Positions 1 to 64,000 of a stretch of 64,000 bases of DNA are shown one piece after another. The stretch lies in NCBI GenBank assembly GCA_043801745.1, contig JAZDLR010000016.1, positions 1,535 to 65,534 on the forward strand, in the 5' to 3' direction. Positions within the stretch are counted from its first letter, which is position 1. Each line of letters begins with the position of its first letter. The position numbers and the translations under genes were made by a program. The DNA comes from Candidatus Komeilibacteria bacterium (lineage in GTDB: Bacteria > Patescibacteriota > Patescibacteriia > UBA1558 > 2-01-FULL-52-15). The notes under the pieces are model-generated. The model worked only from the letters and a program-made list of their open reading frames with translations. It did not search any database and was not told the origin of the DNA.

Positions 1-8
1 TCCAACTA

Positions 9-326
9 ATGGAATCACAGGGCTATAATTATCAACCGGAATTTTGTAAATTTAATGAACGCTATTTTACCCGCGACGCGCCTTCAGGCGAACGGCTGGT
101 CAGTGTCCATGTCATGCAACCGGATAATCCCGAGGCGCAATCTCATATCTACCTAAGGGAGTATTTAAAGAGCCATCCTGAAGAAAGGGAAATTTATTCG
201 CGGGTTAAAAAGGAAGCTTATGAAAGTGGGGCCGATCGTCTAGAATACCCGCAAAAAAAGCAGAAAGTTTTGACAAAGATATTAGCAGCGGCAAAAAAGT
301 GGTATTACAAACAACCCAAACAATAA
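9..326 (+). CDS. GrpB/UPF0157-family protein (possibly N-terminally truncated by window edge or short form)
   Basis: C-terminal motif IYLREYLKSHPEEREIYSRVKKEAY resembles the GrpB family RDYLRxxPxxxxxYxxLK signature; ORF starts 8 nt from window start. Confidence 0.45.
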   Translation: MESQGYNYQPEFCKFNERYFTRDAPSGERLVSVHVMQPDNPEAQSHIYLREYLKSHPEEREIYSRVKKEAYESGADRLEYPQKKQKVLTKILAAAKKWYYKQPKQ

Positions 327-329
327 TTT

Positions 330-752
330 ATGCCCGAACAACCACCGCGACTTCCAGACAATAATATTGAATCAAACATTGAAAGTGTTGTGGTTGTGTT
401 AAAGCCGGGAGCCCAGGAATATTTGCAGCGTCTGGAAGATTTCTGCACTGAATATGGATTAACAATTCAAGACCGCGCAACTATTCAATTTGACGCCGAA
501 AGTATAAAAAAGTTCTACCCTTATGAGCGGCATCAGCAATATCACGATATGCTGACCGACAGCTTGTCTGCTAAACCATTAGAAGCGCTGCTGATCAGCG
601 GACCGCGGGCAGCTGATCTTTTAAATCGATTAAAGGGCCACGTTCGCGGCATTCTGCACTTACAACCTCCCGCCAATGGAATCCACACCTCTGACTCACC
701 GGAAGAAGCGGACCGCGAATGGCAAGTGCTTAAAGATGCCGCAGTAAAGTAA
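330..752 (+). CDS. nucleoside diphosphate kinase-like protein (divergent)
   Basis: N-terminal VVVVLKPGA and C-terminal NGIHTSDSPEEADREW resemble NDK beta1 and the NxxHGSDSxExAxRE active-site region (His retained). Confidence 0.5.
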   Translation: MPEQPPRLPDNNIESNIESVVVVLKPGAQEYLQRLEDFCTEYGLTIQDRATIQFDAESIKKFYPYERHQQYHDMLTDSLSAKPLEALLISGPRAADLLNRLKGHVRGILHLQPPANGIHTSDSPEEADREWQVLKDAAVK

Positions 753-853
753 GAGCTTATTCTGGCCCCGTTGCTACACTAAGCTTACTATTACCAAAAT
801 TTGAATAATGGTATATTATTAATGCCAGTAATTAACTTGTTTGAAAAAAACTT

Positions 854-1333
854 ATGAAACAAAAAAATTATCAGTATCTTATTCTTATTCTGTCAATCGC
901 CGCCGCTGAATTTGCCGGCGTTATCGGATCGTTCTTTACCTTTCCCAGTATTCCTAGTTGGTATTCTCTGTTAATCAAACCCTCATTTAGCCCTCCTGAC
1001 TGGCTTTTCGGTCCGGTTTGGATAATTCTTTACGCCTTAATGGGCACAGCCGCCTGGTTAATCTGGAAACAGCAGAAGAAAAGCGGCGTCTGCGAAGCCA
1101 ATGCTTTCTATGGCTTTCAACTGGCTTTAAATGTCCTCTGGTCCATACTATTCTTTGATGCTCACTTTATCGGCCTGGCTTTGCTAGAAATTGTTGTGTT
1201 GTGGCTCATGATACTGACTACCACAATTTTTTTCTTCCGCCTTTCCCGCACTGCCGCCTATCTGATGCTGCCCTATCTGGCTTGGGTAACTTTTGCTGTC
1301 GTGCTTAATTACAGTCTCTGGCAATTGAACTAG
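854..1333 (+). CDS. tspO: TspO/MBR family tryptophan-rich sensory protein
   Basis: 5-TM 159-aa protein with PSWxxxxxxPxxxPPxWxFGPVWxxLYxxMGxAxWLxW motif typical of TspO. Confidence 0.8.
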   Translation: MKQKNYQYLILILSIAAAEFAGVIGSFFTFPSIPSWYSLLIKPSFSPPDWLFGPVWIILYALMGTAAWLIWKQQKKSGVCEANAFYGFQLALNVLWSILFFDAHFIGLALLEIVVLWLMILTTTIFFFRLSRTAAYLMLPYLAWVTFAVVLNYSLWQLN

Positions 1334-1363
1334 CTTCTTTCCTCCCGTGTTTTTGCTATAATT

Positions 1364-2608
1364 TTGTCAAGATCATTAACCTCTCACTATATGCGAAAAA
1401 TATTCACTATCGCCATAGTTACGTTTTTTTTATTAACCGGCTGTAATATCTTAGCTGACGGCGAAAATAAGGTTGTCGACTTTGAAAAACCTAGTATCAA
1501 AGATGAGTTCTGCGGTGCGTACATCAATTTTCAATACTGCAAATGCGCTTTCCACGGACAATACTGCAAAGAAGTCGGTATGTCCAAATCCGAAGCCAAT
1601 AAGTATGTTCAGGACGAATACGAAAAGTGGCTTAACAACGGCACGCGTCTAACCTTTATAACTGACTGCGAAAAAGCTAATGCCTATTTTAGTGATGATA
1701 AATGCCATTATTGCGACGAGGGCTTCACTGCCGTGCCTAAGGAAAAAACCTGCAAACCCAGCAGTGAAGTGCCGAACATTCTTACCGACCTACCCGAGGA
1801 TCTTTTTAACACCGACTGTACTTTGGTCAAAGATAAGTACGACTCTGACTGGAAAAAATATTCTGACATTGATAATGCCATCCCCGTCACTGAACGCAGT
1901 AACGAAGCCCAGCAGGTCGTCGCTTCCTATGACACCATGATTGCTAAAATGGTAGAGCTCTATGAAACTCAGCGCGACTACGATATTGAAGCGCAGCTAC
2001 AGACTGATCTGACTGAATATAAACAGGCCTTGGTAAAAAACATTCAGACCAATCTACTTAAGGCCTTCTGGCGCTTATCTTATGTTACCTATTCTACCGT
2101 CAAGAGTGGTATAACTGCCGGAAAATCTTACAGCAATTTATTAACCGGTGCCGGCAGTGCAGTACAGAGTTTGGCTTCAGCTGGTAAAACCTTCCAAGCT
2201 ACTATTCCCAATAGTTCTGATCTAGCCATAGATAAATCAACTTATCTCGGTAAGGCAGAATCAGTTGGTGCCAAAACAGCGCTGGAAGCAGTAGAAAGCT
2301 TAGGCGACCCCAGTAAAATCGCCCAACGTCTGGCCAAGAGTTCTTTTGACGCTGTCATGCCCTCGGCTAATATCACCAAGGAAGAAGTAGAGATTCTTAA
2401 ACAACAGCAAATTAATAAAGGTGTCGTGGATCAGGCATTGGCCGACAGTAAGGCCGAAAATTCCGCCCGACAAGCAAAAATCACGCAATTAGAAGCTGAC
2501 ATCAAGGCGGCTGAAGCCAAAATAACCGAATGGGAAGGGAAAGAAAAGGAACGCGTGGCCGATTTAATTATTCAGGATTGCCAAAGGCAAATAAATAAAA
2601 CTAACTAA
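1364..2608 (+). CDS. lipoprotein with Cys-rich N-terminal domain and C-terminal coiled coil (hypothetical)
   Basis: Signal peptide ending in lipobox LLTGC; many Cys in first 130 aa; C-terminal heptad-like KAENSARQAKITQLEADIKAAEAKITEWEGKEKE. Confidence 0.5.
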   Translation: MSRSLTSHYMRKIFTIAIVTFFLLTGCNILADGENKVVDFEKPSIKDEFCGAYINFQYCKCAFHGQYCKEVGMSKSEANKYVQDEYEKWLNNGTRLTFITDCEKANAYFSDDKCHYCDEGFTAVPKEKTCKPSSEVPNILTDLPEDLFNTDCTLVKDKYDSDWKKYSDIDNAIPVTERSNEAQQVVASYDTMIAKMVELYETQRDYDIEAQLQTDLTEYKQALVKNIQTNLLKAFWRLSYVTYSTVKSGITAGKSYSNLLTGAGSAVQSLASAGKTFQATIPNSSDLAIDKSTYLGKAESVGAKTALEAVESLGDPSKIAQRLAKSSFDAVMPSANITKEEVEILKQQQINKGVVDQALADSKAENSARQAKITQLEADIKAAEAKITEWEGKEKERVADLIIQDCQRQINKTN

Positions 2609-2626
2609 TATTAACTTAGGGACGAA

Positions 2627-2809
2627 ATGAAAAAATGTATGCCTAAGGGTCAAGGCGGTAACGCCGTTTACGGCCTGGGTTTTATCGGAGCTGCTGTTTA
2701 CTACCTTAGCACAGCCGCAACATTCGGCGCCGGTGTTATTGGTTTTCTAAAAGCTCTGGTCTGGCCGGCTTTTCTGGTTTATGCGGCCCTGAAATTCTTG
2801 GGTCAATAA
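2627..2809 (+). CDS. small 2-TM membrane protein (hypothetical)
   Basis: 60-aa ORF with two Gly/Ala-rich hydrophobic helices; AGGGA-like RBS (gggacgaaATG) upstream. Confidence 0.35.
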   Translation: MKKCMPKGQGGNAVYGLGFIGAAVYYLSTAATFGAGVIGFLKALVWPAFLVYAALKFLGQ

Positions 2810-2901
2810 ATAGCAACCACAATCTGTCCAGCTTGACTTCCGATTTTAGCTCTGGTAAAACACCCCAATCTAGTAAGCTCCCTCACCTCAGGAGGCAACG
2901 C

Positions 2902-3159
2902 ATGGATAATAAGCATCAAGCTGATCCGCATTGCCTTATCTGCGGCGGTAATGGTCACTACCAGCCAACACCGGAGAGCCCGGAAGTTCCTTGTGAAGAG
3001 TGTGATGATTCCATTTTTTTTGATTTCATCAATGACCCATCCCTGCCGGAAAACTATCGTCAGGAAGTTGCCGCTCTACTTGCCCAGATAAGGCAACAGC
3101 GAAAAGAACGGTGGGAAAGAGCTCAACAGCAGTCCCAAATCAACCCCTCGCCGAGTTAA
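2902..3159 (+). CDS. small zinc-ribbon-like protein (hypothetical)
   Basis: GGAGG at 2891-2895 six nt before ATG 2902 (internal to track ORF 2833..3159); CLICGG...CEEC Cys pairs. Confidence 0.4.
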   Translation: MDNKHQADPHCLICGGNGHYQPTPESPEVPCEECDDSIFFDFINDPSLPENYRQEVAALLAQIRQQRKERWERAQQQSQINPSPS

Positions 3160-3195
3160 TGTAACGCGGCGGGGGGTTTGTGCTATACTCAACCC

Positions 3196-3831
3196 ATGAA
3201 ATACCTAATTATTGTTATTGTCGTTATTATATTGGCCGCTGGCGGAGTAGCCGGCTGGTATTATTATCGGCCACAACAACCCAGTCCAGTCGTACTACCC
3301 CCGACCGGACAACAAGTATATACTAATTCGTCCTACCATTTTTCGGCAAAATATAATCCGCCCATCATAGCAACCGAAGACAAACAACAAATGCAGACCT
3401 CGGGCTATATTCCCGGCTGTGATCCGGACACTAGTCTGGTTTGTTTTATTTATCCGGCTGATGCTTTTGGTAAAACTAATTTTGGTGGCGCCGGTGTCTC
3501 AGTTTCAGTGCTGGCAAATTTAACCAATGAAACCACTTGTCTGGCCACACAACAAAATGATGGCTTATTAGCCACATCAACAGTTATGAATAATCTTACC
3601 TGGCAAACCTGGAGTTTTAGCGACGCGGCCACCAGTCACCGTAGTAACGGCTATAATTATCGTTCTTGGCAAAACAATCTTTGCTGGCAACTACAAACCA
3701 GAATTAATAGTACTGTCTTTGAGGTTTATGCCCCCGGAATGATTGAACTTTTTACTGCCACCGAGGAAGAAACCGTCAACCAGGCTCTACAAAAAACTAT
3801 TAACAGTTTTCAGCCGCCAAAAAGCAGTTAG
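3196..3831 (+). CDS. secreted/membrane-anchored hypothetical protein
   Basis: N-terminal TM/signal anchor KYLIIVIVVIILAAGGVAGWYYY; extended -10 (tgcTATACT, 3180-3188) seven nt upstream of ATG 3196 suggests a leaderless start inside track ORF 3178..3831. Confidence 0.45.
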   Translation: MKYLIIVIVVIILAAGGVAGWYYYRPQQPSPVVLPPTGQQVYTNSSYHFSAKYNPPIIATEDKQQMQTSGYIPGCDPDTSLVCFIYPADAFGKTNFGGAGVSVSVLANLTNETTCLATQQNDGLLATSTVMNNLTWQTWSFSDAATSHRSNGYNYRSWQNNLCWQLQTRINSTVFEVYAPGMIELFTATEEETVNQALQKTINSFQPPKSS

Positions 3832-3852
3832 TTGACTCATTGACTGACCGCT

Positions 3853-3882
3853 CTTGCTATTTATATCTAAACGTGGTATTAT
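3853..3882 (+). promoter_or_regulatory. sigma70-like promoter upstream of RRM gene (-35 TTGCTA, 17-nt spacer, extended -10 TGgTATTAT)
   Basis: Sequence pattern only. Confidence 0.35.
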
Positions 3883-3959
3883 AGATTATGTGAGTAAACT
3901 CTTAGCATTTAACAGCGTAGAGTGGTCGAATCACTTTAATTAAGAACAATATTTAGTAC

Positions 3960-4271
3960 ATGTCCACCAAGTTATATGTAGGCGGTTTGCCCTACAGCAC
4001 CACTGACGCTGAATTGAAGGAAGCCTTCTCTCAAGCCGGTACTGTCGTCTCCGCTTCGGTAATTGTTGACAAAATGACTAATCGCTCCCGAGGCTTCGGC
4101 TTCGTGGAAATGAGCACCCCTGAAGAGGGACAAGCTGCCATTTCCATGTGGAACGGTCAAGATTTTGCCGGCAGAAAGTTGACAGTCAATGAGGCCCGCC
4201 CTATGGGTGATAAGCCTCGTAGATCCTTTGATCACGATTCCGATCGTGCTCCGAGACGATCATCCTGGTAA
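3960..4271 (+). CDS. RRM-domain RNA-binding protein
   Basis: RNP-2 LYVGGL and RNP-1 RGFGFVEM motifs; Arg/Asp-rich tail. Confidence 0.85.
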   Translation: MSTKLYVGGLPYSTTDAELKEAFSQAGTVVSASVIVDKMTNRSRGFGFVEMSTPEEGQAAISMWNGQDFAGRKLTVNEARPMGDKPRRSFDHDSDRAPRRSSW

Positions 4272-4313
4272 TCAACTATTACAAAACACCCTAACGATTC
4301 CGTTGGGGTGTTT

Positions 4314-4754
4314 TTAGTTATTACTTTCTGTTGTTTTCCCGTCAAAGTGTTCTTCCCGGGCTTCGGCTTCTGCTTTAGTAGCCCGCTCAATGCCATCCTG
4401 GTGCTCCGGTGGAGAATAAACCGTATACAACTTCATGGGCGTATCAGTAGAAGTATTAATGATATTATGCTTTGCCCCGGCCGGAACAACTACTGCATAG
4501 CCGTCTTTCAATTCATATTCAATATCATTTAAGATTGCCTTGCCATTACCGGAATCAATACGGATAAACTGGTCTAAGGTGTGTACCTCCATGCCGATAT
4601 CTTCACCTGGCAACAAACTCATCAGCACCAGCTGGCTGTGCTGGGCCGTATAAAGAACCTTACGGAATGAATTGTTCCCTAATGTTTCCTGCTCTAGATT
4701 TACGACGTAGCCCTTCATAAAACTATTGTAGCACGTAGCCCCTTTCAACCGCAA
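4314..4754 (-). CDS. cupin-domain protein
   Basis: Cupin_2-like two-His motifs (GMEVHTLDQF ... VVVPAGAKHNIINT); track ORF begins at TTG 4754, alternative ATG (MKGYV) at 4718. Confidence 0.65.
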   Translation of the reverse strand: MRLKGATCYNSFMKGYVVNLEQETLGNNSFRKVLYTAQHSQLVLMSLLPGEDIGMEVHTLDQFIRIDSGNGKAILNDIEYELKDGYAVVVPAGAKHNIINTSTDTPMKLYTVYSPPEHQDGIERATKAEAEAREEHFDGKTTESNN

Positions 4755-4772
4755 GCCCGTTAGAGTTTACGA

Positions 4773-5348
4773 TTGGCCATAATTACCGTACAATATAGCC
4801 ATATGAAAAGCCGCTACTATCCTTTCTTAGACGTAGTCTTAGACGTTTTTTATAGCATTATTCTCTATAATGTTTTTATTGCCTTTCCGGGATTACGCCT
4901 GGAATCATTATTAATGGTCTTTGCCTGTTTAATAATGTTGAATTATTGGTGGGATGCCCGATCAGACACATTATTCCCCAAACATTATCTTTTTGATTTT
5001 TATGCTGTCAGCGTCATCATGTTTATTTTCTCCCAATGGCCAACGCATTTTCTTAATCTTCACTATTTCTTATTGATAACCTCCACCTTTTTCTTCGCTG
5101 ATGGAATCTACGCTTTTATTGCTATCTACGCCCATAAAGAAACTGTCGACGAGACAGCTTTAAAATTGGATGTTGCTGTTGAGCTTTTTTTGGGAGCAAT
5201 CTATTTGCTTTTTGCTCAGATTATTACCGCCCTCACGGTCAGCACTATTATTGTTATATATGTCCCTTATCTAATCTGGTTCTGGACCAATATTAAAAGG
5301 GGCTATTTTAAACCGAAATTTTTAAATTCCGGTAATCAACCTTATTAA
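4773..5348 (+). CDS. polytopic membrane protein (hypothetical)
   Basis: Approx. 6 hydrophobic helices, no recognisable motif. Confidence 0.4.
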   Translation: MAIITVQYSHMKSRYYPFLDVVLDVFYSIILYNVFIAFPGLRLESLLMVFACLIMLNYWWDARSDTLFPKHYLFDFYAVSVIMFIFSQWPTHFLNLHYFLLITSTFFFADGIYAFIAIYAHKETVDETALKLDVAVELFLGAIYLLFAQIITALTVSTIIVIYVPYLIWFWTNIKRGYFKPKFLNSGNQPY

Positions 5349-5359
5349 CTAAAAAATAT

Positions 5360-5821
5360 ATGAAAAAAAGCTGGATAATTCTGACTCTTATTTTGGCGGT
5401 CGGCACATTATTTGCCTGGTACACAGTTTATAATGATTTCTCCCTATTTTATAATTTAGAGGGTACGGTGCTGAAAATCAATAACTGTGCCATTCCTAAT
5501 CCAGTAACCACTCCTTGCTTTTACGGCGCCTTTGCTTTTCTGATAGCTTTTATCTGGTCAATTATGCTACTGCGAAAACCGCTGCAATTGGCGCTTCAGG
5601 GCTTAAAAAAACTGCTCTGGCTGCTGGTCGCCAGCGTCCTGTTTGCCTGGGGTAACTTTGTTTACTCCTTGATAACCTTTTACCAAACCAAAGACAGCGG
5701 CCAAGCCATCGGCTGTTCCGGACAATTAGTCACTAACCCCTGGACTACACCCTGTTTTATCGGGGCCTGCATCTTCTTGACAGCCCTAGTGGTTGCTGTG
5801 ATACTCTACCGGCGGAAATAG
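5360..5821 (+). CDS. membrane protein with internal two-fold repeat (hypothetical)
   Basis: Repeated segments NPVTTPCFYGAFAFL and NPWTTPCFIGACIFL, each followed by a TM helix. Confidence 0.45.
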   Translation: MKKSWIILTLILAVGTLFAWYTVYNDFSLFYNLEGTVLKINNCAIPNPVTTPCFYGAFAFLIAFIWSIMLLRKPLQLALQGLKKLLWLLVASVLFAWGNFVYSLITFYQTKDSGQAIGCSGQLVTNPWTTPCFIGACIFLTALVVAVILYRRK

Positions 5822-5874
5822 AGATCGTTGTTTTGAACCTATAGTTCAGTAAGAGGATCCGCGACAACTTAGAT

Positions 5875-5948
5875 GGGCCCGTAGTAAAGTGGTATTACAC
5901 GGCATTCGCATTGCTGAGGCGGGAGTTCGATTCTCCCCGGGTCCACCA
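5875..5948 (+). tRNA. tRNA-Ala (anticodon CGC)
   Basis: Hand-folded cloverleaf: acceptor GGGCCCG/CGGGTCC with G3:U70, D-stem GTAA/TTAC, anticodon stem CGGCA/TGCTG with loop TTCGCAT, T-arm GGGAG-TTCGATT-CTCCC, encoded CCA. Confidence 0.75.
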
Positions 5949-5951
5949 TGT

Positions 5952-6020
5952 GGGTCCATCTGAGTTGTCAGGACATTCGCATTGCTGAGGTAAGGAGTTC
6001 GAGTCTCCTCGGGTCCACCA
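5952..6020 (+). pseudogene. degenerate tRNA-Ala-like copy (tRNA fragment/pseudo-tRNA)
   Basis: Shares anticodon region cattcgcattgctgagg and T-arm/3' end ggagttcgagtctcctcgggtccacca with the adjacent tRNA-Ala, but D and anticodon stems do not pair. Confidence 0.4.
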
Positions 6021-6088
6021 ATGGTTCGGGCAGTTCCCCGCCTCCATAAAATCAAATAGAGCGGGTCCGCCTTTGGCGGAGATTCTGC

Positions 6089-6137
6089 TCGCCTCGCTGA
6101 GCGAGAGCGAAGCGGGCCTAGGTCCACCATTTCAGAT
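6089..6137. repeat. 49-bp direct repeat, copy 1 (tcgcctcgctgagcgagagcgaagcgggcctaggtccaccatttcagat)
   Basis: Identical to 8503-8551; ends in tRNA 3'-end-like GGTCCACCA. Confidence 0.9.
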
Positions 6138-6184
6138 TTGCCGAAGCCTTGGGAACAACTGTTGAAAATTTATTCAAATAATTT

Positions 6185-8413
6185 ATGAATAATAATCTTG
6201 AACAACCAAACATTGAGAATCGGCCACCAGTTGAGGCAAAAAAGGAAATTCCGCAGTCGGTTAAAACCATAAAAAAACTTGCCGCGAAATACCCAGAAAT
6301 GGGCTGGCTCACCGGCGATATTGATGCTACGCCAGAGACGAGTATCTCGGATCAAACCGAGGGCACTATTGGTAAGTATATTTTCCCAAATCTTGACAAA
6401 AAAGATTTGATTGAGTTCGACAGAACCGCAGTCGGGATACTAACTCTCCAGTGGGCGGCAAATGGAGATTATGAAAGTTTTACTGCTTGCCAAAAGGGGC
6501 CGACAAAATTAACGCCGGAGGATTTTACAAAACTTCAAGAATATACAAAATCGATTTTACAAAACCCGGAAGATTTTGAGGCAATGGAAACTTTTATGGT
6601 CATCAACGACCTCGGTAAAATTAAGAGTGTTGTAGAAAATATCGCAGAGAAATCAGGAGTTAGAGATGTTGATCACGATAGAATGCTTCTTGTTGGGTTG
6701 GAGCAACACCCTGATATTTCACCGAGCTTTCAAAAATTATCGCCCCGCCACAAAGAGTTAATACTCAATGGCCTAAAGACAAAATTCAACATTGGACAAT
6801 TTATCCAAGGCGAAAATGTACCCGCGAGCCTTGAGGGGCTAAAAGGTATAGATGAGGAAAGCTTGAAATTCTATCTCTTGCATGCACTTTATGATATCGC
6901 TGGAGCGGCAGGTCACTCTGTACAAAATGGATCAATGGTAATGAACGAGCCAACATACGAAAATTTCCGCTTGGCAATCGACTCACTCGAAAAATTGGGT
7001 GAGGGGCAAACTACTGACGAAGCGTATGACGCGTATCTTGCCCAGAAAGCGGAAAAATTTGGTTTCGATATATCAGTTCAGGCGGATCGAGCCACTACAC
7101 GAATCTGTTGTATGCTTAGAACTTCTAAAGTGGGGGAAGCGCAGGAGGTTTTGCGGGTGTTTTCAGAACTGCCGCAAAATACTCGCGCGATACTCGAGAA
7201 TGACCTGAACATGCGAGGAACTAATGACGGTATCGCAACGCTGATTTACTATGCTCCTGCATTTCTTGCAAATCTTCAAAAAAAATTTAGTGAGAGCGGG
7301 GACCCAAATTCTTCTAAAAAAGCACTCGCGCTTGGTTTGGGTACTTTTGCCAGAGTATTTCAAGAGGCGCACATCGCAAATAAAGGAAGGGTAGGGAACG
7401 GTGTATATACTGTTATGGCGTCTCCACTTGCGAAAGTAGCTGCTGAAAACCCCGCTAAATTATTGACACAGGATATAAATCTAAAAACTATTGGTAATGA
7501 TGCGGAAATTGAGCTCACTGATGTTCCAGTAGTTGATAAGGATAAATTTCAAAAAATTGAAAGCTTGACAGAAATTCCCGGTAAGAAAATAGTTGTGGTG
7601 GGAATTGGCGGCGGGTCGGATTGCGTACAAGCAGCATTGCTTGCAGAGTTACTTAAAAAATCAGAAAAAGAATGTCCTTGTGTTATTTCAGTTCGGACAG
7701 AAAAAACAGGATCACAGGGTGCGGGCGGAAAAGTTGGAGAGAAAAGAACAGTAGAAAATCATGGCGGGGAAATTAAAAAGGGTGTTTATCTGATTACGCC
7801 AAAAACTACGGGGTCTGGTAGATTTTTGGAAAATATACCAACGAGTGATATCCCTGTATATTTAATTATCGAACAAGATGGCATTGGCTTGTCGGAACAA
7901 ATAAATTCTGTGTTAGAACAGGTCGGCGGCGTAGATACAGTTGTTGCAGTTGATACTGGTGGTGATGCTTTGTACTCTACAACTGGTCACGATGAAACAA
8001 AAGCAACGCCAGATCAGGATTTGCGAAGCCTTCAAGCGATCAGCAATCTTTCTGGAGTACAAAAAATAAGCTGTGAAATTGCTGTCGGGATAGACACACC
8101 GCCGAATGGTGAGAGTGTATTACTTGACGCAGAGGCAAAACACTACGAGCCAACGCCAGAGGAAGCGACCATGATTTTAGAAAAATATCGGGAGTGGCAA
8201 ATGGACGGTTCAAATGAAGCACGTTTTGGTAAGACACCTCTTGCTTGGCAAGAAGCACTACAAAACCATTTTGGTTTTCAAGAAATAAATTTGCCTAAAA
8301 GAGTAGTACTTGATAAAAAGAATCCGTGGAAACCCTTTGTGCATGTGCAACCAAGCACAAAAGGGATGTTCTTTATGGATGTTGAAAAACATTTGAAAAG
8401 TATTGGTAAGTGA
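6185..8413 (+). CDS. hypothetical 742-aa protein (orphan; C-terminal GIGGGSD ... DTGGD nucleotide-binding-like domain)
   Basis: Long ORF with different codon flavour (A/purine-rich) than neighbours; located exactly between the 49-bp direct repeats. Confidence 0.55.
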   Translation: MNNNLEQPNIENRPPVEAKKEIPQSVKTIKKLAAKYPEMGWLTGDIDATPETSISDQTEGTIGKYIFPNLDKKDLIEFDRTAVGILTLQWAANGDYESFTACQKGPTKLTPEDFTKLQEYTKSILQNPEDFEAMETFMVINDLGKIKSVVENIAEKSGVRDVDHDRMLLVGLEQHPDISPSFQKLSPRHKELILNGLKTKFNIGQFIQGENVPASLEGLKGIDEESLKFYLLHALYDIAGAAGHSVQNGSMVMNEPTYENFRLAIDSLEKLGEGQTTDEAYDAYLAQKAEKFGFDISVQADRATTRICCMLRTSKVGEAQEVLRVFSELPQNTRAILENDLNMRGTNDGIATLIYYAPAFLANLQKKFSESGDPNSSKKALALGLGTFARVFQEAHIANKGRVGNGVYTVMASPLAKVAAENPAKLLTQDINLKTIGNDAEIELTDVPVVDKDKFQKIESLTEIPGKKIVVVGIGGGSDCVQAALLAELLKKSEKECPCVISVRTEKTGSQGAGGKVGEKRTVENHGGEIKKGVYLITPKTTGSGRFLENIPTSDIPVYLIIEQDGIGLSEQINSVLEQVGGVDTVVAVDTGGDALYSTTGHDETKATPDQDLRSLQAISNLSGVQKISCEIAVGIDTPPNGESVLLDAEAKHYEPTPEEATMILEKYREWQMDGSNEARFGKTPLAWQEALQNHFGFQEINLPKRVVLDKKNPWKPFVHVQPSTKGMFFMDVEKHLKSIGK

Positions 8414-8502
8414 TGCCGCTGACGAAAAAACAGTCCGTCCGAGCGAGGACATGGCGAAAGGGGCGCGGGGAGAATTCCGCCATGCCCGAACGGATGAAAT
8501 TG

Positions 8503-8551
8503 TCGCCTCGCTGAGCGAGAGCGAAGCGGGCCTAGGTCCACCATTTCAGAT
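8503..8551. repeat. 49-bp direct repeat, copy 2
   Basis: Perfect copy of 6089-6137. Confidence 0.9.
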
Positions 8552-8581
8552 ATAAAATAATAGCTTTGACTATATAATATT

Positions 8582-10273
8582 GTGTCTGCGCTATCCCTAG
8601 AAACGATTCAGATTATTGCCTGGTCAAAAGTACTGTTATTTTTGGCCGTTATTGTTGCCTTGTTAATTGTCCGCTTTAAAAATAAACCCTGGGCCTGGAG
8701 CTTATTTGCCAGTATCACTGTCACTGCCAGCTACTTAATTATTTCCTGGCCGCTACAGAAAATGTGGTGGGGTAATAATGGCGATGAAATTTTCATTATC
8801 AGTTTCTTTACCCAGGCCCTAAAGTCTAATCCCTTTCAAGACTACTACTACCTAGGGTTACCGGCTTTCTATCCGCCGCTATATTTTCAAGTCATTGGTC
8901 TGGTTTCTCGGCTCTGGGCAGCTAATGCTATTAGCGCGGCCAAATTTGGAACGGCTCTCACTTTTTTCCTGTGGTTTAGCGGAACCTATCTGGGATTACG
9001 TCTGTGCCGGGGCAAACAATCAGAAAAAAGTTCCAGTGAAACTCTGACTCCTTGGCTCTGGTTCACAATACCATTGCTTTTTTTCTTTCTGGTTGATTTC
9101 AACGACTTGATACTTAAGCCCTACGAAACTTTTCCGGCCTTGCTGTCGGTTTTTTGGTTGGGTTTATTATGGCTATCACTTAATAAAAACCGCTGGTCAA
9201 TTAAGGAATATTTATTTTTTGGTATTTCTGGAGGCATCCTATTCTTAACCTACTATTTTTGGTGGTTGATATTAGTACCAGCACTAATAGGTCTGGCGTT
9301 AACTCATTCTCAACGTCTTATTAAATTCCTGCGAATAATTATAGTCGGCTTTATTACCTTTATTATCTCCGGTATATATCTTGTCCCCCTATTTTTGTCT
9401 TACAAATCCGGCATGGAAAATTGGCAAGCTCTTTTCTTTGTTCCGCAAGATTTTTCTACCTTTCTGCCCTTCGTCAACCTGTCTATCAAAACTCCTCTGC
9501 TAATTGCCGGTTTACTCGGCCTTATTATTTATTGCCGCCGGCCCTTTGTCCGAGCCAATTTGGCCATTTTAATTACCTGTTATTTATATCAAATAGTCAG
9601 CTTAGTATTATTTCTGGCCGGCGGCCATCCGTTTCAAGCCGCCAAACCCTTCCTTTTCCTGGGAACAGCCACTCTGACAGTTGGCTGCGCTTATTCACTT
9701 AGCGGACTCTGGAACCACTACGTTACTCCTTTAACCAGCGGCCGCCGGCAAATAATAAGCTTGGCACTAATCGTACTATCACTACCATTTTGGCCCATGA
9801 CTACCTTCATAGATGACGTAGTTGTCAGAAATCAGATTGAAAAGGACTTGAAGGCGCCATCGGCCTATTATTTGGCCAGCCATATTCAGCAAGCTGTTCC
9901 TGATTATCAAAATAAAATCTGGCTCAGTAGTGGTATCCCGGAAATTAACGCCTATTTACCGCTGCATTATTTTATTGCGCACAATCCTCACTTCAGTCAC
10001 CCGGCAGCCAAATACTCTGAGCGGGAGAAAGTTCTTAAAGAGTTAGTCTCGGCGACTGCAGCCAACTTTACGGCACTGGTCCGCGCGTCCGGGATCAACG
10101 CTTTATTACTTTATAAAACCGCCAATAGCGATTCTTATCCTTTATTCCTCTGGGCCGATAACTATCCTAATGGCGGCCTAGAGCGAGAATTACAAATTTC
10201 CAAAGTTCTGATTGATAGTCTGCACTGGAGAACTGTATACGAAGACAGCGAATGGCAAGTCATTATTCCCTAA
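8582..10273 (+). CDS. GT-C-type polytopic membrane protein (putative membrane glycosyltransferase, PMT/ArnT/YfhO-like)
   Basis: >10 TM helices followed by a soluble C-terminal domain; GTG start 3 nt after a TATAAT box (possibly leaderless). Confidence 0.45.
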   Translation: MSALSLETIQIIAWSKVLLFLAVIVALLIVRFKNKPWAWSLFASITVTASYLIISWPLQKMWWGNNGDEIFIISFFTQALKSNPFQDYYYLGLPAFYPPLYFQVIGLVSRLWAANAISAAKFGTALTFFLWFSGTYLGLRLCRGKQSEKSSSETLTPWLWFTIPLLFFFLVDFNDLILKPYETFPALLSVFWLGLLWLSLNKNRWSIKEYLFFGISGGILFLTYYFWWLILVPALIGLALTHSQRLIKFLRIIIVGFITFIISGIYLVPLFLSYKSGMENWQALFFVPQDFSTFLPFVNLSIKTPLLIAGLLGLIIYCRRPFVRANLAILITCYLYQIVSLVLFLAGGHPFQAAKPFLFLGTATLTVGCAYSLSGLWNHYVTPLTSGRRQIISLALIVLSLPFWPMTTFIDDVVVRNQIEKDLKAPSAYYLASHIQQAVPDYQNKIWLSSGIPEINAYLPLHYFIAHNPHFSHPAAKYSEREKVLKELVSATAANFTALVRASGINALLLYKTANSDSYPLFLWADNYPNGGLERELQISKVLIDSLHWRTVYEDSEWQVIIP

Positions 10274-11817
10274 TCATTGCTAAAATTCGGAAATTTTGTT
10301 GGGACAACCGATTTTTTTTAATTTTGGTTGTTTTTCTGGTTGTTATGACCGCTGCCACCTATTCACATTATCTCTACAATTGGGATGCCGGACAATTTGC
10401 TCTTGGCGCCAAACGCTTTTCTTTATCAGAACATCAACCACATCCACCCGGGTATTGGTTGTTTACTGAAACTATTAAATCTTTTAATCTTTTTTTAAGC
10501 GACGGCAACCTATCAATGATTCTGATCAATCTAGTGGCTAGTATGGCCGCGATTTTCTTCTTTTACCGGACAACCATGATGCTGACCGGCAAGCGTCTAC
10601 TGGCTTTTTGGTTAACCCTACTGTTACTAACCAACCAGGTTTTTTGGTTTTACCGTTCTGTTGCCAGCACCTACCTAATAGAAATATTAACTGTTTGCTT
10701 TTTACTCTATACATCAATCCGAATGCAAAAAGGTAGCCGCTCATTACTGCCATACAGCTGTCTGGCCGTGGCGCTTCTGGCCGGTTTTAGGCCTTCAGTT
10801 ATTTTGATCGCCGCCCCGTTATTACTCTACCAATTAATTTTGTCTCCACATAAAGTCTCCGCCATAATAAAAAGCTTGACCGGAGTGCTACTGGGATTAG
10901 CTCTTTGGCTACCCGCCTTAGCTGCCGCGGCCGGTGGCTATCAAGCCTTATATCACTTTATTATTGGTCAATTTATTATAGCCGAAACCTCGACAAGAGC
11001 GATTATTATCAGCCATGACATTTTTTTAGTGGCAACTATCCTGTACACAACCTTTGTACCTCTGATAATAGGCCTGCTGTTTTATAAAAAAATCTACAAC
11101 AGTATTCGCTCCTTCCATCTCTGGTTTATTGTAGCGACACTGGTCTGGCAAATTAGTATCTATCTGATACTACACTTTGATGAAGTTGGTTATATTCTCG
11201 GCCTCATACCTTTATCCTATATTCTTATTTTGCCAGCCTTAGAACATCTAGCTAGCAAGCGTAATCAACTGGTAATTTCCTGCCTAGTGATCTCGGGTCT
11301 GCAGTTAATACTATTTTTTACCGGCATTCCTCTGACCATTCAACCAAAAGTTCAAGCCCTAAACTACCAGGATATCAGCCGTCATGACCAACGGATACAA
11401 AGTCAACTAGCCTTTATTTCCAAATATGACCCGGCAACGACCTTAGTTATTATTACCCGCGGTCAATATCTAACTGCCGACAATGTGATAGCCTCCTACC
11501 CTTATAATGACATACGGCTAATGAGCTATTATTTGCCACAATACAAAATCTATGACCTACTAGGTGTTAAAAATAAATTTTATGTGGCGTCCAATTATAC
11601 CTACAGCGAAATTAACAATGAGACAGTGACCACTATGGCGCCGGCAATCAAACAAATTATTATTGTGGCTGACTATATTCATCCTACCTATCTGCCGCTT
11701 AATTTACAGTGGCGCAGTCTCTATCCGTCATTTAATATTAAAAATGTGTATTTCGCCGACTTAGGAGACCAAACAAACTTCATCTATAGCGGGCAAATCT
11801 TTAGTAAGAATCCCTGA
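10252..11817 (+). CDS. GT-C-type polytopic membrane protein (putative glycosyltransferase)
   Basis: Multi-TM N-terminal region plus C-terminal soluble domain; overlaps upstream gene by 22 nt. Confidence 0.45.
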   Translation: MASHYSLIIAKIRKFCWDNRFFLILVVFLVVMTAATYSHYLYNWDAGQFALGAKRFSLSEHQPHPPGYWLFTETIKSFNLFLSDGNLSMILINLVASMAAIFFFYRTTMMLTGKRLLAFWLTLLLLTNQVFWFYRSVASTYLIEILTVCFLLYTSIRMQKGSRSLLPYSCLAVALLAGFRPSVILIAAPLLLYQLILSPHKVSAIIKSLTGVLLGLALWLPALAAAAGGYQALYHFIIGQFIIAETSTRAIIISHDIFLVATILYTTFVPLIIGLLFYKKIYNSIRSFHLWFIVATLVWQISIYLILHFDEVGYILGLIPLSYILILPALEHLASKRNQLVISCLVISGLQLILFFTGIPLTIQPKVQALNYQDISRHDQRIQSQLAFISKYDPATTLVIITRGQYLTADNVIASYPYNDIRLMSYYLPQYKIYDLLGVKNKFYVASNYTYSEINNETVTTMAPAIKQIIIVADYIHPTYLPLNLQWRSLYPSFNIKNVYFADLGDQTNFIYSGQIFSKNP

Positions 11818-11890
11818 TGGTTATATTGCTTTTTCTCAGCTTTCATACTAGTATGCTCTTGCCTTAGTTCTATTTTTATCTTCTGATTAG

Positions 11891-11966
11891 CGGGGATTAG
11901 CGCAGTTGGTAGCGCGCACGATTCGGGTTCGTGAGGTCACCGGTTCGAATCCGGTATCCCCGACCA
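11891..11966 (+). tRNA. tRNA-Pro (anticodon CGG)
   Basis: Cloverleaf: acceptor CGGGGAT/ATCCCCG, D-stem GCGC/GCGC, anticodon stem CACGA/TCGTG with loop TTCGGGT (G37), T-arm ACCGG-TTCGAAT-CCGGT, encoded CCA. Confidence 0.85.
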
Positions 11967-11996
11967 TCAGCAGATAAAACACTTTATCCTGGATAG

Positions 11997-14234
11997 ATGA
12001 ATAAGTTTAAATTTGTCAGCAATACATATTTTGCAACAGGAATCGTATTAGTAGTTTTATTACTAATTTTTTTTTATCAGCCACTAGTAAATAAACGGAC
12101 GCTGGTCCCCTTAGATATTTTGCCGGAATTTGATCTGGCACTAAAAAACACCAGCCTCAGTCACAATTATTTACTTAGTGATCTGGTAGATCAATTTTAT
12201 CCTAACTACACTCTCCTCCGCCAAAGTTTAAGCAACGGCGAATTTCCTTTATGGAATCCGCATATTTTAACCGGCCTTCCTTTCATGGCTGATAGTCAAA
12301 CAGGAATTTTCGAATTCACCCATATACTATCGTATGCTGCCTCAATCTCACCACTGGCCTTTCCTTTATTTTCGGCCCTCATACTCCTCTTACTATTAGG
12401 ACTGTCTTTTTTTGTTTACCTGAAAAATTTGCGCTTTGATACTCTAGTGTCGTTGTTTGGGGCTGTAGTGCTGATGTTTTCCGGTACCACAATTGTTTGG
12501 TTAAACTATCCTCTGCTGGCAGCTTTTGTTTGGCTACCCTTACTGCTTTACTGTGTTGATAAAATAATTTTGGCCCACGAATACCGTTTTCTGCCGCTGC
12601 TGTCTGTGGTAATTTGCCTCTCATTGCTGGCTGGTTATCCGCAGATCGCTTTAATTAATTTACTGGTGACTGGGCTTTATTTCCTAATTAGGTGGTTACG
12701 GCATGGCTGCTTAAAATGGAATACGTTGACGCTGACAATTCTATTCGTGATCTTGGGTATTACTCTAAGCGCAGTTCAAACAGGACCGTCGTGGGACTTT
12801 ATTAGCGAAAGCCAATCCTATGAGGTGGGACGAGGTTTTTTTGCCCAAGATAATGTACTGGAGGTTGCCCAGAAACAAGTTACCAACCTAGGATCCAGTC
12901 TTAACGACGGCGTGCAGAGAATGGCCCGTTACGGAATCTTAGCTTTTGATCCTAACTACTATGGCTCGCCGCTGACCAGGAATTATAGATTTCCTGAAGA
13001 CAACCCTTATGCCAATTATAGCGAGCTGACAATTTATCCGGGTTTACTCACAATTATATTGGCGCTGCTGGCCATCATTTGGTCAAGAAAATGTAAGGCC
13101 ATAATTTTTTGGCTTGCTACAGCCGTTGTCACCTTTGGTTTAGCGGCCGATTTGCCTCTGCTAAACTTGTTAAAATATTTACCACTCATTAATAAAATTT
13201 CCTTGGGCCGCTTTAGGCCATTATTGGTTTTCGCTGTAGTACTCCTGGCAACTTATTCACTACAAAAAATAATCAATACTTGGAAAAATACTAAGCTGAA
13301 AACAATTGTGGTGATTTGTTTGATAGTAATAAGTTTCGGAGATCTGTTTTATTTCTTCCACACTTACAATTTAGGCACTAAAGCTGAGGCTGGTTTCATC
13401 ACTCAAAACCCAGTCGTTAAGTTTTTACAGGACAATACTACTTATGAGAGAATTGTTGGTTTGGGCCCGGTAAATCAGGGTTTCCGTACGCCCATCTTGC
13501 CCAACACCGGTATTCTTACCGGACTATATGATGTCCGGGGCTATAACCCGATAGTGGGCAAAAATTATATCACTTTTAGCGGCACTTATTTAACTCAGCG
13601 CGGATCTTTTATTCTAGCCGATGCGGTCTTTGATGACCAAGCAATTGACTTAATGAGTGTTAAATATCTTGTTTGTCCCGCTACCAGCTGTTTATTCGTC
13701 AACCAAACAGAAAAATGGGAGCAGGAATATGCCGATGCCAATGTTAAAATCATCAAAAATCCCGACTTCCTACCGCGCGCCTATATTGCCTATGATTATC
13801 TGGACGGACAAAATGAACAATTGATCAAATTATTTGAATCCAATACCCTGGACATTAATTCCCAAGTGTTGGTTGCTAATTCTATTGCCGCTACCGATTT
13901 GCAGAAACAGCCCGGTAGCCCAATCAAGCCAGCCGAGATTATTAAATATTCCAATAACAAGGTCATAATCAAAAGCCAAAGCGACCAAAGTGGGATACTG
14001 GTACTAACTGATAATTATGACGCCGATTGGCAGGTCACAGTCAATGGTCAGAAACAAAAAGTGCTCCAGGTAAATGGAATCTTTCGCGGTGTAATCGTGC
14101 CCGCCGGCACCAGTGAGATCGTTTTTACTTATTGGCCTAAGAATTTTGATCTCTATATCGCGCTGTCGGCCACCAGTCTATTAATACTTATTGCTTCGGG
14201 TATTATTATTAACAAAAAGTCAATCGGCATATGA
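11997..14234 (+). CDS. YfhO-like GT-C membrane protein (putative membrane glycosyltransferase)
   Basis: 745 aa with about 12 TM helices, a large extracytoplasmic domain and a C-terminal TM anchor. Confidence 0.5.
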   Translation: MNKFKFVSNTYFATGIVLVVLLLIFFYQPLVNKRTLVPLDILPEFDLALKNTSLSHNYLLSDLVDQFYPNYTLLRQSLSNGEFPLWNPHILTGLPFMADSQTGIFEFTHILSYAASISPLAFPLFSALILLLLLGLSFFVYLKNLRFDTLVSLFGAVVLMFSGTTIVWLNYPLLAAFVWLPLLLYCVDKIILAHEYRFLPLLSVVICLSLLAGYPQIALINLLVTGLYFLIRWLRHGCLKWNTLTLTILFVILGITLSAVQTGPSWDFISESQSYEVGRGFFAQDNVLEVAQKQVTNLGSSLNDGVQRMARYGILAFDPNYYGSPLTRNYRFPEDNPYANYSELTIYPGLLTIILALLAIIWSRKCKAIIFWLATAVVTFGLAADLPLLNLLKYLPLINKISLGRFRPLLVFAVVLLATYSLQKIINTWKNTKLKTIVVICLIVISFGDLFYFFHTYNLGTKAEAGFITQNPVVKFLQDNTTYERIVGLGPVNQGFRTPILPNTGILTGLYDVRGYNPIVGKNYITFSGTYLTQRGSFILADAVFDDQAIDLMSVKYLVCPATSCLFVNQTEKWEQEYADANVKIIKNPDFLPRAYIAYDYLDGQNEQLIKLFESNTLDINSQVLVANSIAATDLQKQPGSPIKPAEIIKYSNNKVIIKSQSDQSGILVLTDNYDADWQVTVNGQKQKVLQVNGIFRGVIVPAGTSEIVFTYWPKNFDLYIALSATSLLILIASGIIINKKSIGI

Positions 14235-14794
14235 AAAATATTTACTTTATAACCAGCAACAAATATAAATTTCAAATCGCTGAAGAGGGCTTCAAGGGTT
14301 CCGGCTTTAAACTGATTCAGAAAAATTTAGCCACACCGGAAATCCAAAGCACTGACCTGCGTGAAATTGCCGCCTATTCAGCCCAGTGGGCGGCTAACAA
14401 CTTAAAACATCCGGTCGTCCTAACCGATGCTGGCTGCTTTATTCCGGCCTTAAAAGGTTTCCCCGGGCCCTTTATCAAATACATTAACGGCTATTTAACG
14501 GCGCAAGATTATCTTAAGCTGATGGCCGGAAGAAAAAATCGAAAAATTATTTTTAAAGACTGTCTGGCCTACTGTGAGCCGGGCAAGAAACCCCTGTTAT
14601 TTTATTCCTCAGCCGCAGGCAGAATTTCAACCCGACCGGGTAAAAGAGGGCAAACTTCAATAAATGAAATTTTCATTCCCAAGGGATTCAATATGGTAGA
14701 ATCGGAAATACCCAGACAGCAAATGGTTATTTTTTGGAGTAAAAATAATTCTACCTACCGTTCATTGGTGAAATATTTAAGCAGCAGAATCTAA
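14231..14794 (+). CDS. non-canonical purine NTP pyrophosphatase (Ham1/RdgB/ITPase family)
   Basis: N-terminal [16 protein letters not shown] and [19 protein letters not shown] motifs; 4-nt overlap with upstream gene. Confidence 0.6.
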
Positions 14795-15724
14795 CTGACT
14801 GCGGAAATATTCAATAGTAGATTGTAAACCTTCTTCCAGTGGTACTTTGGGCTGCCAGTGCAATTTTTCTTTTGCCAGACTGATATCCGGCTTCCGCCTA
14901 CAGGGGTCGTCCTGGGGCAATGGTTGAAAAATAATCTTTGACTTAGAATCAGTCAGCCGAATAATAGTTGCGGCAATGTCCTTAATCGTTAGTTCCTGTG
15001 GATTGCCCAAATTAACCGGCCCGGTAAAATTATCGCTTTGCATCAATAGATATAAAGCCTCAACCAAATCTGACACATAACAAAAAGATCTTGTCTGTGA
15101 ACCGTCACCGTAAATGGTTAAATCCTGTCCTTTCAGCGCCTGTAAAATAAAATTAGACACTACCCGGCCGTCATTTACTGCCATAGCCGGACCGTAAGTA
15201 TTGAAAATCCTGGCCACAGCAATGGGCAGTGAAAATTTCCGGTGGTAGTCAAAAAATAATGTTTCGGCTACTCGTTTACCTTCGTCATAACATGACCTGG
15301 GACCAATGGTATTAACATTGCCCCAATACGATTCCTTCTGCGGATGCTCCAAAGGATCTCCGTAGATTTCCGATGTCGATGCCTGCAGAGTTTTGGCGGC
15401 GAATTTCTTGGCTAAACCCAGAACATTGATTACGCCTATGGTATTTGCTTTAACTGTCTTAATGGCATCCAGCTGATAATGAACCGGCGAGGCCGGACAG
15501 GCTAAATTATAAATTTGATCAATCTTGGTATCTAAAGAAATATGATCAATAATATCATGTTCAATAAACTGAAAATTGGGATCCTCCTCCAGCCGTAAAA
15601 TATTATTCCGGCTGCCGGTAAATAAATTATCCAGGCAGATTACTCGATTACCCCGGGTTAATAAAAAAGCGCACAAATGACTGCCGATAAATCCGGCGCC
15701 GCCGGTTACTAAAATTGTTTTCAT
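14777..15724 (-). CDS. uxs: UDP-glucuronate decarboxylase / UDP-xylose synthase (NAD-dependent epimerase/dehydratase)
   Basis: [17 protein letters not shown] Rossmann start, YxxxK catalytic region and strong overall UXS-like sequence; start taken at internal ATG 15724. Confidence 0.8.
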
Positions 15725-15839
15725 AATTATCAGTGACCCGCCAAGCTTAATACGAACAAGTAGAAAAATCAATTATTCTGGTTGACTGAATGGCTCCAGG
15801 GGGGTAAGCTTTAGCCGTTAATTTACTAACTTTTAACCT

Positions 15840-16604
15840 ATGTATTACTATCTGCTAATCATCGTGATTTTGCTGGTACTTTCCAGCCTGCGGATCGTCA
15901 AAGAGTATGAACGCGGCGTAATATTCTTCCTGGGCCGCTGTACCGGAAAGCGCGGGCCCGGCCTTATCTTCTTAATTCCGGTTTTGGAAAGAATGGTCAA
16001 AGTTACACTGCGGACCGTAACTATGGACATTCCGTCGCAGAAAATTATTACCAAGGATAATGTCTCTATTGATATTGCCGCCGTGGCTTATTACCACATA
16101 GTTGATCCGGTCAAAGCCGTACTATCAATTGAAAACATTTTCTACGCAGTAAACCAAATAAGCCAAACTACTGTCCGCAATGTCGTGGGTCAATTCATGC
16201 TAGACCAACTACTGTCACAAACAGTGGATATTAATAACCAGATCAAAAATGTTATTGATGCGCACACTGAACCCTGGGGCGCTCAAGTAACCGCAGTAGA
16301 GATCAAAGACATCTTTCTGCCGGATAATATGCAGCGCGCCATGGCTAAAGAAGCTGAAGCTGAACGCGAACGCCGCGCTAAGATCGTAGCTGCCGAAGGA
16401 GAATTCCAAGCCGCGGAAAAACTAGGCCAGGCCGCTGATCTGATCTCGGCTCATCCGGTCGCTCTGCAACTGCGTACTCTACAAACTATGGCCGAAATCA
16501 GCGTAGAGAAAAATTCTACTATTATCTTCCCGGCGCAGTTTATGAATACGGTTCAGGATGCCATTAATATTATTGCCAAAGATAATAAGGCGGCACTGAA
16601 GTAA
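15840..16604 (+). CDS. SPFH/band 7 (stomatin-like) membrane protein
   Basis: N-terminal TM helix followed by an SPFH domain ([14 protein letters not shown] ... [17 protein letters not shown]). Confidence 0.85.
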
Positions 16605-16639
16605 ATCGGTCAACTATTATAAGTAGGCCAGCTTATTAT

Positions 16640-17032
16640 ATGGAAAATATACCCGATGTAAGCAAGCGACAAGAGCGCAACAAACTGACTCCAGAAGAAA
16701 TGACTGCCAGACTCCATAATTATTTGAACGACTTTGACGACGACATTCCTCAGGAAAGAGTTACTGACGGTAATTTCAAGGTCAGAAATAATTGGTTACA
16801 AGGGGCGCTTAGTAATATAAGATATACGGCGCACTTTATTCTTGCTGATGCGTCGCTCCGCGAAGAAGCGGATATGCTTGTAAAACAAATCAATAATAGG
16901 AGACTACTGGGCGTAGAGGCAATGGAACGCGGCGAACAGACAGACAGTTTTGTGCCAACAACAAAAAAAGAGATAGAACAAGTTAATACTCTCCTAAAAA
17001 AAGCTATAGATAGTTTACAGGATAATATATAA
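16640..17032 (+). CDS. hypothetical protein
   Basis: ORF only. Confidence 0.35.
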   Translation: MENIPDVSKRQERNKLTPEEMTARLHNYLNDFDDDIPQERVTDGNFKVRNNWLQGALSNIRYTAHFILADASLREEADMLVKQINNRRLLGVEAMERGEQTDSFVPTTKKEIEQVNTLLKKAIDSLQDNI

Positions 17033-17044
17033 GTGTAGCCCACC

Positions 17045-17073
17045 TTGCCCCAACGTTAAACTTGACTTATACT
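17045..17073 (+). promoter_or_regulatory. promoter (-35 TTGCCC, 17-nt spacer, -10 TATACT) seven nt upstream of ATG 17081 (leaderless)
   Basis: Sequence pattern. Confidence 0.4.
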
Positions 17074-17080
17074 GAAAACC

Positions 17081-17245
17081 ATGGAAAATCAATGTAAAGC
17101 CTGCGGTATGGCGACCGAAGGGTTTAAATGCCTTACCTGTCAGGAAGAGCTGGCCGAATTTGACATTGACCATGTCTGCGGCAGCGATATGCTCCAACCC
17201 AAGTGCACCGGCTGTAATCAGGCCGAGAGTAACTGCGGTTGCTAG
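17081..17245 (+). CDS. small Cys-rich protein (54 aa, 10 Cys; zinc-ribbon/metal-binding-like)
   Basis: ATG-to-TAG ORF below the 60-aa track threshold (MENQCKACGMATEGFKCLTCQEE...KCTGCNQAESNCGC); promoter-like elements upstream and an intrinsic terminator downstream. Confidence 0.45.
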   Translation: MENQCKACGMATEGFKCLTCQEELAEFDIDHVCGSDMLQPKCTGCNQAESNCGC

Positions 17246-17254
17246 CCAATCATA

Positions 17255-17290
17255 AAAACAACTCCATCCGGGGTTGTTTTTTAAATCTAT
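17255..17290. terminator. intrinsic terminator (AACAACUCC-AUCC-GGGGUUGUU plus U-run), flanked by an A-run so possibly bidirectional
   Basis: 9-bp stem and T6 tract. Confidence 0.6.
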
Positions 17291-17408
17291 AGACCATCTA
17301 ACCTACCAACCTGCTCATATAGTGATAGATGAGGACTACTGACATAATTTAAAGGATCCCCGTGCATGTTGCAGAGGGGGATCCTCATTGTCTACTCCGA
17401 GCCAAAGG

Positions 17409-17861
17409 TCAACGTGTCGTGGTATACACGTACTCTGCCAGTACCAACTCACTTGTGCTGGTCTGGAACGGCAAAGTCAGAGAACTGAGATACAGTTTTT
17501 CGTTGAATGATGACGTTTTCGGCCATCCCTCGAGCATTGCCAGATGACGGAAATAGCCCACCTCAACAGCTGCCTCACTGGGGTACTGGCTGATACTCGT
17601 TGAAATGACGCGGTGACGATCGCCCACCTCATTCACTTCAACGGTATAATGGTAGCCGAACTTATCGACTATTTGGTTGTCATAGCGGCTCTTCAGGGAC
17701 TCCACGCCGCCACGTTTGAAGGTCTGTCTGATTTCCGTCTTCACCAGCTGAAAGCTGATCTGGGATTTGACCCAGCCAGGCACTGTCTGCGGCGCTGCCA
17801 GAAAATCAGCCAGCTGAAGAATCGCCAATATGATTAACAGATACCTTGCCCACGGTTTCAT
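17409..17861 (-). CDS. secreted hypothetical protein
   Basis: Signal peptide MKPWARYLLIILAILQLADFLAAPQ. Confidence 0.45.
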   Translation of the reverse strand: MKPWARYLLIILAILQLADFLAAPQTVPGWVKSQISFQLVKTEIRQTFKRGGVESLKSRYDNQIVDKFGYHYTVEVNEVGDRHRVISTSISQYPSEAAVEVGYFRHLAMLEGWPKTSSFNEKLYLSSLTLPFQTSTSELVLAEYVYTTTR

Positions 17862-17942
17862 CTCTCTGCTCCTTTGTTAGATAACATACAGCCCAATTGC
17901 TGTAATCGCCCAAAATACCATAGAATGCTTGCCGTGTCAATA

Positions 17943-17978
17943 TCTTAAAAAACAGCTCCCTCGGGGTTGTTTTAAAAT
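17943..17978. terminator. intrinsic terminator (AACAGCUCC-CUC-GGGGUUGUU), same family as 17255; likely terminates the minus-strand ABC operon and is bidirectional
   Basis: Stem-loop with A-run and T-run on either side. Confidence 0.55.
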
Positions 17979-18032
17979 CATCAAATAATCTTCGCTGATT
18001 TCTTTCTTACTACAAGCTACCCTCCTACCATC

Positions 18033-19271
18033 CTACTCATACCTCAACGCCTCGATCGGATTCTTCTTAGCCGCCTGGCGAGCCGGATATAGACCAAAGA
18101 CCAGACCTACAACAGTAGATACTACCAGACCTAAGATGGCTGCTGACATGGGGAAAGTAAAGGACCAGGCAAAGCCGGCATATTTTGCCACCAATAAAAT
18201 AATCAGATAAGAGAAAGAGGTGCCCAGAACTATTCCTATAAAGCCGCCTGCACCGGTCAGCGCAACCGATTCTAATAAAAATTGCGTCATGATATCGCTT
18301 TCGGTGGCTCCCACGGCTTTACGTAAACCAATTTCGCGGGTGCGCTCTGTTACTGATACCAACATAATATTCATAATGCCGATACCACCGACTAATAAAG
18401 AGATGGCAGCCACGGCAGCCAAGAATAAAGTCAATACATCAGTAATGGTTTTCACCATAGCCATAGCATCAGCTTGAGTTTCCACAAAAAAGTCATCCTT
18501 GTCCGGATCGGTAATTCCATGATTAGCCCTTAAGGTTAATTTTAAATCGCGTACTGTGGCAGCCACGTGCTGCTCACTGTCAGCCTCTATAACGATGCGA
18601 TTAAAATATTTTATACCCAGGATATATCTTTGCGCGGTCGTATAGGGAATAATTACCGCGTCATCAAAACTTACAAACGACGATTGACCCTTAGCCGACA
18701 TGACGCCGACAATCCGCAGGTTGCGTCCTTTAATCCTGACCTTCTGACCAATCGGATCAGAATTAGCAAATAGCTCGTTCTTCACTTTACTACCAATAAC
18801 GACCATATCAGCATAACCCTTGACGTCCTCCTCAGTAAAAGACACGCCTTGAGCCAGCTTAATGTCATAGATATCCATAAACATGGTATTAACTCCATAA
18901 AGAGTGGGCCGGTAAATCTGATTGCCATAAGACAGGGTCTCCGTGCCAAAAACCAAAGGCATTACCCGTACCAAATACGGCACATTGCTCTTATTCAAAA
19001 TAGCCGTTAGATCACGGTCTTTAAGTGAATCAGTAAACGCCGAGAGAGCATCCGACGGGCCTTTTGGCATCTTGCCCGGAGCGACCACGATGGTCTTGGC
19101 GCCAACGCTCTGAATCTGGTCAAGAATTAAATTTTGTGCGCCCTGACCCAAAGAAACAATAATCATAATCGCCATGATGCCGATCACAATACCCAAAATT
19201 GTCAAAGCTGCCCGCGTTTTATTTGTCCGCGGACCGACGACCGATGTTTGGAAATTGTGCTTAAGTTTCAT
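18033..19271 (-). CDS. ABC transporter permease (FtsX/MacB-like)
   Basis: N-terminal TM helix, large periplasmic domain and C-terminal FtsX-like 3-TM bundle; paralog of 19292..20530. Confidence 0.8.
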   Translation of the reverse strand: MKLKHNFQTSVVGPRTNKTRAALTILGIVIGIMAIMIIVSLGQGAQNLILDQIQSVGAKTIVVAPGKMPKGPSDALSAFTDSLKDRDLTAILNKSNVPYLVRVMPLVFGTETLSYGNQIYRPTLYGVNTMFMDIYDIKLAQGVSFTEEDVKGYADMVVIGSKVKNELFANSDPIGQKVRIKGRNLRIVGVMSAKGQSSFVSFDDAVIIPYTTAQRYILGIKYFNRIVIEADSEQHVAATVRDLKLTLRANHGITDPDKDDFFVETQADAMAMVKTITDVLTLFLAAVAAISLLVGGIGIMNIMLVSVTERTREIGLRKAVGATESDIMTQFLLESVALTGAGGFIGIVLGTSFSYLIILLVAKYAGFAWSFTFPMSAAILGLVVSTVVGLVFGLYPARQAAKKNPIEALRYE

Positions 19272-19291
19272 AACGATTATAGCTACGTCTC

Positions 19292-20530
19292 CTACTCATA
19301 CCGCAGCGCCTCAATCGGATTCTTGATGGCAGCTTGACGCGCCGGATATAAGCCGAAAACTAAACCGACAATAGATGATACGGCTAAACCCAAGATTGCG
19401 GCTGAAACCGGGAAAGTAAAGGACCAGGCAAAGCCGGCGTATTTGGCAATAATTACGATTATCAAATAGGAAAAAACCGTGCCTAAAATTATTCCTATCA
19501 AACCGCCCAGACCGGTCAGTGCGACCGATTCTAATAAAAATTGAGTAAGAATATCACCTTGGGTGGCTCCCACAGCTTTACGTAAACCGATTTCCCTAGT
19601 CCTCTCCTTAACCGATACCAACATAATATTCATAATGCCGATGCCACCGACTAAGAGCGAGATGGCGGCTACCGCGGCAAGAAGCATAGTTAAAACATCA
19701 GTCACGGTTTTTACCATGGCCATGGTGTCAGCCTGGGTTTCAATATAAAAATCGTCTTTGCCCGGATCAGTAATACCATGATTAATTCTGATAGTTGACT
19801 TTAGATCCTGCACTGTGGCGGCCACACGCTCTTCGCTGTCAGCCTGAACGATAATATGCTGAAAATGTTTGAAGCCAAAGATATAGCGCTGGGCCGTGGT
19901 ATAGGGCATTACTACTGCGCTATCAAAATTTACGAATGATGATTGCCCTTTGGCTGCCATCACACCAATAACGCGCAGATTACGGCCCCTGATCCTGATT
20001 CTCTGTCCAATTGGATCAGAATTGGCAAATAACTCATCTCTCATCTTACTGCCGATAATCGCCACATCGGCATAGCCCTTAACGTCTTCCTCTGTAAAGT
20101 AGTTACCTTGGGACAGCTGAATATCATAAATATCCGAAAATAATGGATTAGCTCCGTAAATTGTCGGCCGGTAAATCTCATTGCCATAAGACGCAGTCTG
20201 CACGCCAAAAACCAAGGGCATTACCTTGGCTAAATAGGGTACGTTGGCCTTATTTAAAATGGCGGCTAAATCCCGCTCCTTAAGTGAATCACTAAACATG
20301 GATAAGGCATCCGAGGCGCTTTTCGGTTGTTTACCCGGAGCAATGGTAATAGTCTTGGCGCCAACACTGGATATTTCTCCGATAATCAAATTCTGCGCTC
20401 CCTGGCCCAGTGACACAATGATCATAATCGACATAATACCGATTACGATACCCAAAATCGTCAAAGCTGCCCGACTCTTGTTTGTCCGCAGACCAACAAC
20501 TGAGGTCTGTAAATTATGTCTGAGCTTCAC
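19292..20530 (-). CDS. ABC transporter permease (FtsX/MacB-like), tandem paralog
   Basis: About 75% identical to 18033..19271 along the full length. Confidence 0.8.
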   Translation of the reverse strand: MKLRHNLQTSVVGLRTNKSRAALTILGIVIGIMSIMIIVSLGQGAQNLIIGEISSVGAKTITIAPGKQPKSASDALSMFSDSLKERDLAAILNKANVPYLAKVMPLVFGVQTASYGNEIYRPTIYGANPLFSDIYDIQLSQGNYFTEEDVKGYADVAIIGSKMRDELFANSDPIGQRIRIRGRNLRVIGVMAAKGQSSFVNFDSAVVMPYTTAQRYIFGFKHFQHIIVQADSEERVAATVQDLKSTIRINHGITDPGKDDFYIETQADTMAMVKTVTDVLTMLLAAVAAISLLVGGIGIMNIMLVSVKERTREIGLRKAVGATQGDILTQFLLESVALTGLGGLIGIILGTVFSYLIIVIIAKYAGFAWSFTFPVSAAILGLAVSSIVGLVFGLYPARQAAIKNPIEALRYE

Positions 20531-20532
20531 GG

Positions 20533-21252
20533 CTATTTTTTAAATTCTACTGCTGCCTCACGCCGCTGCCTAACTTCTTTATCGCTGACAATTTCGCCAT
20601 CTTTAAGGGCAATAATTCTACCGGCCATTTCTGCCGTATAGGTTTCGTGTGTGATTAAAACAATAGTATGACCCTCTTTCTCATTCAAACGCTGTAAAAT
20701 CTCCATCACTTGCTGGCCCGATTTGGAATCTAGGTTGCCAGTTGGTTCGTCAGCGAAAATCACAGCCGGGTTAGTCACTAGGGCGCGGGCAATAGCTACT
20801 CGTTGCTTTTCACCACCAGACAACTGTGAAGAAAAGTGGTTTGAACGATGCGACAGACCGACAGATTCAATAGCCTTCTTGGTTAGGTCGTCCCATTCTG
20901 ATTCCTTGATTTTAGAATACATCAGCGGTAATTTAACGTTATTGTAAACTGTGGTCTTGGGTAACAAATTAAAAGCCTGAAACACGAAGCCCATTTGCTC
21001 ATTGCGAACAGCCGCCTGTTCATCAGGAGAATATTCCGACTGGAGCTTACCATTAAAGCGGTACTGACCATCAGTAGTATCATCCAGAAAACCCAAAATA
21101 TGCAGCAAGGTTGATTTGCCGGAACCGGACGGCCCGATAATAGCCACAAACTCGCCCTTATCAATAGAAAAAGTAATACCTTTCAAGACTTCCGTCGTCA
21201 CGCCCTCATTAGCGAAAATCTTGGTAACGTTACTTAAGCTGATTAGAGACAT
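20533..21252 (-). CDS. ABC transporter ATP-binding protein (MacB/LolD-like)
   Basis: Walker [10 protein letters not shown], signature LSGGEKQR, Walker [12 protein letters not shown]. Confidence 0.9.
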
Positions 21253-21255
21253 AAA

Positions 21256-22899
21256 TTATTGAGTAGAAATATCTACCCGATCACCTTCATTAAGGCCGGA
21301 CATTATTTCAATGCGCCCATCTGAAGCCGTCATACCGGTAGTAATTTTCACTTCGGTAATAGTCGGCGACTTCTCATTGCCGGTTAAGACGCGCCCGAAC
21401 TTTTCTCCATCTTTGGCAATAACCGCTCTTTGGGGCACAGCCAATACTTGAGTCCGGCTGTCCGTGGCAATATCTAAATTAGCCGTCATGCCGGAACGTA
21501 TCCGGTCATCAGCCTGATCAAACTCCAAAGTGACTTTATACGTGGATACTCCGTCGATCATCGTTTCCGCCGGATCAATGGCAACTACCTTGGCAGTAAA
21601 AGTTACGTCGCCACCGTAAGCGTCTAAGGTTAAACTGGCCGGGTCAGCTATTTTTATCTTAGCAATATCCGCCTCCGGGATATTGGCCTCAATCTGATAT
21701 TGTTTATCACTGATCAACGACACCAAAGAGGTGTTAGGAGAAGTAACTTGACCGACCTTAGCGTCCTGTTTAGTAATTAAACCGGCAAAGGGCGCGCGGA
21801 TAATATTCTTGGCCAATTGTGCCTGATAATTTTGAACAATCGCTACCTGTTGCGCCACCATGGCATTTTGCGAATCCAGAGAAGCTTGCGCCTGACGCAC
21901 CACCGCTTCCTGACTAGCCAATTGTTCAGCCGTTGGCCCCGCCTGTTTCAAAGTCAGTTCATTGCGCCGTTGCTGGACGGTAGCTTGCTGGGCGGAAATA
22001 TATTGTTCAGCCGTGGCCACATTGGTATTGGCAGTATTAACATTAGTAATGGCGGTAGCCACATTAGTACGGTAAGTATCTAGATTGCTATCGGCCAAGG
22101 TACAGGAAGTAGTCAATACCTGATTTAAAACCAATAAAAAACTGGTAATCTTACTAAGATGATTTTGCGTCAAGTTAATTTCTTGATCATAGGCAGACTG
22201 ATCAACTGTCAGACTTAAAGATTGCAGTTCTTTCTGCCAAGCCTGTAACTCCAGCTCGCTATCATAGCGTCCACTGGTAGCATTATAAGACGTCTGGGCA
22301 TCGCAAGTAGCAAAAGTAAAAGAATAACTTTGTGAGCTGGCGGAAAAAATCGCTGCCGTTTTTGCCCGCACCGCATCATTGGCTTTGGAATAAGCGTCAT
22401 TAAGGGTATTTCTGACTGATAAATAATAATTAACCAAATCCTGTTCCGCTTTAGCCAGAGCCGCTTGCGAAACTGCTACGTCTTCTGAGCGGGCTCCCAG
22501 CTTCAATTCTTCTAACTTGGCCTGCTGATTAGCTAAAGCCGCACGATACTGCGATAATTGAGCTTGTGAGCTCTGCACACCAGCTTCAGCTTGCCGTAAC
22601 TGAGCCGCCACATCAGCGCTATCTAAAGCAACTAGTGTCTGACCAACTTGTACATGATCGCCCACCTTAACATAGGCGCCTGCCACCCGGCCGCTGCGCT
22701 CCAGAGCCAGCTCAACTTCTCGCGCCGGCTTGACTGAACCAGTAACAGAAACCTCCTGGCGTAAATCAGCTTTCTGGACCAGCACATATTCATAATTTTT
22801 TTTCGGTGAACCAGAAGTCAGAATTATTACCACTACCACCACAACAGCCAAAATAATACTGCCGATAATCCAACGCTTTTTTGTCATTCTAATAGCCAT
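21256..22899 (-). CDS. HlyD/MacA-family periplasmic adaptor (membrane fusion protein)
   Basis: N-terminal TM anchor, long coiled coils, biotinyl/lipoyl-like and beta-barrel segments. Confidence 0.75.
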   Translation of the reverse strand: MAIRMTKKRWIIGSIILAVVVVVVIILTSGSPKKNYEYVLVQKADLRQEVSVTGSVKPAREVELALERSGRVAGAYVKVGDHVQVGQTLVALDSADVAAQLRQAEAGVQSSQAQLSQYRAALANQQAKLEELKLGARSEDVAVSQAALAKAEQDLVNYYLSVRNTLNDAYSKANDAVRAKTAAIFSASSQSYSFTFATCDAQTSYNATSGRYDSELELQAWQKELQSLSLTVDQSAYDQEINLTQNHLSKITSFLLVLNQVLTTSCTLADSNLDTYRTNVATAITNVNTANTNVATAEQYISAQQATVQQRRNELTLKQAGPTAEQLASQEAVVRQAQASLDSQNAMVAQQVAIVQNYQAQLAKNIIRAPFAGLITKQDAKVGQVTSPNTSLVSLISDKQYQIEANIPEADIAKIKIADPASLTLDAYGGDVTFTAKVVAIDPAETMIDGVSTYKVTLEFDQADDRIRSGMTANLDIATDSRTQVLAVPQRAVIAKDGEKFGRVLTGNEKSPTITEVKITTGMTASDGRIEIMSGLNEGDRVDISTQ

Positions 22900-22901
22900 A
22901 A

Positions 22902-23324
22902 TTATATCCTCTCCCGAGTTAATTTAGTTAAAATCTTTATAAAGGTTAATCGCTCTTGATGATCCAGCCTGCCTAAAACGACGCGCAACTGCTGCTCCAG
23001 GCCTGCCATAGCCAGTTGTGTGGCCTCGCGGCCTTTGGAGGTTAAACGCAGAGCCACAGCCCTCTTATCAATTTTATCAGGTATGCGCTGCAGATGCCCA
23101 GAGTGCAATAAGCCCTTGATTAAGGATGTAGCTGAAGGTCTGGTAATGTGCAACTCTCCAGCTATGGCCGTCATAGAAGGGGTTTTTAGTTCAGATATCA
23201 AATGTAGCGTGCCTAATTGTAACATTGATAGGCCATGAGGCGTAAATTGGGGATGAAAACGCTCCCGTAGCTTACGGCTGGCGGAAAAAACCAAAGAAAT
23301 CAATTTATCCAGATTATCGGCCAT
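22902..23324 (-). CDS. MarR-family transcriptional regulator
   Basis: Winged HTH (LGTLHLISELKTPSMTAIAGELHITRPSATSLIKGL ... DKRAVALRLT). Confidence 0.8.
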   Translation of the reverse strand: MADNLDKLISLVFSASRKLRERFHPQFTPHGLSMLQLGTLHLISELKTPSMTAIAGELHITRPSATSLIKGLLHSGHLQRIPDKIDKRAVALRLTSKGREATQLAMAGLEQQLRVVLGRLDHQERLTFIKILTKLTRERI

Positions 23325-23499
23325 AATTATTGTCTAACATTGACAAGGTTATTCACCCGCCTACGCCCCTTCGGCCAGTGGCCGAGGGCTTCGGCGGGTT
23401 CGCCGCATCTTCATCCTCTCATGAGGGATTCGGTGCAGGCGAAAACTAGTTAGATGTTCTAAGTATATTACGGCTATTCGTGGTTGTCAACCCCGCTAG

Positions 23500-23640
23500 A
23501 AACTAAGTCCTAACGGGGTCAATTCGCTCAATTTCAAACAAATACCCCGCCATGATCGCCGCAGCTGCTATGTCCTTCTCCAGTATTTCGGTGGTGCTAA
23601 ATAGCGTGCGGCTGGCGAGGAAGAAGTTACTGTAAATATT
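23500..23640 (+). pseudogene. remnant of heavy-metal P-type ATPase C-terminus (gene fragment)
   Basis: Short frame encodes ...YPAMIAAAAMSFSSISVVLNSVRLARKKLL*, matching the conserved last TM helix/C-terminus of CopA/ZntA-type ATPases; no upstream gene body. Confidence 0.45.
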
Positions 23641-23824
23641 ATTTGAATACCTCACCTGTCCTCTCCTTAAAAAGGAGAGGAACGAAATTTAGGAGTACAT
23701 CCTCCCTCTCCTTTTCTAAGGAGAGGGTTGGGGTGAGGTTGTTAGTCTAAAGACAACCATCTAAAACTACTGGTCAATATCACCCGAATTGTAAAGCAAT
23801 AGTCGGCGAACGATCTTGTTACTT

Positions 23825-24763
23825 TTACTTTTTCCTTTCCCTTCCTTTAATATACCTTTCCAGGGCATCTTTTGAACTTAGCCAATTTCTACCTTCTTTA
23901 TAGGCCTCTATTTTACCTTGCCTAACTAATAGATTTAAATATTTAGCCGAATAAGGTGTGCCTTTGGCTAACTCGGTTAAAGAGATTAACTTTCCCGCGC
24001 CTTTCTTGGGCCCTAGTGTCTTTAGGTAGATATCAAAAGACCTCTCTATTGTTTGGGCAATAAAATTAACTAGCGGAACGTAATCACCGCCGTCGGCCTT
24101 GGCTAGGACGTTATAATATTTTTTCCTGTCATTCTTTAAAATGATTGTCAGCGGATAACCGGCTCTCATTAAGATCAGATTCATCACCAATCTGGCTGTC
24201 CGGCCATTGCCGTCAAAAAATGGATGAATACTTACTAATTTATGATGAAGCAGGGCGGCTAATTCAATGGCTGATATCTTCTTACTGTTTTGCTTCAACC
24301 AAACTATTAGGCCATTCATTAATTGAGGTACTTGAAAGGCCTCGGGCGGCGTATGCTTGGCGCCCATAATAAAAACATTGGCGGTTCTGTACTTTCCGGC
24401 TTGGTCTTTTTCCGTTTCTTGAACAACTATTTGATGAATGGAGCGGATTAAACCTTCGGAAACAGTATTCCGTTTGTCCTTATCAACTAAATCATAGAGG
24501 TATTCCAGGGCCGCATATTGATCTTTGGTTTCCAGATGATCCTTTAGGGGCTTGCCTTTAACAGTGATACCCTCATTAATAACTAAAAAGGTTTCTTTTA
24601 GGGTTAAACTATTACCCTCAATAGCGTTGGAGTTATAGGTCATTTCCAACCTAAACTTTTCCTGCAGTTTTTTCACAGCAGAGGCGCGTAATGGACGAAG
24701 TTTATTTAGTTCCTTCCTTTTAGCTTCCAAACGCGAGGCAATAATTTTATTCAAGTATTTCAT
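23825..24763 (-). CDS. Fic-family protein (AMPylase-type Fido domain)
   Basis: Fic motif HPFFDGNGRTARL; internal inhibitory-helix-like motif SNAIEGN; C-terminal wHTH-like region. Confidence 0.85.
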   Translation of the reverse strand: MKYLNKIIASRLEAKRKELNKLRPLRASAVKKLQEKFRLEMTYNSNAIEGNSLTLKETFLVINEGITVKGKPLKDHLETKDQYAALEYLYDLVDKDKRNTVSEGLIRSIHQIVVQETEKDQAGKYRTANVFIMGAKHTPPEAFQVPQLMNGLIVWLKQNSKKISAIELAALLHHKLVSIHPFFDGNGRTARLVMNLILMRAGYPLTIILKNDRKKYYNVLAKADGGDYVPLVNFIAQTIERSFDIYLKTLGPKKGAGKLISLTELAKGTPYSAKYLNLLVRQGKIEAYKEGRNWLSSKDALERYIKGRERKK

Positions 24764-24903
24764 AGATAATAACTTAATATGGTATAGGTGGCTTTTTAGA
24801 GTATACCATATTAGGGGAAAAAGTAAAGTTAGCTACCTAGCAATAAAATCCGTATAAATCGCCGCCAGTAGTGCCAACACCTCCAATCCCTCTCCCTGAT
24901 CAT

Positions 24904-25659
24904 TCATTTTATCGCCTCGATTTTCAAGCTCTCCAGAGCAATTCCCTGATATTGTCTTTTGCTGATAGCTTTATCTTCTGATAAAATTTTTACTTTAAAT
25001 CCCGCGTCCTTAATGATATTTAGATAATCATCTCTTAATAAAGCGCCACCGACACAGCCGGCGATTAATTCTTCGTTGCCTTTCTGTTCGGCTGACAAAT
25101 TATCTAATAATACAATATCTGAATTATACATTTTACCGCCCCGTTTAAGCACCCGGAAGGCCTCTTGGAAAACCAGCGATTTATCCGGAGCCAGATTAAT
25201 AACACAATTGCTTATAATCACATCAATGGAATCGTTTTCGACAGGTAACTTTTCTATATCTCCCAGTCTGAACTCAACATTACTATAGTTAAACTTTTTG
25301 GCATTTTCTGTGGCTTTGGTAATCATTTCTTGAGTCATATCTACTCCGATTACCCGACCAGAGCTTCCCACTTTTTTCGCGGCCAGAAAACAATCAAAGC
25401 CCGCGCCCGAACCCAAATCTAAAACAACATCGCCTTCTTTGATATTGGCCATTCCGGTCGGATTGCCGCAACCAAGGCCAAGATTGGCTTCAGAAACAGT
25501 TCCGATCTCCTGATCGGAATAGCCGATACTTTTCGCGATTAACTCATTAGTGGTATTTCCGCCACAGCCACAACTATTACCACAACAACCGGCGCTATTC
25601 TTGATGGCAATTTCACTGTAATGCTTTTTAACAATTTGCTTAACCTTGTCTTTCTTCAT
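24904..25659 (-). CDS. ArsM-like class I SAM-dependent methyltransferase
   Basis: N-terminal Cys-rich region ([11 protein letters not shown]) and SAM motif [11 protein letters not shown], both arsenite-methyltransferase-like. Confidence 0.65.
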
Positions 25660-25703
25660 TTTTTTAGTATAAAAGTGTTAAAATTATTGTCCATTAGAAG
25701 TCA

Positions 25704-26096
25704 TTATCTAACCAAAAAATCCGTATAAACCGCCACCAGTAACGCCAGGCCCGAAACCACGAAGATCACAATATAATTCCATTTTTCTTTGGATGATTCC
25801 AGACTATGTAAGACATATTGCAGACCTTCGCGCTCCCGCGCTGATAATCCCGGAGTATGGTCAACGGTTTCTATCAGCCGCTGATCGGCAATTACTTTGG
25901 CGCGGCGTTCGGAAATCTGGAAACGATGGGCGAAATAAATAATAAAGCCGATGGTGCCGATATACCAGGCAATATTAACCCAAATAGGATCAAACTTGCC
26001 CAAAAAATTTATTATACGATAAGCAATAGTAGCGATTATTCCTGCTAAGAAATAAAACCAGCGGAGGGCACTATTACTAAGTTTTGGTTGCGACAT
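25704..26096 (-). CDS. membrane protein (hypothetical)
   Basis: 3-4 TM helices. Confidence 0.4.
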   Translation of the reverse strand: MSQPKLSNSALRWFYFLAGIIATIAYRIINFLGKFDPIWVNIAWYIGTIGFIIYFAHRFQISERRAKVIADQRLIETVDHTPGLSAREREGLQYVLHSLESSKEKWNYIVIFVVSGLALLVAVYTDFLVR

Positions 26097-26099
26097 AAA

Positions 26100-27146
26100 T
26101 TAACGGATTGTAGTTAATAATTCATCCAGCTTGGATAATAGCAGCTGATTGCTAAAAGTTAATGTCTTAACTACTTGCGTAAAACGGGACAGCTGTGAGT
26201 GCCAACTATTAAAAACGTCGGCGGTTAATTCTTTGGTCATTAGTCCCAAGCCCAAGGCCTCTATCATACGGGCATTAAGAATCTGTTCGTACTGCATCTT
26301 TATCGGCATTGAGAGTATGGGCTTGCCCAAATATAAACTTTCTGACATCAAAGTAAAACCGCCATTAATAACCACGCCGCGCGCTCCGGCCAAATCATTA
26401 ACCACGCCACTGGGGCTAAATTCTTTAAATTGAAAGCGCGGTCCAAAATCCCGCCGCGCTGCATTGTAAATAATGAACTTCTCTCCGGTCTGATATAAGA
26501 CCTCGCCAAATTGATCAAAACAATCAGCTGTCAGATAACAGAAAAAATAATCTCCCGCCTGAGGTTGTGCCGCGTTAACTTCCGGCCGTATTAGTGGTGG
26601 GAATAACCAACTTTTACCTTCCCGGCTCTTCTTCAGAGGTGGGAAAAAGAAGGTCGTGATTAGTGAATAGTCGCGGTTCGGCGCCACTGATTCAGTATAA
26701 ACCTTAGTCACGACATAATCCGGATAATCCTGGCGCTTAATCGGCAATTTAGTGTCAGAAATAATATGCTGGTTATCGATACAGATCAAAGGCAAATCAT
26801 AAAATGACGCCAACACACTGGCTGATGGCTCAAAATCAGTAATAATAACGGTCGGCCGAAATGATTTGACCACCTCACCCAGAGCGCGCAAATCTTGAGG
26901 TAAACTTTTAACTTTAGCTAAATTCTTGGTTATAGTCCGGCTCTTCTTAACCCGCGTGCCGCTGTATTCCAATTTTAAACCATTAACTTCCAAATGCTGA
27001 GGATATCGCTGCGCTAAGTATTTATAAGCCTTACCGCTGGAAACTATGAAAACATCGTGTCCGCACGCCAGTAAATGATCGATAACCACCGAGCTACGGA
27101 AAGCGTGACCATTGCCGTCGCCACAAATAGTATAGAGAATCTTCAT
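26100..27146 (-). CDS. glycosyltransferase (GT1/GT28 MGT-like family)
   Basis: MKILYTICGDGNGHAFRS N-terminal G-rich loop, C-terminal UDP-sugar-binding-like region; start at internal ATG 27146. Confidence 0.6.
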   Translation of the reverse strand: MKILYTICGDGNGHAFRSSVVIDHLLACGHDVFIVSSGKAYKYLAQRYPQHLEVNGLKLEYSGTRVKKSRTITKNLAKVKSLPQDLRALGEVVKSFRPTVIITDFEPSASVLASFYDLPLICIDNQHIISDTKLPIKRQDYPDYVVTKVYTESVAPNRDYSLITTFFFPPLKKSREGKSWLFPPLIRPEVNAAQPQAGDYFFCYLTADCFDQFGEVLYQTGEKFIIYNAARRDFGPRFQFKEFSPSGVVNDLAGARGVVINGGFTLMSESLYLGKPILSMPIKMQYEQILNARMIEALGLGLMTKELTADVFNSWHSQLSRFTQVVKTLTFSNQLLLSKLDELLTTIR

Positions 27147-27281
27147 CTTAGCTATTATACCTAAAGGCCAGAAAAAAAACTGCCCCACTGTCAACCCTAT
27201 TAGAAAATAGTTTTCTTACTGGATAAGACTCACAATATACAAACGGGTCATAATCTAGTATAATAATAGACATATTATTGT

Positions 27282-28145
27282 ATGTCTCTGATCACTAAAG
27301 CTGTTATCCCCGTTGCTGGATTCGGAACCCGTTTTTTACCAGCCACCAAAGCGCAACCGAAAGAGATGTTGCCCTTGGTTGATAAGCCAATTATTCAATA
27401 TATTGTGGAAGAAGCGGTGGCTTCGGGTATAAAAGAAATAATTTTTGTCACCAACCAGAATAAGCGGGCCATTGAAGATCATTTTGACCGTAATTTTGAG
27501 CTGGAATATAGGCTGCGGCAGGGCAATAAAAAAACCCTGCTCAAATCTATCTCCAACATGTTCAAAATGGCACAATTTGTTTATGTGCGGCAACCGACGC
27601 CACGGGGACTGGCCGATGCTATAGCTCAGGCACAACATTTGGTGGGCGACGACCCCTTTGCCGTGTTCTTGGCCGACGACATTATTGACGGGCCAATACC
27701 GGCTATGAAGCAAATGATAAAAGTTTTTGAGACCTATCATAAGCCCGTCATTGGCGTTACCCGCGTGCCGCGTTCACAAGTATCGCGCTATGGTATTATT
27801 GACGGCCAGTTATTAAAAACCGGCGTCTACCAAGTCAAAACAATAGTCGAAAAACCCACAGTTCAACAAGCGCCCTCCAACCTGGCTGTCAGCCGCGGTT
27901 ACATTTTTACGCCCGAAGTTTTCCGTTACATCCGCCAAACTAAAACTAAAGCCGGAGAAGAAATTTACCTGACTAACGCCTTAAATCAGCTGGCCAAACG
28001 GAATAATTTACTGGCCTGCGCTTATCAAGGACAATACTATGATTGCGGTAATAAATTAGATTATGTCAAAGCTATGGTGGCTTATGGCCTCAAACATCCG
28101 GAGATCAAAAAACCGCTGAAAACCTGGTTAAAACAACACAAATAA
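27282..28145 (+). CDS. galU: UTP--glucose-1-phosphate uridylyltransferase
   Basis: KAVIPVAGFGTRFLPATKAQPKEMLPLVDKP motif typical of GalU. Confidence 0.85.
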   Translation: MSLITKAVIPVAGFGTRFLPATKAQPKEMLPLVDKPIIQYIVEEAVASGIKEIIFVTNQNKRAIEDHFDRNFELEYRLRQGNKKTLLKSISNMFKMAQFVYVRQPTPRGLADAIAQAQHLVGDDPFAVFLADDIIDGPIPAMKQMIKVFETYHKPVIGVTRVPRSQVSRYGIIDGQLLKTGVYQVKTIVEKPTVQQAPSNLAVSRGYIFTPEVFRYIRQTKTKAGEEIYLTNALNQLAKRNNLLACAYQGQYYDCGNKLDYVKAMVAYGLKHPEIKKPLKTWLKQHK

Positions 28146-28146
28146 T

Positions 28147-29499
28147 ATGTTCAAAAATAAATTTCTCATCATTGGCTTAATACTAATTGTTGTTCTGGGA
28201 ATTGCCATTGCCACCATCACCAGCTTACAAAATAGGGTCAAGATCGCTTCTATTCAACCGGTAACTCTGGAGTATTGGGGCGTCTGGGAACAGCCGGAAG
28301 ACATCTCGCTGCTAACCCAGGCCTATCACCAGCGCCACCCCTTAATTACCATTAATTACCGCACCTTTACACCCGCTGAATATGCCAGTGAGTTGATTAA
28401 GGCTTGGGCTCAAGATAAGGGCCCGGATATTTTCATGGTTCCCAATACTTGGATTAGAGAATACAAAAAATACTCTCAGCCAATGCCCGCCACTATGTCA
28501 GTGCCGGTACAGTACGTTCAGGGAACCTTAAAAAAAGAAACCATAACCCGTTTACAAAATTATGCCGGTTATAACCCAAAAAATATTAAGGATTTATTTT
28601 TGGACGTAGTTTACCACGATGTGGTTGATAATAATGCTATCTATGGTCTACCCTACAGCGTTGATACCATGGCTCTTTTCTATAACCGCAGCCTACTACA
28701 AGCTAATGGCCTAGCCGAACCGGCCAAAACCTGGCAGGAGATTGTTCAACAGGCCGGTAAAATTTCCAAGCTTAATGCCGATAATACCTTTGCCCAGTCA
28801 ACTATCGCTTTGGGCGGAACAACCAATATACCCAATGCTTTTGACATTATTTCTCTGCTAATGAGTCAGGTGGGAGTAACTATGGGCAACGATACTAGCG
28901 TTTCTTTTGCTGAAGATAAAAAATCTTTGTCGGCTCTGGAATTCTATAGCAGTTTTGCCCGGCCCAATACCACAGTCTATTCCTGGAATAAAGACCAGGC
29001 CAGCGCCTTAGATGTTTTTACTTCCGGGCGGCTAGCGTATTTTCTGGGCTATACCTTTCACGCTCCGCTGATCAAGCGTACCAATCCTAACCTGGATTGG
29101 GACGTTGTACCGGTGCCACAGGCCGAAGGCGCTACCAGTCAAATTACTTACGCCAACTACTGGGTCAATGCTGTGGCCAAAAAATCTAAGCATGCCGGTT
29201 TTGCCTGGCAGGCGGTGTACGAGATGACTCAGGCTGATAATGTTAAGTCATTCTTAAGCCGCACCGGTAGAACTACCGCGCTCCGCAGCTTGGTCAGCGA
29301 ACAACAGAAAGATCCGGTCATTGGACCCTTTGCCCAAAACCTTTTGACAGCCCAGAGCTGGTATCGAGGCTATAATTTCCCCTTAGCTCAAGAATACTTT
29401 TTTGCTATGATTAATACCATTGTTACTGGCGGCAATCCGACGCAAGCCCTGCAGGCGGCAGAAACCAAAATTCAACAAACCTATCAAGCACCAAAATAA
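28147..29499 (+). CDS. extracellular solute-binding protein (ABC-type, family 1-like)
   Basis: N-terminal TM anchor and SBP_bac_1-like fold cues; translationally coupled to galU and to the downstream pilin-like gene. Confidence 0.55.
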   Translation: MFKNKFLIIGLILIVVLGIAIATITSLQNRVKIASIQPVTLEYWGVWEQPEDISLLTQAYHQRHPLITINYRTFTPAEYASELIKAWAQDKGPDIFMVPNTWIREYKKYSQPMPATMSVPVQYVQGTLKKETITRLQNYAGYNPKNIKDLFLDVVYHDVVDNNAIYGLPYSVDTMALFYNRSLLQANGLAEPAKTWQEIVQQAGKISKLNADNTFAQSTIALGGTTNIPNAFDIISLLMSQVGVTMGNDTSVSFAEDKKSLSALEFYSSFARPNTTVYSWNKDQASALDVFTSGRLAYFLGYTFHAPLIKRTNPNLDWDVVPVPQAEGATSQITYANYWVNAVAKKSKHAGFAWQAVYEMTQADNVKSFLSRTGRTTALRSLVSEQQKDPVIGPFAQNLLTAQSWYRGYNFPLAQEYFFAMINTIVTGGNPTQALQAAETKIQQTYQAPK

Positions 29500-29501
29500 C
29501 C

Positions 29502-30146
29502 ATGTTTAATTTTCTATTTTCCTGGCTGTTACCAACCGCCGCCAAGGCACAAGCGCTTGGCCTGATTGATAATATTCCCTGCGTGCAAAATGGCTATATA
29601 TTACCTAGCGGCCAATGGTCGCCCGGAACCTGCACCCTGGATAACATCACAGCCGGGGTCGGCTATTTAATAAATTATGGTGTAGCCATTAGCGGCGCCC
29701 TGGCTCTACTGATGTTTATTATTGGCGGTTGGTATTTGGTGGCCAGCGCCGGCCGCAAAGACTGGATAACTCGCGGCAAAAACATTCTGATCAACACCGT
29801 GTTTGCTATCTTCTTCATCTTAGGAGCCTGGCTGCTGGTCAGGGGAGTACTGGACATTGTTGGCTCTAATATTATTTTCCAAAGCGGCGAAACAACTACT
29901 ACCAGCTGTCAGGGTGAGGGCACCCAATGTAATGTCACCGGCAAATGCAAAGTGGTGAATAATATTGGCGAGTGTGTTAATCCTTGTGTCTATTTAGCCA
30001 CCGATTCAAAACCCTATTCTTGCCACAATAGCCTAGACGAATGTTTCCCCGCTGGAACCGCGTGCGTCAACTATCCCGATAACTGCCTGGAAACTCAAGG
30101 TCTGTGTCTAAGTAATCAATATTGCTGTTTCCCGTCTGCCAGATAA
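29502..30146 (+). CDS. pilin-like protein (T4SS TrbC/VirB2-type 2-TM core) fused to a C-terminal Cys-rich domain
   Basis: Signal peptide plus two TM helices as in the downstream pilins, then a 90-aa domain with 14 Cys. Confidence 0.5.
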   Translation: MFNFLFSWLLPTAAKAQALGLIDNIPCVQNGYILPSGQWSPGTCTLDNITAGVGYLINYGVAISGALALLMFIIGGWYLVASAGRKDWITRGKNILINTVFAIFFILGAWLLVRGVLDIVGSNIIFQSGETTTTSCQGEGTQCNVTGKCKVVNNIGECVNPCVYLATDSKPYSCHNSLDECFPAGTACVNYPDNCLETQGLCLSNQYCCFPSAR

Positions 30147-30185
30147 TTCCAACTAAATGACATCCATTAATATTGCAAAAAAAAT

Positions 30186-30524
30186 ATGAAAAAAATCTTT
30201 TTTACTCTACTAACCTTGTTGCTCTTACCGGCCGCTGCTAATGCTGTTGAAGAAATACCGCCCGTCGTCCTACCCAATCCTCTGGGCCAAGAAGTTAATA
30301 ATATACCACTGCTCGTCAACCATATCATTGTTGGCATTTTGGGTATTGTCGGCGCCGTTGCTTTATTGGCCTTTATCTGGGGCGGCCTGCTCTGGATGAC
30401 CTCGCTAGGCAATGCCGACCGCGTCAAGCAAGGCAAAGAAACACTGATTTATGCCACCATCGGATTATTGGTGATTTTTATTAGTTATTCGGTAATTAAT
30501 TTTATTTTTAAATCGTTGACCTAG
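30186..30524 (+). CDS. pilin-like protein (TrbC/VirB2-type; CPR T4SS-pilin family)
   Basis: Signal peptide (AANA|VEE), two TM helices, WMTSxGN motif. Confidence 0.6.
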   Translation: MKKIFFTLLTLLLLPAAANAVEEIPPVVLPNPLGQEVNNIPLLVNHIIVGILGIVGAVALLAFIWGGLLWMTSLGNADRVKQGKETLIYATIGLLVIFISYSVINFIFKSLT

Positions 30525-30596
30525 CAGTTGATTTTTTGGCGCAAAATATTTATACTATAAACAATTACTATCTAATCCTCGAAAGGAGGTGAGTAC

Positions 30597-30980
30597 ATGA
30601 AAAAAATCGTTTCCCTATTATCAATTTCAGCCGCTGCCCTTACGGGATTATTCCAAGGTGTTTTAGTCAAAGCCCAAGCGTTGACGCCCTCCCTGGATAT
30701 ACCGGAAAGTTTTGGCGGTCTGGGCTCACAAGATCTCAAGATTACTATTGCTAACATTGTTCAGATAGTCTTGGGTTTCTTGGGTATCTTAACTGTCTTG
30801 ATCATCCTCTTGGGCGGCTTCAAATGGATGACTTCTGGCGGTAATGAAGATAAGATTGATGAAGCCAAAAAGCTGATCAGTGCTGGTGTTGTCGGTCTGG
30901 TGATCGTTCTGGCCGCTTATGCTATTGCCACCTTCATTGTCGGCAATATCGGTAACGCCGTCACCGGTACCACTTCATAA
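30597..30980 (+). CDS. pilin-like protein (TrbC/VirB2-type), paralog
   Basis: GGAGG RBS; signal peptide plus 2 TM; KWMTSGGNEDKIDEAKK motif. Confidence 0.6.
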   Translation: MKKIVSLLSISAAALTGLFQGVLVKAQALTPSLDIPESFGGLGSQDLKITIANIVQIVLGFLGILTVLIILLGGFKWMTSGGNEDKIDEAKKLISAGVVGLVIVLAAYAIATFIVGNIGNAVTGTTS

Positions 30981-31021
30981 ATATAGTCTAGACTATAACC
31001 CATCATCATTGACTGATCTAA

Positions 31022-31489
31022 TTGATGATGGGTTGGGGCTTACACTATAACTTCATGACTTTCCGTCTATTCTTTTTTTCAACCATTGCCTTTCTTTTGG
31101 CATCACCGCTAAAAGCGGCTGCCAGTCCGGCAGGTGATGGGTTACAAAAGGCAGTTAAAAATTCGGGCCTTCCCACTGGTTCAATCGAATCTATGGCGGC
31201 CAATTTTATTATCGTTGTCTTAGGAATTGTCGGCGTGCTTTTTATGCTGCTGATTCTTTATGGCGGTTATGTTTGGATGATGGGCAGTAGAGCCGGCAAA
31301 GAAAAAGAAATTAATAATGCCAAGACTATTTTAACTAACGCCACGATTGGTCTGCTGCTTGTGCTGGCCGCTTATGCTATTACTTATTTCATTGTCCAAC
31401 AAATCAACTTTGCCACTACCGGCACTTTGGAACCGGACCTTGATACCGGTGATCCCGGCGTACCCTATGTTGATCCTGGACCTGCTTAA
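31022..31489 (+). CDS. pilin-like protein (TrbC/VirB2-type), paralog
   Basis: Signal peptide plus 2 TM; YVWMMGSRAGKEKEI motif; start may be a downstream ATG. Confidence 0.55.
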   Translation: MMMGWGLHYNFMTFRLFFFSTIAFLLASPLKAAASPAGDGLQKAVKNSGLPTGSIESMAANFIIVVLGIVGVLFMLLILYGGYVWMMGSRAGKEKEINNAKTILTNATIGLLLVLAAYAITYFIVQQINFATTGTLEPDLDTGDPGVPYVDPGPA

Positions 31490-31494
31490 TAATT

Positions 31495-31914
31495 ATGAAA
31501 AAATATTTTTATCTCATTCTAGCGTATCTTCTGGCGCCTCATATTTCTTGGGCCGCTACTAGTGCGTCATCTTCCGGCGGCAGCCCGCTAGACAGCGTCA
31601 AGGCAATCGGTACTCTGGTCTATGGCGGCAGCGGCACACCTTACGATATTAAGCGGGTTATCTCCGGTCTTATCCAGATTTTCTTAGGCTTAATTGGAAT
31701 TATCTTTCTACTGCTGATCATCTGGTCAGGTTTCCGTTGGATGACTAGCGGCGGCAATGAGAAAACCGTGGAAGAGGCTAAAAAAACCCTGCAGAATTCT
31801 GTTGTCGGTCTGATTATCGTTGTTATGGGCTACTCCATTGCTTACTGGATAATAGTCTGGCTGGGGCAGGCGACCACAGGCGCCGGTACGACCGGGGGTC
31901 CTGTGATCGAATAG
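31495..31914 (+). CDS. pilin-like protein (TrbC/VirB2-type), paralog
   Basis: Signal peptide plus 2 TM; FRWMTSGGNEKTVEEAKK motif. Confidence 0.6.
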   Translation: MKKYFYLILAYLLAPHISWAATSASSSGGSPLDSVKAIGTLVYGGSGTPYDIKRVISGLIQIFLGLIGIIFLLLIIWSGFRWMTSGGNEKTVEEAKKTLQNSVVGLIIVVMGYSIAYWIIVWLGQATTGAGTTGGPVIE

Positions 31915-31929
31915 TAGATCTGTAAGTTG

Positions 31930-31970
31930 AACGACCCGCCACTCAATTGAGTAGCGGGTCGTTTTTTTCT
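31930..31970 (+). terminator. intrinsic terminator after the pilin cluster (ACGACCCGC ... GCGGGUCGU plus U7)
   Basis: 9-bp GC-rich stem followed by a T7 tract. Confidence 0.7.
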
Positions 31971-31980
31971 TGGTTACCCC

Positions 31981-32499
31981 CTAACGATAGATCGGGATTC
32001 GTACTTGGGGCCCTTGGAAAGCATCTCGCCCCTTGTCATAGACCGGTAGACACTTTCGGTAGAGTCTCCTGCTCCCATCGGGGCACTCTATCAGAGCAGT
32101 GATGGGATAGCAGGCAAAGGCCTTGTTCGGCTTGACCCGAATCAGGGTGGGCAATGTCTGCTGCTGGGGACCCAGGCGGAACTTGGGCTCATGTACCCAC
32201 TTGTACTCCACCCAGGAGGTGTCGGCGCCGGATCGGGTCCGGCCGTGATGCGGCCGCTCCTCCTGCAGTTCAAACTCATAGGCCAGGCGGACCGACACCG
32301 AACAGCCACAATCGCGTGCCGGTAAACGCTCACCAGTATCCTGATCAACATCGGTTCTGTTCATGACGTTTACGGTCAACCAGTCAGCCCGGTTTTCCGT
32401 AATGTCGCTGGAACTGTGGATCAGGACACTGGTAGAACAGCCTGTCAGCAGCACCAGAGCCGCAAGACAGAAAAGCACAACTACTGGCCAGGATTTCAT
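31981..32499 (-). CDS. lipoprotein (hypothetical), compositionally foreign (high GC)
   Basis: Lipobox LLTGC; local GC content well above neighbours. Confidence 0.5.
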   Translation of the reverse strand: MKSWPVVVLFCLAALVLLTGCSTSVLIHSSSDITENRADWLTVNVMNRTDVDQDTGERLPARDCGCSVSVRLAYEFELQEERPHHGRTRSGADTSWVEYKWVHEPKFRLGPQQQTLPTLIRVKPNKAFACYPITALIECPDGSRRLYRKCLPVYDKGRDAFQGPQVRIPIYR

Positions 32500-32648
32500 A
32501 GCACACCCCTTTCAGAGGGTTTTGGGTTAAAAGCAAGGAAAGGACTAGCTGAATAGTGGAATATACCATATAATATAGCTGCTGTCAACCCCATTAAAAC
32601 ACCCGCCTTTTAATGGGCTAATAGCCCCCTTGTTTATAAACTGTTACA

Positions 32649-34463
32649 ATGTTTCTCGTGAAACATCTTAGCTCTTGGCTCAATTACCGACCCCAAATTT
32701 TCCTTATTGCTGCTGCCTTTGTATTTGCTGCTTTCTTTGGCGCAGCAGTACTAATAAAATACAATTTCTTTCTCTATAATGGCCTGGATCTGGCTATTTT
32801 TAATAATTCTTTATGGAACCTGATCCACGGAAATAATTTGTATAACGCCATACATCCACCGACCTACTGGGCCGATCATGTGTCACCCTGGCTTCTCGTA
32901 TTGGCTCTACCCTACGCCCTTTGGGCCGATCCTCAATTTCTTTTGCTGTCACAGATCGTGGTTCTGGCTGCCTGCGTCTGGCCACTTTATTTAATTGCCA
33001 GGAAATACTTATCACCGCGGTTAGCCTGCCTTGTTGCCGGCCTTTGGCTAGTTAATCCTCTGATTCATAACATTAGTTTATATGAATTTAGTTTGGTGCC
33101 TTGGTCAATATTTTTTTTGCTTTGGGCTTATTACTGGTATGACCAGAAACACTGGGCGCGTTTTATAATTTTTTCTTTACTGGCCATTACAACCCGCGAG
33201 GACGTGGCTGTAATGTTGGTGGGTTTTTCTATTCTGGCCGCTATTGATAAGTGCAGCTGGAAATGGTGGTTAACGCCAGGAATAATTGGCCTTGGTTGGT
33301 TTGCTGTGACGCAATATATTATCAATCAGGCGTCTCTTATTGGTGTCTCTAAATTTGTTAATTATTACAGCTGGCTCTGGCAACCCTCACTGGCCGAAAT
33401 TAGTCGACATTTTTTAAACCTCGGCAATGTGCAGATATTTCTCGGGCTGCTTTTACCTTTATTATTTTTACCCTTACTAAGACCGAAAACGTTAATCCTG
33501 ACACTTTTGCCTCTGGGTATTCTGCGCTTGGCCAGTGGCGACGACGGCGCCGCAGTTTTGCGGGCTCATTATGGCGGCTTCTTGCTTTGGCCCTTGTTTA
33601 TTGCCACCATTCTTGCTTTGGCCACCGACAATCAGCCGCGCCTGTTACAAAAATTGACCAATTACCGCCTATTAATAATTTTGTCACTGCTGACGGCTAG
33701 TATTTACGCCAGCCTAACTTATGGCAATATTCTTCCCCTGGTTAATTATCACTGGAACAGTTCTCGGGCCGAAGAATATCGGCTGGCCTGGCAGCAAATT
33801 CCCGAGACAGCACGAGTCGCCTCCACTTATTCTTTCTTGACGCCCCTATCTTCACGGCAGCAATTACAGTTACTGCCCTATGCTTATGCCGGCATGGGAC
33901 AATTTGCCTTAACCAACTACCAACTTGACCCCCAAACTGAATATTTACTAATTGATTGGCAGGAGTGGTTAATAGCACAAGTTCATTACCCCGGCCGTTA
34001 TCCGCAAAAAGTTTCTCTAGCAGACATGACTACCTGTTGGCAAAGCTGGCAAGCGGATTATCGACCAATCTGGCAGCAAGGCGCTATAACCATATTTCAA
34101 CGACATCCGAATAATATATTAATAGCCACGGTCAAACCAACAAGCAATCAGGCGGCAACTTTAAATATATTTAGCAGCGCTGGGCAGTCCGAAGCCTATC
34201 TGACTAGCCCGGCTACGACCAGTCTACAGGCCCTGCAGCTAAGCACAGCCAACTCTACCTACTATCTGCCACTAGCCTACGGTTTATGGACCTCCACTAG
34301 CAGTTCGGCTGAGATTACCATGCCGCTGAATGACCCGGCAGTAAAAAAAATTGACCTCGTGGCCTTTCGCTGGCCGCAGATAATGCTTAATAACATCAAT
34401 ACTCTAGAGTTGCGGTGGAAATCGCTGATCACCGAAGCTACTGCTGATGTAAACGATAAATAG
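32649..34463 (+). CDS. polytopic membrane protein with C-terminal soluble domain (GT-C/DUF2079-like, putative glycosyltransferase)
   Basis: About 10 TM helices plus a 200-aa C-terminal domain. Confidence 0.45.
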   Translation: MFLVKHLSSWLNYRPQIFLIAAAFVFAAFFGAAVLIKYNFFLYNGLDLAIFNNSLWNLIHGNNLYNAIHPPTYWADHVSPWLLVLALPYALWADPQFLLLSQIVVLAACVWPLYLIARKYLSPRLACLVAGLWLVNPLIHNISLYEFSLVPWSIFFLLWAYYWYDQKHWARFIIFSLLAITTREDVAVMLVGFSILAAIDKCSWKWWLTPGIIGLGWFAVTQYIINQASLIGVSKFVNYYSWLWQPSLAEISRHFLNLGNVQIFLGLLLPLLFLPLLRPKTLILTLLPLGILRLASGDDGAAVLRAHYGGFLLWPLFIATILALATDNQPRLLQKLTNYRLLIILSLLTASIYASLTYGNILPLVNYHWNSSRAEEYRLAWQQIPETARVASTYSFLTPLSSRQQLQLLPYAYAGMGQFALTNYQLDPQTEYLLIDWQEWLIAQVHYPGRYPQKVSLADMTTCWQSWQADYRPIWQQGAITIFQRHPNNILIATVKPTSNQAATLNIFSSAGQSEAYLTSPATTSLQALQLSTANSTYYLPLAYGLWTSTSSSAEITMPLNDPAVKKIDLVAFRWPQIMLNNINTLELRWKSLITEATADVNDK

Positions 34464-36051
34464 CGCCGGTGGAATTTTTTTTAATCAGCTGCAAATATGG
34501 CGCTTCATCCAGCCAGGAAAAAAATTCTGCCGGATTTTTTGTAGTGTAGTGAACAACAATCAACGAGATCCGGTTATCAACTAAAAATTTGATCTTATCC
34601 AGGCCTGTATTAGCCGAAAAAAATTCGTCTGCCTTCTGCCGCTTCTGTAAATAGTTGATTGTCTGATGCTGGTGTCCGATATAAATAGTCTGACCCGTAA
34701 AAGCCGGGATCAACAGGCCAATGGGTTCATCAAAAGGCAAGACTATTTGTTCCACGGGTTGTTGTTTTAAACTACCCAGTAGCTCCTTCGTTTCAGCCGA
34801 TAAATAAAAGCGGTCATTGGTTTGATAGTAGGACATTGCCCGGAGATATACTGTCTGACTATACCAGGGTCCAAAAGTCACGGCCATAATAACAAATAAC
34901 CAATAGATGATCTGCCAATAATAATTTTGAATCCGCCGAGCCAAAGCTAGGGCACCCAAACCAGCCACCAAACTAACAGGAATTAGCCAGCCGTTAGCCA
35001 GTCGGCGATTATAGTCCAGTGGCAAATAAACCATAATCCAGGTGACCCAAGTCCAGATGACCAATAGCCGCCACCACTCGTTGTCGCGCCATTTAGTCCA
35101 CCAGTGATAGGTGCCTATCACAGCTAGGGGAAATAACAGGCCCCAAGCTAATAAATAATTATAGGGCGGCGGCGAATAAACTAAATTTTGAGCTGACCAA
35201 CCGCGCAGCGCTGTTTCGCTCATAACCAAACCCCAGACTAAGCCCGCGCTGGCCGCACACCAGAACCAATAGATTGACAGCTTATATAAGTAGCGTCTGT
35301 CCTGCGTCTGCCACCAGCGCCATAATGACCACAACGCCGGTATCGTAGCTAAGATCCAAAAATCATAGGGGTGAACCATAATTAATAAAGCCGCCAAAGC
35401 CCCTACCAGACTCTCTGATTGCCAACTTATAGTCTGTCGTTGTTTTATCCACAGATAGAATACCAACAACAATAATATGTGCGACAGAATAAATAGGGGC
35501 GATTGCTGAGCATTGGCTTGAAGTGATAATTCGCCCATGTAAATATCTACCGGCTTAGTCGTTAACGGCGCAAAATCACTAGCTAAGATACTGGGTTGAA
35601 ATAAGGCCTTGGCCCACCCCCAACCTCCGGCGAATAACACAAACAGCCAGAGCCACAACCTCTCATTATACTTACTAGTCAGGCGCCTTAACCAAAAAAA
35701 CAAAACCACCATTGTTACCAGCACCAACAAAATCCTCCACCCATGATAGACGGGTATCACACCCAGAGAAAAAAGATTAGCCGTTTGACCGATTAGCCAC
35801 CAATGAGGACCAATCAGACTGCCCACCTGCAGCTCGCTAGTGTGAATATTTTTTTGTAGCAATTGGCCCAACCGGCCCTGCTCAATCATAGAGTAGTAAA
35901 CCAATTTATCCGCCGAAGCCGCTAGATTGATGCCCGTATAACTACTGCCGGACGGTGCCGCAAGGGCCGACCATAAATATAAAATATTAGTAAACACCAA
36001 AAAAATTACTATCAGACAAATGCTGGCCAGATAATACTGCTTTTTAGTCAT
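34438..36051 (-). CDS. polytopic membrane protein (GT-C-like, putative glycosyltransferase)
   Basis: >10 TM helices, Trp-rich; C-terminal soluble domain. Confidence 0.45.
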   Translation of the reverse strand: MTKKQYYLASICLIVIFLVFTNILYLWSALAAPSGSSYTGINLAASADKLVYYSMIEQGRLGQLLQKNIHTSELQVGSLIGPHWWLIGQTANLFSLGVIPVYHGWRILLVLVTMVVLFFWLRRLTSKYNERLWLWLFVLFAGGWGWAKALFQPSILASDFAPLTTKPVDIYMGELSLQANAQQSPLFILSHILLLLVFYLWIKQRQTISWQSESLVGALAALLIMVHPYDFWILATIPALWSLWRWWQTQDRRYLYKLSIYWFWCAASAGLVWGLVMSETALRGWSAQNLVYSPPPYNYLLAWGLLFPLAVIGTYHWWTKWRDNEWWRLLVIWTWVTWIMVYLPLDYNRRLANGWLIPVSLVAGLGALALARRIQNYYWQIIYWLFVIMAVTFGPWYSQTVYLRAMSYYQTNDRFYLSAETKELLGSLKQQPVEQIVLPFDEPIGLLIPAFTGQTIYIGHQHQTINYLQKRQKADEFFSANTGLDKIKFLVDNRISLIVVHYTTKNPAEFFSWLDEAPYLQLIKKNSTGAIYRLHQQ

Positions 36052-37615
36052 ATTTTTTTACAATCTCAAAAATTTTGGCAAATGGTCCTTGATAACGCAA
36101 AACGAAATTCTTGTCTTGACTTAATTGATCGATCAAGTCGTGATTGCCGTTTCCCACCAGGAGAAACCGTGAATGAAAAACTTTAGTAATAATCTGAGCA
36201 ATGTCTCCCGTAGCCTTACCCTCACTAACGCTTGACCACAAGGCCCATAATTCTGGGCTTTGATTATACATAAAAGTCGGGTCCAGGCCGACAATATAAT
36301 AATTGGACCGATTATAATAAAAAAGCGCCGGCCAATAATCCCAGTTAGAATTAAAAACAATTTCTCCCGGCCTACTATTCTCCTGCAGCCACTGTGACTC
36401 GGCAGCTAATTGGTTAACGGTAAAAGTTGTTTGGCTTTCATTGGCCCTAACAGCCATAACGTCTTTGAAAATTAAAAAAATGAAGGTCGGAATAATAAAT
36501 ACTATGACCAGAAAAGCATAAAATTTAATTAACCAACCAAATTTTCCCGGCAACGATAACTGCTGCTTGAGCCACCGGGCAGTTATCTGGGGCAAACAGC
36601 GGACCCAGAGTACCGCCGTGGCAATAAATAAGAGGGGGTCTGACAGCTCAACGTAGCGCCGCGATTTCCAGGTCAAGCCCACAGCAATAAACGACAAAAT
36701 AACTAAAAACCAGTCGTCGCGCCTTAACTGACGGAAGCGGTGCCAACCAAAAATAATAATTATTGCCAGAATCACCAGAGGATAGACGTGAAAATTGATC
36801 ACGTCTCTCCAGGATAGGGACAGCCATTCAGCACCTACTCCCACTGCCTGACCATAATTAATTACGCCGATTTGAACAATCTGCTGCCAATAAAAATATA
36901 AATTATGCGGCCAGTAGGGATTAAGTACAATCCCCGCCAAGCTGCCTGCCAGGGTCACTACTAGTAAACCAAATGAACGGGGACGGAATAACCGACAAAC
37001 TAATGATTTTTCGCGGCTGCTCCAGCCGGCAAGGACATCAACGCACCAATACAGGCCGACCGTCATGATACCAAAAATCCAGCCACCATAAAGCCAGACA
37101 TAAATAATTTGCAAAAAAAATAATAACCAGATTTTTTTCTTCAATAAAGCATAGAGAATCAAAACCACAACAATCAAGGAAACACTGTTGGCTTTAACTA
37201 AGGCCAGACGGAAAGCAAAAGTTGAGGAGAACAATAATAACGCTGTCCAAATTAACGCTAGCTGCGGCGCCAAGCGACGCAAGAACCAATAAAAAACCGT
37301 AAAAAAGCTGGCGCCAAATAAAATTGTACCCAGCTTAATGGCATAGAGTGGATTGCCCAGCTTCATTAAGGGAGCCAACAATAAGTGGTAGAGCAGGTGG
37401 TGATCAGTAAAATGTTGGCTTAAAGTTGTAAACTGCATCCAGGGCAAGCTACGCAATAAAACCCCTTCAGATAATAATTGTGCTATAGCTGCGTGATAAA
37501 AGACATCAGGATCACCAAAGGCCAGATGGAATTGCCAAAAAGCCAGAAATAAAAAAGTAACAAAAAAAACCAGCAGATACTCCATCTGTTGGTAATACTT
37601 TTGCCGGTCAGTCAT
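36044..37615 (-). CDS. polytopic membrane protein (GT-C-like, putative glycosyltransferase)
   Basis: >10 TM helices plus C-terminal soluble domain; 8-nt overlap with downstream paralog-like gene. Confidence 0.45.
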   Translation of the reverse strand: MTDRQKYYQQMEYLLVFFVTFLFLAFWQFHLAFGDPDVFYHAAIAQLLSEGVLLRSLPWMQFTTLSQHFTDHHLLYHLLLAPLMKLGNPLYAIKLGTILFGASFFTVFYWFLRRLAPQLALIWTALLLFSSTFAFRLALVKANSVSLIVVVLILYALLKKKIWLLFFLQIIYVWLYGGWIFGIMTVGLYWCVDVLAGWSSREKSLVCRLFRPRSFGLLVVTLAGSLAGIVLNPYWPHNLYFYWQQIVQIGVINYGQAVGVGAEWLSLSWRDVINFHVYPLVILAIIIIFGWHRFRQLRRDDWFLVILSFIAVGLTWKSRRYVELSDPLLFIATAVLWVRCLPQITARWLKQQLSLPGKFGWLIKFYAFLVIVFIIPTFIFLIFKDVMAVRANESQTTFTVNQLAAESQWLQENSRPGEIVFNSNWDYWPALFYYNRSNYYIVGLDPTFMYNQSPELWALWSSVSEGKATGDIAQIITKVFHSRFLLVGNGNHDLIDQLSQDKNFVLRYQGPFAKIFEIVKKYD

Positions 37616-37654
37616 AGTCTCAAAAGGCGCTCCACAAGCATGGGTCGGAGCGCC

Positions 37655-38680
37655 TTATTTATCTCCTAATTCTTGCTTCAATAAATCTACCCAAGGTATC
37701 GCCGTGGCATCTAACTGCTCTTTACCGGCCAATTTAAGAGTTAGAGCCGAACTCCACCAGAGCATTTTCAGTCCCTGCTCTAAACCATTGCCAATAAACG
37801 ACTGCTTTAAAACCTTTATGCCTAAGCGTTGCAATATTTTTTCTGTCAGACGGTAACGTTTCTTGGTCCTGACATAATAATCTGATGATTCCAGCATTAC
37901 CGCTACCCATTTCTTACTCTGACTGCCTAGATTAGACAAACCTTCTAATAAATGGTGATTCAATTCAGGTAGAGCAAAGTAAGCAGCAAAAAGTTTAGCA
38001 GTCTCATTTAGTTGGTTACTCATAATATGGGCCGCACCAGTCAAATGTTCAGAGGCAATAATCAGACAATTTTTATTCAACATTTGCCGCGCTGGCGCCG
38101 TTAATAATCCCCGGCCGCCTCTCATTGTCATAGCAGCGCGCCGCAATTCTGCCAAGTCCAGCTGCAATATACCGGCGCTTTTCAAACTAAGGGCAAAGGC
38201 TGCCAGCATATAGCCCAAACCCAGGCGCGGCTGTCCGCTGGGGTTAAATTTAGTGGTAAAAATAAAGTGCGGTATTTTATCCGCTGCGGCCGCCTCAGCC
38301 AATTGGCCGCCACTGGTAATTACCAAAGCCGATAAACGTCTTTTTCTGGCTTCTTGAAAACAACCTAGGGCCTCTTCAGTCGCCCCGGAATAACTAGCGA
38401 TTATCACCAGACTATCGGCCGACGCCAGACCAGGCAACTGATAATTATTAACTATAATAACCGGCACCTTTAACTGGCGCCAATAAATATACCGCAGTAG
38501 GTCAGCGGCCAGAGCCGATCCACCCATACCACAAACAATGACCGAGTTATATTTCTTCCTAGCCAACAGTCTTTTCCTGGGCCAATGATCCAGAGTCCAG
38601 ATAATTTGCTCTGGCAACTGCTCGACCGAAGCAGCCACCAAAGAATTGTGCTGAGACCGTTGTTGTTTGAGGGACAACAT
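37655..38680 (-). CDS. bifunctional phosphoglucose/phosphomannose isomerase-like SIS-domain protein
   Basis: SIS motif VIVCGMGGSALAADLL; archaeal/bacterial PGI-PMI-like length and organisation. Confidence 0.65.
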   Translation of the reverse strand: MLSLKQQRSQHNSLVAASVEQLPEQIIWTLDHWPRKRLLARKKYNSVIVCGMGGSALAADLLRYIYWRQLKVPVIIVNNYQLPGLASADSLVIIASYSGATEEALGCFQEARKRRLSALVITSGGQLAEAAAADKIPHFIFTTKFNPSGQPRLGLGYMLAAFALSLKSAGILQLDLAELRRAAMTMRGGRGLLTAPARQMLNKNCLIIASEHLTGAAHIMSNQLNETAKLFAAYFALPELNHHLLEGLSNLGSQSKKWVAVMLESSDYYVRTKKRYRLTEKILQRLGIKVLKQSFIGNGLEQGLKMLWWSSALTLKLAGKEQLDATAIPWVDLLKQELGDK

Positions 38681-38816
38681 AATGTTCTCATTATGTCTTT
38701 TCCTTTACTGACAGTCAAGAGCGGGCTAATAAATTGCCACTGTCCAACCTTGATTTTCTCTAATGAAAATGCTAATGTAGCGGGGTTAAATCACTCTATT
38801 TTTTTAAATTTTTTCT

Positions 38817-38848
38817 CCCCGCCCAGAGGGCGGTCGCCCCGTGGGCGA
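38817..38848. repeat. double-hairpin repeat element, copy A (CCGCCC-AGA-GGGCGG / TCGCCC-CGT-GGGCGA)
   Basis: Second copy at 51755-51784 has identical stems and different loops. Confidence 0.7.
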
Positions 38849-38868
38849 TACAACCTAACCTCTAATCA

Positions 38869-39576
38869 ATGTCCGGCCATTCCAAGTGGGCCACTACCAA
38901 ACGCCAAAAAGCGGTTACTGACGCCAAGCGCAGTAATCTTTTTACTAAGTTGGCGAAAAACATTGCTGTGGCTGCCCGCGATGGAGCCGATCCGGCTATG
39001 AATTTTAAATTGCGCATTGCGATTGACAAGGCCAAAGAGTACAGCATGCCCAAAGATAATATTGAACGGGCTATTGCCCGTGGTAGCGGTACCGGCGGTG
39101 GTCAGGCAGTTGAAACTATTCTGTACGAAGCTTATGGCCCGGAAGGAATAGCTTTATTGATTGAAACCGTAACTGATAATAAAAATCGTTCGGCCGGCAC
39201 AGTTAAGGCTATCTTGAGTAAAAACGGCGGTAGTTTGGGCAGTGCCGGCAGCGTTCAGTGGCAATTTAATCTTCAAGGGATTCTGACTTTAAAAATTTCG
39301 AAACTTACTGACGAGCAAGAGTTACAATTAATCGATGCGGGGGCCGAAGATTTCATTGAACTGGGCGATTTGCTACAAATTATCTCAGCTCCAGAAAATT
39401 TGGAAAAGATCAAACATCAAGTTCAAGCTTTAAATCTGCCGCTAACCGACGCCGCCCTAGAATACCGACCCAAAGATTTGATTACGCCTAAAGATCCCGA
39501 GAGAATAATCCATCTCTTAGAATTACTGGAAGACGACGAAGACATCAATAACGTTTATACCAACGCCAACGTCTAA
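38869..39576 (+). CDS. yebC: YebC/PmpR-family DNA-binding transcriptional regulator
   Basis: N-terminal MSGHSKWATTKRQKAVTDAKR ... motif; conserved linkage with ruvC. Confidence 0.9.
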   Translation: MSGHSKWATTKRQKAVTDAKRSNLFTKLAKNIAVAARDGADPAMNFKLRIAIDKAKEYSMPKDNIERAIARGSGTGGGQAVETILYEAYGPEGIALLIETVTDNKNRSAGTVKAILSKNGGSLGSAGSVQWQFNLQGILTLKISKLTDEQELQLIDAGAEDFIELGDLLQIISAPENLEKIKHQVQALNLPLTDAALEYRPKDLITPKDPERIIHLLELLEDDEDINNVYTNANV

Positions 39577-40064
39577 TGGCCACACCAGCCACACTAATTT
39601 TGGGTATTGACCCTGGCTTTGCCGATACTGGCTGGGGCGTGATTAGTTTTGCTGGTCAGGGACAAATGCTGGCCTGCGGCAGCATCAGTACACCCAAAAG
39701 CGACTCCTTTTCTGACCGTTTATTAGCTTTGGGTCAACAACTGACAACCATAATCAAAACCTACCGGCCCGACATGGTAGCAATTGAAGAGCTATTTTTT
39801 AATACCAATGTTACAACCGGCATTAAAGTTGCCATGGCCCGCGGAGTCATTATGTATGTCTGCCGTCAGGCCGGATTGCCGGTACGTGAATTCACTCCAG
39901 GACAGATTAAGCTGGCACTGACTTCTGACGGCAGGGCTTCCAAAGCTCAAATGGGCAAAATGATCCAACTATTACTTAACCTATCTGTCCTACCACAGCC
40001 GGACGACGCAGTTGATGCTCTAGCCTGCGCCCTAACCTGTGCTCACACCAAACTCTACGTTTAA
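39576..40064 (+). CDS. ruvC: crossover junction endodeoxyribonuclease RuvC
   Basis: ILGIDPG catalytic Asp region, E67-like residue, C-terminal DAxDALAxA motif. Confidence 0.9.
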   Translation: MATPATLILGIDPGFADTGWGVISFAGQGQMLACGSISTPKSDSFSDRLLALGQQLTTIIKTYRPDMVAIEELFFNTNVTTGIKVAMARGVIMYVCRQAGLPVREFTPGQIKLALTSDGRASKAQMGKMIQLLLNLSVLPQPDDAVDALACALTCAHTKLYV

Positions 40065-40067
40065 TTT

Positions 40068-41570
40068 ATGGCTAATAAAGAATTGACCATTGTTTCTGTC
40101 ACGTCAGAACTTGACCCCTATTTCAAAATCGGAGGACTAGGCGACGTGGCCCGAGCTTTACCAAAATCATTGCAACGTCTGAAACAGCACGTTAGCATTT
40201 TCACGCCCTATTACAAATTACGCCTGGATGAAAAAAAATATCCGGTCAAAAAAATTATTGATAGCGCCTCAATCGTAATTGATGACTCGTTTCTTATTAA
40301 AGCCAGTCTTTATCAGGCAGAGTTGGCTCATAAACTGCCCGTCTATTTTGTCTCTATTGATCGCTTCTTTGGCCGCTCAAAAAAAGTTTATTACGGTTCC
40401 AGCACCGACAGTATCCGTTATTTTGCCTTTAATATTGCTGTCTTAGAATTTATCCGTTTACTAAAACTACAACCAGATATTATTCAGTGTCATGATTGGC
40501 CGGCAGGTTTAATTCCAGAACTACTGAAAAAGCGCTATAAAAACGATCCTTTACTTAAGTCGGCTGCTAGCGTTTTTACTATTCATAACCTTAGCTATCA
40601 ATTGGGTCAGGCCTGGTGGAGCATTCCGGTAACCAAAAGAGATAACGGAAGAACCCCCTTGCCATTATTTTCTAACACTGCCGGCGTTAAGCGGATAAAC
40701 TTTACTAAACGCGCCATTCTTTATGCCGATGCTATTAACGCCGTGTCAGAAGCTTACCGTGAAGAAATTATGCAGCCGCACTTTGGCCAAGACCTACATC
40801 GTATTTTACGAAATCGCGAAAACAAGCTCTATGGAGTTGTTAATGGCATTGATTACCACGAATTTAATCCCGCCAACGATCCCAATCTAAAAACTCAATA
40901 TAACTATACGACTATTGAAAAGAAATTAGAAAACAAGCGGGCGCTGCAAAAACGCTGCGGTTTAAAAATTAGCAACGACACTCCGATTATGGTAATGAGC
41001 AGCCGTATTATTGAACAAAAGGGCTTTGATCTATTTTTGCCGTTGCTACCCTACCTGCTACACAAGGACGTGGAAATAATTATTTTGGGAGAAGGGGACA
41101 AAAAATACACCGAACACTTTCAGGCCCTAGCTAAAGCCAACCCCACTCAATTATCATTATTCTCTTTTGATAAGTATTCAGCTTTGGAAACCCTGATGTA
41201 CGCTGGCGGCGACATATTACTACTACCCTCACGGTTTGAACCCTGTGGCACCAATCAACTAAAGGCCCTACGTTATGGTTGTGTGCCTTTGGTGCGGGAA
41301 GTTGGCGGCTTAGGAGAAACAGTCACCAATTACGATCCAAAAACTAACCCCGACGGCATTGGTTTTGTTTTTAATGCCTATAGTTCTCATACATTGATGT
41401 TTACTATAGCCCGCGCTTTGGAAACTTATAAATACCCCGATATTTGGCGTCAATTAATGGTACGCGGAATGAAGGTTTCTTTCTCTTGGGATCTGCCGGC
41501 CAGAAAATACCTTAAACTGTTTCATCTGGCATTAAAGTTTAAGCAAAAAGAAACCACTAATGGTAATTAA
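40068..41570 (+). CDS. glgA: glycogen/starch synthase (GT5, GlgA-like)
   Basis: K-[IV]-GGLGDV N-terminal motif; GT-B architecture. Confidence 0.8.
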   Translation: MANKELTIVSVTSELDPYFKIGGLGDVARALPKSLQRLKQHVSIFTPYYKLRLDEKKYPVKKIIDSASIVIDDSFLIKASLYQAELAHKLPVYFVSIDRFFGRSKKVYYGSSTDSIRYFAFNIAVLEFIRLLKLQPDIIQCHDWPAGLIPELLKKRYKNDPLLKSAASVFTIHNLSYQLGQAWWSIPVTKRDNGRTPLPLFSNTAGVKRINFTKRAILYADAINAVSEAYREEIMQPHFGQDLHRILRNRENKLYGVVNGIDYHEFNPANDPNLKTQYNYTTIEKKLENKRALQKRCGLKISNDTPIMVMSSRIIEQKGFDLFLPLLPYLLHKDVEIIILGEGDKKYTEHFQALAKANPTQLSLFSFDKYSALETLMYAGGDILLLPSRFEPCGTNQLKALRYGCVPLVREVGGLGETVTNYDPKTNPDGIGFVFNAYSSHTLMFTIARALETYKYPDIWRQLMVRGMKVSFSWDLPARKYLKLFHLALKFKQKETTNGN

Positions 41571-41576
41571 ACTATT

Positions 41577-42641
41577 ATGATCCTGGACTTTGGCCATTCA
41601 CTGACTGATGTGCCCCGCTTACGGGAAGGAGATTTTTTGCAGGCGGTGGTAACACAAATTTGCCAGCAGTGTTATAGCATCACTGCTCCCGTCAAAGTTG
41701 AATATTTTCACATTTACAAATACCGCTATCATAAACCAGAAAGTTTTTCGGCTGTTATTGGCTGCAAAGTTACCTGGGTCAGTAATTCCGTCAATCATCG
41801 CCTTAAACTTTTCGTTGGTGCCGCCAGCAATGATTCCAAGCTGCGCGCTTATCATAACCTGAACTGGTTGCGCGCCCATGGTTTTGATCAGGGGACCCTG
41901 CAGGTAATAAAACCCATAGTTTATCTAACAGACCTCAAGGCCCTAGTTTATGAAGCTTCTGAAGGTCAAACGCTTTATTGGCACCTTAAGCGCCGCCCAG
42001 CGCCCGAGCAGCTGCTTTGGCCGCTACACTTATCCGCCGAATGGTTAAAAAAACTGCACTCCATCACGGCCACGGACCTGCCACCAACTATGAGTGAAAA
42101 TAATGATCAAGGAATTATTAAAAGTTTAAGGCGAGCGCAAGAAAAATATGGCCAGCTCCAACCAGAGCAAGGAGAAAAATTTACAGCCGTACTTGAAAAA
42201 ATCCACTCCTTCCTGCCTACCACCAATACTTCTGGCTCCTTAATTTACGGCGATTATCATCCGGAAAATATAATTTTTCATGACCTTGAATCCCGTCACC
42301 TAACCATGATCGATTTAAGCGATGTTACCCTGGGCAGCCCTTACCGCGACGTTGGTACTTTTGTTCAACAATTTGATTTTATGTCTCAATCATTTCTGGT
42401 TCGTGAGGACATCAATAGGCTGAAACGTTATTTTATTGAACAGTATACCGGGCTGCCTTTCGACTCTATCCCCGCTAAAGAGATAAATTTAATTAATCTT
42501 TATCAGGCCTTAACAGCCGTGCGTAGCTCGGTTTGGTTATTTGAACCAGAGTCACGCCGCGTCAGCCTGGAATTATTAGATGATGCCCGATTATTAATTG
42601 AAAAGGTGGCCCAAAATCAACATTCTATCAATCTACGCTAA
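41577..42641 (+). CDS. phosphotransferase-family kinase (APH/choline-kinase/maltokinase-like)
   Basis: Brenner-like motif YGDYHPENIIF and IDLSDV (DFG-equivalent). Confidence 0.5.
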   Translation: MILDFGHSLTDVPRLREGDFLQAVVTQICQQCYSITAPVKVEYFHIYKYRYHKPESFSAVIGCKVTWVSNSVNHRLKLFVGAASNDSKLRAYHNLNWLRAHGFDQGTLQVIKPIVYLTDLKALVYEASEGQTLYWHLKRRPAPEQLLWPLHLSAEWLKKLHSITATDLPPTMSENNDQGIIKSLRRAQEKYGQLQPEQGEKFTAVLEKIHSFLPTTNTSGSLIYGDYHPENIIFHDLESRHLTMIDLSDVTLGSPYRDVGTFVQQFDFMSQSFLVREDINRLKRYFIEQYTGLPFDSIPAKEINLINLYQALTAVRSSVWLFEPESRRVSLELLDDARLLIEKVAQNQHSINLR

Positions 42642-42743
42642 TTAGCTAAGCTACTGGTCATATATTTCACGGTCAATTTCCGCTATAATATCAACGGATT
42701 GACTGCGACTCATTTATAAACATTAAAAGATACCAACGCTCTC

Positions 42744-43643
42744 ATGACTAAAACTATATCCGCTGCCACCAAAATTAAGGGCCCCTTTATTGATCTGCAA
42801 TTCCATTCACATTTCTCCGACGGCTCAAAAAGCCCGACTGAACTGGCTAAAATTATGCACGCCAAGGGCGTGGGCGTGGCCGCCCTGACTGATCACAACA
42901 CCGTTCATGGTCAGTATGAATTTCAAGCCGCCTGTAAACCTTTCAATATTAAGGTCATACCGGCAGTAGAAATCTATGCCCGTTATAAAAAATATAATTT
43001 GCATATCTTGGGCTATAACATTGACCTAAATAACGCCGAATTACATGACTATTTGCGCGAATCCCAGGTAAAACGCAAAAAAATGATTGAGTCTTTGGTG
43101 CCCCTGCTTAAGCGGCGTAGTATCAAGCTAGACATTAGCGTGCTCTTTTCTCAGCCGGCGACTTACATTGGTATGGTTAATATTATCCGTCAAATCCGTA
43201 GTCAGCAAATTAATAAACCTATTTTACGGCGCTTGCTGAAAAAAAATAATTATGATTATTATGAGATCTATAACGCCATATTCTCCCGCCATCAAAGTAC
43301 TCATTTAAGCGAAGTTTACCTGCCATTGGCGGCCGTCGTTCGATTAATTAAACGCTGCGGCGGTGTGCCGGTTATAGCTCACCCCGGACAGCAGTTAGGT
43401 TTTGAACACGATCAAATCGTGCCGGAGCTGAAAAGGGTCGGGGTAGAGGGTATTGAGTGCTTTTCATCTCATCACAATTGGGACCAGACAGCTCATTACA
43501 TTATGTTGGCTGGCCGGCAAAATATGATTATCACCGGCGGTAGTGACTATCACGGTGATCTGCCCGGCGACTACATTGTTGATAATTATCTTAACTATAC
43601 CTCTCTGCCTCTGACTATTTACCAACAGATAAAAAAGTTTTAA
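42744..43643 (+). CDS. PHP-domain phosphoesterase
   Basis: IDLQFHSHFSDGS ... ALTDHNTVHG ... IAHPG ... SDYHG metal-binding His motifs. Confidence 0.75.
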   Translation: MTKTISAATKIKGPFIDLQFHSHFSDGSKSPTELAKIMHAKGVGVAALTDHNTVHGQYEFQAACKPFNIKVIPAVEIYARYKKYNLHILGYNIDLNNAELHDYLRESQVKRKKMIESLVPLLKRRSIKLDISVLFSQPATYIGMVNIIRQIRSQQINKPILRRLLKKNNYDYYEIYNAIFSRHQSTHLSEVYLPLAAVVRLIKRCGGVPVIAHPGQQLGFEHDQIVPELKRVGVEGIECFSSHHNWDQTAHYIMLAGRQNMIITGGSDYHGDLPGDYIVDNYLNYTSLPLTIYQQIKKF

Positions 43644-45070
43644 TGCCTATCAAGCCCAGTGTCCTACACGTCGCTGCTGAATGCTCGCCTTTTATTAAAG
43701 TTGGCGGCCTAGCCGATGTTGTTGGTTCATTACCTCAAGCCATAGCTGTTGGCGGCTGGCAGAGTGGCGTTATTTTACCTTGTTATCACCGTTCTCAACT
43801 ACGGAATCTAACTGACGTTACTGCTCAAAAAATTAGCTTAAATTTTTCTGGTGCTCTCACCACTATTACGATCCACCACGGCAAATTGAAAAATAATCCG
43901 GTTGACTATTGGTTTATTGAGCACCCCTTATTATCGCGCCAACATCCTTATAGTAATAATATTCCGGCTGATATTGAAGTCTTTAGCTTTTTCTCTTACT
44001 GCGTTGTAGAACTTTTAGGCTCAATTGTGCCACGACCGGACATTCTCCACTGTCACGATTGGCATACCGGTCTAATACCGACATTGATTGATGCTCGTTA
44101 CCAGCGAGAAAGTACTTGGTCAACAGTACCAACTGTTTTTACTATTCATAACCTGTCCCACCAGGGAATTGGCAGCCACGACATCTTATCTAAAATTAAG
44201 CTGACGCCGGATAAGGAGTTGGCTTTGTTGGAAGCTTATAGTGAGGACCAAATTCTCAATATTCTTAAGGTGGCGATTCTTTCGGCCGACAAAGTTACCA
44301 CCGTCAGCCCAACCTATGCCCGGGAAATTATCCATGGCTCACAAGACTTTGGTTTGGCTCCTTACATTAGGCGCCGTAGGGCAGATTTTCACGGCCTGCT
44401 TAATGGTATTGACGGAAAGATTTTTAATCCTCAGACCGATACGGCAATTTATCGGCGCTTTTCTTCTGCCACCTGGCAACAAGGCAAGGCCACAAATAAA
44501 AAGCGGCTGCGCCAAGAGCTTGGCTTACCAAACAATAATCTGCCCTTGGGAATAATTATTTCCCGTCTAACACCGCAGAAGGGGTTAGATATTTTATTGC
44601 CTCTGCTACCGCGGTTGGCCGAAAAAATGCAGTTGGTAATCCTGGGTCAAGGGGAGACAATTATAGAACAGGAGCTGCGCCTGGCAGCTAAAATCCACCC
44701 CCAGTCGTTAATTTTCCGTCCTCAACTGGATCTTGCTCTGGCACAAAAACTTTACGCCAGCGCCGATATACTTCTTATGCCTTCACGATTTGAGCCGTGC
44801 GGCTTAGGACAGATGATAAGCATGCGTTATGGCACCATTCCTCTTGTCCGCAGCACCGGCGGGCTAAAAGATAGTGTAAAAAACCTGTCTACCGGCTTTA
44901 CTTTCTCCGCCTATTCCTCTGCCGCTCTCTGGTCTTCCCTGCGCCGGACGCTGGCGGTATACCAAACGCCCCAACGCTGGTATACTATAGTTAATCGTTG
45001 TTTACAGCAAGATTTTTCTTGGGCTGCCTCAGCGAAAAATTATCAGAAAATCTATCAACAATTATTATGA
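43643..45070 (+). CDS. glgA: glycogen/starch synthase (GT5, GlgA-like), second copy
   Basis: VKVGGLADVV motif; about 30% identical to the first copy. Confidence 0.8.
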   Translation: MPIKPSVLHVAAECSPFIKVGGLADVVGSLPQAIAVGGWQSGVILPCYHRSQLRNLTDVTAQKISLNFSGALTTITIHHGKLKNNPVDYWFIEHPLLSRQHPYSNNIPADIEVFSFFSYCVVELLGSIVPRPDILHCHDWHTGLIPTLIDARYQRESTWSTVPTVFTIHNLSHQGIGSHDILSKIKLTPDKELALLEAYSEDQILNILKVAILSADKVTTVSPTYAREIIHGSQDFGLAPYIRRRRADFHGLLNGIDGKIFNPQTDTAIYRRFSSATWQQGKATNKKRLRQELGLPNNNLPLGIIISRLTPQKGLDILLPLLPRLAEKMQLVILGQGETIIEQELRLAAKIHPQSLIFRPQLDLALAQKLYASADILLMPSRFEPCGLGQMISMRYGTIPLVRSTGGLKDSVKNLSTGFTFSAYSSAALWSSLRRTLAVYQTPQRWYTIVNRCLQQDFSWAASAKNYQKIYQQLL

Positions 45071-46014
45071 TCCGTCGACCAGAGATTCGTAAAGATTATA
45101 TTCAAGATAAATACGTTATCATTGCGCCGCGCCGTGGTAAGCGTCCGCGTTTAGTGAGAAAACCCGAGCAACCGCGTCCCTCGCTGAAGGATTCTATCTT
45201 TAGCCCACAAAATATCAACTCCACCCAAGCCCTTTATACTGTCGGCCCAAAAAATAATTGGCGGATTAAGGTTGTACCCAATAAATTCCCGGCCGTTTCC
45301 GTCTCCAACCCCAAAGCTTATGGTCGGCAAGAGGTAATTATTGAGACTCCTAATCCACGGCCGGAATTACACCAATTATCAGTAAAAAATATTGCCGAAC
45401 TTTTGAAAACTTATGGTTTGCGGGCCGATGAATTAGTCAAAGACAAAAAAATTCAGTACATCTTAACTTTCAAAAACGCCGGTGGTGGCTCTGGTGCCTC
45501 TTTGATGCACTCCCATTCACAAATATTCGCTTCTGATTTTATTCCGCCTCACCTGCTGGATAAATCACAAAAATTACAGGAATATAAAATTCGCACCGGC
45601 CGCTGTATTTATTGCGACATCATAAAAAAGGAAATAAAAGGCCCGCGGAAAGTTTATGCCGATAAACATGTTGTCGCCTTCACTCCCTATGCATCGATGT
45701 ATAATTATGAGTGCTGGATTATGCCTCTGCGGCATCATGACAACATTTCTGTGCTTGATCATGAGGAATACTATGCCTGGGCCAAAATCCTAAAACACCT
45801 TCTAAAAAAAGTCGACACTTTAAAACTGGCCTACAATTACTATTTACACCGCGTGATTAATGACAATGACCAACACGTTTACATGAAAATTGTGCCTCGC
45901 GGCGAAATCTGGGGCGGGGTTGAAATTGGTTCGGGCGTGGTAATCAATCCGATTGATCCTGATGAGGCGGCCAAATATTATCGCCGGGGTTTAAATAAGC
46001 GGTCGAGTAAATAA
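45067..46014 (+). CDS. galactose-1-phosphate uridylyltransferase-like HIT-family protein (GalT-like nucleotidyltransferase)
   Basis: HIT-like HSHSQIF motif and CIYCD zinc motif; ATGA start/stop overlap with upstream glgA. Confidence 0.55.
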   Translation: MIRRPEIRKDYIQDKYVIIAPRRGKRPRLVRKPEQPRPSLKDSIFSPQNINSTQALYTVGPKNNWRIKVVPNKFPAVSVSNPKAYGRQEVIIETPNPRPELHQLSVKNIAELLKTYGLRADELVKDKKIQYILTFKNAGGGSGASLMHSHSQIFASDFIPPHLLDKSQKLQEYKIRTGRCIYCDIIKKEIKGPRKVYADKHVVAFTPYASMYNYECWIMPLRHHDNISVLDHEEYYAWAKILKHLLKKVDTLKLAYNYYLHRVINDNDQHVYMKIVPRGEIWGGVEIGSGVVINPIDPDEAAKYYRRGLNKRSSK

Positions 46015-46574
46015 ACAGCACAAATTAGTAGGACCAGAAGAATTAATAGCCCAAGGAAAAATAGTTGAAAAAATTGCGGCGGATACAACTGAATAATCTT
46101 GTCTGTAGCCGAATCAAACTCCCAATTACCGTTAGGAAAAATAAGCTGGTGAGCCGCTCTAAAGAGCGGCTCAAATTGTATTAGGGTTAGTAATCCCAAC
46201 ATTACAATTACTCCACCAACTGTTAAAAAGCCTGGCTCTAAACTTGAAAAAAATTGCTGCCAGCCAGTCCGGCGTTTTATTACTAGAAACGCCGCACCAA
46301 ATAGCAGAATGGTTAACCAAACAATACATTGTTCATTAACTATCAATCGATCAATGTCTTGAACGTGCCTAAGCTCGTTGGCTGATAAATGAAGTAATTC
46401 TATCTCCGAACCGACACGAAAATGATTTAATAAATACATTCTTTCAGCCCGTAACTGTGGGACCTGTCCTAAATAATCAAAAATCAGCCCGTGCCACCAA
46501 GGATTTAATAGTAAGGCCTGAAGTAGCAACAGTATTGTTACTAGGGCGGTTGCGACGCCAAAAAAATACTTCAT
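45978..46574 (-). CDS. membrane protein (hypothetical)
   Basis: 4 TM helices. Confidence 0.4.
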   Translation of the reverse strand: MKYFFGVATALVTILLLLQALLLNPWWHGLIFDYLGQVPQLRAERMYLLNHFRVGSEIELLHLSANELRHVQDIDRLIVNEQCIVWLTILLFGAAFLVIKRRTGWQQFFSSLEPGFLTVGGVIVMLGLLTLIQFEPLFRAAHQLIFPNGNWEFDSATDKIIQLYPPQFFQLFFLGLLILLVLLICAVYLLDRLFKPRR

Positions 46575-46599
46575 ACTATTACTATATCATGGCCCTATT

Positions 46600-47235
46600 G
46601 ACAAATCTATCGGATTATTAAATACTAATGTTCTGTTCCTTGAGTTATTGGATATTCAGAGACCGTGAACTACTGGCGCCTTGCAATCACCACGACCTCT
46701 CACCAGGTCGTGAAGCTGCGCTAGAATTCGCGGTCTCTCCTTTTTGGCCCTAGGTATCCTGCGATTTCTAACCGGGGGGTTAGACTCTTCTAATCCGTAG
46801 AAAGGAGAAACTACACGTAAGGCCGTCAACGAAACACGTTGGCGGGAAATCCACCTTGTTCCGGTGAGGGAACAAAAAACCATGATTTGCACTAGCACCG
46901 AACGTCAGGAAGACTTCCGGCGGAGAACCTGTACCACCAAGGCGCAAGTTAATCCTCCCTGTGTCTATGGATCGCCCCAGCGGGTCAACTGCCACGGTCT
47001 GGTTGCAGGGTTTACTCCTTGTAAATTTTGCGGCCGGGACATGTACACCGGCAAGACCCGTTCTGACATCCTGAAGGGACTGGAAGAAAAACACGCCCTG
47101 ATGACCGCCCGTTCGGCCCCTAACCTAGCCCAGAGCTAGACGTGCAAATCTCTGAAGCCTCAACCTAGACGGCATCTGGCGTTTCAGAGGCAACAAGTTC
47201 GGGCCCGCTCAGTTTTTTGAGCGGGCCCGTTATAT
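46600..47235 (+). other. GC-rich, hairpin-rich non-coding region (candidate structured ncRNA locus; unassigned)
   Basis: GC far above genome background; overlapping ORFs on both strands; long-range stem 46657-46740 followed by T5; strong terminator 47193-47225. Confidence 0.3.
47193..47230 (+). terminator. intrinsic terminator (GGGCCCGCUC-AGUUUUUU-GAGCGGGCCC then U-rich)
   Basis: 10-bp perfect stem. Confidence 0.6.
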
Positions 47236-47254
47236 TTTCACAGCCAAAAAAAGT

Positions 47255-48463
47255 TTATTTAAGTTTAGTGCGACCGAAACTAACCCTTCGAAATTTTCTG
47301 CCTAGTCGTACAATGTCGCCGCTATCAATGCTGCGCTTAAAGTCCTTAACCTTCTCGTCATTAATATAAACCGCGCCTTCTTCAATCTTTCTTCTGGCTT
47401 CAGAATTTGATGTTGTTAAACCGGCTTTGACCAGAACAGAAATGATGGTTTTTTCCGGCGACAGAATCCTCACTTCTTGAATGTCATCGGGCGCCATTTT
47501 ATTACTGAACTGGTTAATAAAGTTTCGGTGCTGCTTGCTGGCTTCAGATTTATTAAAATAGACAGCCACAATACTAGCGGCCAAAATTAACTTAATGTCC
47601 CGCGGATTAGCCCCTTTTTTCAGCTGGCTTTCGTGTCGCTTTACTTCCTCCAGGGGAACGCGGGTACAATGAATAAAATAGTTAATTATTGCTTCGTCCC
47701 GCAGACTCATAACCCGACCAAACATGTCGCCGGCAGTATCAGTTAAATTAATGGTGTTGCCCCAACTGGAAGACATTTTACGTCCATCAGTGCCTTCAAT
47801 TAAGTTATTCATTAATAAATCCTGCGGCTGTTGTTTATAGTACTGCTGCAGCGCGCGTCCTGACAACAAATTAAAGCGCTGATCAGTCCCCCCCAGCTCA
47901 ACGTCGGCTTTAACCCTAACCGAATCATAGCCCTGCATTAAAGGATAGAGTATTTCGCGCAAGGAGATGCGCTTACCGCTCTTGTAACGCTTAGAGATAT
48001 TTTCCCGAGCCATAAATTCAGCTAAGGAAAACTGATCGGCCTGCTCACCGATTTCCGCGTAATTTAATTTGCCCAGCCATTCAGAATTATGATGCACCTC
48101 GGCTTGAGCTAAATCAATGATTTTGCTGGCCTGCTGTAAATAGGTTTTCAGGTTGCTTTTGACCTGCTGTGGTGTAAGCATCGGCCTTTCGCTCTCTTTG
48201 TCGCTGGTATCACCAATTGTGGCTGTAAAATCACCGACAATAAATACCGCCCTATGGCCCAGTTTTTGAAAATCGCCCAGCTTTAGTAAGGGGATGGAGC
48301 GCCCCAAATGAAGGTTGGGACTGGTCGGGTCAATGCCCAGCTTGACACGTAGCTGCTTGCCAGAACACAGCCGTTGTTCTAAACTTTTACGCTCAATGAC
48401 CTCGGCCACGCCTCGCTCTAAAAGTTCCTTAATTTTTTTCTTATCAGTACTAATTTTGCCCAT
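47255..48463 (-). CDS. tyrS: tyrosine--tRNA ligase
   Basis: HIGH-like PTSPNLHLGR, KMSSS (KMSKS variant), C-terminal S4 domain. Confidence 0.9.
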   Translation of the reverse strand: MGKISTDKKKIKELLERGVAEVIERKSLEQRLCSGKQLRVKLGIDPTSPNLHLGRSIPLLKLGDFQKLGHRAVFIVGDFTATIGDTSDKESERPMLTPQQVKSNLKTYLQQASKIIDLAQAEVHHNSEWLGKLNYAEIGEQADQFSLAEFMARENISKRYKSGKRISLREILYPLMQGYDSVRVKADVELGGTDQRFNLLSGRALQQYYKQQPQDLLMNNLIEGTDGRKMSSSWGNTINLTDTAGDMFGRVMSLRDEAIINYFIHCTRVPLEEVKRHESQLKKGANPRDIKLILAASIVAVYFNKSEASKQHRNFINQFSNKMAPDDIQEVRILSPEKTIISVLVKAGLTTSNSEARRKIEEGAVYINDEKVKDFKRSIDSGDIVRLGRKFRRVSFGRTKLK

Positions 48464-48530
48464 AGATTAGCTTAAATATTGTCTTAATTTGCTTTCATTA
48501 TACCTGATTGTTGGCTATAATAAAACAACT

Positions 48531-51362
48531 ATGCCCATTTCTCCGCTTCGCCCAGCCTTTCAAACCAAACCCCTAGGATCCACTAATTTCCCTCGGTCTC
48601 CCCGACACCACCGAGGTGGTTTTTGGCGTATCTTTTGGCAACGTATTATACCAATAATTATTCTCTTAACTCTAGTTGGTGGAATTTTTGTGGTTGGTGC
48701 TTTTGTTTGGTATTCGCATGATTTACCAGACCCCAATAAACTAATTGACCGTAGCGTAGCCCAGAGCACAAAAATTTATGATCGCACTGGAGAGCATTTG
48801 CTTTATGAAATCCATGGCACTCAAAGGCGCACCCTAGTTAATCTTGATCAGATTCCTAAATATGCGGTTGAGGCAACTATTGCCATTGAGGACAAAACCT
48901 TTTATGAACACCGGGGCTACAATGTGGCGCGTATTATCAAATCATTATTAATAAATGTTTTAACTGGCCAAAAAGCTCAGGGCGGCTCTACGCTAACACA
49001 ACAATTGGTCAAGAACGCTATCTTAACCACCGAAAAGGCGTATTCCCGAAAAATTAAAGAGTTGGTGCTTTCTTACCGCATAGAACAAAAATTCACCAAG
49101 GATGAAATCTTAAAATTATACTTCAACGAAATCCCTTACGGTTCCACGGCCTATGGTATCGAATCGGCTAGTGGTATCTATTTTGGCAAGTCGGCTAAAG
49201 ATTTAACCCTGGCCGAAGCGGCCGTATTAGCCGCTCTACCTCAAGCTCCGAGCTTCTACTCTCCCTATGGCTCACATAAAGACCAGCTGCTAGAGCGTCA
49301 GCGTTTGGTTTTAAAATTAATGCGGGAGCAGGGATATATTACGGCTGATCAGGAGCGGGCCGCCGCTTCAGAACAGGTTGTTTTTAAAACTAAACGTGAA
49401 GATATTACTGCGCCACACTTTGTCTTTATAGTTAAGGCCGAGCTGGCAGAAAAATACGGCGACCGGATGGTGGAACAGGGTGGTTTAAAAATCACCACAA
49501 CCCTTGATTGGGAGAAACAACAATTAGCCGATGAAACCGTGCAGCAAATTGGCTCTCAGCTGCAAACCAAGTATGGAGCCAACAATGCCAGCTTAGTAAC
49601 AATCGATGTGGTCAGTGGTGATGTCTTGGCTTTGGTTGGATCACGGGATTACTTCGACGACTCTATTGATGGCCAAGTTAACGTAGCGATCCAACCGCGT
49701 CAACCAGGAAGCTCACTCAAGCCTTTTGTTTACGCTCAATTATTTACCAAGGGATTTGGCCCGTCTTCATTACTATTTGACCTAGTAACCTCTTTTGGTT
49801 CTAATGGTGCTGGCGGCGAATACAAACCCCATAATTACGACGGTAAAGAGTATGGTCCGGTTTCTATCCGCCAAGCTTTAGCTGGTTCTCTTAACATTCC
49901 AGCTGTTAAAGCTCTTTACTTGGCTGACCCAGTTAAAGTAATCGAACTGTTAAAAAACTTTGGTTACACCAGCTTTACCGACGCTTCCCGCTATGGCCTG
50001 TCCTTGGTTTTGGGCGGCGGAGAAGTGGAGCTGATAGAGCATACCAATGGCTACGCTGCCCTGGCGCGCGAAGGGGTCTATCAAAAATATTATGATGTTT
50101 TAAAAGTTGAAGATTCAACCGGTCGGGTGTTAGAAGAGAAAGAACAACCCGAACAAAAAAGAATTCTGGAAGCGCAAGTCGTCCGCGAAATTACCAACAT
50201 TCTGTCTGACAATGATGCCCGCGCCTATATTTTTGGTGTGAATAACAATTTAACCCTTGGCGGACGTCCAGTAGCAGCTAAATCCGGAACTACCAACGAC
50301 TATAAAGACTCTTGGCTTATGGGCTATACGCCGCAGTTAGTCACCGGTGTCTGGGTGGGTAATAATAATAATAAGCCCATGAACCAGGCTACTGGTGCCA
50401 ACGCTGCCGGTCCTATCTGGCAAAGCTACATGGCTAAAATTCTAGCCGCTTATCCGGCTGTCGGCTTCACGGCTCCTGAAACAACCGTTTGCGATAAAAT
50501 AATGATTTGCGGCCAATTGGCGCGCGAAGTAACGATTCCTGTTGACCGCGTAACTGGGCAACCGGCCACAGCGGCCACTCCACCGGAAAACATCGAACAG
50601 CGTACCGTTAAAGAGGTTCATGATATCTTACAATACGCAGACAAAAATGATCCGCTCAACCCCTCATATCCGGCCCATCCAGAACAAGATCCTCAGTATG
50701 AAAACTGGGAGGCGCCGGTGCGTAAGTGGGCCCAAACTAATGGTTACGTTAGTAGTCTGCCCAACCAGGGAGTTAATGACCGAATTAAAATCAGTTGGGT
50801 AGAGCCCAGTAATAATGACCAGCTCTCGGGACAGTCAATTCATTTGGCTGTAGGCGCCGACGCTCCTGATGGAATAAGCCGCGCGGATTATTATTTGAAT
50901 AATCAATTTTTAGGCAGCTCATCCAAGCCGCCGTTTGATATTACAGTTAGTCAACAAGCTTCTTGGCCTTCCGGCACTCAATCGTTACGCGCTATTGTCT
51001 ATGATTCTATCGGGGCCAGTAACTCTGCTTCTTTAACGGTTAATATTAGCCAGATGATTATTACTGCGCCAAAAATACAATGGACCAGTCCGCAAAATTA
51101 TACAGTCTATACCACTGAAACTTGGCCCAAGACCATTTCCGCCACACTGGATTCAATCAGCACAGTGGCCAAAATAGATTTCTACTACGTCTTTGGTGAC
51201 CAGACTAATTTTGCCGGCGTTATTGACAAACCCACCTCACCAGTAATTAGTATTCCGTTAAAACAGAATGGCCCCAAGGGAAACTATAAATTCTATTTAA
51301 TTACTACTGACAGCGCTGGCGGAGTACATACCAGCGACAGTATTTCGGCTACTCTTCAATAA
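48531..51362 (+). CDS. class A penicillin-binding protein (transglycosylase/transpeptidase, PBP1A-like)
   Basis: GT51 motifs (EDKTFYEHRG, GGSTLTQQL), transpeptidase SxxK/SxN/SGTT; start at ATG 48531, 9 nt after a TATAAT box (track ORF starts 48489). Confidence 0.85.
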   Translation: MPISPLRPAFQTKPLGSTNFPRSPRHHRGGFWRIFWQRIIPIIILLTLVGGIFVVGAFVWYSHDLPDPNKLIDRSVAQSTKIYDRTGEHLLYEIHGTQRRTLVNLDQIPKYAVEATIAIEDKTFYEHRGYNVARIIKSLLINVLTGQKAQGGSTLTQQLVKNAILTTEKAYSRKIKELVLSYRIEQKFTKDEILKLYFNEIPYGSTAYGIESASGIYFGKSAKDLTLAEAAVLAALPQAPSFYSPYGSHKDQLLERQRLVLKLMREQGYITADQERAAASEQVVFKTKREDITAPHFVFIVKAELAEKYGDRMVEQGGLKITTTLDWEKQQLADETVQQIGSQLQTKYGANNASLVTIDVVSGDVLALVGSRDYFDDSIDGQVNVAIQPRQPGSSLKPFVYAQLFTKGFGPSSLLFDLVTSFGSNGAGGEYKPHNYDGKEYGPVSIRQALAGSLNIPAVKALYLADPVKVIELLKNFGYTSFTDASRYGLSLVLGGGEVELIEHTNGYAALAREGVYQKYYDVLKVEDSTGRVLEEKEQPEQKRILEAQVVREITNILSDNDARAYIFGVNNNLTLGGRPVAAKSGTTNDYKDSWLMGYTPQLVTGVWVGNNNNKPMNQATGANAAGPIWQSYMAKILAAYPAVGFTAPETTVCDKIMICGQLAREVTIPVDRVTGQPATAATPPENIEQRTVKEVHDILQYADKNDPLNPSYPAHPEQDPQYENWEAPVRKWAQTNGYVSSLPNQGVNDRIKISWVEPSNNDQLSGQSIHLAVGADAPDGISRADYYLNNQFLGSSSKPPFDITVSQQASWPSGTQSLRAIVYDSIGASNSASLTVNISQMIITAPKIQWTSPQNYTVYTTETWPKTISATLDSISTVAKIDFYYVFGDQTNFAGVIDKPTSPVISIPLKQNGPKGNYKFYLITTDSAGGVHTSDSISATLQ

Positions 51363-51384
51363 ATTATTACCTGGAAAAGAAAAA

Positions 51385-51545
51385 GCCCCCGCGAGTAATT
51401 GCGAGGGCCAGGTTGGTGGAACCGGCCGGATTTGCCGCGCCCCGCTGCCTAGCGTCAGCTATGGCGGCCGGGGAACCGACGATCTCCCTGGGGTCAACCA
51501 GAGCGCCTTAAACACTTGGCCACGGTTCCGATATCACGGAAATAA
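51385..51545 (-). other. GC-rich segment co-transcribed downstream of tRNAs, ending in an intrinsic terminator (candidate small ncRNA or processed trailer)
   Basis: Minus-strand terminator CCCUCGC-AAUUACU-CGCGGGGG plus U5 near 51385-51410; about 60% GC, no convincing ORF. Confidence 0.3.
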
Positions 51546-51547
51546 GT

Positions 51548-51652
51548 TGGAGCGGGTGATGGGATTCGAACCCACGACGTCTTCCCGAGGTAAGAGGCAG
51601 ATCACACATACCCCGCCAGAAGAAAGCGCCCTACCTCTGGGCCACACCCGCT
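51548..51652 (-). tRNA. tRNA with ~29-nt insertion in anticodon loop (anticodon CUG/Gln-like if insertion removed at 37/38)
   Basis: Acceptor GCGGGTG/CACCCGC, D-arm GCCC-AGAGGTA-GGGC, T-arm GTGGG-TTCGAAT-CCCAT, CCA encoded; anticodon stem CTTTC/GGAAG interrupted by hairpin GGGGTA...TACCTC. Confidence 0.5.
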
Positions 51653-51666
51653 CTAAAAGAACGAAT

Positions 51667-51743
51667 TGGAGTAGCCAACCGGACTCGAACCGGCAACCTC
51701 CTCACCGAAGGGGTGAGCCGCTCTACCTTTGAGCTATGGCAAC
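51667..51743 (-). tRNA. tRNA-like gene with atypical anticodon loop (CCCUUCG; anticodon unresolved, CUU/UUC-like)
   Basis: Acceptor GTTGCCA/TGGCTAC (one mismatch), D-arm GCTC-AAAGGTA-GAGC, anticodon stem CTCAC/GTGAG, T-arm GCCGG-TTCGAGT-CCGGT, CCA encoded. Confidence 0.45.
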
Positions 51744-51754
51744 ATCTTGTCTTG

Positions 51755-51784
51755 CCGCCCACCGGGCGGTCGCCCTGTGGGCGA
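51755..51784. repeat. double-hairpin repeat element, copy B (CCGCCC-ACC-GGGCGG / TCGCCC-TGT-GGGCGA)
   Basis: Same stems as 38817-38848; sits inside a 40-bp segment flanked by 13-bp direct repeats (51732-51744 and 51785-51797, agctatggcaaca). Confidence 0.7.
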
Positions 51785-52029
51785 AGCTATGGCAACAAAA
51801 AATATCTCTGAAGCCTACCCGCCTATGGTGGGCAGCGACACGAATATAGATATTAATACAACTCAAAATCAGTGTCAATTACTATTACTTGACATTATCT
51901 TAATAATATGATAAAAAATAATGTTCTTTGAAATCATGGGCCTGTTATGGCCTTGTATATATAGAACTCCATACGGAGGTTGCCGACAACGCGTCGGCAT
52001 AGACACAAAACCGCCATGAACCGAGGAGG

Positions 52030-52428
52030 ATGAGTATCGTGGCTAGCAAAACCCTGTATGGAAAGGTGGGGGTGACGCGGCCTAACGAGCCAACACTAAT
52101 AGTGACCACCTTTCGCCTTCACATTGGTGAGGTAGTGAAAAGGCTAGGTCTCTACCCCTCTCCTAACGGGAACGAGTATGTCGTCGACCAACTGCGCGAT
52201 GGCTTGGAGATTAGGATGCCTTCGTCGGCTATTCTTTTTCTCTGCACCATACCAACTCCCTGCGTTATCTATGAGCGTGAGATTTATCTAGGAAAGGATC
52301 ACGGGGAGTCGGGCCCATTCCTCTTGAAAGAGGGCGCACGTTTCATGCGAGGCAACACGAACGACCTCTTCGTGGAAGCTCTTTCATCCTTTTTGCAAGC
52401 TACCACCCCGGACATCAATAACGCTTAG
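52030..52428 (+). CDS. hypothetical protein (high-GC island ORF1; GTG start)
   Basis: GAGGAGG RBS 7 nt upstream; GC about 58-60%. Confidence 0.5.
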   Translation: MSIVASKTLYGKVGVTRPNEPTLIVTTFRLHIGEVVKRLGLYPSPNGNEYVVDQLRDGLEIRMPSSAILFLCTIPTPCVIYEREIYLGKDHGESGPFLLKEGARFMRGNTNDLFVEALSSFLQATTPDINNA

Positions 52429-52477
52429 CGGGCCGAAACCTACCCACCCAAACACAGACATACGACTGGAGGATCTT

Positions 52478-52717
52478 ATGATTTTCGTAGAATTCACCCC
52501 CAAAGAGACTTCTCCCATGAGGCGCAAATACTTTTTCGTCGGCGCCAGTTTGGAGGACGTCCTCGCGGACACAAGCGGTGGTACGGAATTTGGATTCGTC
52601 ACCTTCGCCTCTCACCGCGAGATTTCCGAGGAAGAAGCTCGCAGCCTGAAGCTGGGCTACCTGGACAAGGGCATTCAGGCCGTGAAGAACGGCTGCAAGA
52701 GCTACATGCTGGACTAG
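52478..52717 (+). CDS. hypothetical protein (high-GC island ORF2)
   Basis: GGAGGA RBS; 79 aa acidic protein. Confidence 0.45.
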   Translation: MIFVEFTPKETSPMRRKYFFVGASLEDVLADTSGGTEFGFVTFASHREISEEEARSLKLGYLDKGIQAVKNGCKSYMLD

Positions 52718-52778
52718 GCTTTTAGCGCGCAGACAACTGCGCACACGATCACTAGACCCCCACAGGAGGTAGCAACAC

Positions 52779-53438
52779 ATGAAACGGATCATTCTGATCG
52801 CTCTGCTTGCCTGTCTGTTCGTGATCCCGACGTTCACCACCGTCTGCCTGGCTGCAGATCAGCCGGCAGTCAACACCACCTCCACCGGCCTCACCCCCGA
52901 GGACATCGCGCAGCTGCAGAAGAACGTGACGGCGTTTGCGAAGGTCCTGGGTTTGGCTGACACCACCACCGCCAAGTCCGGGACTCGGCTGTCAATGGCC
53001 GATGTGGCTGACAAGTTCCTGGAGTACTCCAAGGCGGCCATTCTGGCGACTGTCGGTACCATCGAGAAGGTTGCTCCACATGTTTGGGCTGTGTTGGTAC
53101 GACAGCAATACGCCAAAGCTTTCTCTTCGTTGGCAGCCCCAGTCTTCATCTTCATCTTCCTGTTGCTCTTTCGACTGTGGGTCGTGAGGAAGAGGAAGAG
53201 CGTCACTGCGACAGAAAACGACGTACTCGTTGTAGTGAACGGCAACCTCGATCCAGTCGAGATCAAACTGACCGGTTTGGGTCAGTGGGCCAACGTCCTG
53301 GCGCTTCTTGGAATGGTCACTGCAGCCCTGTTCGTGGCAGCACGGATTGCGCCGGCAGTCAGACTCCTGGTCAACCCCGAGTACTATGCGCTCCGCGACC
53401 TCATTCTCCTGCTCCTGAACAAGGGCCAGGGGATGTAG
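52779..53438 (+). CDS. hypothetical membrane/secreted protein (high-GC island ORF3)
   Basis: GGAGG RBS; signal peptide then Thr-rich region and two TM helices. Confidence 0.5.
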   Translation: MKRIILIALLACLFVIPTFTTVCLAADQPAVNTTSTGLTPEDIAQLQKNVTAFAKVLGLADTTTAKSGTRLSMADVADKFLEYSKAAILATVGTIEKVAPHVWAVLVRQQYAKAFSSLAAPVFIFIFLLLFRLWVVRKRKSVTATENDVLVVVNGNLDPVEIKLTGLGQWANVLALLGMVTAALFVAARIAPAVRLLVNPEYYALRDLILLLLNKGQGM

Positions 53439-53468
53439 GTCCTCAACATCCACCACGGACAACAACAA

Positions 53469-53502
53469 ACGCCGGTCGCGCTCTGCGGCCGGCGTCTATT
53501 TT
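53469..53502 (+). terminator. intrinsic terminator closing the high-GC cassette (ACGCCGG ... CCGGCGU plus U-run)
   Basis: GC-rich stem followed by TCTATTTT. Confidence 0.6.
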
Positions 53503-53526
53503 ATACTTTAATATCCTACCCAACTA

Positions 53527-54810
53527 CTAATACATTATCCTGGGCGGATAGATATTTATTCCTGATTTAAACAGAACCAAATAGAAAATCAGGAAAACCA
53601 AATACCAGATAAGTTCCGCCACAATGATCGCCAGGAATGATTTCCAGCCGTGCTTTATGGCCACAATAATGGCCAGCCCAAAAACAAAGAAGACATAAAG
53701 CAGGATAACAATAATAAAAGCAATAATACTAAACGCCGTATCACTACTTAAGGAGTAAAAGAAGTTCTGCTTGGTTAGATATTGAAACCCATAGGTGATT
53801 ATAACTACCGCCAAAGCCGATATAAAACCTAAAACTGCGTGCAAGGGATCAACAATACTTAGCGTTTCATTTTTCGACGGCGTTGCTTCAGTTGAAGTTG
53901 AGGCGTTCTTTCTTTTTTTTGATCTACGTGTCAAGAAAAATAACAACAGAAAGATGACAATTATAATACCAATAGTCCAAAGAATGCCGGACAGATAAAG
54001 CCGAAACCAATTGGTAGAATATTCTCCCTTTACAACAAACGATTCATTGGCAGCCAAGTTCTTCGCCTGTTTCATTAGGGCACCATAGGAGCCGATCTGA
54101 CTTACACTGCGGTCTAGTTCGGCGCTGGGAAGTCCGGCTAATTTAGCCGGGGAGGCGGTATCAGAGTTTGATACGGTGCCATAATTGACGTTAGCTTGTT
54201 TTCCTTTGAGCAACAGGTCACTATCAACATCAACACTGACATTTATTGTTTCGATTCTGGCTGGAACTTTAATGGTTTCAAATCTGAATTTCTGTAGTCC
54301 TAAAAAATTTGTCACATAGCCCTTAGCAGCATAAGCAATAACTAGGGCACCGGATTTAGACGGAGCAATTGGGGTGGGGAAAGTTAATTTATAGCTATTT
54401 CCTTCTTTGGTGTATTTTACCTTTTGATAACTACTGGCCTGACTACCACCCTTATAGGCAACATCATAACCAACTCCGGCCGAGTATGCGGCATAATTGG
54501 GATCACCATACTCCAGGCAAGGTTGTGTTGGATTGTTGTAATCCGCCCGCAGACAAGGCCGAGGAAGTTGCTGCTGAATAATAACCATTTCTGACGGGGT
54601 CACACCCGGTATCTCAAAACTAAAATCAGTCATCGGTGTGTCTTGAGAATTGGTAATAGCAATCTTGGCGTAAACAATCGCCTCGCCATTGCCGCGAAAA
54701 ACCACACTATAATAATGACTTTGTCCAAAAAGAAGCTCCGACTGTGCCGACGCTCCGAAAGAAAATAGGATCAATAATAAAGGTATAATTTCTCTGATGA
54801 TTTTTTTCAT
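53527..54810 (-). CDS. hypothetical exported protein with C-terminal multi-TM region
   Basis: Signal peptide; large beta-rich ectodomain; Lys-rich stop-transfer then 3 TM helices. Confidence 0.45.
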   Translation of the reverse strand: MKKIIREIIPLLLILFSFGASAQSELLFGQSHYYSVVFRGNGEAIVYAKIAITNSQDTPMTDFSFEIPGVTPSEMVIIQQQLPRPCLRADYNNPTQPCLEYGDPNYAAYSAGVGYDVAYKGGSQASSYQKVKYTKEGNSYKLTFPTPIAPSKSGALVIAYAAKGYVTNFLGLQKFRFETIKVPARIETINVSVDVDSDLLLKGKQANVNYGTVSNSDTASPAKLAGLPSAELDRSVSQIGSYGALMKQAKNLAANESFVVKGEYSTNWFRLYLSGILWTIGIIIVIFLLLFFLTRRSKKRKNASTSTEATPSKNETLSIVDPLHAVLGFISALAVVIITYGFQYLTKQNFFYSLSSDTAFSIIAFIIVILLYVFFVFGLAIIVAIKHGWKSFLAIIVAELIWYLVFLIFYLVLFKSGINIYPPRIMY

Positions 54811-54884
54811 ATTTTTATAGATTAATGACTAGGTATAGTATAGCAATTCTGAAGATTTTAGTCCCGATCTATCAGAAGAACCCC

Positions 54885-55148
54885 CTATTCAAATTCAATA
54901 ATGTACATTCCTTTTTGTTCCAGCTCCTCTACTGTCCAGTACTTAGTCGGACTATTGTGCTTGGTTACTCCTTTAACAGTCCTAATATATTCCCGTCCGG
55001 TATATTCTTTGGTCTTTGGGTCCCATTCTCTAAACCTAATTTGGTCTCCTTCTTCTAGATCAAAATCGGCCAGCCGAAAATCAACTGGCGACTTCTGATC
55101 TTTATCAAACATCTCTGGCCAAATTTTTTTATCGATAGTTCTCATCAA
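54885..55148 (-). CDS. small ASCH/DUF3850-like protein
   Basis: 87-aa protein with DQIRFREWD ... EYTGREYIRTVKGV pattern typical of DUF3850-like ASCH-fold proteins. Confidence 0.35.
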   Translation of the reverse strand: MMRTIDKKIWPEMFDKDQKSPVDFRLADFDLEEGDQIRFREWDPKTKEYTGREYIRTVKGVTKHNSPTKYWTVEELEQKGMYIIEFE

Positions 55149-55166
55149 AATTAAGCTTGGCCCGTC

Positions 55167-56906
55167 TTACATCTCAAAATAAGATTCCTTAATACCTTGG
55201 GTCATGTCCAGTCCCAGTTTCTGAATAACCGACCTCACCTTATCTTCGTTGGCCCCTTTGTTGGTGGATCTAATTTCAACAAAGCTACCCAAATCAACTT
55301 CTTGACCATCTTCGTTTTTGGACACCCTGTCAGCAGATAATGTAACTCCGTCAAGCTGATATAGTGTTCTCTCCTTGGTAATCGTTTTTTTCTTACTGCC
55401 ATAAATATCCAAAAAGGCTGCTTCTGTTTCGGCGTCAATAGCAAATTCAAATTTGGGCCGCTCTCTAAATTCTGACTCTACTTTAGGTCCTTTATAGGTT
55501 AACATAATCTCCTCTCCCTCTTGCCTAATTCTTAAAATTTCCCCGGTCTTCATTAAATCTCGATCTTTGGGATTATAATAATTATCCACTTGCCTGGTGG
55601 TGCCGAGTTTTTCGCCGCCCAATCTTCTTATTTTATCTTGATCCAAATTACTCTTAAATTTAAGTTGCACTTCGTGTAAACCGGAGCGCTCCGCCTCTAC
55701 TTCAGGGTTGTATTCATTATTAATTATTAAGTCAGCATTTTTTCTGGTGCTTTCTATATATTTGTCATGCATCGGTTCGACAACTTGGGAAAAATATTTA
55801 AGAATATCCGCTGGTTTCTGTCCGGTTCTCTCAACGTCTCTCAATAAACGCCTGACAATCCGTCCGTGAGTGCCGATATCAATGAAGGCTTTAACGTCGC
55901 CAACGTCTTTTACTGTGTCATCTAAAACAAACAGGCCTTCAGCAATAATTATTTTCTTAGGCTTAACGGTTTCTGTGCCGGTTACTTCAGCCGTTTTAAA
56001 ATCGTAGCTTGGTTTGGCAATTTCTTGGCCGCGTTTAAGTTGTTCCAGATGTTCGCGAAACAACGGTAGATTGATAGCCTCTGGTTGGTCCCAGTTTAAT
56101 ACGTTTCCTTTCTTGGCCTCAGCTATCATAAATGGCTTACCGCGGTAATAATCATCAGCGGAAAGTATCATGGCCTCTTCACCGAAAATTCTTTTTATGG
56201 TATCAGCTATGGCGCTGGTTTTACCCGAAGCTGATCCACCAGCTATTTCAACAACTACATTTCCCTCGCTTTGGGCCTCCCTCTCCTTAATAAGCTCAAC
56301 CAGTCTGACCAGGCCCTCTTCTTTGTTAAATTCAGGAATCTCCAACCTTTCTTTGGCTGGTCCCTGGGTCTGGTCCTTAATTTTTGGTCTTCCCTGAACG
56401 GCCAAGTTTTGGTTCTTATATCTTTTGTCATTAGAAACATCTGAACCAAGCCAATCGGGCGGAACAAACTTATCACACTCTTCTAGGGTAGCGAACTCTT
56501 TTTCAACCGTTATTAGTCCGGTAAGATCTCCGCCGTAAATATCCAATTCTAAAACTCCCCCCTCGTGAGGTATATAATAACGTGTTTTTATGATTCTCTT
56601 ACCTTCGGTCGCTGACCAGAAAGTCTCGAATTGTTCTTGATTAATTTCGGTTTCTGCCTCGTGTCTTGTTTTTCCGACGCCACTCTTTACTGTTTGAAAA
56701 TATTTCTCTCCTTTTTTCCTCAACCTAACCTCCGTACCATCTTCAGTTATAGCTAAATAGCCCTGAGCGATCTCCTCGTGGGGATATTGCTCCAAATTTT
56801 CTGGTAATTTCTTAATTAAAAATTTCCTCTCAATTTCTAGCGGTTGAGTTTCTTTCTCTTCCTTTCTATCGCCCGGTATTACGCCTTCAATTTTAGGATC
56901 ACTCAT
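55167..56906 (-). CDS. CYTH-domain / uridine-kinase-family (P-loop) fusion protein
   Basis: N-terminal CYTH signature EIERKFLI, central Walker A VVEIAGGSASGKTS with Udk/PRK-like fold cues, second CYTH-like region C-terminal. Confidence 0.55.
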   Translation of the reverse strand: MSDPKIEGVIPGDRKEEKETQPLEIERKFLIKKLPENLEQYPHEEIAQGYLAITEDGTEVRLRKKGEKYFQTVKSGVGKTRHEAETEINQEQFETFWSATEGKRIIKTRYYIPHEGGVLELDIYGGDLTGLITVEKEFATLEECDKFVPPDWLGSDVSNDKRYKNQNLAVQGRPKIKDQTQGPAKERLEIPEFNKEEGLVRLVELIKEREAQSEGNVVVEIAGGSASGKTSAIADTIKRIFGEEAMILSADDYYRGKPFMIAEAKKGNVLNWDQPEAINLPLFREHLEQLKRGQEIAKPSYDFKTAEVTGTETVKPKKIIIAEGLFVLDDTVKDVGDVKAFIDIGTHGRIVRRLLRDVERTGQKPADILKYFSQVVEPMHDKYIESTRKNADLIINNEYNPEVEAERSGLHEVQLKFKSNLDQDKIRRLGGEKLGTTRQVDNYYNPKDRDLMKTGEILRIRQEGEEIMLTYKGPKVESEFRERPKFEFAIDAETEAAFLDIYGSKKKTITKERTLYQLDGVTLSADRVSKNEDGQEVDLGSFVEIRSTNKGANEDKVRSVIQKLGLDMTQGIKESYFEM

Positions 56907-56939
56907 TTTATTTTATTATTTATTCTTATAATGACCGAG

Positions 56940-57290
56940 TTAACTCGTCTCTTTTTCTACCACCAATTTAAGTTTTTCGTTCACCTCTGTGTCTCGCGGC
57001 ATATTCCTGTTTTCAACCTCTAATTGACCCCAAACATTTATATTAATGGCATATATACCAGACCTTGGTCTTAACTCTCGCCTTTTTCCTAAACTCTCCC
57101 GACATACCTCCGGCGATAGACCCTCTCCTTGTGTGCTTAGGGCATCGTATAGCCTTATTCCTAGCTCTATTAATTCCTCTTTTTTACCGGAAATTACATA
57201 CGTAGCTCTACGGGCATCAAACTCAACAGTTAGCGGTTTAACTTCATTCAACTCTTGGCCCGGCCCAACACTATTATCCTCTGTTATCAT
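56940..57290 (-). CDS. hypothetical protein
   Basis: ORF only. Confidence 0.35.
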   Translation of the reverse strand: MITEDNSVGPGQELNEVKPLTVEFDARRATYVISGKKEELIELGIRLYDALSTQGEGLSPEVCRESLGKRRELRPRSGIYAININVWGQLEVENRNMPRDTEVNEKLKLVVEKETS

Positions 57291-57334
57291 GCAAATTTAT
57301 TAAACTATTATTATTACCCAAACACTCCGGCAAT

Positions 57335-57637
57335 TTATTTAGATTCTTTACTGAATAATTCCAATACCGCGTTAGCATCGGCTCCGATTTGTCTTTCTTG
57401 TTCTTCAGTAAAATAACTGGTGGCACCATGTTGTTTCAAGGCTTGCCTTATAGCGGCCTTGGCTTTCAGCTGATTAATCAGTTGCGCCGCAGCGATTGAA
57501 AATTTAGGATCAGCCTCAAGGGCTAAGGCTGCTTCCTGTAAAACAACATCCCGATCAATACTAATCTCTTGGAAATCAGCTCCGGTAAAAACATAGTTTC
57601 TGCCTTCTGTTTTTAAGGGTAATTCGTCAAACCTCAT
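57335..57637 (-). CDS. hypothetical protein
   Basis: ORF only; immediately downstream of dnaN. Confidence 0.35.
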   Translation of the reverse strand: MRFDELPLKTEGRNYVFTGADFQEISIDRDVVLQEAALALEADPKFSIAAAQLINQLKAKAAIRQALKQHGATSYFTEEQERQIGADANAVLELFSKESK

Positions 57638-57678
57638 GGTGTGAATTTTATACTGTTTTAAATCAAAAAAATATCTAA

Positions 57679-58788
57679 TTATTGTTTTATCGGCATTATC
57701 AAATAACGGAAACTGGTGTCGCTTTCCGGCGACATTAAAGCCGGACCGCTACTATCATTAAGTTTAATTTTTCCTTTATCATTATTAAGATTATTAATAC
57801 CATCTAATAGGTAGCGGTAATTAAATACTATTTCTCCCGCCTTACCGTCAACATCAGCCTGAACCCGTGAAATATTGTCTCCTGACATACTATTCTGCGC
57901 CCGCAACTGAATTTCTTTAGTGTCGGGAACATAAGAAACCCTAACATCATTAATTCCTGGCTGGCAAAATAATGCAGTAGTTTTAATAGTCGGAGCTAAA
58001 GATGAGACCTGAAAAGAAATAGTGCTGGTAAAACTAGTTGGTATAATCTGCTGATAATCCGGATAGTGGCCAACAACTATCCTGGATATTACTTCGGTTG
58101 GTCCAATTACTACCTTAATTTGATTATCATTAACCATAATTATTGTCTCTTCTGTTTCGTTATCTTCTGCCAATATTTTAGCTAATTGCTGCACAGTTTT
58201 AAGAGGAATAATTAATTTCTGTTCCTTGTCTGATCCTTTGATCAGGGCCAGGTGTTTTTCCGCCAACCGATAGCTATCGGTTGCCACCAAAGTCAGTTTA
58301 TCTTCAATAAAACTAAAAAATACCGCATTAAGCTCTGGTCGTCCCTCATCACTACTAGCAGCAAACAATACTTGATTAAGACCGTCTCGCAGAATGGCAG
58401 TTGCTATAACTATTGTCGTCTCGGGAGATATTTCAGGAATTAGCGGAAAATCATTAGCCGACTCCCCTTTTATCTTGGTGGTGTGATTCTCCCCCTGAAT
58501 GACCAGGGTGTTTTCCTGCAGTTCAATACTAATATTTTCCCTTTTTAGCGAGTGGACAAAGTCTCCTAGCAGTTTAGCATTGACTGTAAAGCTACCTGCC
58601 TCTTCAATTTTACCTCTGACTTTACTTTTTATTCCTATCTCAAGGTTAGTGGTAACTAAAGTTAGGCCTTCTTTATCGGCTTGCAAAAGAACATTATTTA
58701 AAATCGGTAAATTAGGATGTTTACCGGCTAGTCCAAAAATCAACTGTAAACCTTTGGACAAATTTTCCTGTGTACAACTTAATTTCAT
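57679..58788 (-). CDS. dnaN: DNA polymerase III subunit beta (sliding clamp)
   Basis: Three-domain clamp length; N-terminal MKLSCTQENLSKGLQ typical; adjacent to dnaA. Confidence 0.9.
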   Translation of the reverse strand: MKLSCTQENLSKGLQLIFGLAGKHPNLPILNNVLLQADKEGLTLVTTNLEIGIKSKVRGKIEEAGSFTVNAKLLGDFVHSLKRENISIELQENTLVIQGENHTTKIKGESANDFPLIPEISPETTIVIATAILRDGLNQVLFAASSDEGRPELNAVFFSFIEDKLTLVATDSYRLAEKHLALIKGSDKEQKLIIPLKTVQQLAKILAEDNETEETIIMVNDNQIKVVIGPTEVISRIVVGHYPDYQQIIPTSFTSTISFQVSSLAPTIKTTALFCQPGINDVRVSYVPDTKEIQLRAQNSMSGDNISRVQADVDGKAGEIVFNYRYLLDGINNLNNDKGKIKLNDSSGPALMSPESDTSFRYLIMPIKQ

Positions 58789-59037
58789 ACTATATGTATA
58801 TATAAAGATAAGATAATAATAGAAGAGAGGTGGATACTGTTGATGACTGACGGAATTAGTGAATTAACTTAGAGAAAACGACGTAATCTCTCCCCAGTAG
58901 CATGTGAATATAGTTGGTGGTAAGTGACTAGTTGTTCACACCTGATTAATTTTGTGAAAGGTGACGAAGAAATAGAAGTGGTTTGTTAACAGGTTTGTGG
59001 ACTTTTTATACACACGGCCGGTGGATAAAAATAATTA

Positions 59038-60402
59038 CTATAATTGATAAATTTTTTGTCGTAAAAGAGCGACGTCATTTTTTATTTTTTCATCTCGCTG
59101 CAAACTTTCTTTGATTTTATTGCAGGCATGCATGGCAGTGGTGTGGTCACGGCCACCCAACTCCTGTCCGATGTTGGGGAAAGAGGCGTTCATTTCTTCT
59201 CGCATTAACCACATAGTAATCTGGCGGGGAACTACCAGCTCTTTCTTGCGGCAGGTTCCGACTAAATCGTCAATACTAATTTCAAAAAATTCAGCCACTG
59301 ATTGGATTAGGCGGCGCGCTGTCAAACCGCCCTTCTTAGGGTTGCTACTAATAGTAGATAAGATGCCGCGGGTGGACTCTACCGTTGGTAAGGAGTTGTT
59401 AAGTTGATGAAAAGCAATAATACGGTTTAAGGCGCCCTCTAATTCACGGATATTATCTTTAATATTTTCAGCAATGGACTGAATAATTTCCTTGTCCAGA
59501 GAAAAGGCTCTTTCTTGGCATTTGGCTTGTAAAATAGCCACCCTGGTCTCAAAATCTGGGGCAGAAATATCAGCGATCATTCCCCATTCAAAGCGCGAAA
59601 CCAGGCGGTTTTCAATAGCTGGAATAGCTTTGGGTGGTCGGTCAGAACTAATAATTATCTGTTTATTGGCTTGGTGTAGGGCGTTGAAGGTGTGAAAAAA
59701 TTCTTCTTGGGTCTGCTCCTTGCCGGCGATAAATTGAATATCATCGATCAGTAGAACGTCAACATTACGGTAGGCCTTTTTAAATTTTTCCGTTTCCCCG
59801 GTTTTAATAGAGGCGACAAAGTCATTGGTAAACTTTTCACTATTAATATAGAGAATCTTGGTACCGGGGTTCGTTTCCAGAATATGATTACCGACAGCCT
59901 GAATTAAATGAGTTTTTCCTAGCCCTACCCCACCATAAAGAAATAGCGGATTATAAACTTGTCCCGGCTTGGCAGCAACAGCCTTGGAGGCAGCATGCGC
60001 CAACTCATTACCCTTGCCGACTATGAAACTGTTAAAAGTGTATTTTTTATTAAGACCAAATTTATTCTGCGTAAAAGTATTGGTGTCGTTGGTGGTTGGT
60101 CCCAGCTTTTCTTCGGTATTGCGGTGTACTGCTTTTTCTACTGGCGCCGATTGAGCGGAAACTTTGTAGCTAATTTTCAATTTTCTATCACCGCCCAACA
60201 AATTATTAACAGCCGTAGCAATTTGTTGGTGATATTTATTTTCCAGCCAAGCTTTAGTAAAGGCGTTGGGCACACCAACAATTAAAATATCAGGCTCACG
60301 ATCAAAAACAAAAGTATTTTTAAACCAAGTGGTAAAATTAGCTTTAGAAATTAACAGTTCAAGTTCGCCAAGAACTGCTTGCCAGAGTTGATTATTGTCC
60401 AT
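59038..60402 (-). CDS. dnaA: chromosomal replication initiator protein DnaA
   Basis: AAA+ Walker A GGVGLGKTHL, Walker B LLIDDIQF, sensor and C-terminal DNA-binding domain. Confidence 0.9.
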   Translation of the reverse strand: MDNNQLWQAVLGELELLISKANFTTWFKNTFVFDREPDILIVGVPNAFTKAWLENKYHQQIATAVNNLLGGDRKLKISYKVSAQSAPVEKAVHRNTEEKLGPTTNDTNTFTQNKFGLNKKYTFNSFIVGKGNELAHAASKAVAAKPGQVYNPLFLYGGVGLGKTHLIQAVGNHILETNPGTKILYINSEKFTNDFVASIKTGETEKFKKAYRNVDVLLIDDIQFIAGKEQTQEEFFHTFNALHQANKQIIISSDRPPKAIPAIENRLVSRFEWGMIADISAPDFETRVAILQAKCQERAFSLDKEIIQSIAENIKDNIRELEGALNRIIAFHQLNNSLPTVESTRGILSTISSNPKKGGLTARRLIQSVAEFFEISIDDLVGTCRKKELVVPRQITMWLMREEMNASFPNIGQELGGRDHTTAMHACNKIKESLQRDEKIKNDVALLRQKIYQL

Positions 60403-60676
60403 GGGGTAAGGAATAATCCGATGCTTAAACCACTATAGCACAGTGTGTGGATAGGCAGAATATAGCACAAGTGCAAAAAATGTGAATAGACGGTGGAGAA
60501 CAGGAATTAGGAGTTGGGCTATGGCCTCTTAGGTGTGGGGTTGTGGATTATTAAACTACTCTTAAGTCTAAGTATTACAACCTTTACAAATTTAAGAGCG
60601 CGTGTTATTTTTGATCAGTAATTATATTAATATTTTCTGACTAATTTCTAATTCCTAACTCCTAAAGCCTAACAAT
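60403..60676. promoter_or_regulatory. probable oriC: DnaA-box-like 9-mers (TGTGGATAG 60446-60454, TGTGAATAG 60481-60489, TGTGGATTA 60532-60540) plus AT-rich unwinding stretch about 60600-60660
   Basis: Motif matches to TTATCCACA/TGTGGATAA with 8/9 or 7/9 identity; classical rpmH<->dnaA divergent layout. Confidence 0.55.
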
Positions 60677-60814
60677 ATGCCAAAAAGAACCTATCAGCCG
60701 AAGAAGCGTAAGCGGGCAAGAACTCACGGATTCCGCGAACGCATGTCTACGCCAACTGGTCGCCGAGTTTTAAAAAGACGCCGCGCCAAGGGACGTAAGC
60801 GCCTAACAGTATAA
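60677..60814 (+). CDS. rpmH: 50S ribosomal protein L34
   Basis: 45-aa [26 protein letters not shown]... (below the track threshold) directly upstream of rnpA. Confidence 0.85.
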
Positions 60815-60821
60815 TAATCCT

Positions 60822-61163
60822 ATGTTGCCCGCAGATAATCGTTTGAAGCGGGACCAAGACTTTCAAAAGGTAGCTGCCAAAGGAAGATATGGCTACTCCG
60901 CGTTACTAACGGTCAAGTATTGCCCCAACCATTTGCCGGTTTCCAGGTTTGGTTTCGTGATTTCTACTAAGGTTGATAAAAGGGCAGTGGTGCGTAACCG
61001 TATTAAGCGGCGCGTTAGGGAGATAATTAGGCTAAAATTAGACGAAATAAAGTTAGGTTTTGATATTGTAATTATTATGAAAAAAGCCAGCGTAGAAGCC
61101 AAATACGCCGATTTTAGTCAGGATTTATTTTTGGTCTTGGAAAGAGCCAACCTATTATGTTAA
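60822..61163 (+). CDS. rnpA: ribonuclease P protein component
   Basis: RNR-like motif region [15 protein letters not shown]; position after rpmH. Confidence 0.85.
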
Positions 61164-61411
61164 AGATATTAAATAAATGGCTGAAATTAGCCATTTTGTC
61201 ACTTATTTGGTTATACCGGAGGACTCTTTCTCCGGATGAGGGTTGGTTTTCCGGCCTCTACCCCAACGGTTTCTGTCCTTATGAGCCGCACTGTTCAGTC
61301 TATTGCTATCAAGCAATTGAAAAATATGGTATTGTCAGGGGCGCCTACAAGGGACTGGCAAGAATTTTGCGCTGCCATCCCTGGACGGCCGGCGGACATG
61401 ATCCGGTTTAA
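61157..61411 (+). CDS. yidD: membrane protein insertion efficiency factor YidD
   Basis: Conserved [11 protein letters not shown] ... [12 protein letters not shown] ... [11 protein letters not shown]. Confidence 0.85.
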
Positions 61412-61462
61412 TTAGTTGAAAGTTATAAGTTGTCAGTTATAAGAATAAGATAAATTTTTTTC

Positions 61463-62188
61463 ATGAATATTTTAGTAACAATTTTTTATCAGCCACTATT
61501 TAATCTGTTGGTTTGGTTATATAACGTTATTCCCGGACATGACATGGGAGTTACAATTATTGCTTTGACAGTGATTATTCGTTTGATTCTATATCCTCTG
61601 GCCCAGAGGGCTATTGTTTCGCAGCGGGCTATGCAAACCTTACAACCCAAGATCGATCAGTTACGCGAAGAGCTCAAGAATGACAAAGAGAAACTGTCAA
61701 AGGAGTTGATGGAGCTGTACAAGCGGGAGAAGATTAATCCGGTATCGTCTTGCTTGCCGGTGTTGATTCAATTACCCTTCCTTTTCGCCTTATTTGCCGT
61801 GTTCAATAGCGGTTTGAATAATGGTGGCTTTGAGTTGCTTTATCCTTTTGTGAAGAACCCGGGGTCGCTAAACACCATGGCTTTTGGTTTCTTTGACTTA
61901 GTTCAGAAAAACATACCCCTGGCAGTAATCACCGGTATTTTACAGTTTGTGCAAACTAAAATGTTAATGGTGAGCAATAAAAATAAAACCATGGGCACCA
62001 GTACTATGACCAAAGCCATGAATCAGCAGATGCTCTACATGATGCCGATCTTTACTATAATTATTGGCGCTTCTTTAGCGGCCGGTATAACCCTTTATTG
62101 GTTAATTACAACCCTATTTTCTATTGGGCAACAATATTTTTTGTTGCGGCACAAACCACCAACTTCAACACCAGAGATCATTGGTTAA
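61463..62188 (+). CDS. yidC: YidC/Oxa1-family membrane protein insertase (short form)
   Basis: 5-TM core with PLAQRAIVSQRAMQTLQPKIDQLRE and LPxLIQLPFLFALF motifs. Confidence 0.8.
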   Translation: MNILVTIFYQPLFNLLVWLYNVIPGHDMGVTIIALTVIIRLILYPLAQRAIVSQRAMQTLQPKIDQLREELKNDKEKLSKELMELYKREKINPVSSCLPVLIQLPFLFALFAVFNSGLNNGGFELLYPFVKNPGSLNTMAFGFFDLVQKNIPLAVITGILQFVQTKMLMVSNKNKTMGTSTMTKAMNQQMLYMMPIFTIIIGASLAAGITLYWLITTLFSIGQQYFLLRHKPPTSTPEIIG

Positions 62189-62264
62189 TGTTGGGGTCCC
62201 GCTCGCGGGGGTAATTTTAAAATTACGCATTCTCTGGAATTCGTCATCTGGGATAGTCTGAAAA

Positions 62265-62573
62265 AAGAGAACGCCACGGTCGAATGATCGTGGCGTTTTG
62301 ACGCAAGGTCCGCACAAGCCGCAGATGGGCAAGATGGGCGAAACCCGCAGATGATATAACCTTATTGGCTTTTTGCCGGCACCATAGGGGGCTATCCCCC
62401 ACAGGTACCGCGTCACCCCCTTTATCGAAGTATCGGGGGCTTGCTCGCCCACTGGGCGACGGCAGGGTTGGGGCACATTGGCCCCGTTAGCCGAGGAGAC
62501 ACTCGTCGGACCGCTGAGCTCTAGCGGCCAAACAGGCGTTTCCTTTCTAAACCCTCGATCCCTGGGCGTCCCC
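62265..62573 (-). other. GC-rich structured non-coding region; tentative tmRNA-like element
   Basis: Minus strand begins GGGGACGCCCAGGGAUCGAGGG (resembles tmRNA 5' GGGGCUGAUUCUGGAUUCGACGGG); 3' side has hairpin CCACG-AUCAUUCGAC-CGUGG then CGUUCUC that can pair with the 5' end; no tag ORF identified. Confidence 0.2.
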
Positions 62574-62733
62574 TGGGATCAATGTACTAATAACCTTTTA
62601 TCATATATATAAAATTGTGTCAACCCCGAAAACCGAAGTAAATTAAAATAATGGCTAGTTTTGGCCAATTTAGGTGCTAATCATACTATGTTTGAGTGTT
62701 CGGGTCCCAAGTTGCAAGCCACAAGTCCCCTCT

Positions 62734-63474
62734 TCAAAAACTCCTTTGACTGCCAACAATGATTTTTAAGCGGCCGGGGGCGATTTCAATGCTGGCTGGG
62801 GTTTTCATGACCAGCTGTTCGTCAGTAACAATAGACACCGGTTCGCCGACCAGGCTATTGATCATTAGTTTCTTAAACGGCAAAACCGTGGATTTTAAGG
62901 GGTGACCACCGGAAAGCCAGCCAGAACGCCAGGGCGTAATCACGGCCTCCATAATACCATCAGTCGGATCACAATGAATCGCCTCATGACTAAAATTACA
63001 CAGTTGAATGGTATGACGTTCGGTTGTTGGTGCAATCTGAAAAGAATCACACAATAATGATACCGGAGCGTTTACTACTTCGGCTGAATGCATAAAATAC
63101 TGATTATTAATGCGGCCCAAGTCTAATTTTTTAATTATCCTACCAGAGACAACCTCACAAGCCAGCTCGCGTGGCGGCACGCCAAGAATTTTGGCAATTT
63201 TACTTTTGTCATCTACTGGTATAATACCCAAAACCACATCGAGATCAGCCACAACATTGATAACCTTGGCAAAGGTTTGGTCATCACCAATGGCCACCAC
63301 AGTTTTTACTCCGTCTTTAACAGCATCAGCAATCAACTCTTTTAAATTTTTGAGAATAGATAAACGGGCGATGCGGCCTTTAATATCCAGGTCAGTAACG
63401 CGCTGCTCAACCCTGGCCAGAAGGGTGGCGTATTTGGGCTGATTTAAAAAAGAGTCGTAAATGTACAGATACAT
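62734..63474 (-). CDS. diacylglycerol-kinase-family lipid kinase (YegS/BmrU-like)
   Basis: DAGK_cat-like VVAIGDDQTF (GGDGT variant) and downstream GIIPVD region. Confidence 0.55.
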   Translation of the reverse strand: MYLYIYDSFLNQPKYATLLARVEQRVTDLDIKGRIARLSILKNLKELIADAVKDGVKTVVAIGDDQTFAKVINVVADLDVVLGIIPVDDKSKIAKILGVPPRELACEVVSGRIIKKLDLGRINNQYFMHSAEVVNAPVSLLCDSFQIAPTTERHTIQLCNFSHEAIHCDPTDGIMEAVITPWRSGWLSGGHPLKSTVLPFKKLMINSLVGEPVSIVTDEQLVMKTPASIEIAPGRLKIIVGSQRSF

Positions 63475-63482
63475 AACAACGA

Positions 63483-63917
63483 TTACATTTCGGCTTTACG
63501 TTCTTTTAAAGGTTCTGATTTGTTAACTTCCGGTTTGGCGGTTTCGCGTTCGGTTTTTTCTACCGAAGCAGCCATATTAAGTTGTCCATTGATGACACCG
63601 CCGGACTCCACTGACAAAACAGTTGTTCGGACATTGCCGACAATTTGTGCAGTAGCGGTTAACTCTAGTTTGCCCTTAATACTAACATTACCTTTAACCC
63701 GACCGGCAACGTAAGCGTTCTTAGCTTTGATCTCCGCTTCCACGACCGCACCCGGACCAATACGCAAATTATTATTAGTCACCAGGTTGCCGACAACCGT
63801 GCCTTCAATGATTAAATCGCCTTCACCGGTAAAGTCCCCCTCCACCCGGACCGATGGTCCAATGAACGTTTCCACTGTCTTTTTGTTTACCTCGGTAGAG
63901 TTTTTGGCAGCAAACAT
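63483..63917 (-). CDS. bactofilin-family cytoskeletal protein
   Basis: Repeated GxVxGNV/IxGxV beta-helix repeats (IEGTVVGNL, VAGRVKGNVSIKGKL, IVGNVRTTVL) with charged C-terminal tail. Confidence 0.7.
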   Translation of the reverse strand: MFAAKNSTEVNKKTVETFIGPSVRVEGDFTGEGDLIIEGTVVGNLVTNNNLRIGPGAVVEAEIKAKNAYVAGRVKGNVSIKGKLELTATAQIVGNVRTTVLSVESGGVINGQLNMAASVEKTERETAKPEVNKSEPLKERKAEM

Positions 63918-64000
63918 AGATGTAGATTAATGCTTAATTTACCTATAGAGTAGGGGCTTTTGACAGCCTTGTCAATTTACAAAATGTCAGAATTATTTTA

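What the first reader, a model, noticed from the sequence alone, without database searches (positions are those of the whole stretch)
5846..8551. 49-bp perfect direct repeats ending in a tRNA 3'-end-like GGTCCACCA bracket a single 742-aa orphan gene next to tRNA-Ala
The sequence tcgcctcgctgagcgagagcgaagcgggcctaggtccaccatttcagat occurs at 6089-6137 and again, base-for-base, at 8503-8551. The only gene between the copies is the 742-aa ORF 6185..8413. Immediately upstream lie a well-formed tRNA-Ala(CGC) (5875-5948) and a degenerate copy of its 3' two-thirds (5952-6020). The motif GGTCCACCA (T-arm/acceptor/CCA) therefore recurs four times: at 5940-5948, 6012-6020, 6122-6130 and 8536-8544. That is the pattern left by serial site-specific integration into the 3' end of a tRNA gene (attL, nested att scars, attR). 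No integrase or excisionase is present between the repeats, so this would be a degraded or non-autonomous island whose sole cargo is the orphan protein. Its A/purine-rich codon flavour also differs from flanking genes.
Basis: partly seen in the sequence, partly recalled or inferred. Interest (0 to 1): 0.75.

Follow-up and report, generated by a model that had tools for sequence, protein, structure and literature searches.

The report
One-gene islet beside tRNA-Ala
A 2.4-kb piece of foreign DNA carrying one gene of unknown function sits in a decayed copy of a tRNA-Ala gene in a Candidate Phyla Radiation bacterium, flanked by perfect 49-bp repeats, which is the ordinary scar of site-specific integration at a tRNA gene, here without its integrase.

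Summary
The sequence facts hold: an exact 49-bp direct repeat (6089-6137, 8503-8551), tRNA-Ala(CGC) at 5875-5948, a 91-93% copy of its 3' part at 5969-6020, and GGTCCACCA four times (the last two at 6121 and 8535, one base off). The gene is not an orphan. It is a DUF6829+DUF1152 protein with over 120 homologs in Patescibacteria, Bdellovibrionota, Alphaproteobacteria and others.

The 49-mer is a decayed tRNA-Ala 3' half. It aligns to tRNA positions 32-74 (p about 6e-4) and starts at the anticodon, which is the usual crossover class for tRNA-integrating elements.

DNA shared with the closest relatives (81-83% identical, all in unrelated contexts) spans about 6164-8495. This fits almost exactly between the repeats. 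The gene has the most deviant codon usage among long ORFs in the window.

One relative (L113) has the same cassette just after a tRNA-Ser and an 18-nt copy of that tRNA's 3' end.

No integrase occurs in the ORFs scanned across the window. The 49-mer core was absent from the genome and metagenome collections.

Best reading: an att-flanked, integrase-less islet like a cis-mobilizable element. An empty site could not be found, and the order of trailer and tRNA fragments is not classical.

The parts
5863..5874 (+). Leader of tRNA-Ala, GACAACTTAGAT. It is complementary to 5958-5969.
   Evidence: The fold of 5855-5975 gives an 18-bp leader/trailer stem with z = -4.46. The duplex energy of -17.8 kcal/mol is the strongest of 52 tRNAs tested.
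5875..5948 (+). Functional-looking tRNA-Ala(CGC) with G3:U70 and an encoded CCA.
   Evidence: ARAGORN. Rfam RF00005 at 64.2 bits against a gathering score of 29.
5952..6020 (+). psi1. GGGTCC plus the trailer ATCTGAGTTGTC (5958-5969), followed by a 52-nt copy of tRNA positions 24-74 (5969-6020) that ends in CCA.
   Evidence: Repeat families D2 and D4 at 91-93% identity. The unit does not fold better than shuffles as a tRNA. Rfam gives only a weak T-arm/acceptor match.
6063..6088 (+). Possible 5' part of a third decayed tRNA-Ala unit (psi2). It starts GGGTCCG against GGGCCCG in the tRNA. This assignment is weak.
   Evidence: Read directly from the sequence. The alignment of 6021-6088 to the tRNA is not significant (p = 0.28).
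6089..6137 (+). Left copy of the 49-bp direct repeat (attL-like). It is a decayed tRNA-Ala 3' half running from U33 and the anticodon CGC to CCA, plus 8 nt. It contains a dyad TCGCCTCGC-TGA-GCGAGAGCGA and a GGGC-CUAG-GUCC-ACCA mini-helix.
   Evidence: Exact repeat. It aligns collinearly to tRNA positions 32-74 with p about 6e-4, or p about 3e-3 without the terminal 9-mer. Fold.
6137..6181 (+). Relic of the 3' end of an XRE-type HTH gene. It reads FAEALGTTVENLFK*. This is the left border of the foreign cassette.
   Evidence: In L002 an intact 64-aa HTH_3 gene (3e-20) ends ...IAKALNVPIEDLIK* at the same place. The nucleotide similarity has p = 0.028 for the window, 7e-4 for L113 and 2e-3 for L114.
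6185..8413 (+). Cargo gene of 742 aa with a DUF6829 domain (aa 70-398, HD-phosphohydrolase-like) and a DUF1152 domain (aa 471-624, LmbE-like or CARF-like Rossmann fold).
8433..8495 (+). Conserved GC-rich hairpin downstream of the cargo gene (stem CATGGCG 8450-8456 / CGCCATG 8478-8484). This is the right border of the foreign cassette.
   Evidence: Window 8426-8495 matches L002 2840-2913 at 78%. There is one compensatory pair, CATGGCG/CGCCATG against CGTGGCG/CGCCACG. No T-run follows, and it is not called as a + strand terminator.
8503..8551 (+). Right copy of the 49-bp direct repeat (attR-like). Its GGTCCACCA ends 38 nt before the start of the next host gene.
   Evidence: In relatives L008 and L091 a tRNA-Ala(TGC) ending ...GGTCCACCA lies 28-29 nt upstream of the orthologous gene.
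8582..10273 (+). Host flank: an AftA_N-type membrane glycosyltransferase-like gene. It is not part of the insert.
   Evidence: Pfam AftA_N at 2e-12. Its exact match is the Candidatus Komeilibacteria MAG protein P0121, and the next-best relatives are at most 56% identical.

Best explanation
The region is a small att-flanked genomic islet at a tRNA-Ala locus of a Candidatus Komeilibacteria (Patescibacteria) genome.

Downstream of the functional tRNA-Ala(CGC) lie two decayed tRNA-Ala copies, psi1 and psi2. A circular DNA of 2,414 bp carried a relic of an XRE gene, the DUF6829-DUF1152 gene, a 3' hairpin and one 49-bp att core. It recombined with the identical 49-bp stretch of psi2. That stretch runs from the anticodon-loop position to 8 nt past CCA. 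The result is one core copy on each side of the insert.

This is the geometry made by tyrosine integrases that cross over at the anticodon loop of tRNA genes. The recombinase is not encoded in the islet. The element is therefore either mobilised in trans or is the stump of a larger island that lost its integrase and most of the XRE gene.

Shown: the repeats, their tRNA origin, the foreign nature and limits of the insert, the absence of an integrase in the window, and a parallel case at a tRNA-Ser (L113). Inferred: the circular intermediate, the type of recombinase, and that psi1 and psi2 are scars of earlier events.
For: - The 49/49 exact direct repeat occurs only twice in the window. Sequence identity stops sharply on both sides: 6021-6088 and 8414-8502 are unrelated.
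- The repeat aligns to tRNA-Ala positions 32-74, starting at U33 and the anticodon (p about 6e-4). Islander assigns 2083 of 3919 tDNA islands to the anticodon-centred class, and a 44-bp tDNA repeat is a published example (PMC4383910, PMC9897764).
- Nucleotide homology to the closest cassettes runs 6164/6180-8422/8495. That lies inside 6138-8502, while the flanks are unrelated in L001, L002, L003, L113 and L114.
- The gene has the most deviant synonymous codon usage among 19 long ORFs, and low GC3.
- L113 has tRNA-Ser, then an exact 18-nt copy of its 3' end, then the same cassette.
- Every family member that lies within 1.2 kb of a tRNA is on the tRNA's 3' side.
- In L002 the cassette, with an intact XRE gene, lies beside a frameshifted large serine recombinase, so that locus is a mobile-element context.
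- The 49-mer core is absent from 185,579 species-representative genomes and from JGI metagenomes, so it is not a dispersed repeat there.
Against: - No integrase or excisionase was found among about 50 window ORFs. No family member was found in IMG/VR.
- The left repeat is not in the functional tRNA. Both repeat copies are identically decayed, so an incoming element would have needed a 49-bp match to a host-specific pseudo-site.
- The intact tRNA keeps a trailer complementary to its leader, ahead of psi1 and psi2. The same is true in L113. The classical model does not predict this.
- L113 shows no second copy of the tRNA fragment within the 939 nt available downstream of the gene.
- None of the other 79 family loci has flanking repeats of 18 nt or more, apart from one 20-mer.
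- GC content of the insert equals that of the window.
- No empty site was found. Only 64 kb of the 156.6-kb source contig was searchable for more 49-mer copies or an integrase.
Confidence: 0.5

Rival explanations
1. The insertion was not site-specific. A linear foreign fragment, cut inside the XRE gene, was joined at a staggered break or by replicative template switching (homology-facilitated or microhomology-mediated illegitimate recombination). Fill-in then duplicated 49 bp of target. The position next to the tRNA reflects only that tRNA flanks tolerate insertions.
For: The left border cuts through a gene, leaving only a relic of the XRE C-terminus. A dedicated element would not be expected to do that. 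There is no recombinase. Both repeat copies are identical although the sequence is a decayed pseudo-site, which is what a target duplication produces.
Against: A 49-bp target duplication that starts exactly at the anticodon-equivalent base and ends 8 nt past CCA matches the att identity block of tDNA elements too well to be a random stagger (PMC4383910). L113 repeats the association with a different tRNA and a copy of its 3' end. The same truncated XRE relic is present in L113 and L114, so the truncation predates this insertion.
Confidence: 0.17
2. RecA-dependent single crossover. A circular plasmid, phage or excised DNA happened to carry a tRNA-Ala-like fragment and integrated by homologous recombination with the chromosomal pseudo-tRNA copy. 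This gives the same repeat-insert-repeat layout without a site-specific recombinase.
For: The layout is identical to the product of site-specific integration. No integrase is present. The window encodes RuvC (39576-40064), so the host has at least part of the homologous recombination machinery.
Against: 49 bp is short for efficient RecA crossover. The identity block ends sharply at positions that match an att core. No plasmid or viral carrier of the gene was found.
Confidence: 0.12
3. Assembly artefact. A separate small circular or strain-variable 2.4-kb sequence that shares the 49-mer was threaded into the chromosomal path of the MAG contig.
For: The source is a metagenome-assembled contig seen once (P0001 and P0121 have 1 contig each). 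Repeat-insert-repeat with exact repeats is the pattern produced when a circle is threaded through a shared k-mer. L002 shows odd 240-bp inverted repeats at a contig end.
Against: Even then the 49-mer would be shared by two real molecules, which is an attP/attB pair, so the biology would be the same. The repeat is tRNA-Ala-derived and sits next to tRNA-Ala. L113, an independent assembly, shows the cassette next to a tRNA with a fragment copy.
Confidence: 0.08
4. The 49-mer is a functional RNA module, a hairpin plus a tRNA-Ala acceptor mimic ending in CCA. It would act as a processing or 3'-end signal, present after the tRNA cluster and after the cargo gene, and be kept identical by selection or gene conversion.
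For: It folds into a 9-bp hairpin plus GGGC-CUAG-GUCC-ACCA, which reproduces G1-C72, G2-C71, G3-U70 and C4-G69 of tRNA-Ala. Both copies lie at the 3' ends of transcription units.
Against: The fold is no better than shuffles (z = -1.8, 11 of 200 shuffles fold as well). There is no Rfam match. There is no other copy in the window or in the collections. It is absent downstream of the gene in all relatives.
Confidence: 0.05

Closest known systems
Genomic islands integrated in tRNA genes by tyrosine integrases (Islander class A, anticodon-centred att; PMC4383910, Williams 2002 as cited there)
   Same: Direct repeats made of a tRNA 3' part that starts at the anticodon loop and runs past the 3' end. 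Foreign cargo lies between them, on the 3' side of the tRNA. Extra tRNA fragments are present, as in tandem or past events.
   Different: There is no integrase. The insert is only 2.4 kb with one gene. The left repeat lies in a decayed tRNA copy 140 nt downstream of the functional tRNA and not in it. The tRNA keeps its own trailer.
Cis-mobilizable elements (CIMEs): elements that lost integration and transfer genes but keep attL and attR (definition in PMC6323972)
   Same: An att-like repeat on each side, no recombinase and no transfer genes. It is plausibly the remnant of a larger integrative element.
   Different: CIMEs are described next to ICEs of Firmicutes and are mobilised by accretion with an ICE. 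No cognate ICE or integrase is known here, and mobilisation is untested.
Partial tRNA genes left by integration events (PMC9897764)
   Same: psi1 and the 49-mer are partial, non-canonical tRNA-like sequences beside a canonical gene, as described for archaeal and bacterial genomes (for example 44-bp repeats flanking PYG1).
   Different: Here three units lie in tandem within 260 nt, and the outermost pair brackets only one gene.
Integron gene cassettes (ORF plus attC hairpin)
   Same: A single promoter-poor ORF followed by a conserved imperfect hairpin. The same ORF is found in many unrelated contexts.
   Different: There is no IntI, no cassette array and no 7-bp core sites at the borders. The borders are 49-bp tRNA-derived direct repeats.

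Membership tests
tDNA-integrated genomic island (Islander criteria) | An intact tRNA gene forms one end of the island, with the repeat being part of the regenerated tRNA | tested here: not met
   The intact tRNA-Ala ends at 5948. The left repeat is at 6089-6137, inside a decayed unit that no tRNA model detects.
tDNA-integrated genomic island (Islander criteria) | A displaced tRNA fragment in direct orientation lies at the other end, starting at a known sublocation (anticodon loop, T loop or junction) | tested here: met
   The 49-mer at 8503-8551 aligns to tRNA positions 32-74 on the same strand, starting at U33 and the anticodon (p about 6e-4).
tDNA-integrated genomic island (Islander criteria) | A tyrosine integrase gene lies inside the island | tested here: not met
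   The only ORF is DUF6829+DUF1152. No PF00589, Resolvase or Recombinase hit occurred in about 50 window ORFs.
tDNA-integrated genomic island (Islander criteria) | Related genomes show an empty site with a single att copy | tested here: inconclusive
   The closest flanking-gene relatives are 52-56% identical. L008 and L091 have tRNA-Ala(TGC) 29 nt upstream of the ortholog with no insert. 21 other loci have no tRNA-Ala there.
Cis-mobilizable element (CIME) | Intact attL and attR with loss of integration and transfer genes | tested here: met
   The 49-bp repeats are identical, and there is no recombinase or transfer gene between them. That the repeats are functional att sites is inferred, not shown.
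Cis-mobilizable element (CIME) | A cognate integrative element or integrase uses the same att site | not testable with these tools
   Only 64 kb of the source genome is available. The 49-mer core has no match in the genome, metagenome or viral collections.
Transposon or insertion sequence with target-site duplication | Terminal inverted repeats just inside the duplication, and a transposase | tested here: not met
   There is no inverted repeat pairing 6138... with ...8502, and no transposase domain.
Dispersed repeat (REP or MITE-like) | Many copies at unrelated loci | tested here: not met
   There are two copies in 64 kb, both at this locus, and none in the collections. The rest of the source genome was not searchable.
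Integron cassette | An attC site with R/L boxes and an IntI or a cassette array nearby | tested here: not met
   No GTTRRRY core is seen at either border when the sequence is read directly. There is no integrase and no array.
Pfam DUF6829 / DUF1152 protein family | HMM score above the gathering threshold | tested here: met
   DUF6829 scores 240.3 bits against a cut-off of 27. DUF1152 scores 32.1 bits against 27.

The most novel reading that the evidence does not exclude
The DUF6829-DUF1152 cassette could be a minimal, integrase-less mobile unit of Patescibacteria that lands just downstream of complete pre-tRNA units by a non-classical route.

At tRNA-Ala in the window and at tRNA-Ser in L113, the tRNA keeps its leader-complementary trailer. 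The cassette's left border carries a copy of that tRNA's 3' end finishing in CCA. In L113 the tRNA gene itself does not encode that CCA.

This pattern would fit an RNA-templated or tRNA-3'-end-dependent joining step, such as template switching onto a mature tRNA, better than a crossover inside the tRNA gene.
Probability: 0.07. Interest if true: 0.75.

Novelty: new member of a known kind. Interest (0 to 1): 0.33.

Why it matters
Mobile elements of Candidate Phyla Radiation bacteria are poorly described. This locus gives a precisely delimited example of gene gain at a tRNA site in such a genome, together with a second, independent instance of the same cargo at another tRNA.

It also flags the DUF6829-DUF1152 protein as a horizontally moving gene. 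This protein is a predicted HD-like plus LmbE-like or CARF-like two-domain enzyme with no solved relative and no literature. It is concentrated in episymbiotic, predatory and host-associated lineages.

The mechanism itself, integration at a tRNA gene that leaves tRNA-fragment repeats, is textbook, so the finding is useful but not surprising.

Tried and rejected
- Rfam, at gathering and permissive thresholds, gave nothing for the 49-mer, psi2 or the 3' hairpin. Only weak tmRNA or T-arm-type echoes of psi1 appeared, so a tmRNA or permuted tmRNA was rejected.
- A 16-mer scan of viral contigs gave one hit (L010). It has no tRNA and an unrelated context, so it is a chance match.
- Exact look-ups of the two flanking window proteins failed, because of GTG-start translation or different gene calls.
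- The argument 'flanking gene at most 56% identical but cargo 85-87% identical, therefore recent transfer' was dropped. DnaA of this genome has database hits at 92/86/85%, so closer relatives exist on short contigs. Cassette copies also differ at about 40% of third codon positions.
- Flanking repeats or distal tRNA fragments were sought around 79+ family loci. None was found except in L113, where the copy is proximal.
- Searching IMG/VR for the gene found no relatives.
- PADLOC, a PDB sequence search and a literature search for the two DUF names gave nothing. Foldseek against the PDB gave no hit below E = 1e-3.
- A terminator role for the repeat or the hairpin was considered. No + strand terminator-like site is called there.
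- LTR-and-primer-binding-site, CRISPR-associated transposon homing-spacer and integron readings were considered and set aside. The defining genes and geometry are missing.
Full report
OBSERVATION

The window was read at 5400-8900. The 49-mer TCGCC...TTTCAGAT occurs at 6089-6137 and 8503-8551 with no mismatch. No third copy exists in the 64 kb even when 3 mismatches are allowed, and shuffles expect none.

ARAGORN and the Rfam tRNA model both call tRNA-Ala(CGC) at 5875-5948, at 64.2 bits. Its 3' part is repeated at 5969-6020 with 91-93% identity.

GGTCCACCA occurs four times against 0.28 expected, at 5940, 6012, 6121 and 8535. The one credible ORF between the repeats is 6185-8413. The described sequence facts are therefore correct.

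THE GENE IS NOT AN ORPHAN

Pfam finds DUF6829 (aa 70-398, 4e-71) and DUF1152 (aa 471-624, 9e-8). The protein database holds the identical protein from a Candidatus Komeilibacteria MAG (contig of 156,579 bp) and 119 further relatives.

A scan of one genome per species returned 79 loci. They include many Saccharibacteria and other Patescibacteria, Bdellovibrionota, Alphaproteobacteria including Rickettsiales, Clostridia, Omnitrophota and a Micrarchaeota archaeon.

PDB sequence search, Foldseek against the PDB, PADLOC and the literature gave nothing.

THE INSERT IS FOREIGN AND ITS LIMITS COINCIDE WITH THE REPEATS

The closest relatives are L001/L011 (82.7% nt), L113 (81.3%), L002 (80.6%), L114 (76.7%) and L003 (74%). 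They sit in five unrelated contexts.

Nucleotide homology to the window starts at 6161-6181 and ends at 8422-8495. The shared DNA therefore lies inside 6138-8502, the interval between the repeats. It leaves about 25-40 nt on the left and 7 nt on the right. The 49-mer itself is absent from all these loci.

Among the 19 window ORFs of at least 400 aa, this gene has the largest synonymous codon-usage distance, 0.189 against 0.075-0.152. Its GC3 is 0.349 against 0.454 +/- 0.072, and its purine content is 0.574 against 0.495 +/- 0.043. Overall GC is the same as the window.

One argument was dropped. The cargo has 85-87% relatives while the neighbouring AftA_N-like gene has at most 56% relatives. 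This is not good evidence for recent transfer, because DnaA of this genome has hits at 92, 86 and 85%.

The cassette copies differ at about 40% of third codon positions. The known relatives are therefore not the donor, and the perfect 49/49 repeat is much younger than that divergence.

WHAT THE 49-MER IS

A local alignment places the 49-mer collinearly on tRNA-Ala positions 32-74, from U33 and the anticodon CGC to CCA, followed by 8 further bases. The score is 31 against 14.7 +/- 2.9 in shuffles, p about 6e-4. Without the terminal 9-mer, p is about 3e-3. It is therefore a third, strongly decayed copy of the tRNA-Ala 3' half.

The base where the repeat begins corresponds to the anticodon loop. 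Islander assigns just over half of all tDNA islands (2083 of 3919) to an anticodon-centred att site. It defines islands by a regenerated tRNA plus a displaced fragment (PMC4383910). A 44-bp repeat of this kind is illustrated in PMC9897764.

Upstream of the left copy, GGGTCCG at 6063 resembles the tRNA 5' end GGGCCCG. Taken alone, that stretch is not significantly tRNA-like (p = 0.28). Rfam does not detect psi1 or psi2 as tRNAs.

The 49-mer folds into a 9-bp hairpin and a 4-bp acceptor-like mini-helix followed by ACCA. The fold is no better than shuffles.

BORDERS OF THE CASSETTE

In L002 a complete 64-aa XRE-type HTH gene (HTH_3, 3e-20) ends 11 nt before the cargo gene. The window, L113 and L114 retain only its last codons: window FAEALGTTVENLFK*, L114 ...QVESLIK*, against L002 ...IAKALNVPIEDLIK*. 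The nucleotide similarity has p = 0.028, 7e-4 and 2e-3 for the window, L113 and L114. The left border therefore cuts an older two-gene module, and this truncation is shared by three loci.

On the right, a GC-rich hairpin (8433-8495) is shared with L002 and shows one compensatory change.

In L002 the module lies between about 240-bp inverted repeats at a contig end. Next to it is a frameshifted large serine recombinase (Resolvase 2.4e-7, Zn_ribbon_recom 1.9e-10). That is a mobile-element context, though it may be partly an assembly artefact.

A PARALLEL CASE

L113 is an independent JGI contig. A tRNA-Ser(TGA) lies at 1968-2056. An exact 18-nt copy of its 3' end (GAATCTCACCCTCACCGC, starting in the T loop) lies at 2087-2104. 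About 20 nt later the same cassette begins (p = 0.003). No further copy lies in the 939 nt available beyond the gene.

In every family locus that has a tRNA within 1.2 kb, the gene lies on the tRNA's 3' side. These loci are the window, L113, L001, L003, L071, L085 and the Saccharibacteria group next to tRNA-Asn. Among the 79 species-representative loci checked for flanking repeats, none has one of 18 nt or more, apart from a single 20-mer in L035.

WHAT COULD NOT BE SHOWN

No integrase, excisionase or transposase occurs between the repeats or in about 50 ORFs scanned across the window. The gene family was not found in IMG/VR.

The 31-nt and 23-nt cores of the 49-mer have no match in the species-representative genomes or the JGI metagenomes. 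This argues against a widespread repeat. It also shows that the source genome is not in those collections, so only 64 kb of it was examined.

The exact flanking and cargo proteins occur on a single contig, so no strain without the insert is available. At greater distance, two contigs (L008 and L091, 52% identity in the flanking gene) have a tRNA-Ala(TGC) ending ...GGTCCACCA 28-29 nt before the orthologous gene. This resembles the position of the right 49-mer, whose CCA lies 38 nt before GTG 8582. The other 21 relatives have no tRNA-Ala there.

AN UNEXPLAINED DETAIL

The tRNA-Ala leader (5863-5874) is complementary to 5958-5969, which lies between the tRNA and psi1. The L113 tRNA-Ser has a 22-bp leader-trailer stem of the same kind. 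These two are the strongest of 52 tRNAs tested, at -17.8 and -16.0 kcal/mol against a control first percentile of -10.5. The window's tRNA-Pro (-11.2) and L001 tRNA-Cys (-10.8) also exceed that percentile.

If these are native trailers, the intact tRNAs were not split by the integration, and the tRNA fragments lie after them. The classical model puts island DNA directly after the regenerated tRNA. The target here was therefore a pre-existing pseudo-tRNA copy, or the mechanism is not classical.

In L113 the fragment reads ...CACCG-CCA where the gene reads ...CACCG-CTC. That is only two bases of evidence that the copy derives from a CCA-bearing source.

MECHANISM AND RIVALS

The most economical account is recombination between a 49-bp core on a 2,414-bp circle and the same core in psi2. 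This gives core, cassette, core. It is the product of an anticodon-loop-type tyrosine integrase acting in trans, or the stump of a larger island after internal deletion. It corresponds to the published category of cis-mobilizable elements, which have intact attL and attR but no integration genes (PMC6323972). I give it 0.50.

The rivals are:
- illegitimate insertion with a 49-bp target duplication (0.17);
- RecA single crossover with a tRNA-like fragment on a circle (0.12);
- assembly threading of a separate circle (0.08), which would still imply an attP/attB pair;
- a functional tRNA-like RNA module (0.05).

VERDICT

The 'orphan' label is wrong, and 'serial integration' is unproven.

This is a new member of a known kind of system, of moderate interest. 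It is one of few precisely delimited gene-gain events in a Candidate Phyla Radiation genome, and it shows that an uncharacterised two-domain protein family is mobile.

Noticed in passing
window 51551-51651 (-), next to tRNA-Lys(CTT) at 51667-51743 (-): Rfam finds a 101-nt tRNA (51.7 bits) that default ARAGORN misses. With introns allowed, ARAGORN calls tRNA-Gln(CTG) with a 29-nt insertion exactly at position 37/38. That is the archaeal and eukaryotic intron position. [quoted passage not shown].
   Followed up: partly
window 5863-5874/5958-5969 and 11874-11890/11967-11981; L113 1953-1974/2048-2069; L001 tRNA-Cys 4179-4251: Some tRNA genes in these Patescibacteria are bracketed by leader-trailer inverted repeats that extend the acceptor stem by 12-15 bp. 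Four of 52 tRNAs tested lie beyond the first percentile of mismatched controls. The two strongest are the tRNAs next to the cassette. They could be processing stems or a by-product of insertion events.
   Followed up: partly
L002 1-240 vs 2833-3070, and L002 3400-4581 (-): In the only locus with an intact XRE gene, the XRE-plus-cargo module lies between about 240-bp inverted repeats that touch the contig end. Next to it is a frameshifted large serine recombinase. A further inverted pair lies around 3130-3200 and 4640-4720. This could be an invertible or mobile segment, or an assembly artefact.
   Followed up: partly
L113 2087-2107: The copy of the tRNA-Ser 3' end continues as ...CACCG-CCA, whereas the tRNA-Ser gene itself continues ...CACCG-CTC. 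The copy may therefore come from a CCA-bearing template. Only two bases support this.
   Followed up: no
79 loci (for example L039-L066): In oral and gut Saccharibacteria the DUF6829-DUF1152 gene is syntenic, always 230-1070 nt from a convergent tRNA-Asn(GTT). This suggests vertical inheritance there, in contrast to the scattered contexts elsewhere. The family is concentrated in episymbiotic, predatory or host-associated lineages, and in Gastranaerophilales it is fused to dual-specificity phosphatase domains (P0116, P0117).
   Followed up: partly
window 23828-24766 (-), 29502-30146 (+), 31022-31489 (+): A Fic/DOC protein with a C-terminal HTH_17 domain, and two T4SS-pilin-like small proteins, lie elsewhere in the window. 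No link to the islet was found.
   Followed up: no
window 57682-60402 (-): dnaN and dnaA lie here, so the window probably includes the chromosomal origin region.
   Followed up: no
L008 4364-4780: A strikingly GC-rich stretch lies just upstream of the tRNA-Ala(TGC) in an otherwise AT-rich relative. It may be foreign DNA at the 5' side of that tRNA.
   Followed up: no

Follow-up and report, generated by a model that had tools for sequence, protein, structure and literature searches.

What does a gene do that stands alone between two long direct repeats, and how did it come to be there? Such a gene is found in a window of 64,000 nucleotides (the whole stretch of DNA that was analysed) from a Candidatus Komeilibacteria bacterium. 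A sequence-only reading had proposed a previously undescribed function for its product, and we aimed to place the protein in a family, describe the surrounding repeats and weigh the possible functions. The gene and its two halves are laid out as follows.

6185..8413, + strand: open reading frame of 742 aa (coordinates include the stop codon), a DUF6829 half and a DUF1152-like half fused
6392..7378, + strand: DUF6829 domain, all-helical, residues 70-398 (Pfam; AF2 model of residues 1-452, pLDDT 94)
7475..8410, + strand: DUF1152-like Rossmann-type domain, residues 431-742 (AF2 pLDDT 93.6)
7595-8056, + strand: match to the Pfam DUF1152 HMM, residues 471-624

The protein belongs to a widespread two-domain family

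The open reading frame starts with ATG and runs to a stop at 8413 on the forward strand. Its product is 100% identical to P0001, listed at NCBI as 'DUF1152 domain-containing protein' from a Candidatus Komeilibacteria MAG. The protein had been taken for an orphan with no recognisable homolog, a view that did not survive the searches. An exhaustive homologue search retrieved 1,840 representatives at E<=1e-3, the homologues form at least 120 clusters, and both halves score above the Pfam gathering cut-off of 27 bits. The N-terminal half matches DUF6829 (PF20717) with 240.3 bits (E=4e-71) over 329 residues (70-398), corresponding to profile positions 39-377 of 408. The C-terminal half matches DUF1152 (PF06626) with 32.1 bits when the whole protein is searched (E=9e-8) and 34.8 bits when the half is searched alone. 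The 742-aa protein thus belongs to a widespread, uncharacterised two-domain family; DUF6829 and DUF1152 are both catalogued families without characterised function.

The DUF1152 match covers only the first half of the model (profile positions 2-157 of 295), and compared with Pfam DUF1152 the C-terminal half extends at its C-terminal end by about 100 further conserved residues (Y668, W671, GKT at 682-684 and NPW at 713-715). It thus forms a distant, distinct subfamily, which is in every case linked to DUF6829. Alignment with a bona fide stand-alone DUF1152 protein gave an hhalign probability of 97.9, the GIGGGSD and VDTGGDAL loops being common to both. The two halves are found either fused or on overlapping adjacent genes. 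A further lineage has DUF6829 fused instead to an atypical Cys-based (DSP/PTP) phosphatase, which occupies the usual place of the DUF1152-like half; this points to phosphoester chemistry.

Weak matches pooled over 65 members yielded no consistent third Pfam family, and a cyanophycinase identity, the sole NCBIfam match (E=0.016), was rejected as spurious. The PDB gave no matches, whether queried by sequence or by profile; the queries were the full protein, profiles of the N- and C-halves and three extended homologues. As read from the sequence, the N-terminus is hydrophilic and there is no signal peptide or transmembrane segment. The proposal of an undescribed function stood up: neither a characterised or housekeeping homologue nor conserved synteny was seen, and no paper mentioning DUF1152 or DUF6829 was found in the literature searched.

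Direct repeats and tRNA-like sequence flank the gene

Upstream and downstream of the gene, the window contains the following features.

5875..5948, + strand: tRNA-Ala(CGC), CCA encoded, first of a run of CCA-ending repeats preceding the gene
5949..6020, + strand: degenerate partial tRNA-Ala copy, 3' two-thirds, 89% identical over 47 nt
6089..6137, no strand assigned: 49-nt perfect direct repeat, left copy, ending in GGTCCACCA and aligning with the 3' half of tRNA-Ala
8436..8490, + strand: GC-rich hairpin, imperfect, following the stop codon
8503..8551, no strand assigned: 49-nt perfect direct repeat, right copy

The 49-nt repeat is far beyond chance and occurs in two copies only in the 64-kb window. 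As the sequence-only reading had it, the perfect copies enclose the 742-aa open reading frame as the sole gene of a 2.4-kb insert. The repeat and the 3' half of tRNA-Ala share 23 invariant alignment columns, with another partial tRNA copy between them; the partial copy at 5949..6020 is without a matching 5' acceptor strand. A scan of positions 5000-9500 with Rfam found tRNA-Ala alone. A tmRNA was considered and rejected, with Rfam matches weak and far below threshold and none found by ARAGORN.

The GC content of the insert (0.40-0.47) is the same as that of its surroundings, and no integrase or recombinase gene lies inside it. The downstream flank (8426-8495) is also present beside the homologue in L012, at about 78% identity. 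This flank does not fold better than shuffled sequences (z = -1.15), and no integron attC R''/R' core motifs were seen by eye in its hairpin. Probes derived from the repeat (31-mer and 23-mer) gave zero matches in JGI metagenomes and IMG/VR, so that no relative is on hand for an empty-site comparison.

The family is patchily distributed and its gene is mobile

Contigs of GTDB species representatives were scanned with the profile of a 6-sequence alignment. The family is present in Patescibacteria, Bdellovibrionota, Rickettsiales, uncultured gut Alphaproteobacteria and Omnitrophota, with singletons in Acidimicrobiales, Planctomycetales, Gammaproteobacteria, Baltobacteraceae and a bin labelled Micrarchaeota. 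Synteny is absent: homologues with 72-87% protein identity sit in unrelated contexts. Across about 32 loci, neither blastp clustering of 434 flanking open reading frames nor a Pfam scan of 110 immediate neighbours revealed a recurrent gene partner. Relatives were likewise absent from IMG/VR, INPHARED phages and PLSDB plasmids. The 742-aa protein had no match in PADLOC-DB 2.0, and its sole match in PHROGs was not significant (E=0.09).

Overall, this gene is accessory and horizontally mobile. The earlier suggestion of a selfish, defence or host-interaction gene fared unevenly: it retains circumstantial support, but PADLOC or PHROG matches, phage or plasmid copies and recurrent defence neighbours are all missing, the last in the neighbourhood survey of about 32 loci that had been proposed as a check.

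Both domains carry a set of invariant residues

The conserved motifs of the two domains map to the following positions.

6413..6424, + strand: EFDR motif, E77 and R80 invariant in a 94-sequence family alignment
6605..6619, + strand: NDLGK motif (N141, D142, K145), candidate for the first metal ligand in an HD-like site
6671..6679, + strand: DHD motif (D163, H164, D165) at the N-terminal end of helix 164-174, candidate counterpart of the 'HD' doublet
6812..6814, + strand: E210 (in QGEN), top-conserved N-domain residue, 277/279 domains
6881..6895, + strand: HALYD (H233...D237), which would supply the distal His/Asp ligands in the HD-like site
7601..7621, + strand: GIGGGSD loop, residues 473-479, immediately following strand 38-43 in the C-domain model
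7952..7966, + strand: DTGGD loop, residues 590-594, invariant, where strand 155-161 ends in the C-domain model

The AF2 model bears out an all-helical N-terminal region of about 430 residues of no known type, with residues 1-16 modelled at low confidence. Its invariant polar set, comprising [N/H]141-D142-x-x-K145, D163-H164-D165, E210, H233...D237 and E77/R80, resembles the H...HD...D metal site of HD-superfamily phosphohydrolases in order, spacing and helix positions. Members of that superfamily (e.g. the GppA/PPX C-terminal domain, PDEs, SAMHD1 and YfbR-type nucleotidases) are likewise all-helical. The N-domain resembles them in its [H/N]-D ... H-D ... H ... D pattern, spaced by 22 and about 70 residues, and in the placement of the H164-D165 doublet at a helix N-terminus. 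Conservation holds for H164-D165 and D237 and extends to an additional His, H233; the first position (141) is mostly Asn (206/279 family domains, with His in 41/279). Several HD proteins occur among the structural matches of the N-domain, but neither sequence-profile nor structural comparison gave a significant match to known HD domains.

For the C-terminal region of about 300 residues, a Rossmann-like fold had been predicted and the AF2 model agrees, showing an alpha/beta fold in which GGGSD follows the first core strand and DTGGD the fourth. The two loops singled out earlier are the most conserved motifs of the domain, although they lie 117 residues apart and not about 90. G475-G477, S478 and D479 of the first loop are invariant or nearly so, and further invariant residues are R521, D612, G635, D637, P639, Y668, T684 and N713. 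Conservation peaks at the two glycine-rich loops together with D479/D590/D594/D612/D637 and R504/R521/R546/K683. In a check against the dinucleotide-binding fold, G-I-G-G-G-S-D was found after the first strand and S-V-R after the second, and there was no match to a dehydrogenase family. Nucleotide binding by this domain is plausible. The third peptide quoted for the protein, WQMDGSNEARFGKTP, is present at residues 671-685, as are the two loops at theirs. As a separate observation, the Arg in S-V-R could suit a phosphate.

A putative two-domain enzyme and its alternatives

Our preferred reading, held tentatively at a probability of about 0.4, is that the protein is a self-contained cytoplasmic enzyme whose two domains are both catalytic and act on a phosphorylated substrate, its gene having been inserted at a tRNA-linked hotspot. 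The glycine-rich loops and invariant Asp residues of the C-domain, together with its conserved Arg and Lys residues, would form a pocket binding a divalent metal and phosphate. Both halves would share one small phosphorylated substrate, likeliest a nucleotide, dinucleotide or sugar-phosphate; one half may bind or hydrolyse one phosphoester or glycosidic element while the HD-like half would hydrolyse another. The gene could have arrived by site-specific or homology-driven insertion at the hotspot. Such an enzyme would add a new branch to the metal-dependent enzymes of phosphohydrolase type, with neither domain having a solved or characterised relative. The branch would comprise about 1,800 representative sequences concentrated in hard-to-culture Patescibacteria, Bdellovibrionota, Rickettsiales-like gut Alphaproteobacteria and Omnitrophota. 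The conserved residues provide a concrete candidate catalytic set, and a known substrate would annotate two Pfam DUFs together and might expose a metabolite or signal of symbiotic or predatory life.

The same lineages could instead retain an ordinary salvage enzyme for nucleotides, NAD(P) or sugar-phosphates, kept by reduced-genome symbionts and predators that rely on host precursors; this would be a modest outcome, an annotation gain if the protein is a plain salvage phosphatase. The taxonomic distribution and several further observations are consistent with it. A Gracilibacteria gene is flanked by nicotinamidase plus NAPRTase and PRPP synthetase genes, a stand-alone DUF1152 gene of Ca. Uabimicrobium adjoins an IU-nucleoside-hydrolase homologue, the swapped-in phosphatase is best matched in Pfam by the NAD-kinase-fused type, and a G-x-G-G-G-S loop after the first core strand is accompanied by a conserved Arg after the second. 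However, these metabolic neighbourhoods were each seen once, with none of the families recurring among the 110 flanking genes, and the lack of synteny even between close homologues, the patchy, non-vertical distribution, the paralogues within one genome and the tandem DUF6829 duplicates make salvage rather unlikely. Enrichment in episymbiotic, predatory and intracellular lineages, together with the DUF6829 domain of dinoflagellate proteins, could also suit a secreted effector injected into host or prey. This we consider improbable, given the hydrophilic N-terminus lacking export signals, the absence of secretion-system neighbours and the presence of the family in Acidimicrobiales, Baltobacteraceae and Planctomycetales MAGs.

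A single-protein conflict module of the immunity or abortive-infection type, in which the Rossmann C-domain senses a nucleotide-derived signal as in CARF/SLOG and the HD-like N-domain degrades nucleic acids or nucleotides, is doubtful. Besides the missing defence matches and, over about 32 loci, the missing recurrent defence neighbours, the five invariant Asp and several invariant Arg/Lys of the C-domain suit catalysis better than pure sensing, LmbE-type hydrolases outscore CARF as structural matches, and no CRISPR or cyclase association was seen. Compared with CARF proteins (Csx1, Csm6, Can2, Csa3), the C-domain is far bigger and rich in invariant acidic residues, and the protein is without a HEPN, nuclease or HTH partner. 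A CARF assignment was rejected, with no CRISPR/cOA context with an effector; a weak PADLOC Csx3 match (E=0.011) came from one stand-alone member only. The LmbE-type matches in turn raise the prospect of a deacetylase or hydratase of the LmbE/PIG-L type that acts on a GlcNAc-containing glycoconjugate and is functionally tied to the neighbouring GT-C glycosyltransferase genes. That prospect is very slim: the structural matches share 6-14% identity, the repeat boundaries part the gene from the glycosyltransferase genes, and these neighbours are conserved in no other locus. Moreover, the Zn-binding motifs, HxxH and the HxDD that would follow the first core strand, are missing and the C-domain has no invariant His, on which ground membership was rejected; relative to MshB, Dbv21, diacetylchitobiose deacetylase and GalB, it has Asp-rich and Gly-rich loops instead. 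FtsZ carries GGGGxN as T1 and GGGTGTG as T4, and the dinucleotide loop is G-x-G-x-x-G. GIGGGSD and DTGGD superficially resemble these loops, but neither the T4 signature GGGTG[ST]G nor a tubulin-type GTPase fold was found. Comparison of the C-domain fold effectively refutes a divergent tubulin/FtsZ-like GTPase and tells against a classical dinucleotide-dependent Rossmann dehydrogenase; we give almost no credence to either.

On a bolder reading, DUF6829 with its DUF1152-like or PTP partner might be the catalytic core of an unrecognised nucleotide-directed conflict or signalling module, the bacterial single-gene form of which would move as a repeat-flanked cassette; we regard this as unlikely. 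Two enzyme folds without solved relatives would make or destroy a nucleotide-derived signal, e.g. one derived from NAD(P) or ADP-ribose. The module would be common to CPR episymbionts, Bdellovibrionota predators, intracellular Alphaproteobacteria and NLR-like kinase-NACHT-ankyrin giants of dinoflagellates. These eukaryotic proteins of 1.5-4.5 kaa, with NACHT/STAND, TCAD9 kinase-like and ankyrin-repeat regions, carry the same DUF6829 domain in three tandem copies without a DUF1152-like domain, whereas the 742-aa protein has no kinase, NACHT or ankyrin modules. The triplicate would tie a mobile bacterial gene to an immune-receptor-like eukaryotic architecture, and some of the dinoflagellate copies keep the full catalytic-type residue set.

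Domain families, folds and conserved residues

The sequence-only reading had treated the 742-aa protein as an orphan, a status it lost on comparison with databases. In Pfam, DUF6829 covers residues 70-398 (E=4e-71) and DUF1152, barely over the gathering score, residues 471-624 (E=9e-8). NCBI has a twin with 100% identity, named 'DUF1152 domain-containing protein', in a Candidatus Komeilibacteria MAG, which places the window in a CPR/Patescibacteria genome. At least 120 homologue clusters were recovered by word-indexed search, and an HMM search run exhaustively over 1.84 billion representatives returned 1,840 matches at E<=1e-3, 668 of them at E<=1e-30. Since both families are catalogued as DUFs and the exact protein is already in NCBI, it is not new as a sequence. 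No paper in the searched literature names DUF6829, DUF1152 or their accession numbers.

AlphaFold2 with family alignments modelled residues 1-452 with a pLDDT of 94.0 and residues 431-742 with a pLDDT of 93.6; universal stress proteins and GT-B glycosyltransferases were named beside these models. Across 94 N-terminal (DUF6829) domains, E77, R80, N141, D142, K145, D163, H164, D165, Q205, Q208, E210, H233, D237, Y355, Y356 and N363 are invariant or near-invariant. In a wider set of 279 N-domains, D142, K145, H164, D165, E210, H233 and D237 remain fixed, and position 141 is occupied by Asn 206 times and by His 41 times. The H164-D165 doublet lies at a helix N-terminus in the model. We take this pattern, [H/N]D-22 residues-HD-about 70 residues-H...D with the doublet so placed, to be a likeness to HD-type metal sites; no profile match confirmed a likeness of DUF6829 to the HD superfamily.

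All three peptides quoted from the C-terminal half are present (GIGGGSD at 473-479, DTGGD at 590-594 and WQMDGSNEARFGKTP at 671-685), the first two loops lying 117 residues apart rather than the roughly 90 first estimated. Both loops are common to a bona fide stand-alone DUF1152 protein of Ca. Uabimicrobium. Invariant residues of this domain are G475-G477, S478, D479, Q482, R521, D590, T591, G593, D594, D612, G635, D637, P639, Y668, T684 and N713, with R504, R546, E549, K683 and W715 near-invariant, and stand-alone C-domain proteins retain the whole set. Five fixed aspartates, plus Arg and one Lys, beside glycine-rich loops suggest a site for a divalent metal and phosphate (or ribose), probably serving catalysis rather than mere binding. 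In database proteins P0102 and P0094 and a few C-only proteins, Trp replaces the family's invariant Gly (WGGSD, DTWGD, QWEN), which suggests genomes of genetic code 25 (UGA=Gly) translated with UGA=Trp.

Linkage of the two halves and exchange for a phosphatase

With N and C denoting the two halves, N-C fusions made up 157 of the 336 family proteins retrieved, followed by N-only (94), C-only (57), N-N-N (16), N-N-C (8) and N-N (4) architectures. N-only and C-only genes are frequently adjacent and overlapping, by 17 nt in loci L009/L010, with further examples in Rickettsiales loci L021 and L035. In a Woesebacteria locus (L007), the two halves are split by one in-frame TGA (7354-7356), for which read-through, a nonsense mutation and a sequencing error are all candidate explanations. 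Fusion, adjacency or overlap and this single-codon split together indicate that the halves are functionally linked. In two Bdellovibrionota loci, a divergent second DUF6829 paralogue (24-29% identity) adjoins the fusion gene (L019 5590-6618; L020 5307-6350).

The only other bacterial partner of DUF6829 is an N-terminal atypical Cys-phosphatase, fused to it in Gastranaerophilales-type genomes. The Pfam models PTP-NADK, Tc-R-P and DSPc fit this phosphatase best, and DUF442, TpbA and a PTP-like phytase are its relatives in the PDB. No DUF1152-like gene was found within 6 kb of these fusions. The swap of the DUF1152-like half for a phosphatase points to phosphoester chemistry.

The N-N-N proteins measure 1.5-4.5 kaa. 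Giants with three tandem DUF6829 domains (P0257, P0267, P0279, P0286, P0299 and P0301) also carry a TCAD9 kinase-like domain, a NACHT NTPase and ankyrin repeats; the source of P0299 is dinoflagellate (Prorocentrum cordatum / Polarella glacialis), that of P0257 a EukProt transcriptome. In several giants, one or two DUF6829 copies have the complete catalytic-type set of residues, position 141 being His, and the sister copies have lost it. TCAD9 is listed among protein-kinase-like families (bioRxiv 10.64898/2026.09.18.752743) and has been associated with vWA-MoxR-VMAP conflict systems (PMC10910872).

Distribution and genomic context

Among GTDB species representatives, the gene is carried by Patescibacteria, Omnitrophota, six Bdellovibrionota and about a dozen uncultured gut Alphaproteobacteria and Rickettsiales, and by single bins of Acidimicrobiales, Baltobacteraceae, Planctomycetales, Gammaproteobacteria and 'Micrarchaeota'. 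The archaeal label may be a binning effect. The contig labelled 'Candidatus Micrarchaeota' (L016) is 100% identical over 16.9 kb to an ENA contig (L005). IMG/VR, INPHARED phages and PLSDB plasmids contain no copy, and neither PADLOC nor PHROG gave a match.

In the window, the gene is preceded by an RRM protein, a cupin, small membrane proteins and tRNA-Ala, and followed by three GT-C-like membrane proteins and tRNA-Pro; none of these neighbours is shared with homologue loci. Even homologues at 72-87% protein identity lie in unrelated contexts, adjoining ribosomal protein S20 and RuvA genes (L001), RbfA and IF-2 genes (L011), or behind an XRE-HTH gene with recombinase fragments nearby (L012). 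DNA identity of the two closest homologues to the window (81-83%) starts 4-5 nt before the start codon and runs past the stop codon for 25 nt in L011 and about 80 nt in L012. A 100% identical 242-nt inverted repeat (L012 1-242 / 2831-3072) surrounds the XRE-HTH gene and the 85%-identical homologue; the contig ends at one of its arms, so this bracket may be a real cassette flanked by inverted repeats or an assembly artefact.

No neighbouring family recurred in more than two of about 32 independent loci, either on blastp clustering or when 110 flanking ORFs were scanned with Pfam; integrase, resolvase, Fic and toxin-antitoxin genes flank the gene occasionally. In a Gracilibacteria locus (L003 5832-13235), a single case, the homologue sits in an NAD-salvage neighbourhood, between nicotinamidase plus NAPRTase and PRPP synthetase / phosphoribosyltransferase genes. 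In Ca. Uabimicrobium (L041 7998-9720), a stand-alone 258-aa DUF1152 gene and a homologue of inosine-uridine nucleoside hydrolase are convergent.

Candidate functions

Our best explanation, to which we give a probability of about 0.4, is that the gene encodes an accessory enzyme that moves horizontally and has two catalytic domains: a metal-dependent hydrolase domain of HD-like type, joined to an aspartate-rich Rossmann-type domain. The two would share a single small phosphorylated substrate, probably derived from a nucleotide. Family membership, the folds, the invariant residues, the pattern of fusion, adjacency and phosphatase swap, and the repeats along with the lack of synteny are shown by the data, and the metal sites, the chemistry, the class of substrate and how the gene was inserted are inferred. 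CARF-like similarity, the eukaryotic NACHT/TCAD9 association and gene mobility would also fit a sensor-effector conflict module, but there is no defence-island signal and we regard this as unlikely; that a new conflict or signalling module is built around the family is equally doubtful. Slightly less credible is a salvage enzyme of host-dependent bacteria, for which the single NAD-salvage (L003) and nucleoside-hydrolase (L041) neighbourhoods are all that speaks. A secreted effector is improbable, and an LmbE-type deacetylase more so, as the C-half has none of the His-based Zn motifs that LmbE enzymes carry. A tubulin-like GTPase or classical dehydrogenase deserves almost no credence.

Several features appear undescribed in the searched literature: for DUF6829, the putative HD-like residue constellation with Asn and His alternating, the exchange of its partner for a PTP and its reuse in the NACHT giants of dinoflagellates; for the DUF1152-like half, its Rossmannoid, Asp-rich nature and obligatory tie to DUF6829; and, for the gene, the cassette-like mobility. 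The two uncharacterised folds offer a solid, testable lead, with the enzyme role a prediction.

A repeat-bounded insert next to tRNA-Ala

Features of the insert and its upstream flank
6185..8413, + strand: open reading frame of 742 aa, read from the window
6089-6137 and 8503-8551: perfect 49-nt direct repeat, two copies, bracketing the ORF
5875-5948: tRNA-Ala(CGC), upstream of the gene
5949-6020: degenerate tRNA-Ala copy (3' two-thirds: anticodon arm, T arm, CCA end), directly after the intact tRNA-Ala(CGC)

The ORF was confirmed, as was its description as sole cargo: the repeat occurs only twice within the 64-kb window, and its copies enclose the ORF, a 47 nt leader and an 89 nt trailer containing an imperfect hairpin, and nothing else. 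The insert contains no recombinase gene and is not distinguished from its surroundings by GC content, and repeat probes for an empty site matched nothing in JGI metagenomes or IMG/VR.

The degenerate tRNA-Ala copy (89% identity over 47 nt, no match to the 5' acceptor strand) looks like a displaced att-type remnant. The left repeat ends in GGTCCACCA and aligns with the tRNA-Ala anticodon-arm-to-CCA segment, with 23 invariant columns. Together, the tRNA-Ala, the degenerate copy and the left repeat look like att-type remnants lined up at a tRNA-linked hotspot of insertion.

The spacer at 6021-6140, which separates the tRNA-Ala copies from the gene and includes the left repeat, has no Rfam match; its fold beats 200/200 shuffles (z = -2.8), and its ends pair (AUGGU...ACCAU). 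Downstream, at 8582-14234, three large polytopic membrane proteins in a row flank tRNA-Pro(CGG), one AftA_N-like, one without a Pfam match and one YfhO-like, with the first two ORFs overlapping by 22 nt.

What the first reader, a model, noticed from the sequence alone, without database searches (positions are those of the whole stretch)
27282..37615. Possible pilin-glycosylation system: galU-SBP-pilin operon flanked by multiple GT-C membrane glycosyltransferase-like genes
galU (UDP-glucose synthesis), a solute-binding protein and the Cys-rich pilin are translationally coupled with 1-2 nt gaps, and the pilin array follows. Three large GT-C-type polytopic membrane proteins (32649..34463, 34438..36051, 36044..37615) and a PGI/PMI sugar isomerase come next. 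Another block of three GT-C-like proteins plus UDP-xylose synthase lies at 8.5-15.8 kb, and a GT1 glycosyltransferase is divergent from galU. GT-C enzymes of the PglL/PilO/YfhO type glycosylate pilins and other surface proteins from lipid-linked or nucleotide sugars. The co-localisation suggests a dedicated surface-filament glycosylation module, a system poorly described for CPR bacteria.
Basis: inference. Interest (0 to 1): 0.6.

Follow-up and report, generated by a model that had tools for sequence, protein, structure and literature searches.

The report
Pilin operon flanked by glycosyltransferase genes
In an ultrasmall (Patescibacteria) bacterium, an operon for a UDP-glucose enzyme, an orphan sugar-binding protein and five conjugation-type (VirB2-like) pilins lies next to three membrane glycosyltransferases. 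Two of these belong to undescribed families that resemble the enzymes which attach sugars to proteins, so pilin glycosylation is plausible but unproven.

Summary
Corrections follow. The "pilins" are VirB2/TrbC-like T4SS_pilin (PF18895) proteins, not type IV pilus pilins. Two of the three membrane proteins are on the minus strand, in a PGI-f523-f537 operon.

All three are GT-C enzymes, not transporters. One is DUF2079. The other two have no Pfam or NCBIfam match, but confident AlphaFold models match only GT-C structures. The 523-aa protein is closest to oligosaccharyltransferases (yeast Stt3, TM-score 0.70). The 537-aa family shares the OST C-terminal domain at sequence level. Neither is a canonical OST, and none is PglL/PilO-type.

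This MalE-type SBP has no transporter, and a pilin gene follows it directly in 65 of 76 related genomes. galU is linked in only about a quarter. GT-C genes neighbour the pilins often but not always, and part of that synteny also includes housekeeping genes (YebC, RuvC).

Verdict: a real, conserved surface locus. Extracytoplasmic glycosylation is well supported; pilins as the acceptor remain inference (about 0.3-0.4).

The parts
26100..27194 (-). GT-B fold glycosyltransferase (Glyco_trans_1_3; MJ1255/VC2487-like), divergent from galU across an 87-nt spacer
   Evidence: PF13528 at 3.2e-89. TIGR00661 at 189.4 bits, just under its cut-off of 195.9. The same divergent pairing with galU occurs in L001 and L007-L009.
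27282..28145 (+). galU, UTP-glucose-1-phosphate uridylyltransferase; first gene of the plus-strand operon
   Evidence: TIGR01099 at 352.2 bits, above its cut-off of 326.8. A promoter-like site lies at 27236-27264 (sites in the region are not above chance overall).
28147..29499 (+). Orphan membrane-anchored sugar/oligosaccharide solute-binding protein (CUT1/MalE type); no ABC permease or ATPase partner nearby
   Evidence: phmmer against PDB hits only sugar SBPs: 4r9f 1.5e-13, 3uor 6.4e-13, 4qrz 1.3e-11. Orthologues carry PF01547/PF13416. Its start lies 1 nt after the galU stop. No BPD_transp-type permease was found in the window or in L001/L002/L006.
29502..30146 (+). VirB2-like pilin-domain protein with a C-terminal Cys-rich extension (13 Cys in about 80 aa); its start is 2 nt after the SBP stop
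   Evidence: PF18895 at 1.6e-4, 22.1 bits, below the gathering score of 26.6. Orthologues hit PF18895. Alignment A4 keeps the pilin core while the C-terminal extension is variable. Junction sequence.
30186..30524 (+). VirB2/TrbC-like pilin paralogue 1 (signal peptide plus two TM helices)
   Evidence: PF18895 at 2.9e-10; TrbC PF04956 at 0.002.
30597..30980 (+). VirB2-like pilin paralogue 2, with a Thr/Gly-rich C-terminal tail
   Evidence: PF18895 at 3.1e-9. Tail sequence.
31022..31489 (+). VirB2-like pilin paralogue 3 (TTG start as listed; the true start may be a later ATG), with a Thr/Pro/Asp-rich tail
   Evidence: PF18895 at 1.5e-7. Tail sequence.
31495..31914 (+). VirB2-like pilin paralogue 4, Ser/Thr/Gly-rich at both exposed ends
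   Evidence: PF18895 at 7.3e-10; TrbC at 3.6e-4. Sequence.
31981..32499 (-). Small lipoprotein (lipobox LLTGC), conserved in position but divergent in sequence, between the pilin array and DUF2079
   Evidence: No Pfam match. Positional counterparts with a lipobox occur in L001 and L002. The best promoter-like site of the region lies at 32588-32560, matching 11 of 12 positions.
32649..34463 (+). DUF2079 polytopic membrane protein, a GT-C superfamily member; its 3' end overlaps the 3' end of the 537-aa gene by 26 nt (convergent)
   Evidence: PF09852 at 1.3e-42, 146.9 bits. Remote homology to both Pfam-less families: hhalign 69.7% (E 4.2e-5) and 73.4% (E 3e-5). Conserved Asp47 follows TM1.
34438..36051 (-). 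'f537': a GT-C glycosyltransferase of a large family without a Pfam model, carrying an OST-type C-terminal globular domain but no WWDYG motif
36044..37615 (-). 'f523': a GT-C glycosyltransferase of a Patescibacteria-wide family without a Pfam model; structurally closest to STT3/AglB/PglB and DPY19; invariant DPD after TM1; its stop overlaps the f537 start
37655..38680 (-). Bifunctional-type phosphoglucose/phosphomannose isomerase; first gene of the minus-strand PGI-f523-f537 operon
   Evidence: PF10432 at 2.5e-19. TIGR02128 at 5.6e-45, below its cut-off. PGI lies directly upstream of f523 in 38 of 60 informative metagenome loci. A promoter-like site lies at 38718-38690.
8582..14234 (+). Second block of large membrane proteins: AftA_N-like GT-C (8582-10273), an unclassified 521-aa membrane protein (10252-11817), tRNA-Pro, and a YfhO-family GT-C (11997-14234)
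   Evidence: AftA_N at 2.1e-12; YfhO at 1.7e-25. The 521-aa ORF has no Pfam or NCBIfam match and no relation to f537/f523.
14777..15772 (-). NAD-dependent NDP-sugar dehydratase/epimerase (extended SDR); UDP-xylose synthase identity not established
   Evidence: PF16363 and PF01370. The best NCBIfam match is dTDP-glucose 4,6-dehydratase at 150.9 bits, below its cut-off of 365.

Best explanation
**What it is.** This is a conserved cell-surface locus of a Komeilibacteria-type Patescibacterium, made of two linked parts.

**Part 1: the plus-strand operon.** galU is followed by an orphan, membrane-anchored MalE-type sugar-binding protein. Next comes a VirB2-like pilin with a Cys-rich extension, then four VirB2-like pilin paralogues.

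**Part 2: an island of GT-C glycosyltransferases.** It holds DUF2079 and, in an operon with PGI/PMI, two Pfam-less enzymes (f523, f537). These have the 13-TM GT-C core plus an oligosaccharyltransferase-type C-terminal domain.

**Proposed mechanism**
1. PGI/PMI and GalU supply activated hexose (shown by homology).
2. A GT2 enzyme, absent from this window but present beside the same genes in relatives, loads the hexose onto polyprenyl phosphate (inferred).
3. The lipid-linked sugar is flipped to the outer face of the membrane (inferred).
4. The GT-C enzymes transfer it there to exported acceptors (fold shown, activity inferred).
5. The most likely acceptors are surface proteins. The prime candidates are the Ser/Thr/Gly-rich exposed termini of the co-encoded VirB2-like pilins, or the SBP (inferred).

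The SBP is most simply a glycan-binding partner or adhesin of the pilin structure.
For: **Gene identities and coupling:**

**GT-C fold of f537 and f523**
- The models are confident (pLDDT 86.9 and 92.7).
- Two independent comparison methods return only GT-C structures at the top.
- f523 ranks OST > DPY19 > ArnT > AftA > ALG > PMT by Foldseek. On own knowledge of these families, the OSTs and DPY19 at the top of that ranking are protein-modifying enzymes.
- The C-terminal domain of f537 is homologous to the OST C-terminal domain at sequence level.
- An invariant acidic motif follows TM1.

**Relatives link these enzymes to lipid-phosphate-sugar chemistry**
- Short GT2 genes and further GT-C genes (GT87-like, YfhO-like) fill the gap between f523 and f537 in relatives.
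- In Falkowbacteria-type loci a GT2 sits beside the f523 homologue.

**Linkage to the pilins persists through rearrangements**
- Komeilibacteria-type layout.
- Falkowbacteria-type layout, with GT2 and the f523 homologue divergent from a six-pilin array, in 23 loci.
- L024, with f523 convergent on the end of the array.
- L083, with f523 directly upstream of galU-SBP-pilins.

**Other support**
- galU is co-operonic with the SBP and pilins, and PGI with pilins in L029.
- Exposed pilin segments are Ser/Thr/Gly-enriched: Thr 9-10.5% against 3.8-6.5% in the SBP and cytosolic proteins.
Against: - There is no experimental or sequence evidence for any acceptor.
- Sequon density equals the compositional expectation, and Ser/Thr-rich tails are common on surface proteins in general.
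- The window holds no GT2, flippase or priming phosphoglycosyltransferase.
- The Komeilibacteria-type synteny includes YebC and RuvC just as strongly, so it may be inherited gene order.
- The Falkowbacteria-type GT2/GT-C pair sits among unrelated genes (HTH, a methyltransferase, a YraN-like gene) and is missing from some otherwise similar loci.
- Distant f537 relatives lie in GT-C/GT2 islands with no pilins.
- Six GT-C-like genes in 64 kb look more like stepwise glycan assembly than a single protein modification.
- f523 lacks the second acidic (DxD/DNE) motif and a true WWDYG motif.
- Full-length profile comparison with STT3 is inconclusive (24.6%).
Confidence: 0.4

Rival explanations
1. **Envelope glycan pathway, unrelated to the pilins.** The GT-C enzymes (with GalU, PGI/PMI and the GT-B enzyme) build or decorate a general envelope glycoconjugate. 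This could be a lipoglycan, a wall polysaccharide or an S-layer glycan, assembled stepwise on the outer face as in mycobacterial LM/LAM. The SBP-fold protein could act like mycobacterial LpqW, handing glycolipid intermediates to the GT-C enzymes. The pilin operon would then be only a neighbour by inherited gene order.
For: - There are six large membrane proteins in 64 kb. Five are shown to be GT-C, from at least five different families, and the sixth is unclassified.
- A variable island of extra GT-C, GT2 and methyltransferase genes lies between f523 and f537 in relatives, like a polysaccharide locus.
- Distant f537 relatives lie in GT-C/GT2 arrays without pilins.
- Synteny extends to the housekeeping genes YebC and RuvC.
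- galU paired with a divergent GT-B transferase resembles the GtaB/UgtP glycolipid-anchor route (own knowledge; gene identities).
- Some pilin arrays have no GT-C gene in range.
Against: - The pilin operon sits between sugar-activation genes and GT-C genes, and galU is translationally coupled to the SBP and pilins.
- f523-superfamily genes stay next to the pilins in at least three different arrangements.
- f523 is structurally closest to OSTs and DPY19, which on own knowledge modify proteins, and carries the OST-type C-terminal domain.
Confidence: 0.3
2. **Sugar-capture or adhesion apparatus, with no glycosylation link.** The SBP and VirB2-like proteins form a device that binds host or environmental oligosaccharides, or host surface glycans, at a T4SS-type filament. 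galU, PGI and the nearby glycogen genes are simply carbohydrate-metabolism neighbours. The GT-C genes are irrelevant to it.
For: - SBP followed by a pilin is the most conserved pair in the locus: 65 of 76 loci, median gap 9 nt.
- This SBP subfamily never has a permease beside it in the annotated loci.
- PGI is co-operonic with pilins in L029, where no GT-C is in range.
- The window is rich in hexose and glucan genes: two GlgA, a GalT-like gene and an APH-type kinase.
- A review speculates that Patescibacterial VirB2 pili act as conduits for uptake from the host (PMC12857230).
- The survey of Patescibacterial T4SS found no PrgB-type adhesin.
Against: - No VirB4, VirB6 or VirD4 gene lies in the window.
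- It gives no role for the recurrent f523-type GT-C/GT2 neighbours.
- No transport path for a captured sugar is evident.
Confidence: 0.2
3. **The PF18895 proteins are not filament subunits.** They would instead be small membrane subunits working with the GT-C enzymes, for example as lipid-linked-sugar flippase-like components analogous to GtrA or ArnE/F.
For: They are 110-155 aa with hydrophobic segments, and they sit where three-component (GT2-flippase-GT-C) systems place a small membrane protein. This is inference only.
Against: - They match VirB2/TrbC-type profiles.
- They have cleavable signal peptides and two TM helices, not four.
- They occur as 4-16 divergent paralogues, which fits pilin arrays reported as essential in Saccharibacteria (PMC12102498, PMC12857230).
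Confidence: 0.05

Closest known systems
Oligosaccharyltransferase catalytic subunits STT3 / AglB / PglB (CAZy GT66)
   Same: - For f537 the domain match is supported by sequence.
- An acidic motif follows TM1, a conserved Glu lies in a late external loop, and Arg lies at the start of a late TM helix.
   Different: - No member matches Pfam STT3 (0 of 39 and 0 of 46).
- WWDYG is replaced by S-[DN]-W-D-x-W-P in f523 and is absent in f537.
- Where STT3 has its second metal-binding acidic motif, f523 has K-A-N-S. This placement is my reading of the alignments; the alignment ends just before the motif.
- Full-length profile comparison is inconclusive.
- No lipid-linked-oligosaccharide assembly genes are nearby.
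- Partner GT2 genes in relatives suggest polyprenyl-monophosphate monosaccharide donors.
Polyprenyl-phosphate-sugar-dependent protein glycosyltransferases (DPY19 C-mannosyltransferase, PMT O-mannosyltransferases) and three-component GtrB/GtrA/GtrC or CsbB/YfhO-type systems
   Same: - Relatives pair the f523 homologue with a short GT2, the typical donor-synthase plus GT-C logic.
- A YfhO-family gene is present in the window.
   Different: - There are no Pfam matches to PMT, PMT_2 or Dpy19, apart from one stray hit among 46 sequences.
- No GtrA-type flippase or GT2 lies in this window.
- The acceptors of those systems (O-antigen, teichoic acids, Trp or Ser/Thr of specific proteins) are not indicated here.
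Pilin O-oligosaccharyltransferases PglL / PilO (TfpO) of type IV pili
   Same: Only the idea is shared: a membrane enzyme encoded near pilin genes that transfers lipid-linked glycan to exposed Ser/Thr of a pilin.
   Different: - Those enzymes carry the Wzy_C (O-antigen ligase) domain and act on type IV pilins.
- No protein here matches Wzy_C.
- The pilins here are VirB2/TrbC-like.
VirB2-like pilin arrays of Patescibacteria (Southlakia epibionticum, Nanosynbacter lyticus TM7x; survey in PMC12102498)
   Same: They are tandem arrays of sequence-divergent PF18895/VirB2-like genes on the chromosome of a CPR bacterium, not far from dnaA.
   Different: - Here the array is not next to virB4, virB6 or virD4.
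- It is headed by a sugar SBP and galU and flanked by GT-C genes.
- The survey paper does not contain 'solute' or 'binding protein'.
LpqW, an SBP-fold lipoprotein of mycobacterial LM/LAM biosynthesis (own knowledge)
   Same: It is an orphan substrate-binding-protein scaffold with no transporter, working beside GT-C glycosyltransferases.
   Different: It belongs to a different SBP family. No sequence relation was tested here. LpqW is not linked to pilin genes.

Membership tests
GT-C glycosyltransferase superfamily (f523, f537, DUF2079) | Polytopic membrane core of about 11-13 TM helices with the GT-C fold | tested here: met
   - f537 and f523 models have pLDDT 86.9 and 92.7.
- DUF2079 is matched by PF09852 at 1.3e-42 and is remotely homologous to both families.
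GT-C glycosyltransferase superfamily (f523, f537, DUF2079) | Conserved acidic residue or modified DxD motif in the first extracytoplasmic loop | tested here: met
   - f523: D35 and D37 invariant and P36 in at least 90% of 39 sequences.
- f537: D48 invariant in 9 sequences and at least 90% conserved in 46.
- DUF2079: D47 at least 90% conserved in 27.
GT-C glycosyltransferase superfamily (f523, f537, DUF2079) | Uses a polyprenyl-phosphate-linked sugar donor; transferase activity | not testable with these tools
   There is only contextual support: GT2 genes lie beside homologues in relatives. None lies in this window.
Oligosaccharyltransferase STT3/AglB/PglB (GT66) | Match to the family sequence model (Pfam STT3 PF02516) or a significant full-length profile-profile match | tested here: not met
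   - 0 of 39 f523-family and 0 of 46 f537-family members hit STT3.
- hhalign of A2 against an STT3A profile gives 24.6%. The STT3 profile had low diversity, so this is weak negative evidence.
Oligosaccharyltransferase STT3/AglB/PglB (GT66) | C-terminal globular domain of the OST type | tested here: met
   - f537-family profile against PDB: the top 3 hits are OST C-terminal regions.
- Domain-level hhalign: 94.6%, E 6.8e-8.
Oligosaccharyltransferase STT3/AglB/PglB (GT66) | WWDYG motif in the C-terminal domain | tested here: not met
   - f523 has N-W-D-Y-W here; the family consensus is S-D-W-D-x-W-P, with W425 invariant and D426 in at least 90% of sequences. A weak alignment places this on the W-D of WWD.
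- f537 has no Trp-Trp-Asp at the aligned position.
Oligosaccharyltransferase STT3/AglB/PglB (GT66) | Lipid-linked oligosaccharide assembly genes (priming phosphoglycosyltransferase, flippase) and N-x-S/T acceptor sequons | tested here: not met
   - No such genes lie in the window.
- Sequon density in pilin exposed segments is 12 per 1000 aa, equal to the compositional expectation.
PglL / PilO (TfpO) pilin O-oligosaccharyltransferases | Wzy_C (O-antigen ligase) domain; a type IV pilin as substrate | tested here: not met
   - None of the six membrane proteins has a Wzy_C hit.
- The pilins are PF18895/TrbC-like, not type IV pilins.
VirB2/TrbC-like T4SS pilins (PF18895) | Match to the family model above the gathering score; signal peptide plus two TM helices | tested here: met
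   - Four ORFs score 31.8-40.5 bits against a gathering score of 26.6. Their sequences show A-x-A-type cleavage sites and two hydrophobic helices.
- The Cys-rich protein scores only 22.1 bits. Its membership is inferred from orthologues.
VirB2/TrbC-like T4SS pilins (PF18895) | Encoded with a T4SS assembly machine (VirB4, VirB6 etc.) and polymerised into a filament | tested here: not met
   - No T4SS machinery gene lies in the 64-kb window.
- The rest of the genome could not be read.
- Filament formation is not testable here.
ABC-importer solute-binding protein (CUT1/MalE type) | SBP fold or sequence family | tested here: met
   - PDB hits are only sugar SBPs, down to 1.5e-13.
- Orthologues carry PF01547/PF13416.
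- The window protein itself has no Pfam hit at 0.01.
ABC-importer solute-binding protein (CUT1/MalE type) | Encoded with cognate permease and ATPase genes | tested here: not met
   - None lies in the window or in the annotated related loci.
- A pilin gene follows instead, in 65 of 76 loci.

The most novel reading that the evidence does not exclude
f523 (with its Falkowbacteria homologue) and f537 would be previously unrecognised, Patescibacteria-wide offshoots of the oligosaccharyltransferase lineage. They would use polyprenyl-phosphate hexose to glycosylate VirB2-like pilins. That would be the first glycosylated conjugation-type pilus and the first defined protein-glycosylation machinery in CPR bacteria. 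The dedicated transporter-less sugar-binding protein would act as the lectin-like adhesin or assembly partner of that filament.
Probability: 0.2. Interest if true: 0.8.

Novelty: new variant of a known kind. Interest (0 to 1): 0.6.

Why it matters
**The open question.** VirB2-like pilin arrays are reported as essential in the one genetically tractable Patescibacterium, yet their function is unknown (PMC12857230, PMC12102498).

**What this locus adds**
- These arrays have a dedicated sugar-binding protein without a transporter in hundreds of species-level genomes.
- They are often neighboured by OST-like GT-C enzymes with no family model, which current annotation leaves as 'hypothetical protein'.

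**Experiments this makes possible**
- SBP glycan binding.
- Pilin mass shifts on co-expression with f523 and a GT2.
- Mutation of D35, D37, E263, W425 and D426 in f523.

**Wider relevance.** The work also provides two large families (f537: 7,308 cluster representatives) for a CAZy- or Pfam-style description. If the protein-acceptor reading is right, it would extend OST-related protein glycosylation to a very large bacterial radiation. A recent Saccharibacteria study calls glycosylation there 'unexplored' (PMC11623550).

Tried and rejected
**Searches that led nowhere**
1. Pfam and NCBIfam on f537 and f523: no match. Scans of 39 and 46 family members gave only stray hits (DUF6541 in 3 of 46, Dpy19 in 1 of 46).
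2. Single-sequence and A2-profile searches against PDB sequences: nothing.
3. The afdb50 fold library was not available.
4. Attempts to read beyond the window through four edge genes found nothing on record. Whether the genome has a GT2, a virB4 or a sugar ABC permease elsewhere stays unknown.
5. Literature searches found no paper linking Patescibacteria to OST or GT-C protein glycosylation, and none mentioning DUF2079.

**Tests that were inconclusive or negative**
6. Full-length hhalign of the f523 family against human STT3A gave 20.8%, and against a metazoan STT3A profile 24.6%. The third homologue search returned only STT3A sequences at 73% identity or more, nearly all at 82% or more, so the profile was poor.
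7. N-x-S/T enrichment in pilins: none beyond composition.
8. The 521-aa ORF at 10252-11817 shows no relation to f537 or f523.
9. Promoter-like and terminator-like sites are not more frequent than in shuffles: 33 against 26.4±4.4, and 18 against 15.8±4.4. Individual sites are therefore only suggestive.

**Readings rejected**
- Transporters: the fold says GT-C.
- PglL/PilO-type O-OTases: no Wzy_C domain.
- Type IV pilus pilins: the proteins match PF18895/TrbC instead.
- A specific 'UDP-xylose synthase' call for 14777-15772: the enzyme is a generic SDR dehydratase/epimerase.

Full report
**Source and layout**

The 537-aa protein is identical to a 'hypothetical protein' of a Candidatus Komeilibacteria MAG, on a contig of 156,579 bp. 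The window is ordinary chromosome. It carries dnaA, dnaN, yidC, tyrS, a class A PBP and three or four tRNAs.

Within the finding the ORFs are exactly where stated.

On the plus strand:
- galU (27282-28145)
- a 450-aa SBP (28147-29499)
- a 214-aa Cys-rich protein (29502-30146)
- four small ORFs (30186-31914)
- DUF2079 (32649-34463), which follows a minus-strand lipoprotein gene (31981-32499)

On the minus strand, PGI/PMI (37655-38680), a 523-aa protein (36044-37615) and a 537-aa protein (34438-36051) form an operon. The 523-aa stop overlaps the 537-aa start (ATGACTAA). The 1-nt and 2-nt gaps after galU and after the SBP gene are confirmed.

**What the plus-strand genes are**

- galU passes its equivalog cut-off.
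- The SBP has no Pfam hit at 0.01. Against PDB sequences it hits only sugar and oligosaccharide ABC binding proteins, the best at 1.5e-13. Its orthologues carry SBP_bac_1 or SBP_bac_8.
- No permease or ATPase of a sugar ABC importer lies in the window or in the annotated related loci.
- The four small proteins are PF18895 T4SS_pilin, with weaker TrbC/VirB2 hits. Each has a signal peptide, two hydrophobic helices and short exposed ends.
- The Cys-rich protein has the same core, but only sub-threshold by Pfam. Orthologues and alignment A4 support the assignment. It also has a C-terminal extension with 13 cysteines.

These are therefore conjugation-type VirB2-like pilins, not type IV pilus pilins. 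Arrays of such genes are already described in Patescibacteria: 441 arrays of 2-11 genes (PMC12102498). They are reported as essential in Southlakia (PMC12857230). No VirB4, VirB6 or VirD4 gene lies in this window.

**The membrane proteins**

DUF2079 is matched strongly. The 537-aa ('f537') and 523-aa ('f523') proteins have no Pfam, NCBIfam or PDB sequence match.

*f537*
- It has few close homologues, but a profile finds 7,308 cluster representatives, 3,179 of them at 1e-30.
- Its AlphaFold model has pLDDT 86.9.

*f523*
- It has hundreds of homologues in Komeili-, Buchanan- and Parcubacteria, and none has a Pfam domain.
- Its AlphaFold model has pLDDT 92.7.
- By Foldseek it is closest to OST catalytic subunits: 13 of the top 15 hits, with yeast Stt3 at E 5.6e-10 and TM 0.70. 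DPY19, ArnT, AftA, ALG9/12 and PMT follow.

*Relationships among the three*
- f523 and f537 are remote paralogues (hhalign 96.5%).
- DUF2079 is more distantly related to both (about 70%).
- All three keep an acidic residue or motif right after TM1. In f523, D35 and D37 are invariant and P36 is conserved in at least 90% of sequences.

**How OST-like are they?**

*For*
- A profile of 46 diverse f537-family sequences has OST C-terminal regions as its three best PDB sequence hits: fungal STT3 at 6.8e-4, the yeast Stt3 C-domain at 0.015 and AfAglB-S2 at 0.024.
- Domain-level hhalign against metazoan STT3A gives 94.6%, E 6.8e-8.
- The f523 segment 'QWLQENSRPGEIVFNSNWD' aligns weakly to STT3A 'YWLRHNTPEDAKVM-SWWD' (17.8%). 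This places the f523 W425-D426 pair on the W-D of WWDYG.

*Against*
- No family member hits Pfam STT3.
- Full-length profile comparison is inconclusive. The STT3 profile I could build was poorly diverse. The recalled human STT3A query was verified as identical to 6s7o_A.
- f537 lacks WWD.
- f523 appears to have K-A-N-S where STT3 has its second acidic motif. This is my reading, because the alignment stops just before that motif.

I therefore treat them as new GT-C families related to the OST lineage, not as OSTs.

**Conservation, anchored on the SBP**

I scanned one genome per species with the SBP alignment. At least 532 stretches encode relatives, and the best 80 were fetched. They come from Falkow-, Uhr-, Magasanik- and Parcubacteria and unnamed Patescibacteria. 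I scored them with custom HMMs.

- A pilin-domain ORF starts within 300 nt of the SBP stop in 65 of 76 informative loci (median gap 9 nt). At a looser threshold this holds in nearly all loci.
- galU is directly upstream in 22 of 80.
- Of 49 loci with at least 9 kb downstream, 41 have three or more pilins, 26 have one of the GT-C families and 21 have a GT2.

Several architectures occur:
- The Komeilibacteria type described above.
- A Falkowbacteria type: SBP, pilin, four unrelated genes, then GT2 and a ~530-aa GT-C divergent from a six-pilin array. That GT-C is a homologue of f523 (hhalign 98.9%, E 1.2e-17).
- Arrays with no GT-C in range.
- Single variants such as L024 (f523 convergent on the array end), L083 (YebC, f523, galU, SBP, 16 pilins) and L029 (PGI-pilin operon, no GT-C).

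**Conservation, anchored on f523**

A metagenome scan with the f523 alignment gave 80 loci at 31-45% identity.

- PGI is directly upstream in 38 of 60 informative loci.
- Of 34 loci with at least 9 kb downstream, 30 show f537, DUF2079 or pilins, and 19 reach the pilins (73 nt to 9.1 kb away).
- Orientations are always the same.
- Between f523 and f537, relatives carry a variable island with a methyltransferase, a GT87-like protein, two short GT2 enzymes, YfhO-like proteins and unknown membrane proteins.

There is a caveat. YebC and RuvC are as conserved on the other side of PGI (36 and 33 of 45 loci). The Komeilibacteria-type synteny alone therefore cannot prove function.

**Acceptor clues**

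- Exposed pilin segments (430 pilins) are enriched in Thr, Ser and Gly compared with the SBP and cytosolic proteins.
- N-x-S/T density (12 per 1000 aa) equals what composition predicts.
- No donor-side GT2, flippase or priming enzyme is in the window.
- Distant f537 relatives lie in GT-C/GT2 islands without pilins.

**Interpretation**

Shown:
- the gene identities;
- the GT-C folds;
- the OST-type C-terminal domain;
- the near-universal SBP-pilin coupling;
- the frequent but not universal neighbourhood of f523-superfamily GT-C genes, with GT2, and pilin arrays in several arrangements.

Inferred:
- a polyprenyl-phosphate hexose donor made from UDP-glucose or GDP-mannose;
- transfer on the outer face of the membrane;
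- the acceptor.

My probability estimates:
- about 0.85 that these enzymes carry out extracytoplasmic glycosylation of something;
- about 0.55 that the acceptor is protein;
- about 0.3-0.4 that it includes the co-encoded pilins or the SBP.

The main rival is a general envelope glycan or lipoglycan pathway that merely neighbours the pilin operon (0.3). A second is that the SBP and pilins form a sugar-capture or adhesion device with metabolic neighbours (0.2). These readings are not fully exclusive.

**Comparison with known systems and novelty**

- Closest in structure: STT3/AglB/PglB and DPY19.
- Closest in logic: GT2-plus-GT-C multi-component glycosylation systems.
- Closest in the pilin part: the Patescibacterial VirB2-like arrays.
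- It is not PglL/PilO-like.

I found no paper linking Patescibacteria to OST or GT-C protein glycosylation, none mentioning DUF2079, and no mention of an SBP in the T4SS survey. Pilin glycosylation in Saccharibacteria has so far only been predicted, for type IV pilins (PMC11623550).

I rate the finding a new variant of known kinds, with interest 0.6.

Noticed in passing
window 28147-30146, and L007-L086: This SBP subfamily appears to be dedicated to VirB2-like pilins. A pilin ORF follows the SBP stop within 300 nt in 65 of 76 species-level loci (median gap 9 nt), and no ABC permease lies beside it in the annotated loci. The coupling is more conserved than the galU or GT-C linkage, and the Patescibacteria T4SS survey does not mention it.
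   Followed up: partly
L010, L019, L023, L045 and about 20 other loci (e.g. L019:13855-16234): In Falkowbacteria-type loci a short GT2 and a ~530-aa homologue of f523 (motif YLDPDLGWHLK) lie divergent from a six-gene pilin array. They are separated from the SBP and first pilin by HTH_25/Glucodextran_B, methyltransferase, small TM and YraN-like genes.
   Followed up: partly
L029:9033-17918 and L083:6544-12557: Two variant layouts were seen. In L029, PGI, the large pilin and four pilins form one minus-strand operon with no GT-C in range. In L083 the order is YebC, f523, galU, SBP, then 16 pilin paralogues.
   Followed up: partly
window 31981-32499 (-): A small lipoprotein gene lies between the pilin array and DUF2079. 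It is conserved in position (lipobox L-[ST]-G-C) but not in sequence, and the best promoter-like site of the region precedes it (11 of 12 positions).
   Followed up: partly
window 40068-46014: A hexose and alpha-glucan cluster lies here: two GlgA paralogues (446 and 475 bits on TIGR02095), an APH-family kinase (41577-42641), a PHP phosphoesterase and a GalT-like uridylyltransferase. With galU and PGI, the whole neighbourhood is carbohydrate-centred.
   Followed up: partly
window 18033-23324 (-): This is a MacB-type efflux or export operon: a MarR regulator, a HlyD-like adaptor, an ABC ATPase and two MacB_PCD/FtsX permeases.
   Followed up: no
window 23825-24763 (-): A Fic/DOC family protein with a C-terminal HTH_17 domain lies next to a SAM methyltransferase (24904-25659).
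   Followed up: no
window 6185-8413 (+): A 742-aa protein combines DUF6829 (4e-71) and DUF1152. It sits just upstream of the first GT-C block.
   Followed up: no
window 45978-46574 (-): A Lit-family lipoprotein intramolecular transacylase homologue is present. It hints at lyso-form lipoproteins in this monoderm.
   Followed up: no
window 51551-51651 (-): Rfam calls a 101-nt tRNA here (51.7 bits) that ARAGORN did not report. It may have a long variable arm or an intron.
   Followed up: no
window 52000-53530: This stretch has raised G+C (0.51 against about 0.44) and overlapping ORFs on both strands. The one ORF scanned against Pfam (52030-52428) had no match, and the stretch has no Rfam match.
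   Followed up: no
window 56000-61000: dnaN (57679-58788) and dnaA (59038-60402) lie here, and cumulative GC skew reaches its minimum at about 56-58 kb, so the replication origin is probably nearby. The pilin locus is about 27 kb from dnaA, in line with the reported origin-proximal placement of T4SS genes in some CPR.
   Followed up: no
L007-L086 record titles: Many TPA MAG records that carry this Patescibacteria-type locus are titled 'uncultured Gammaproteobacteria bacterium'. This is probably a placeholder or a mislabel.
   Followed up: no
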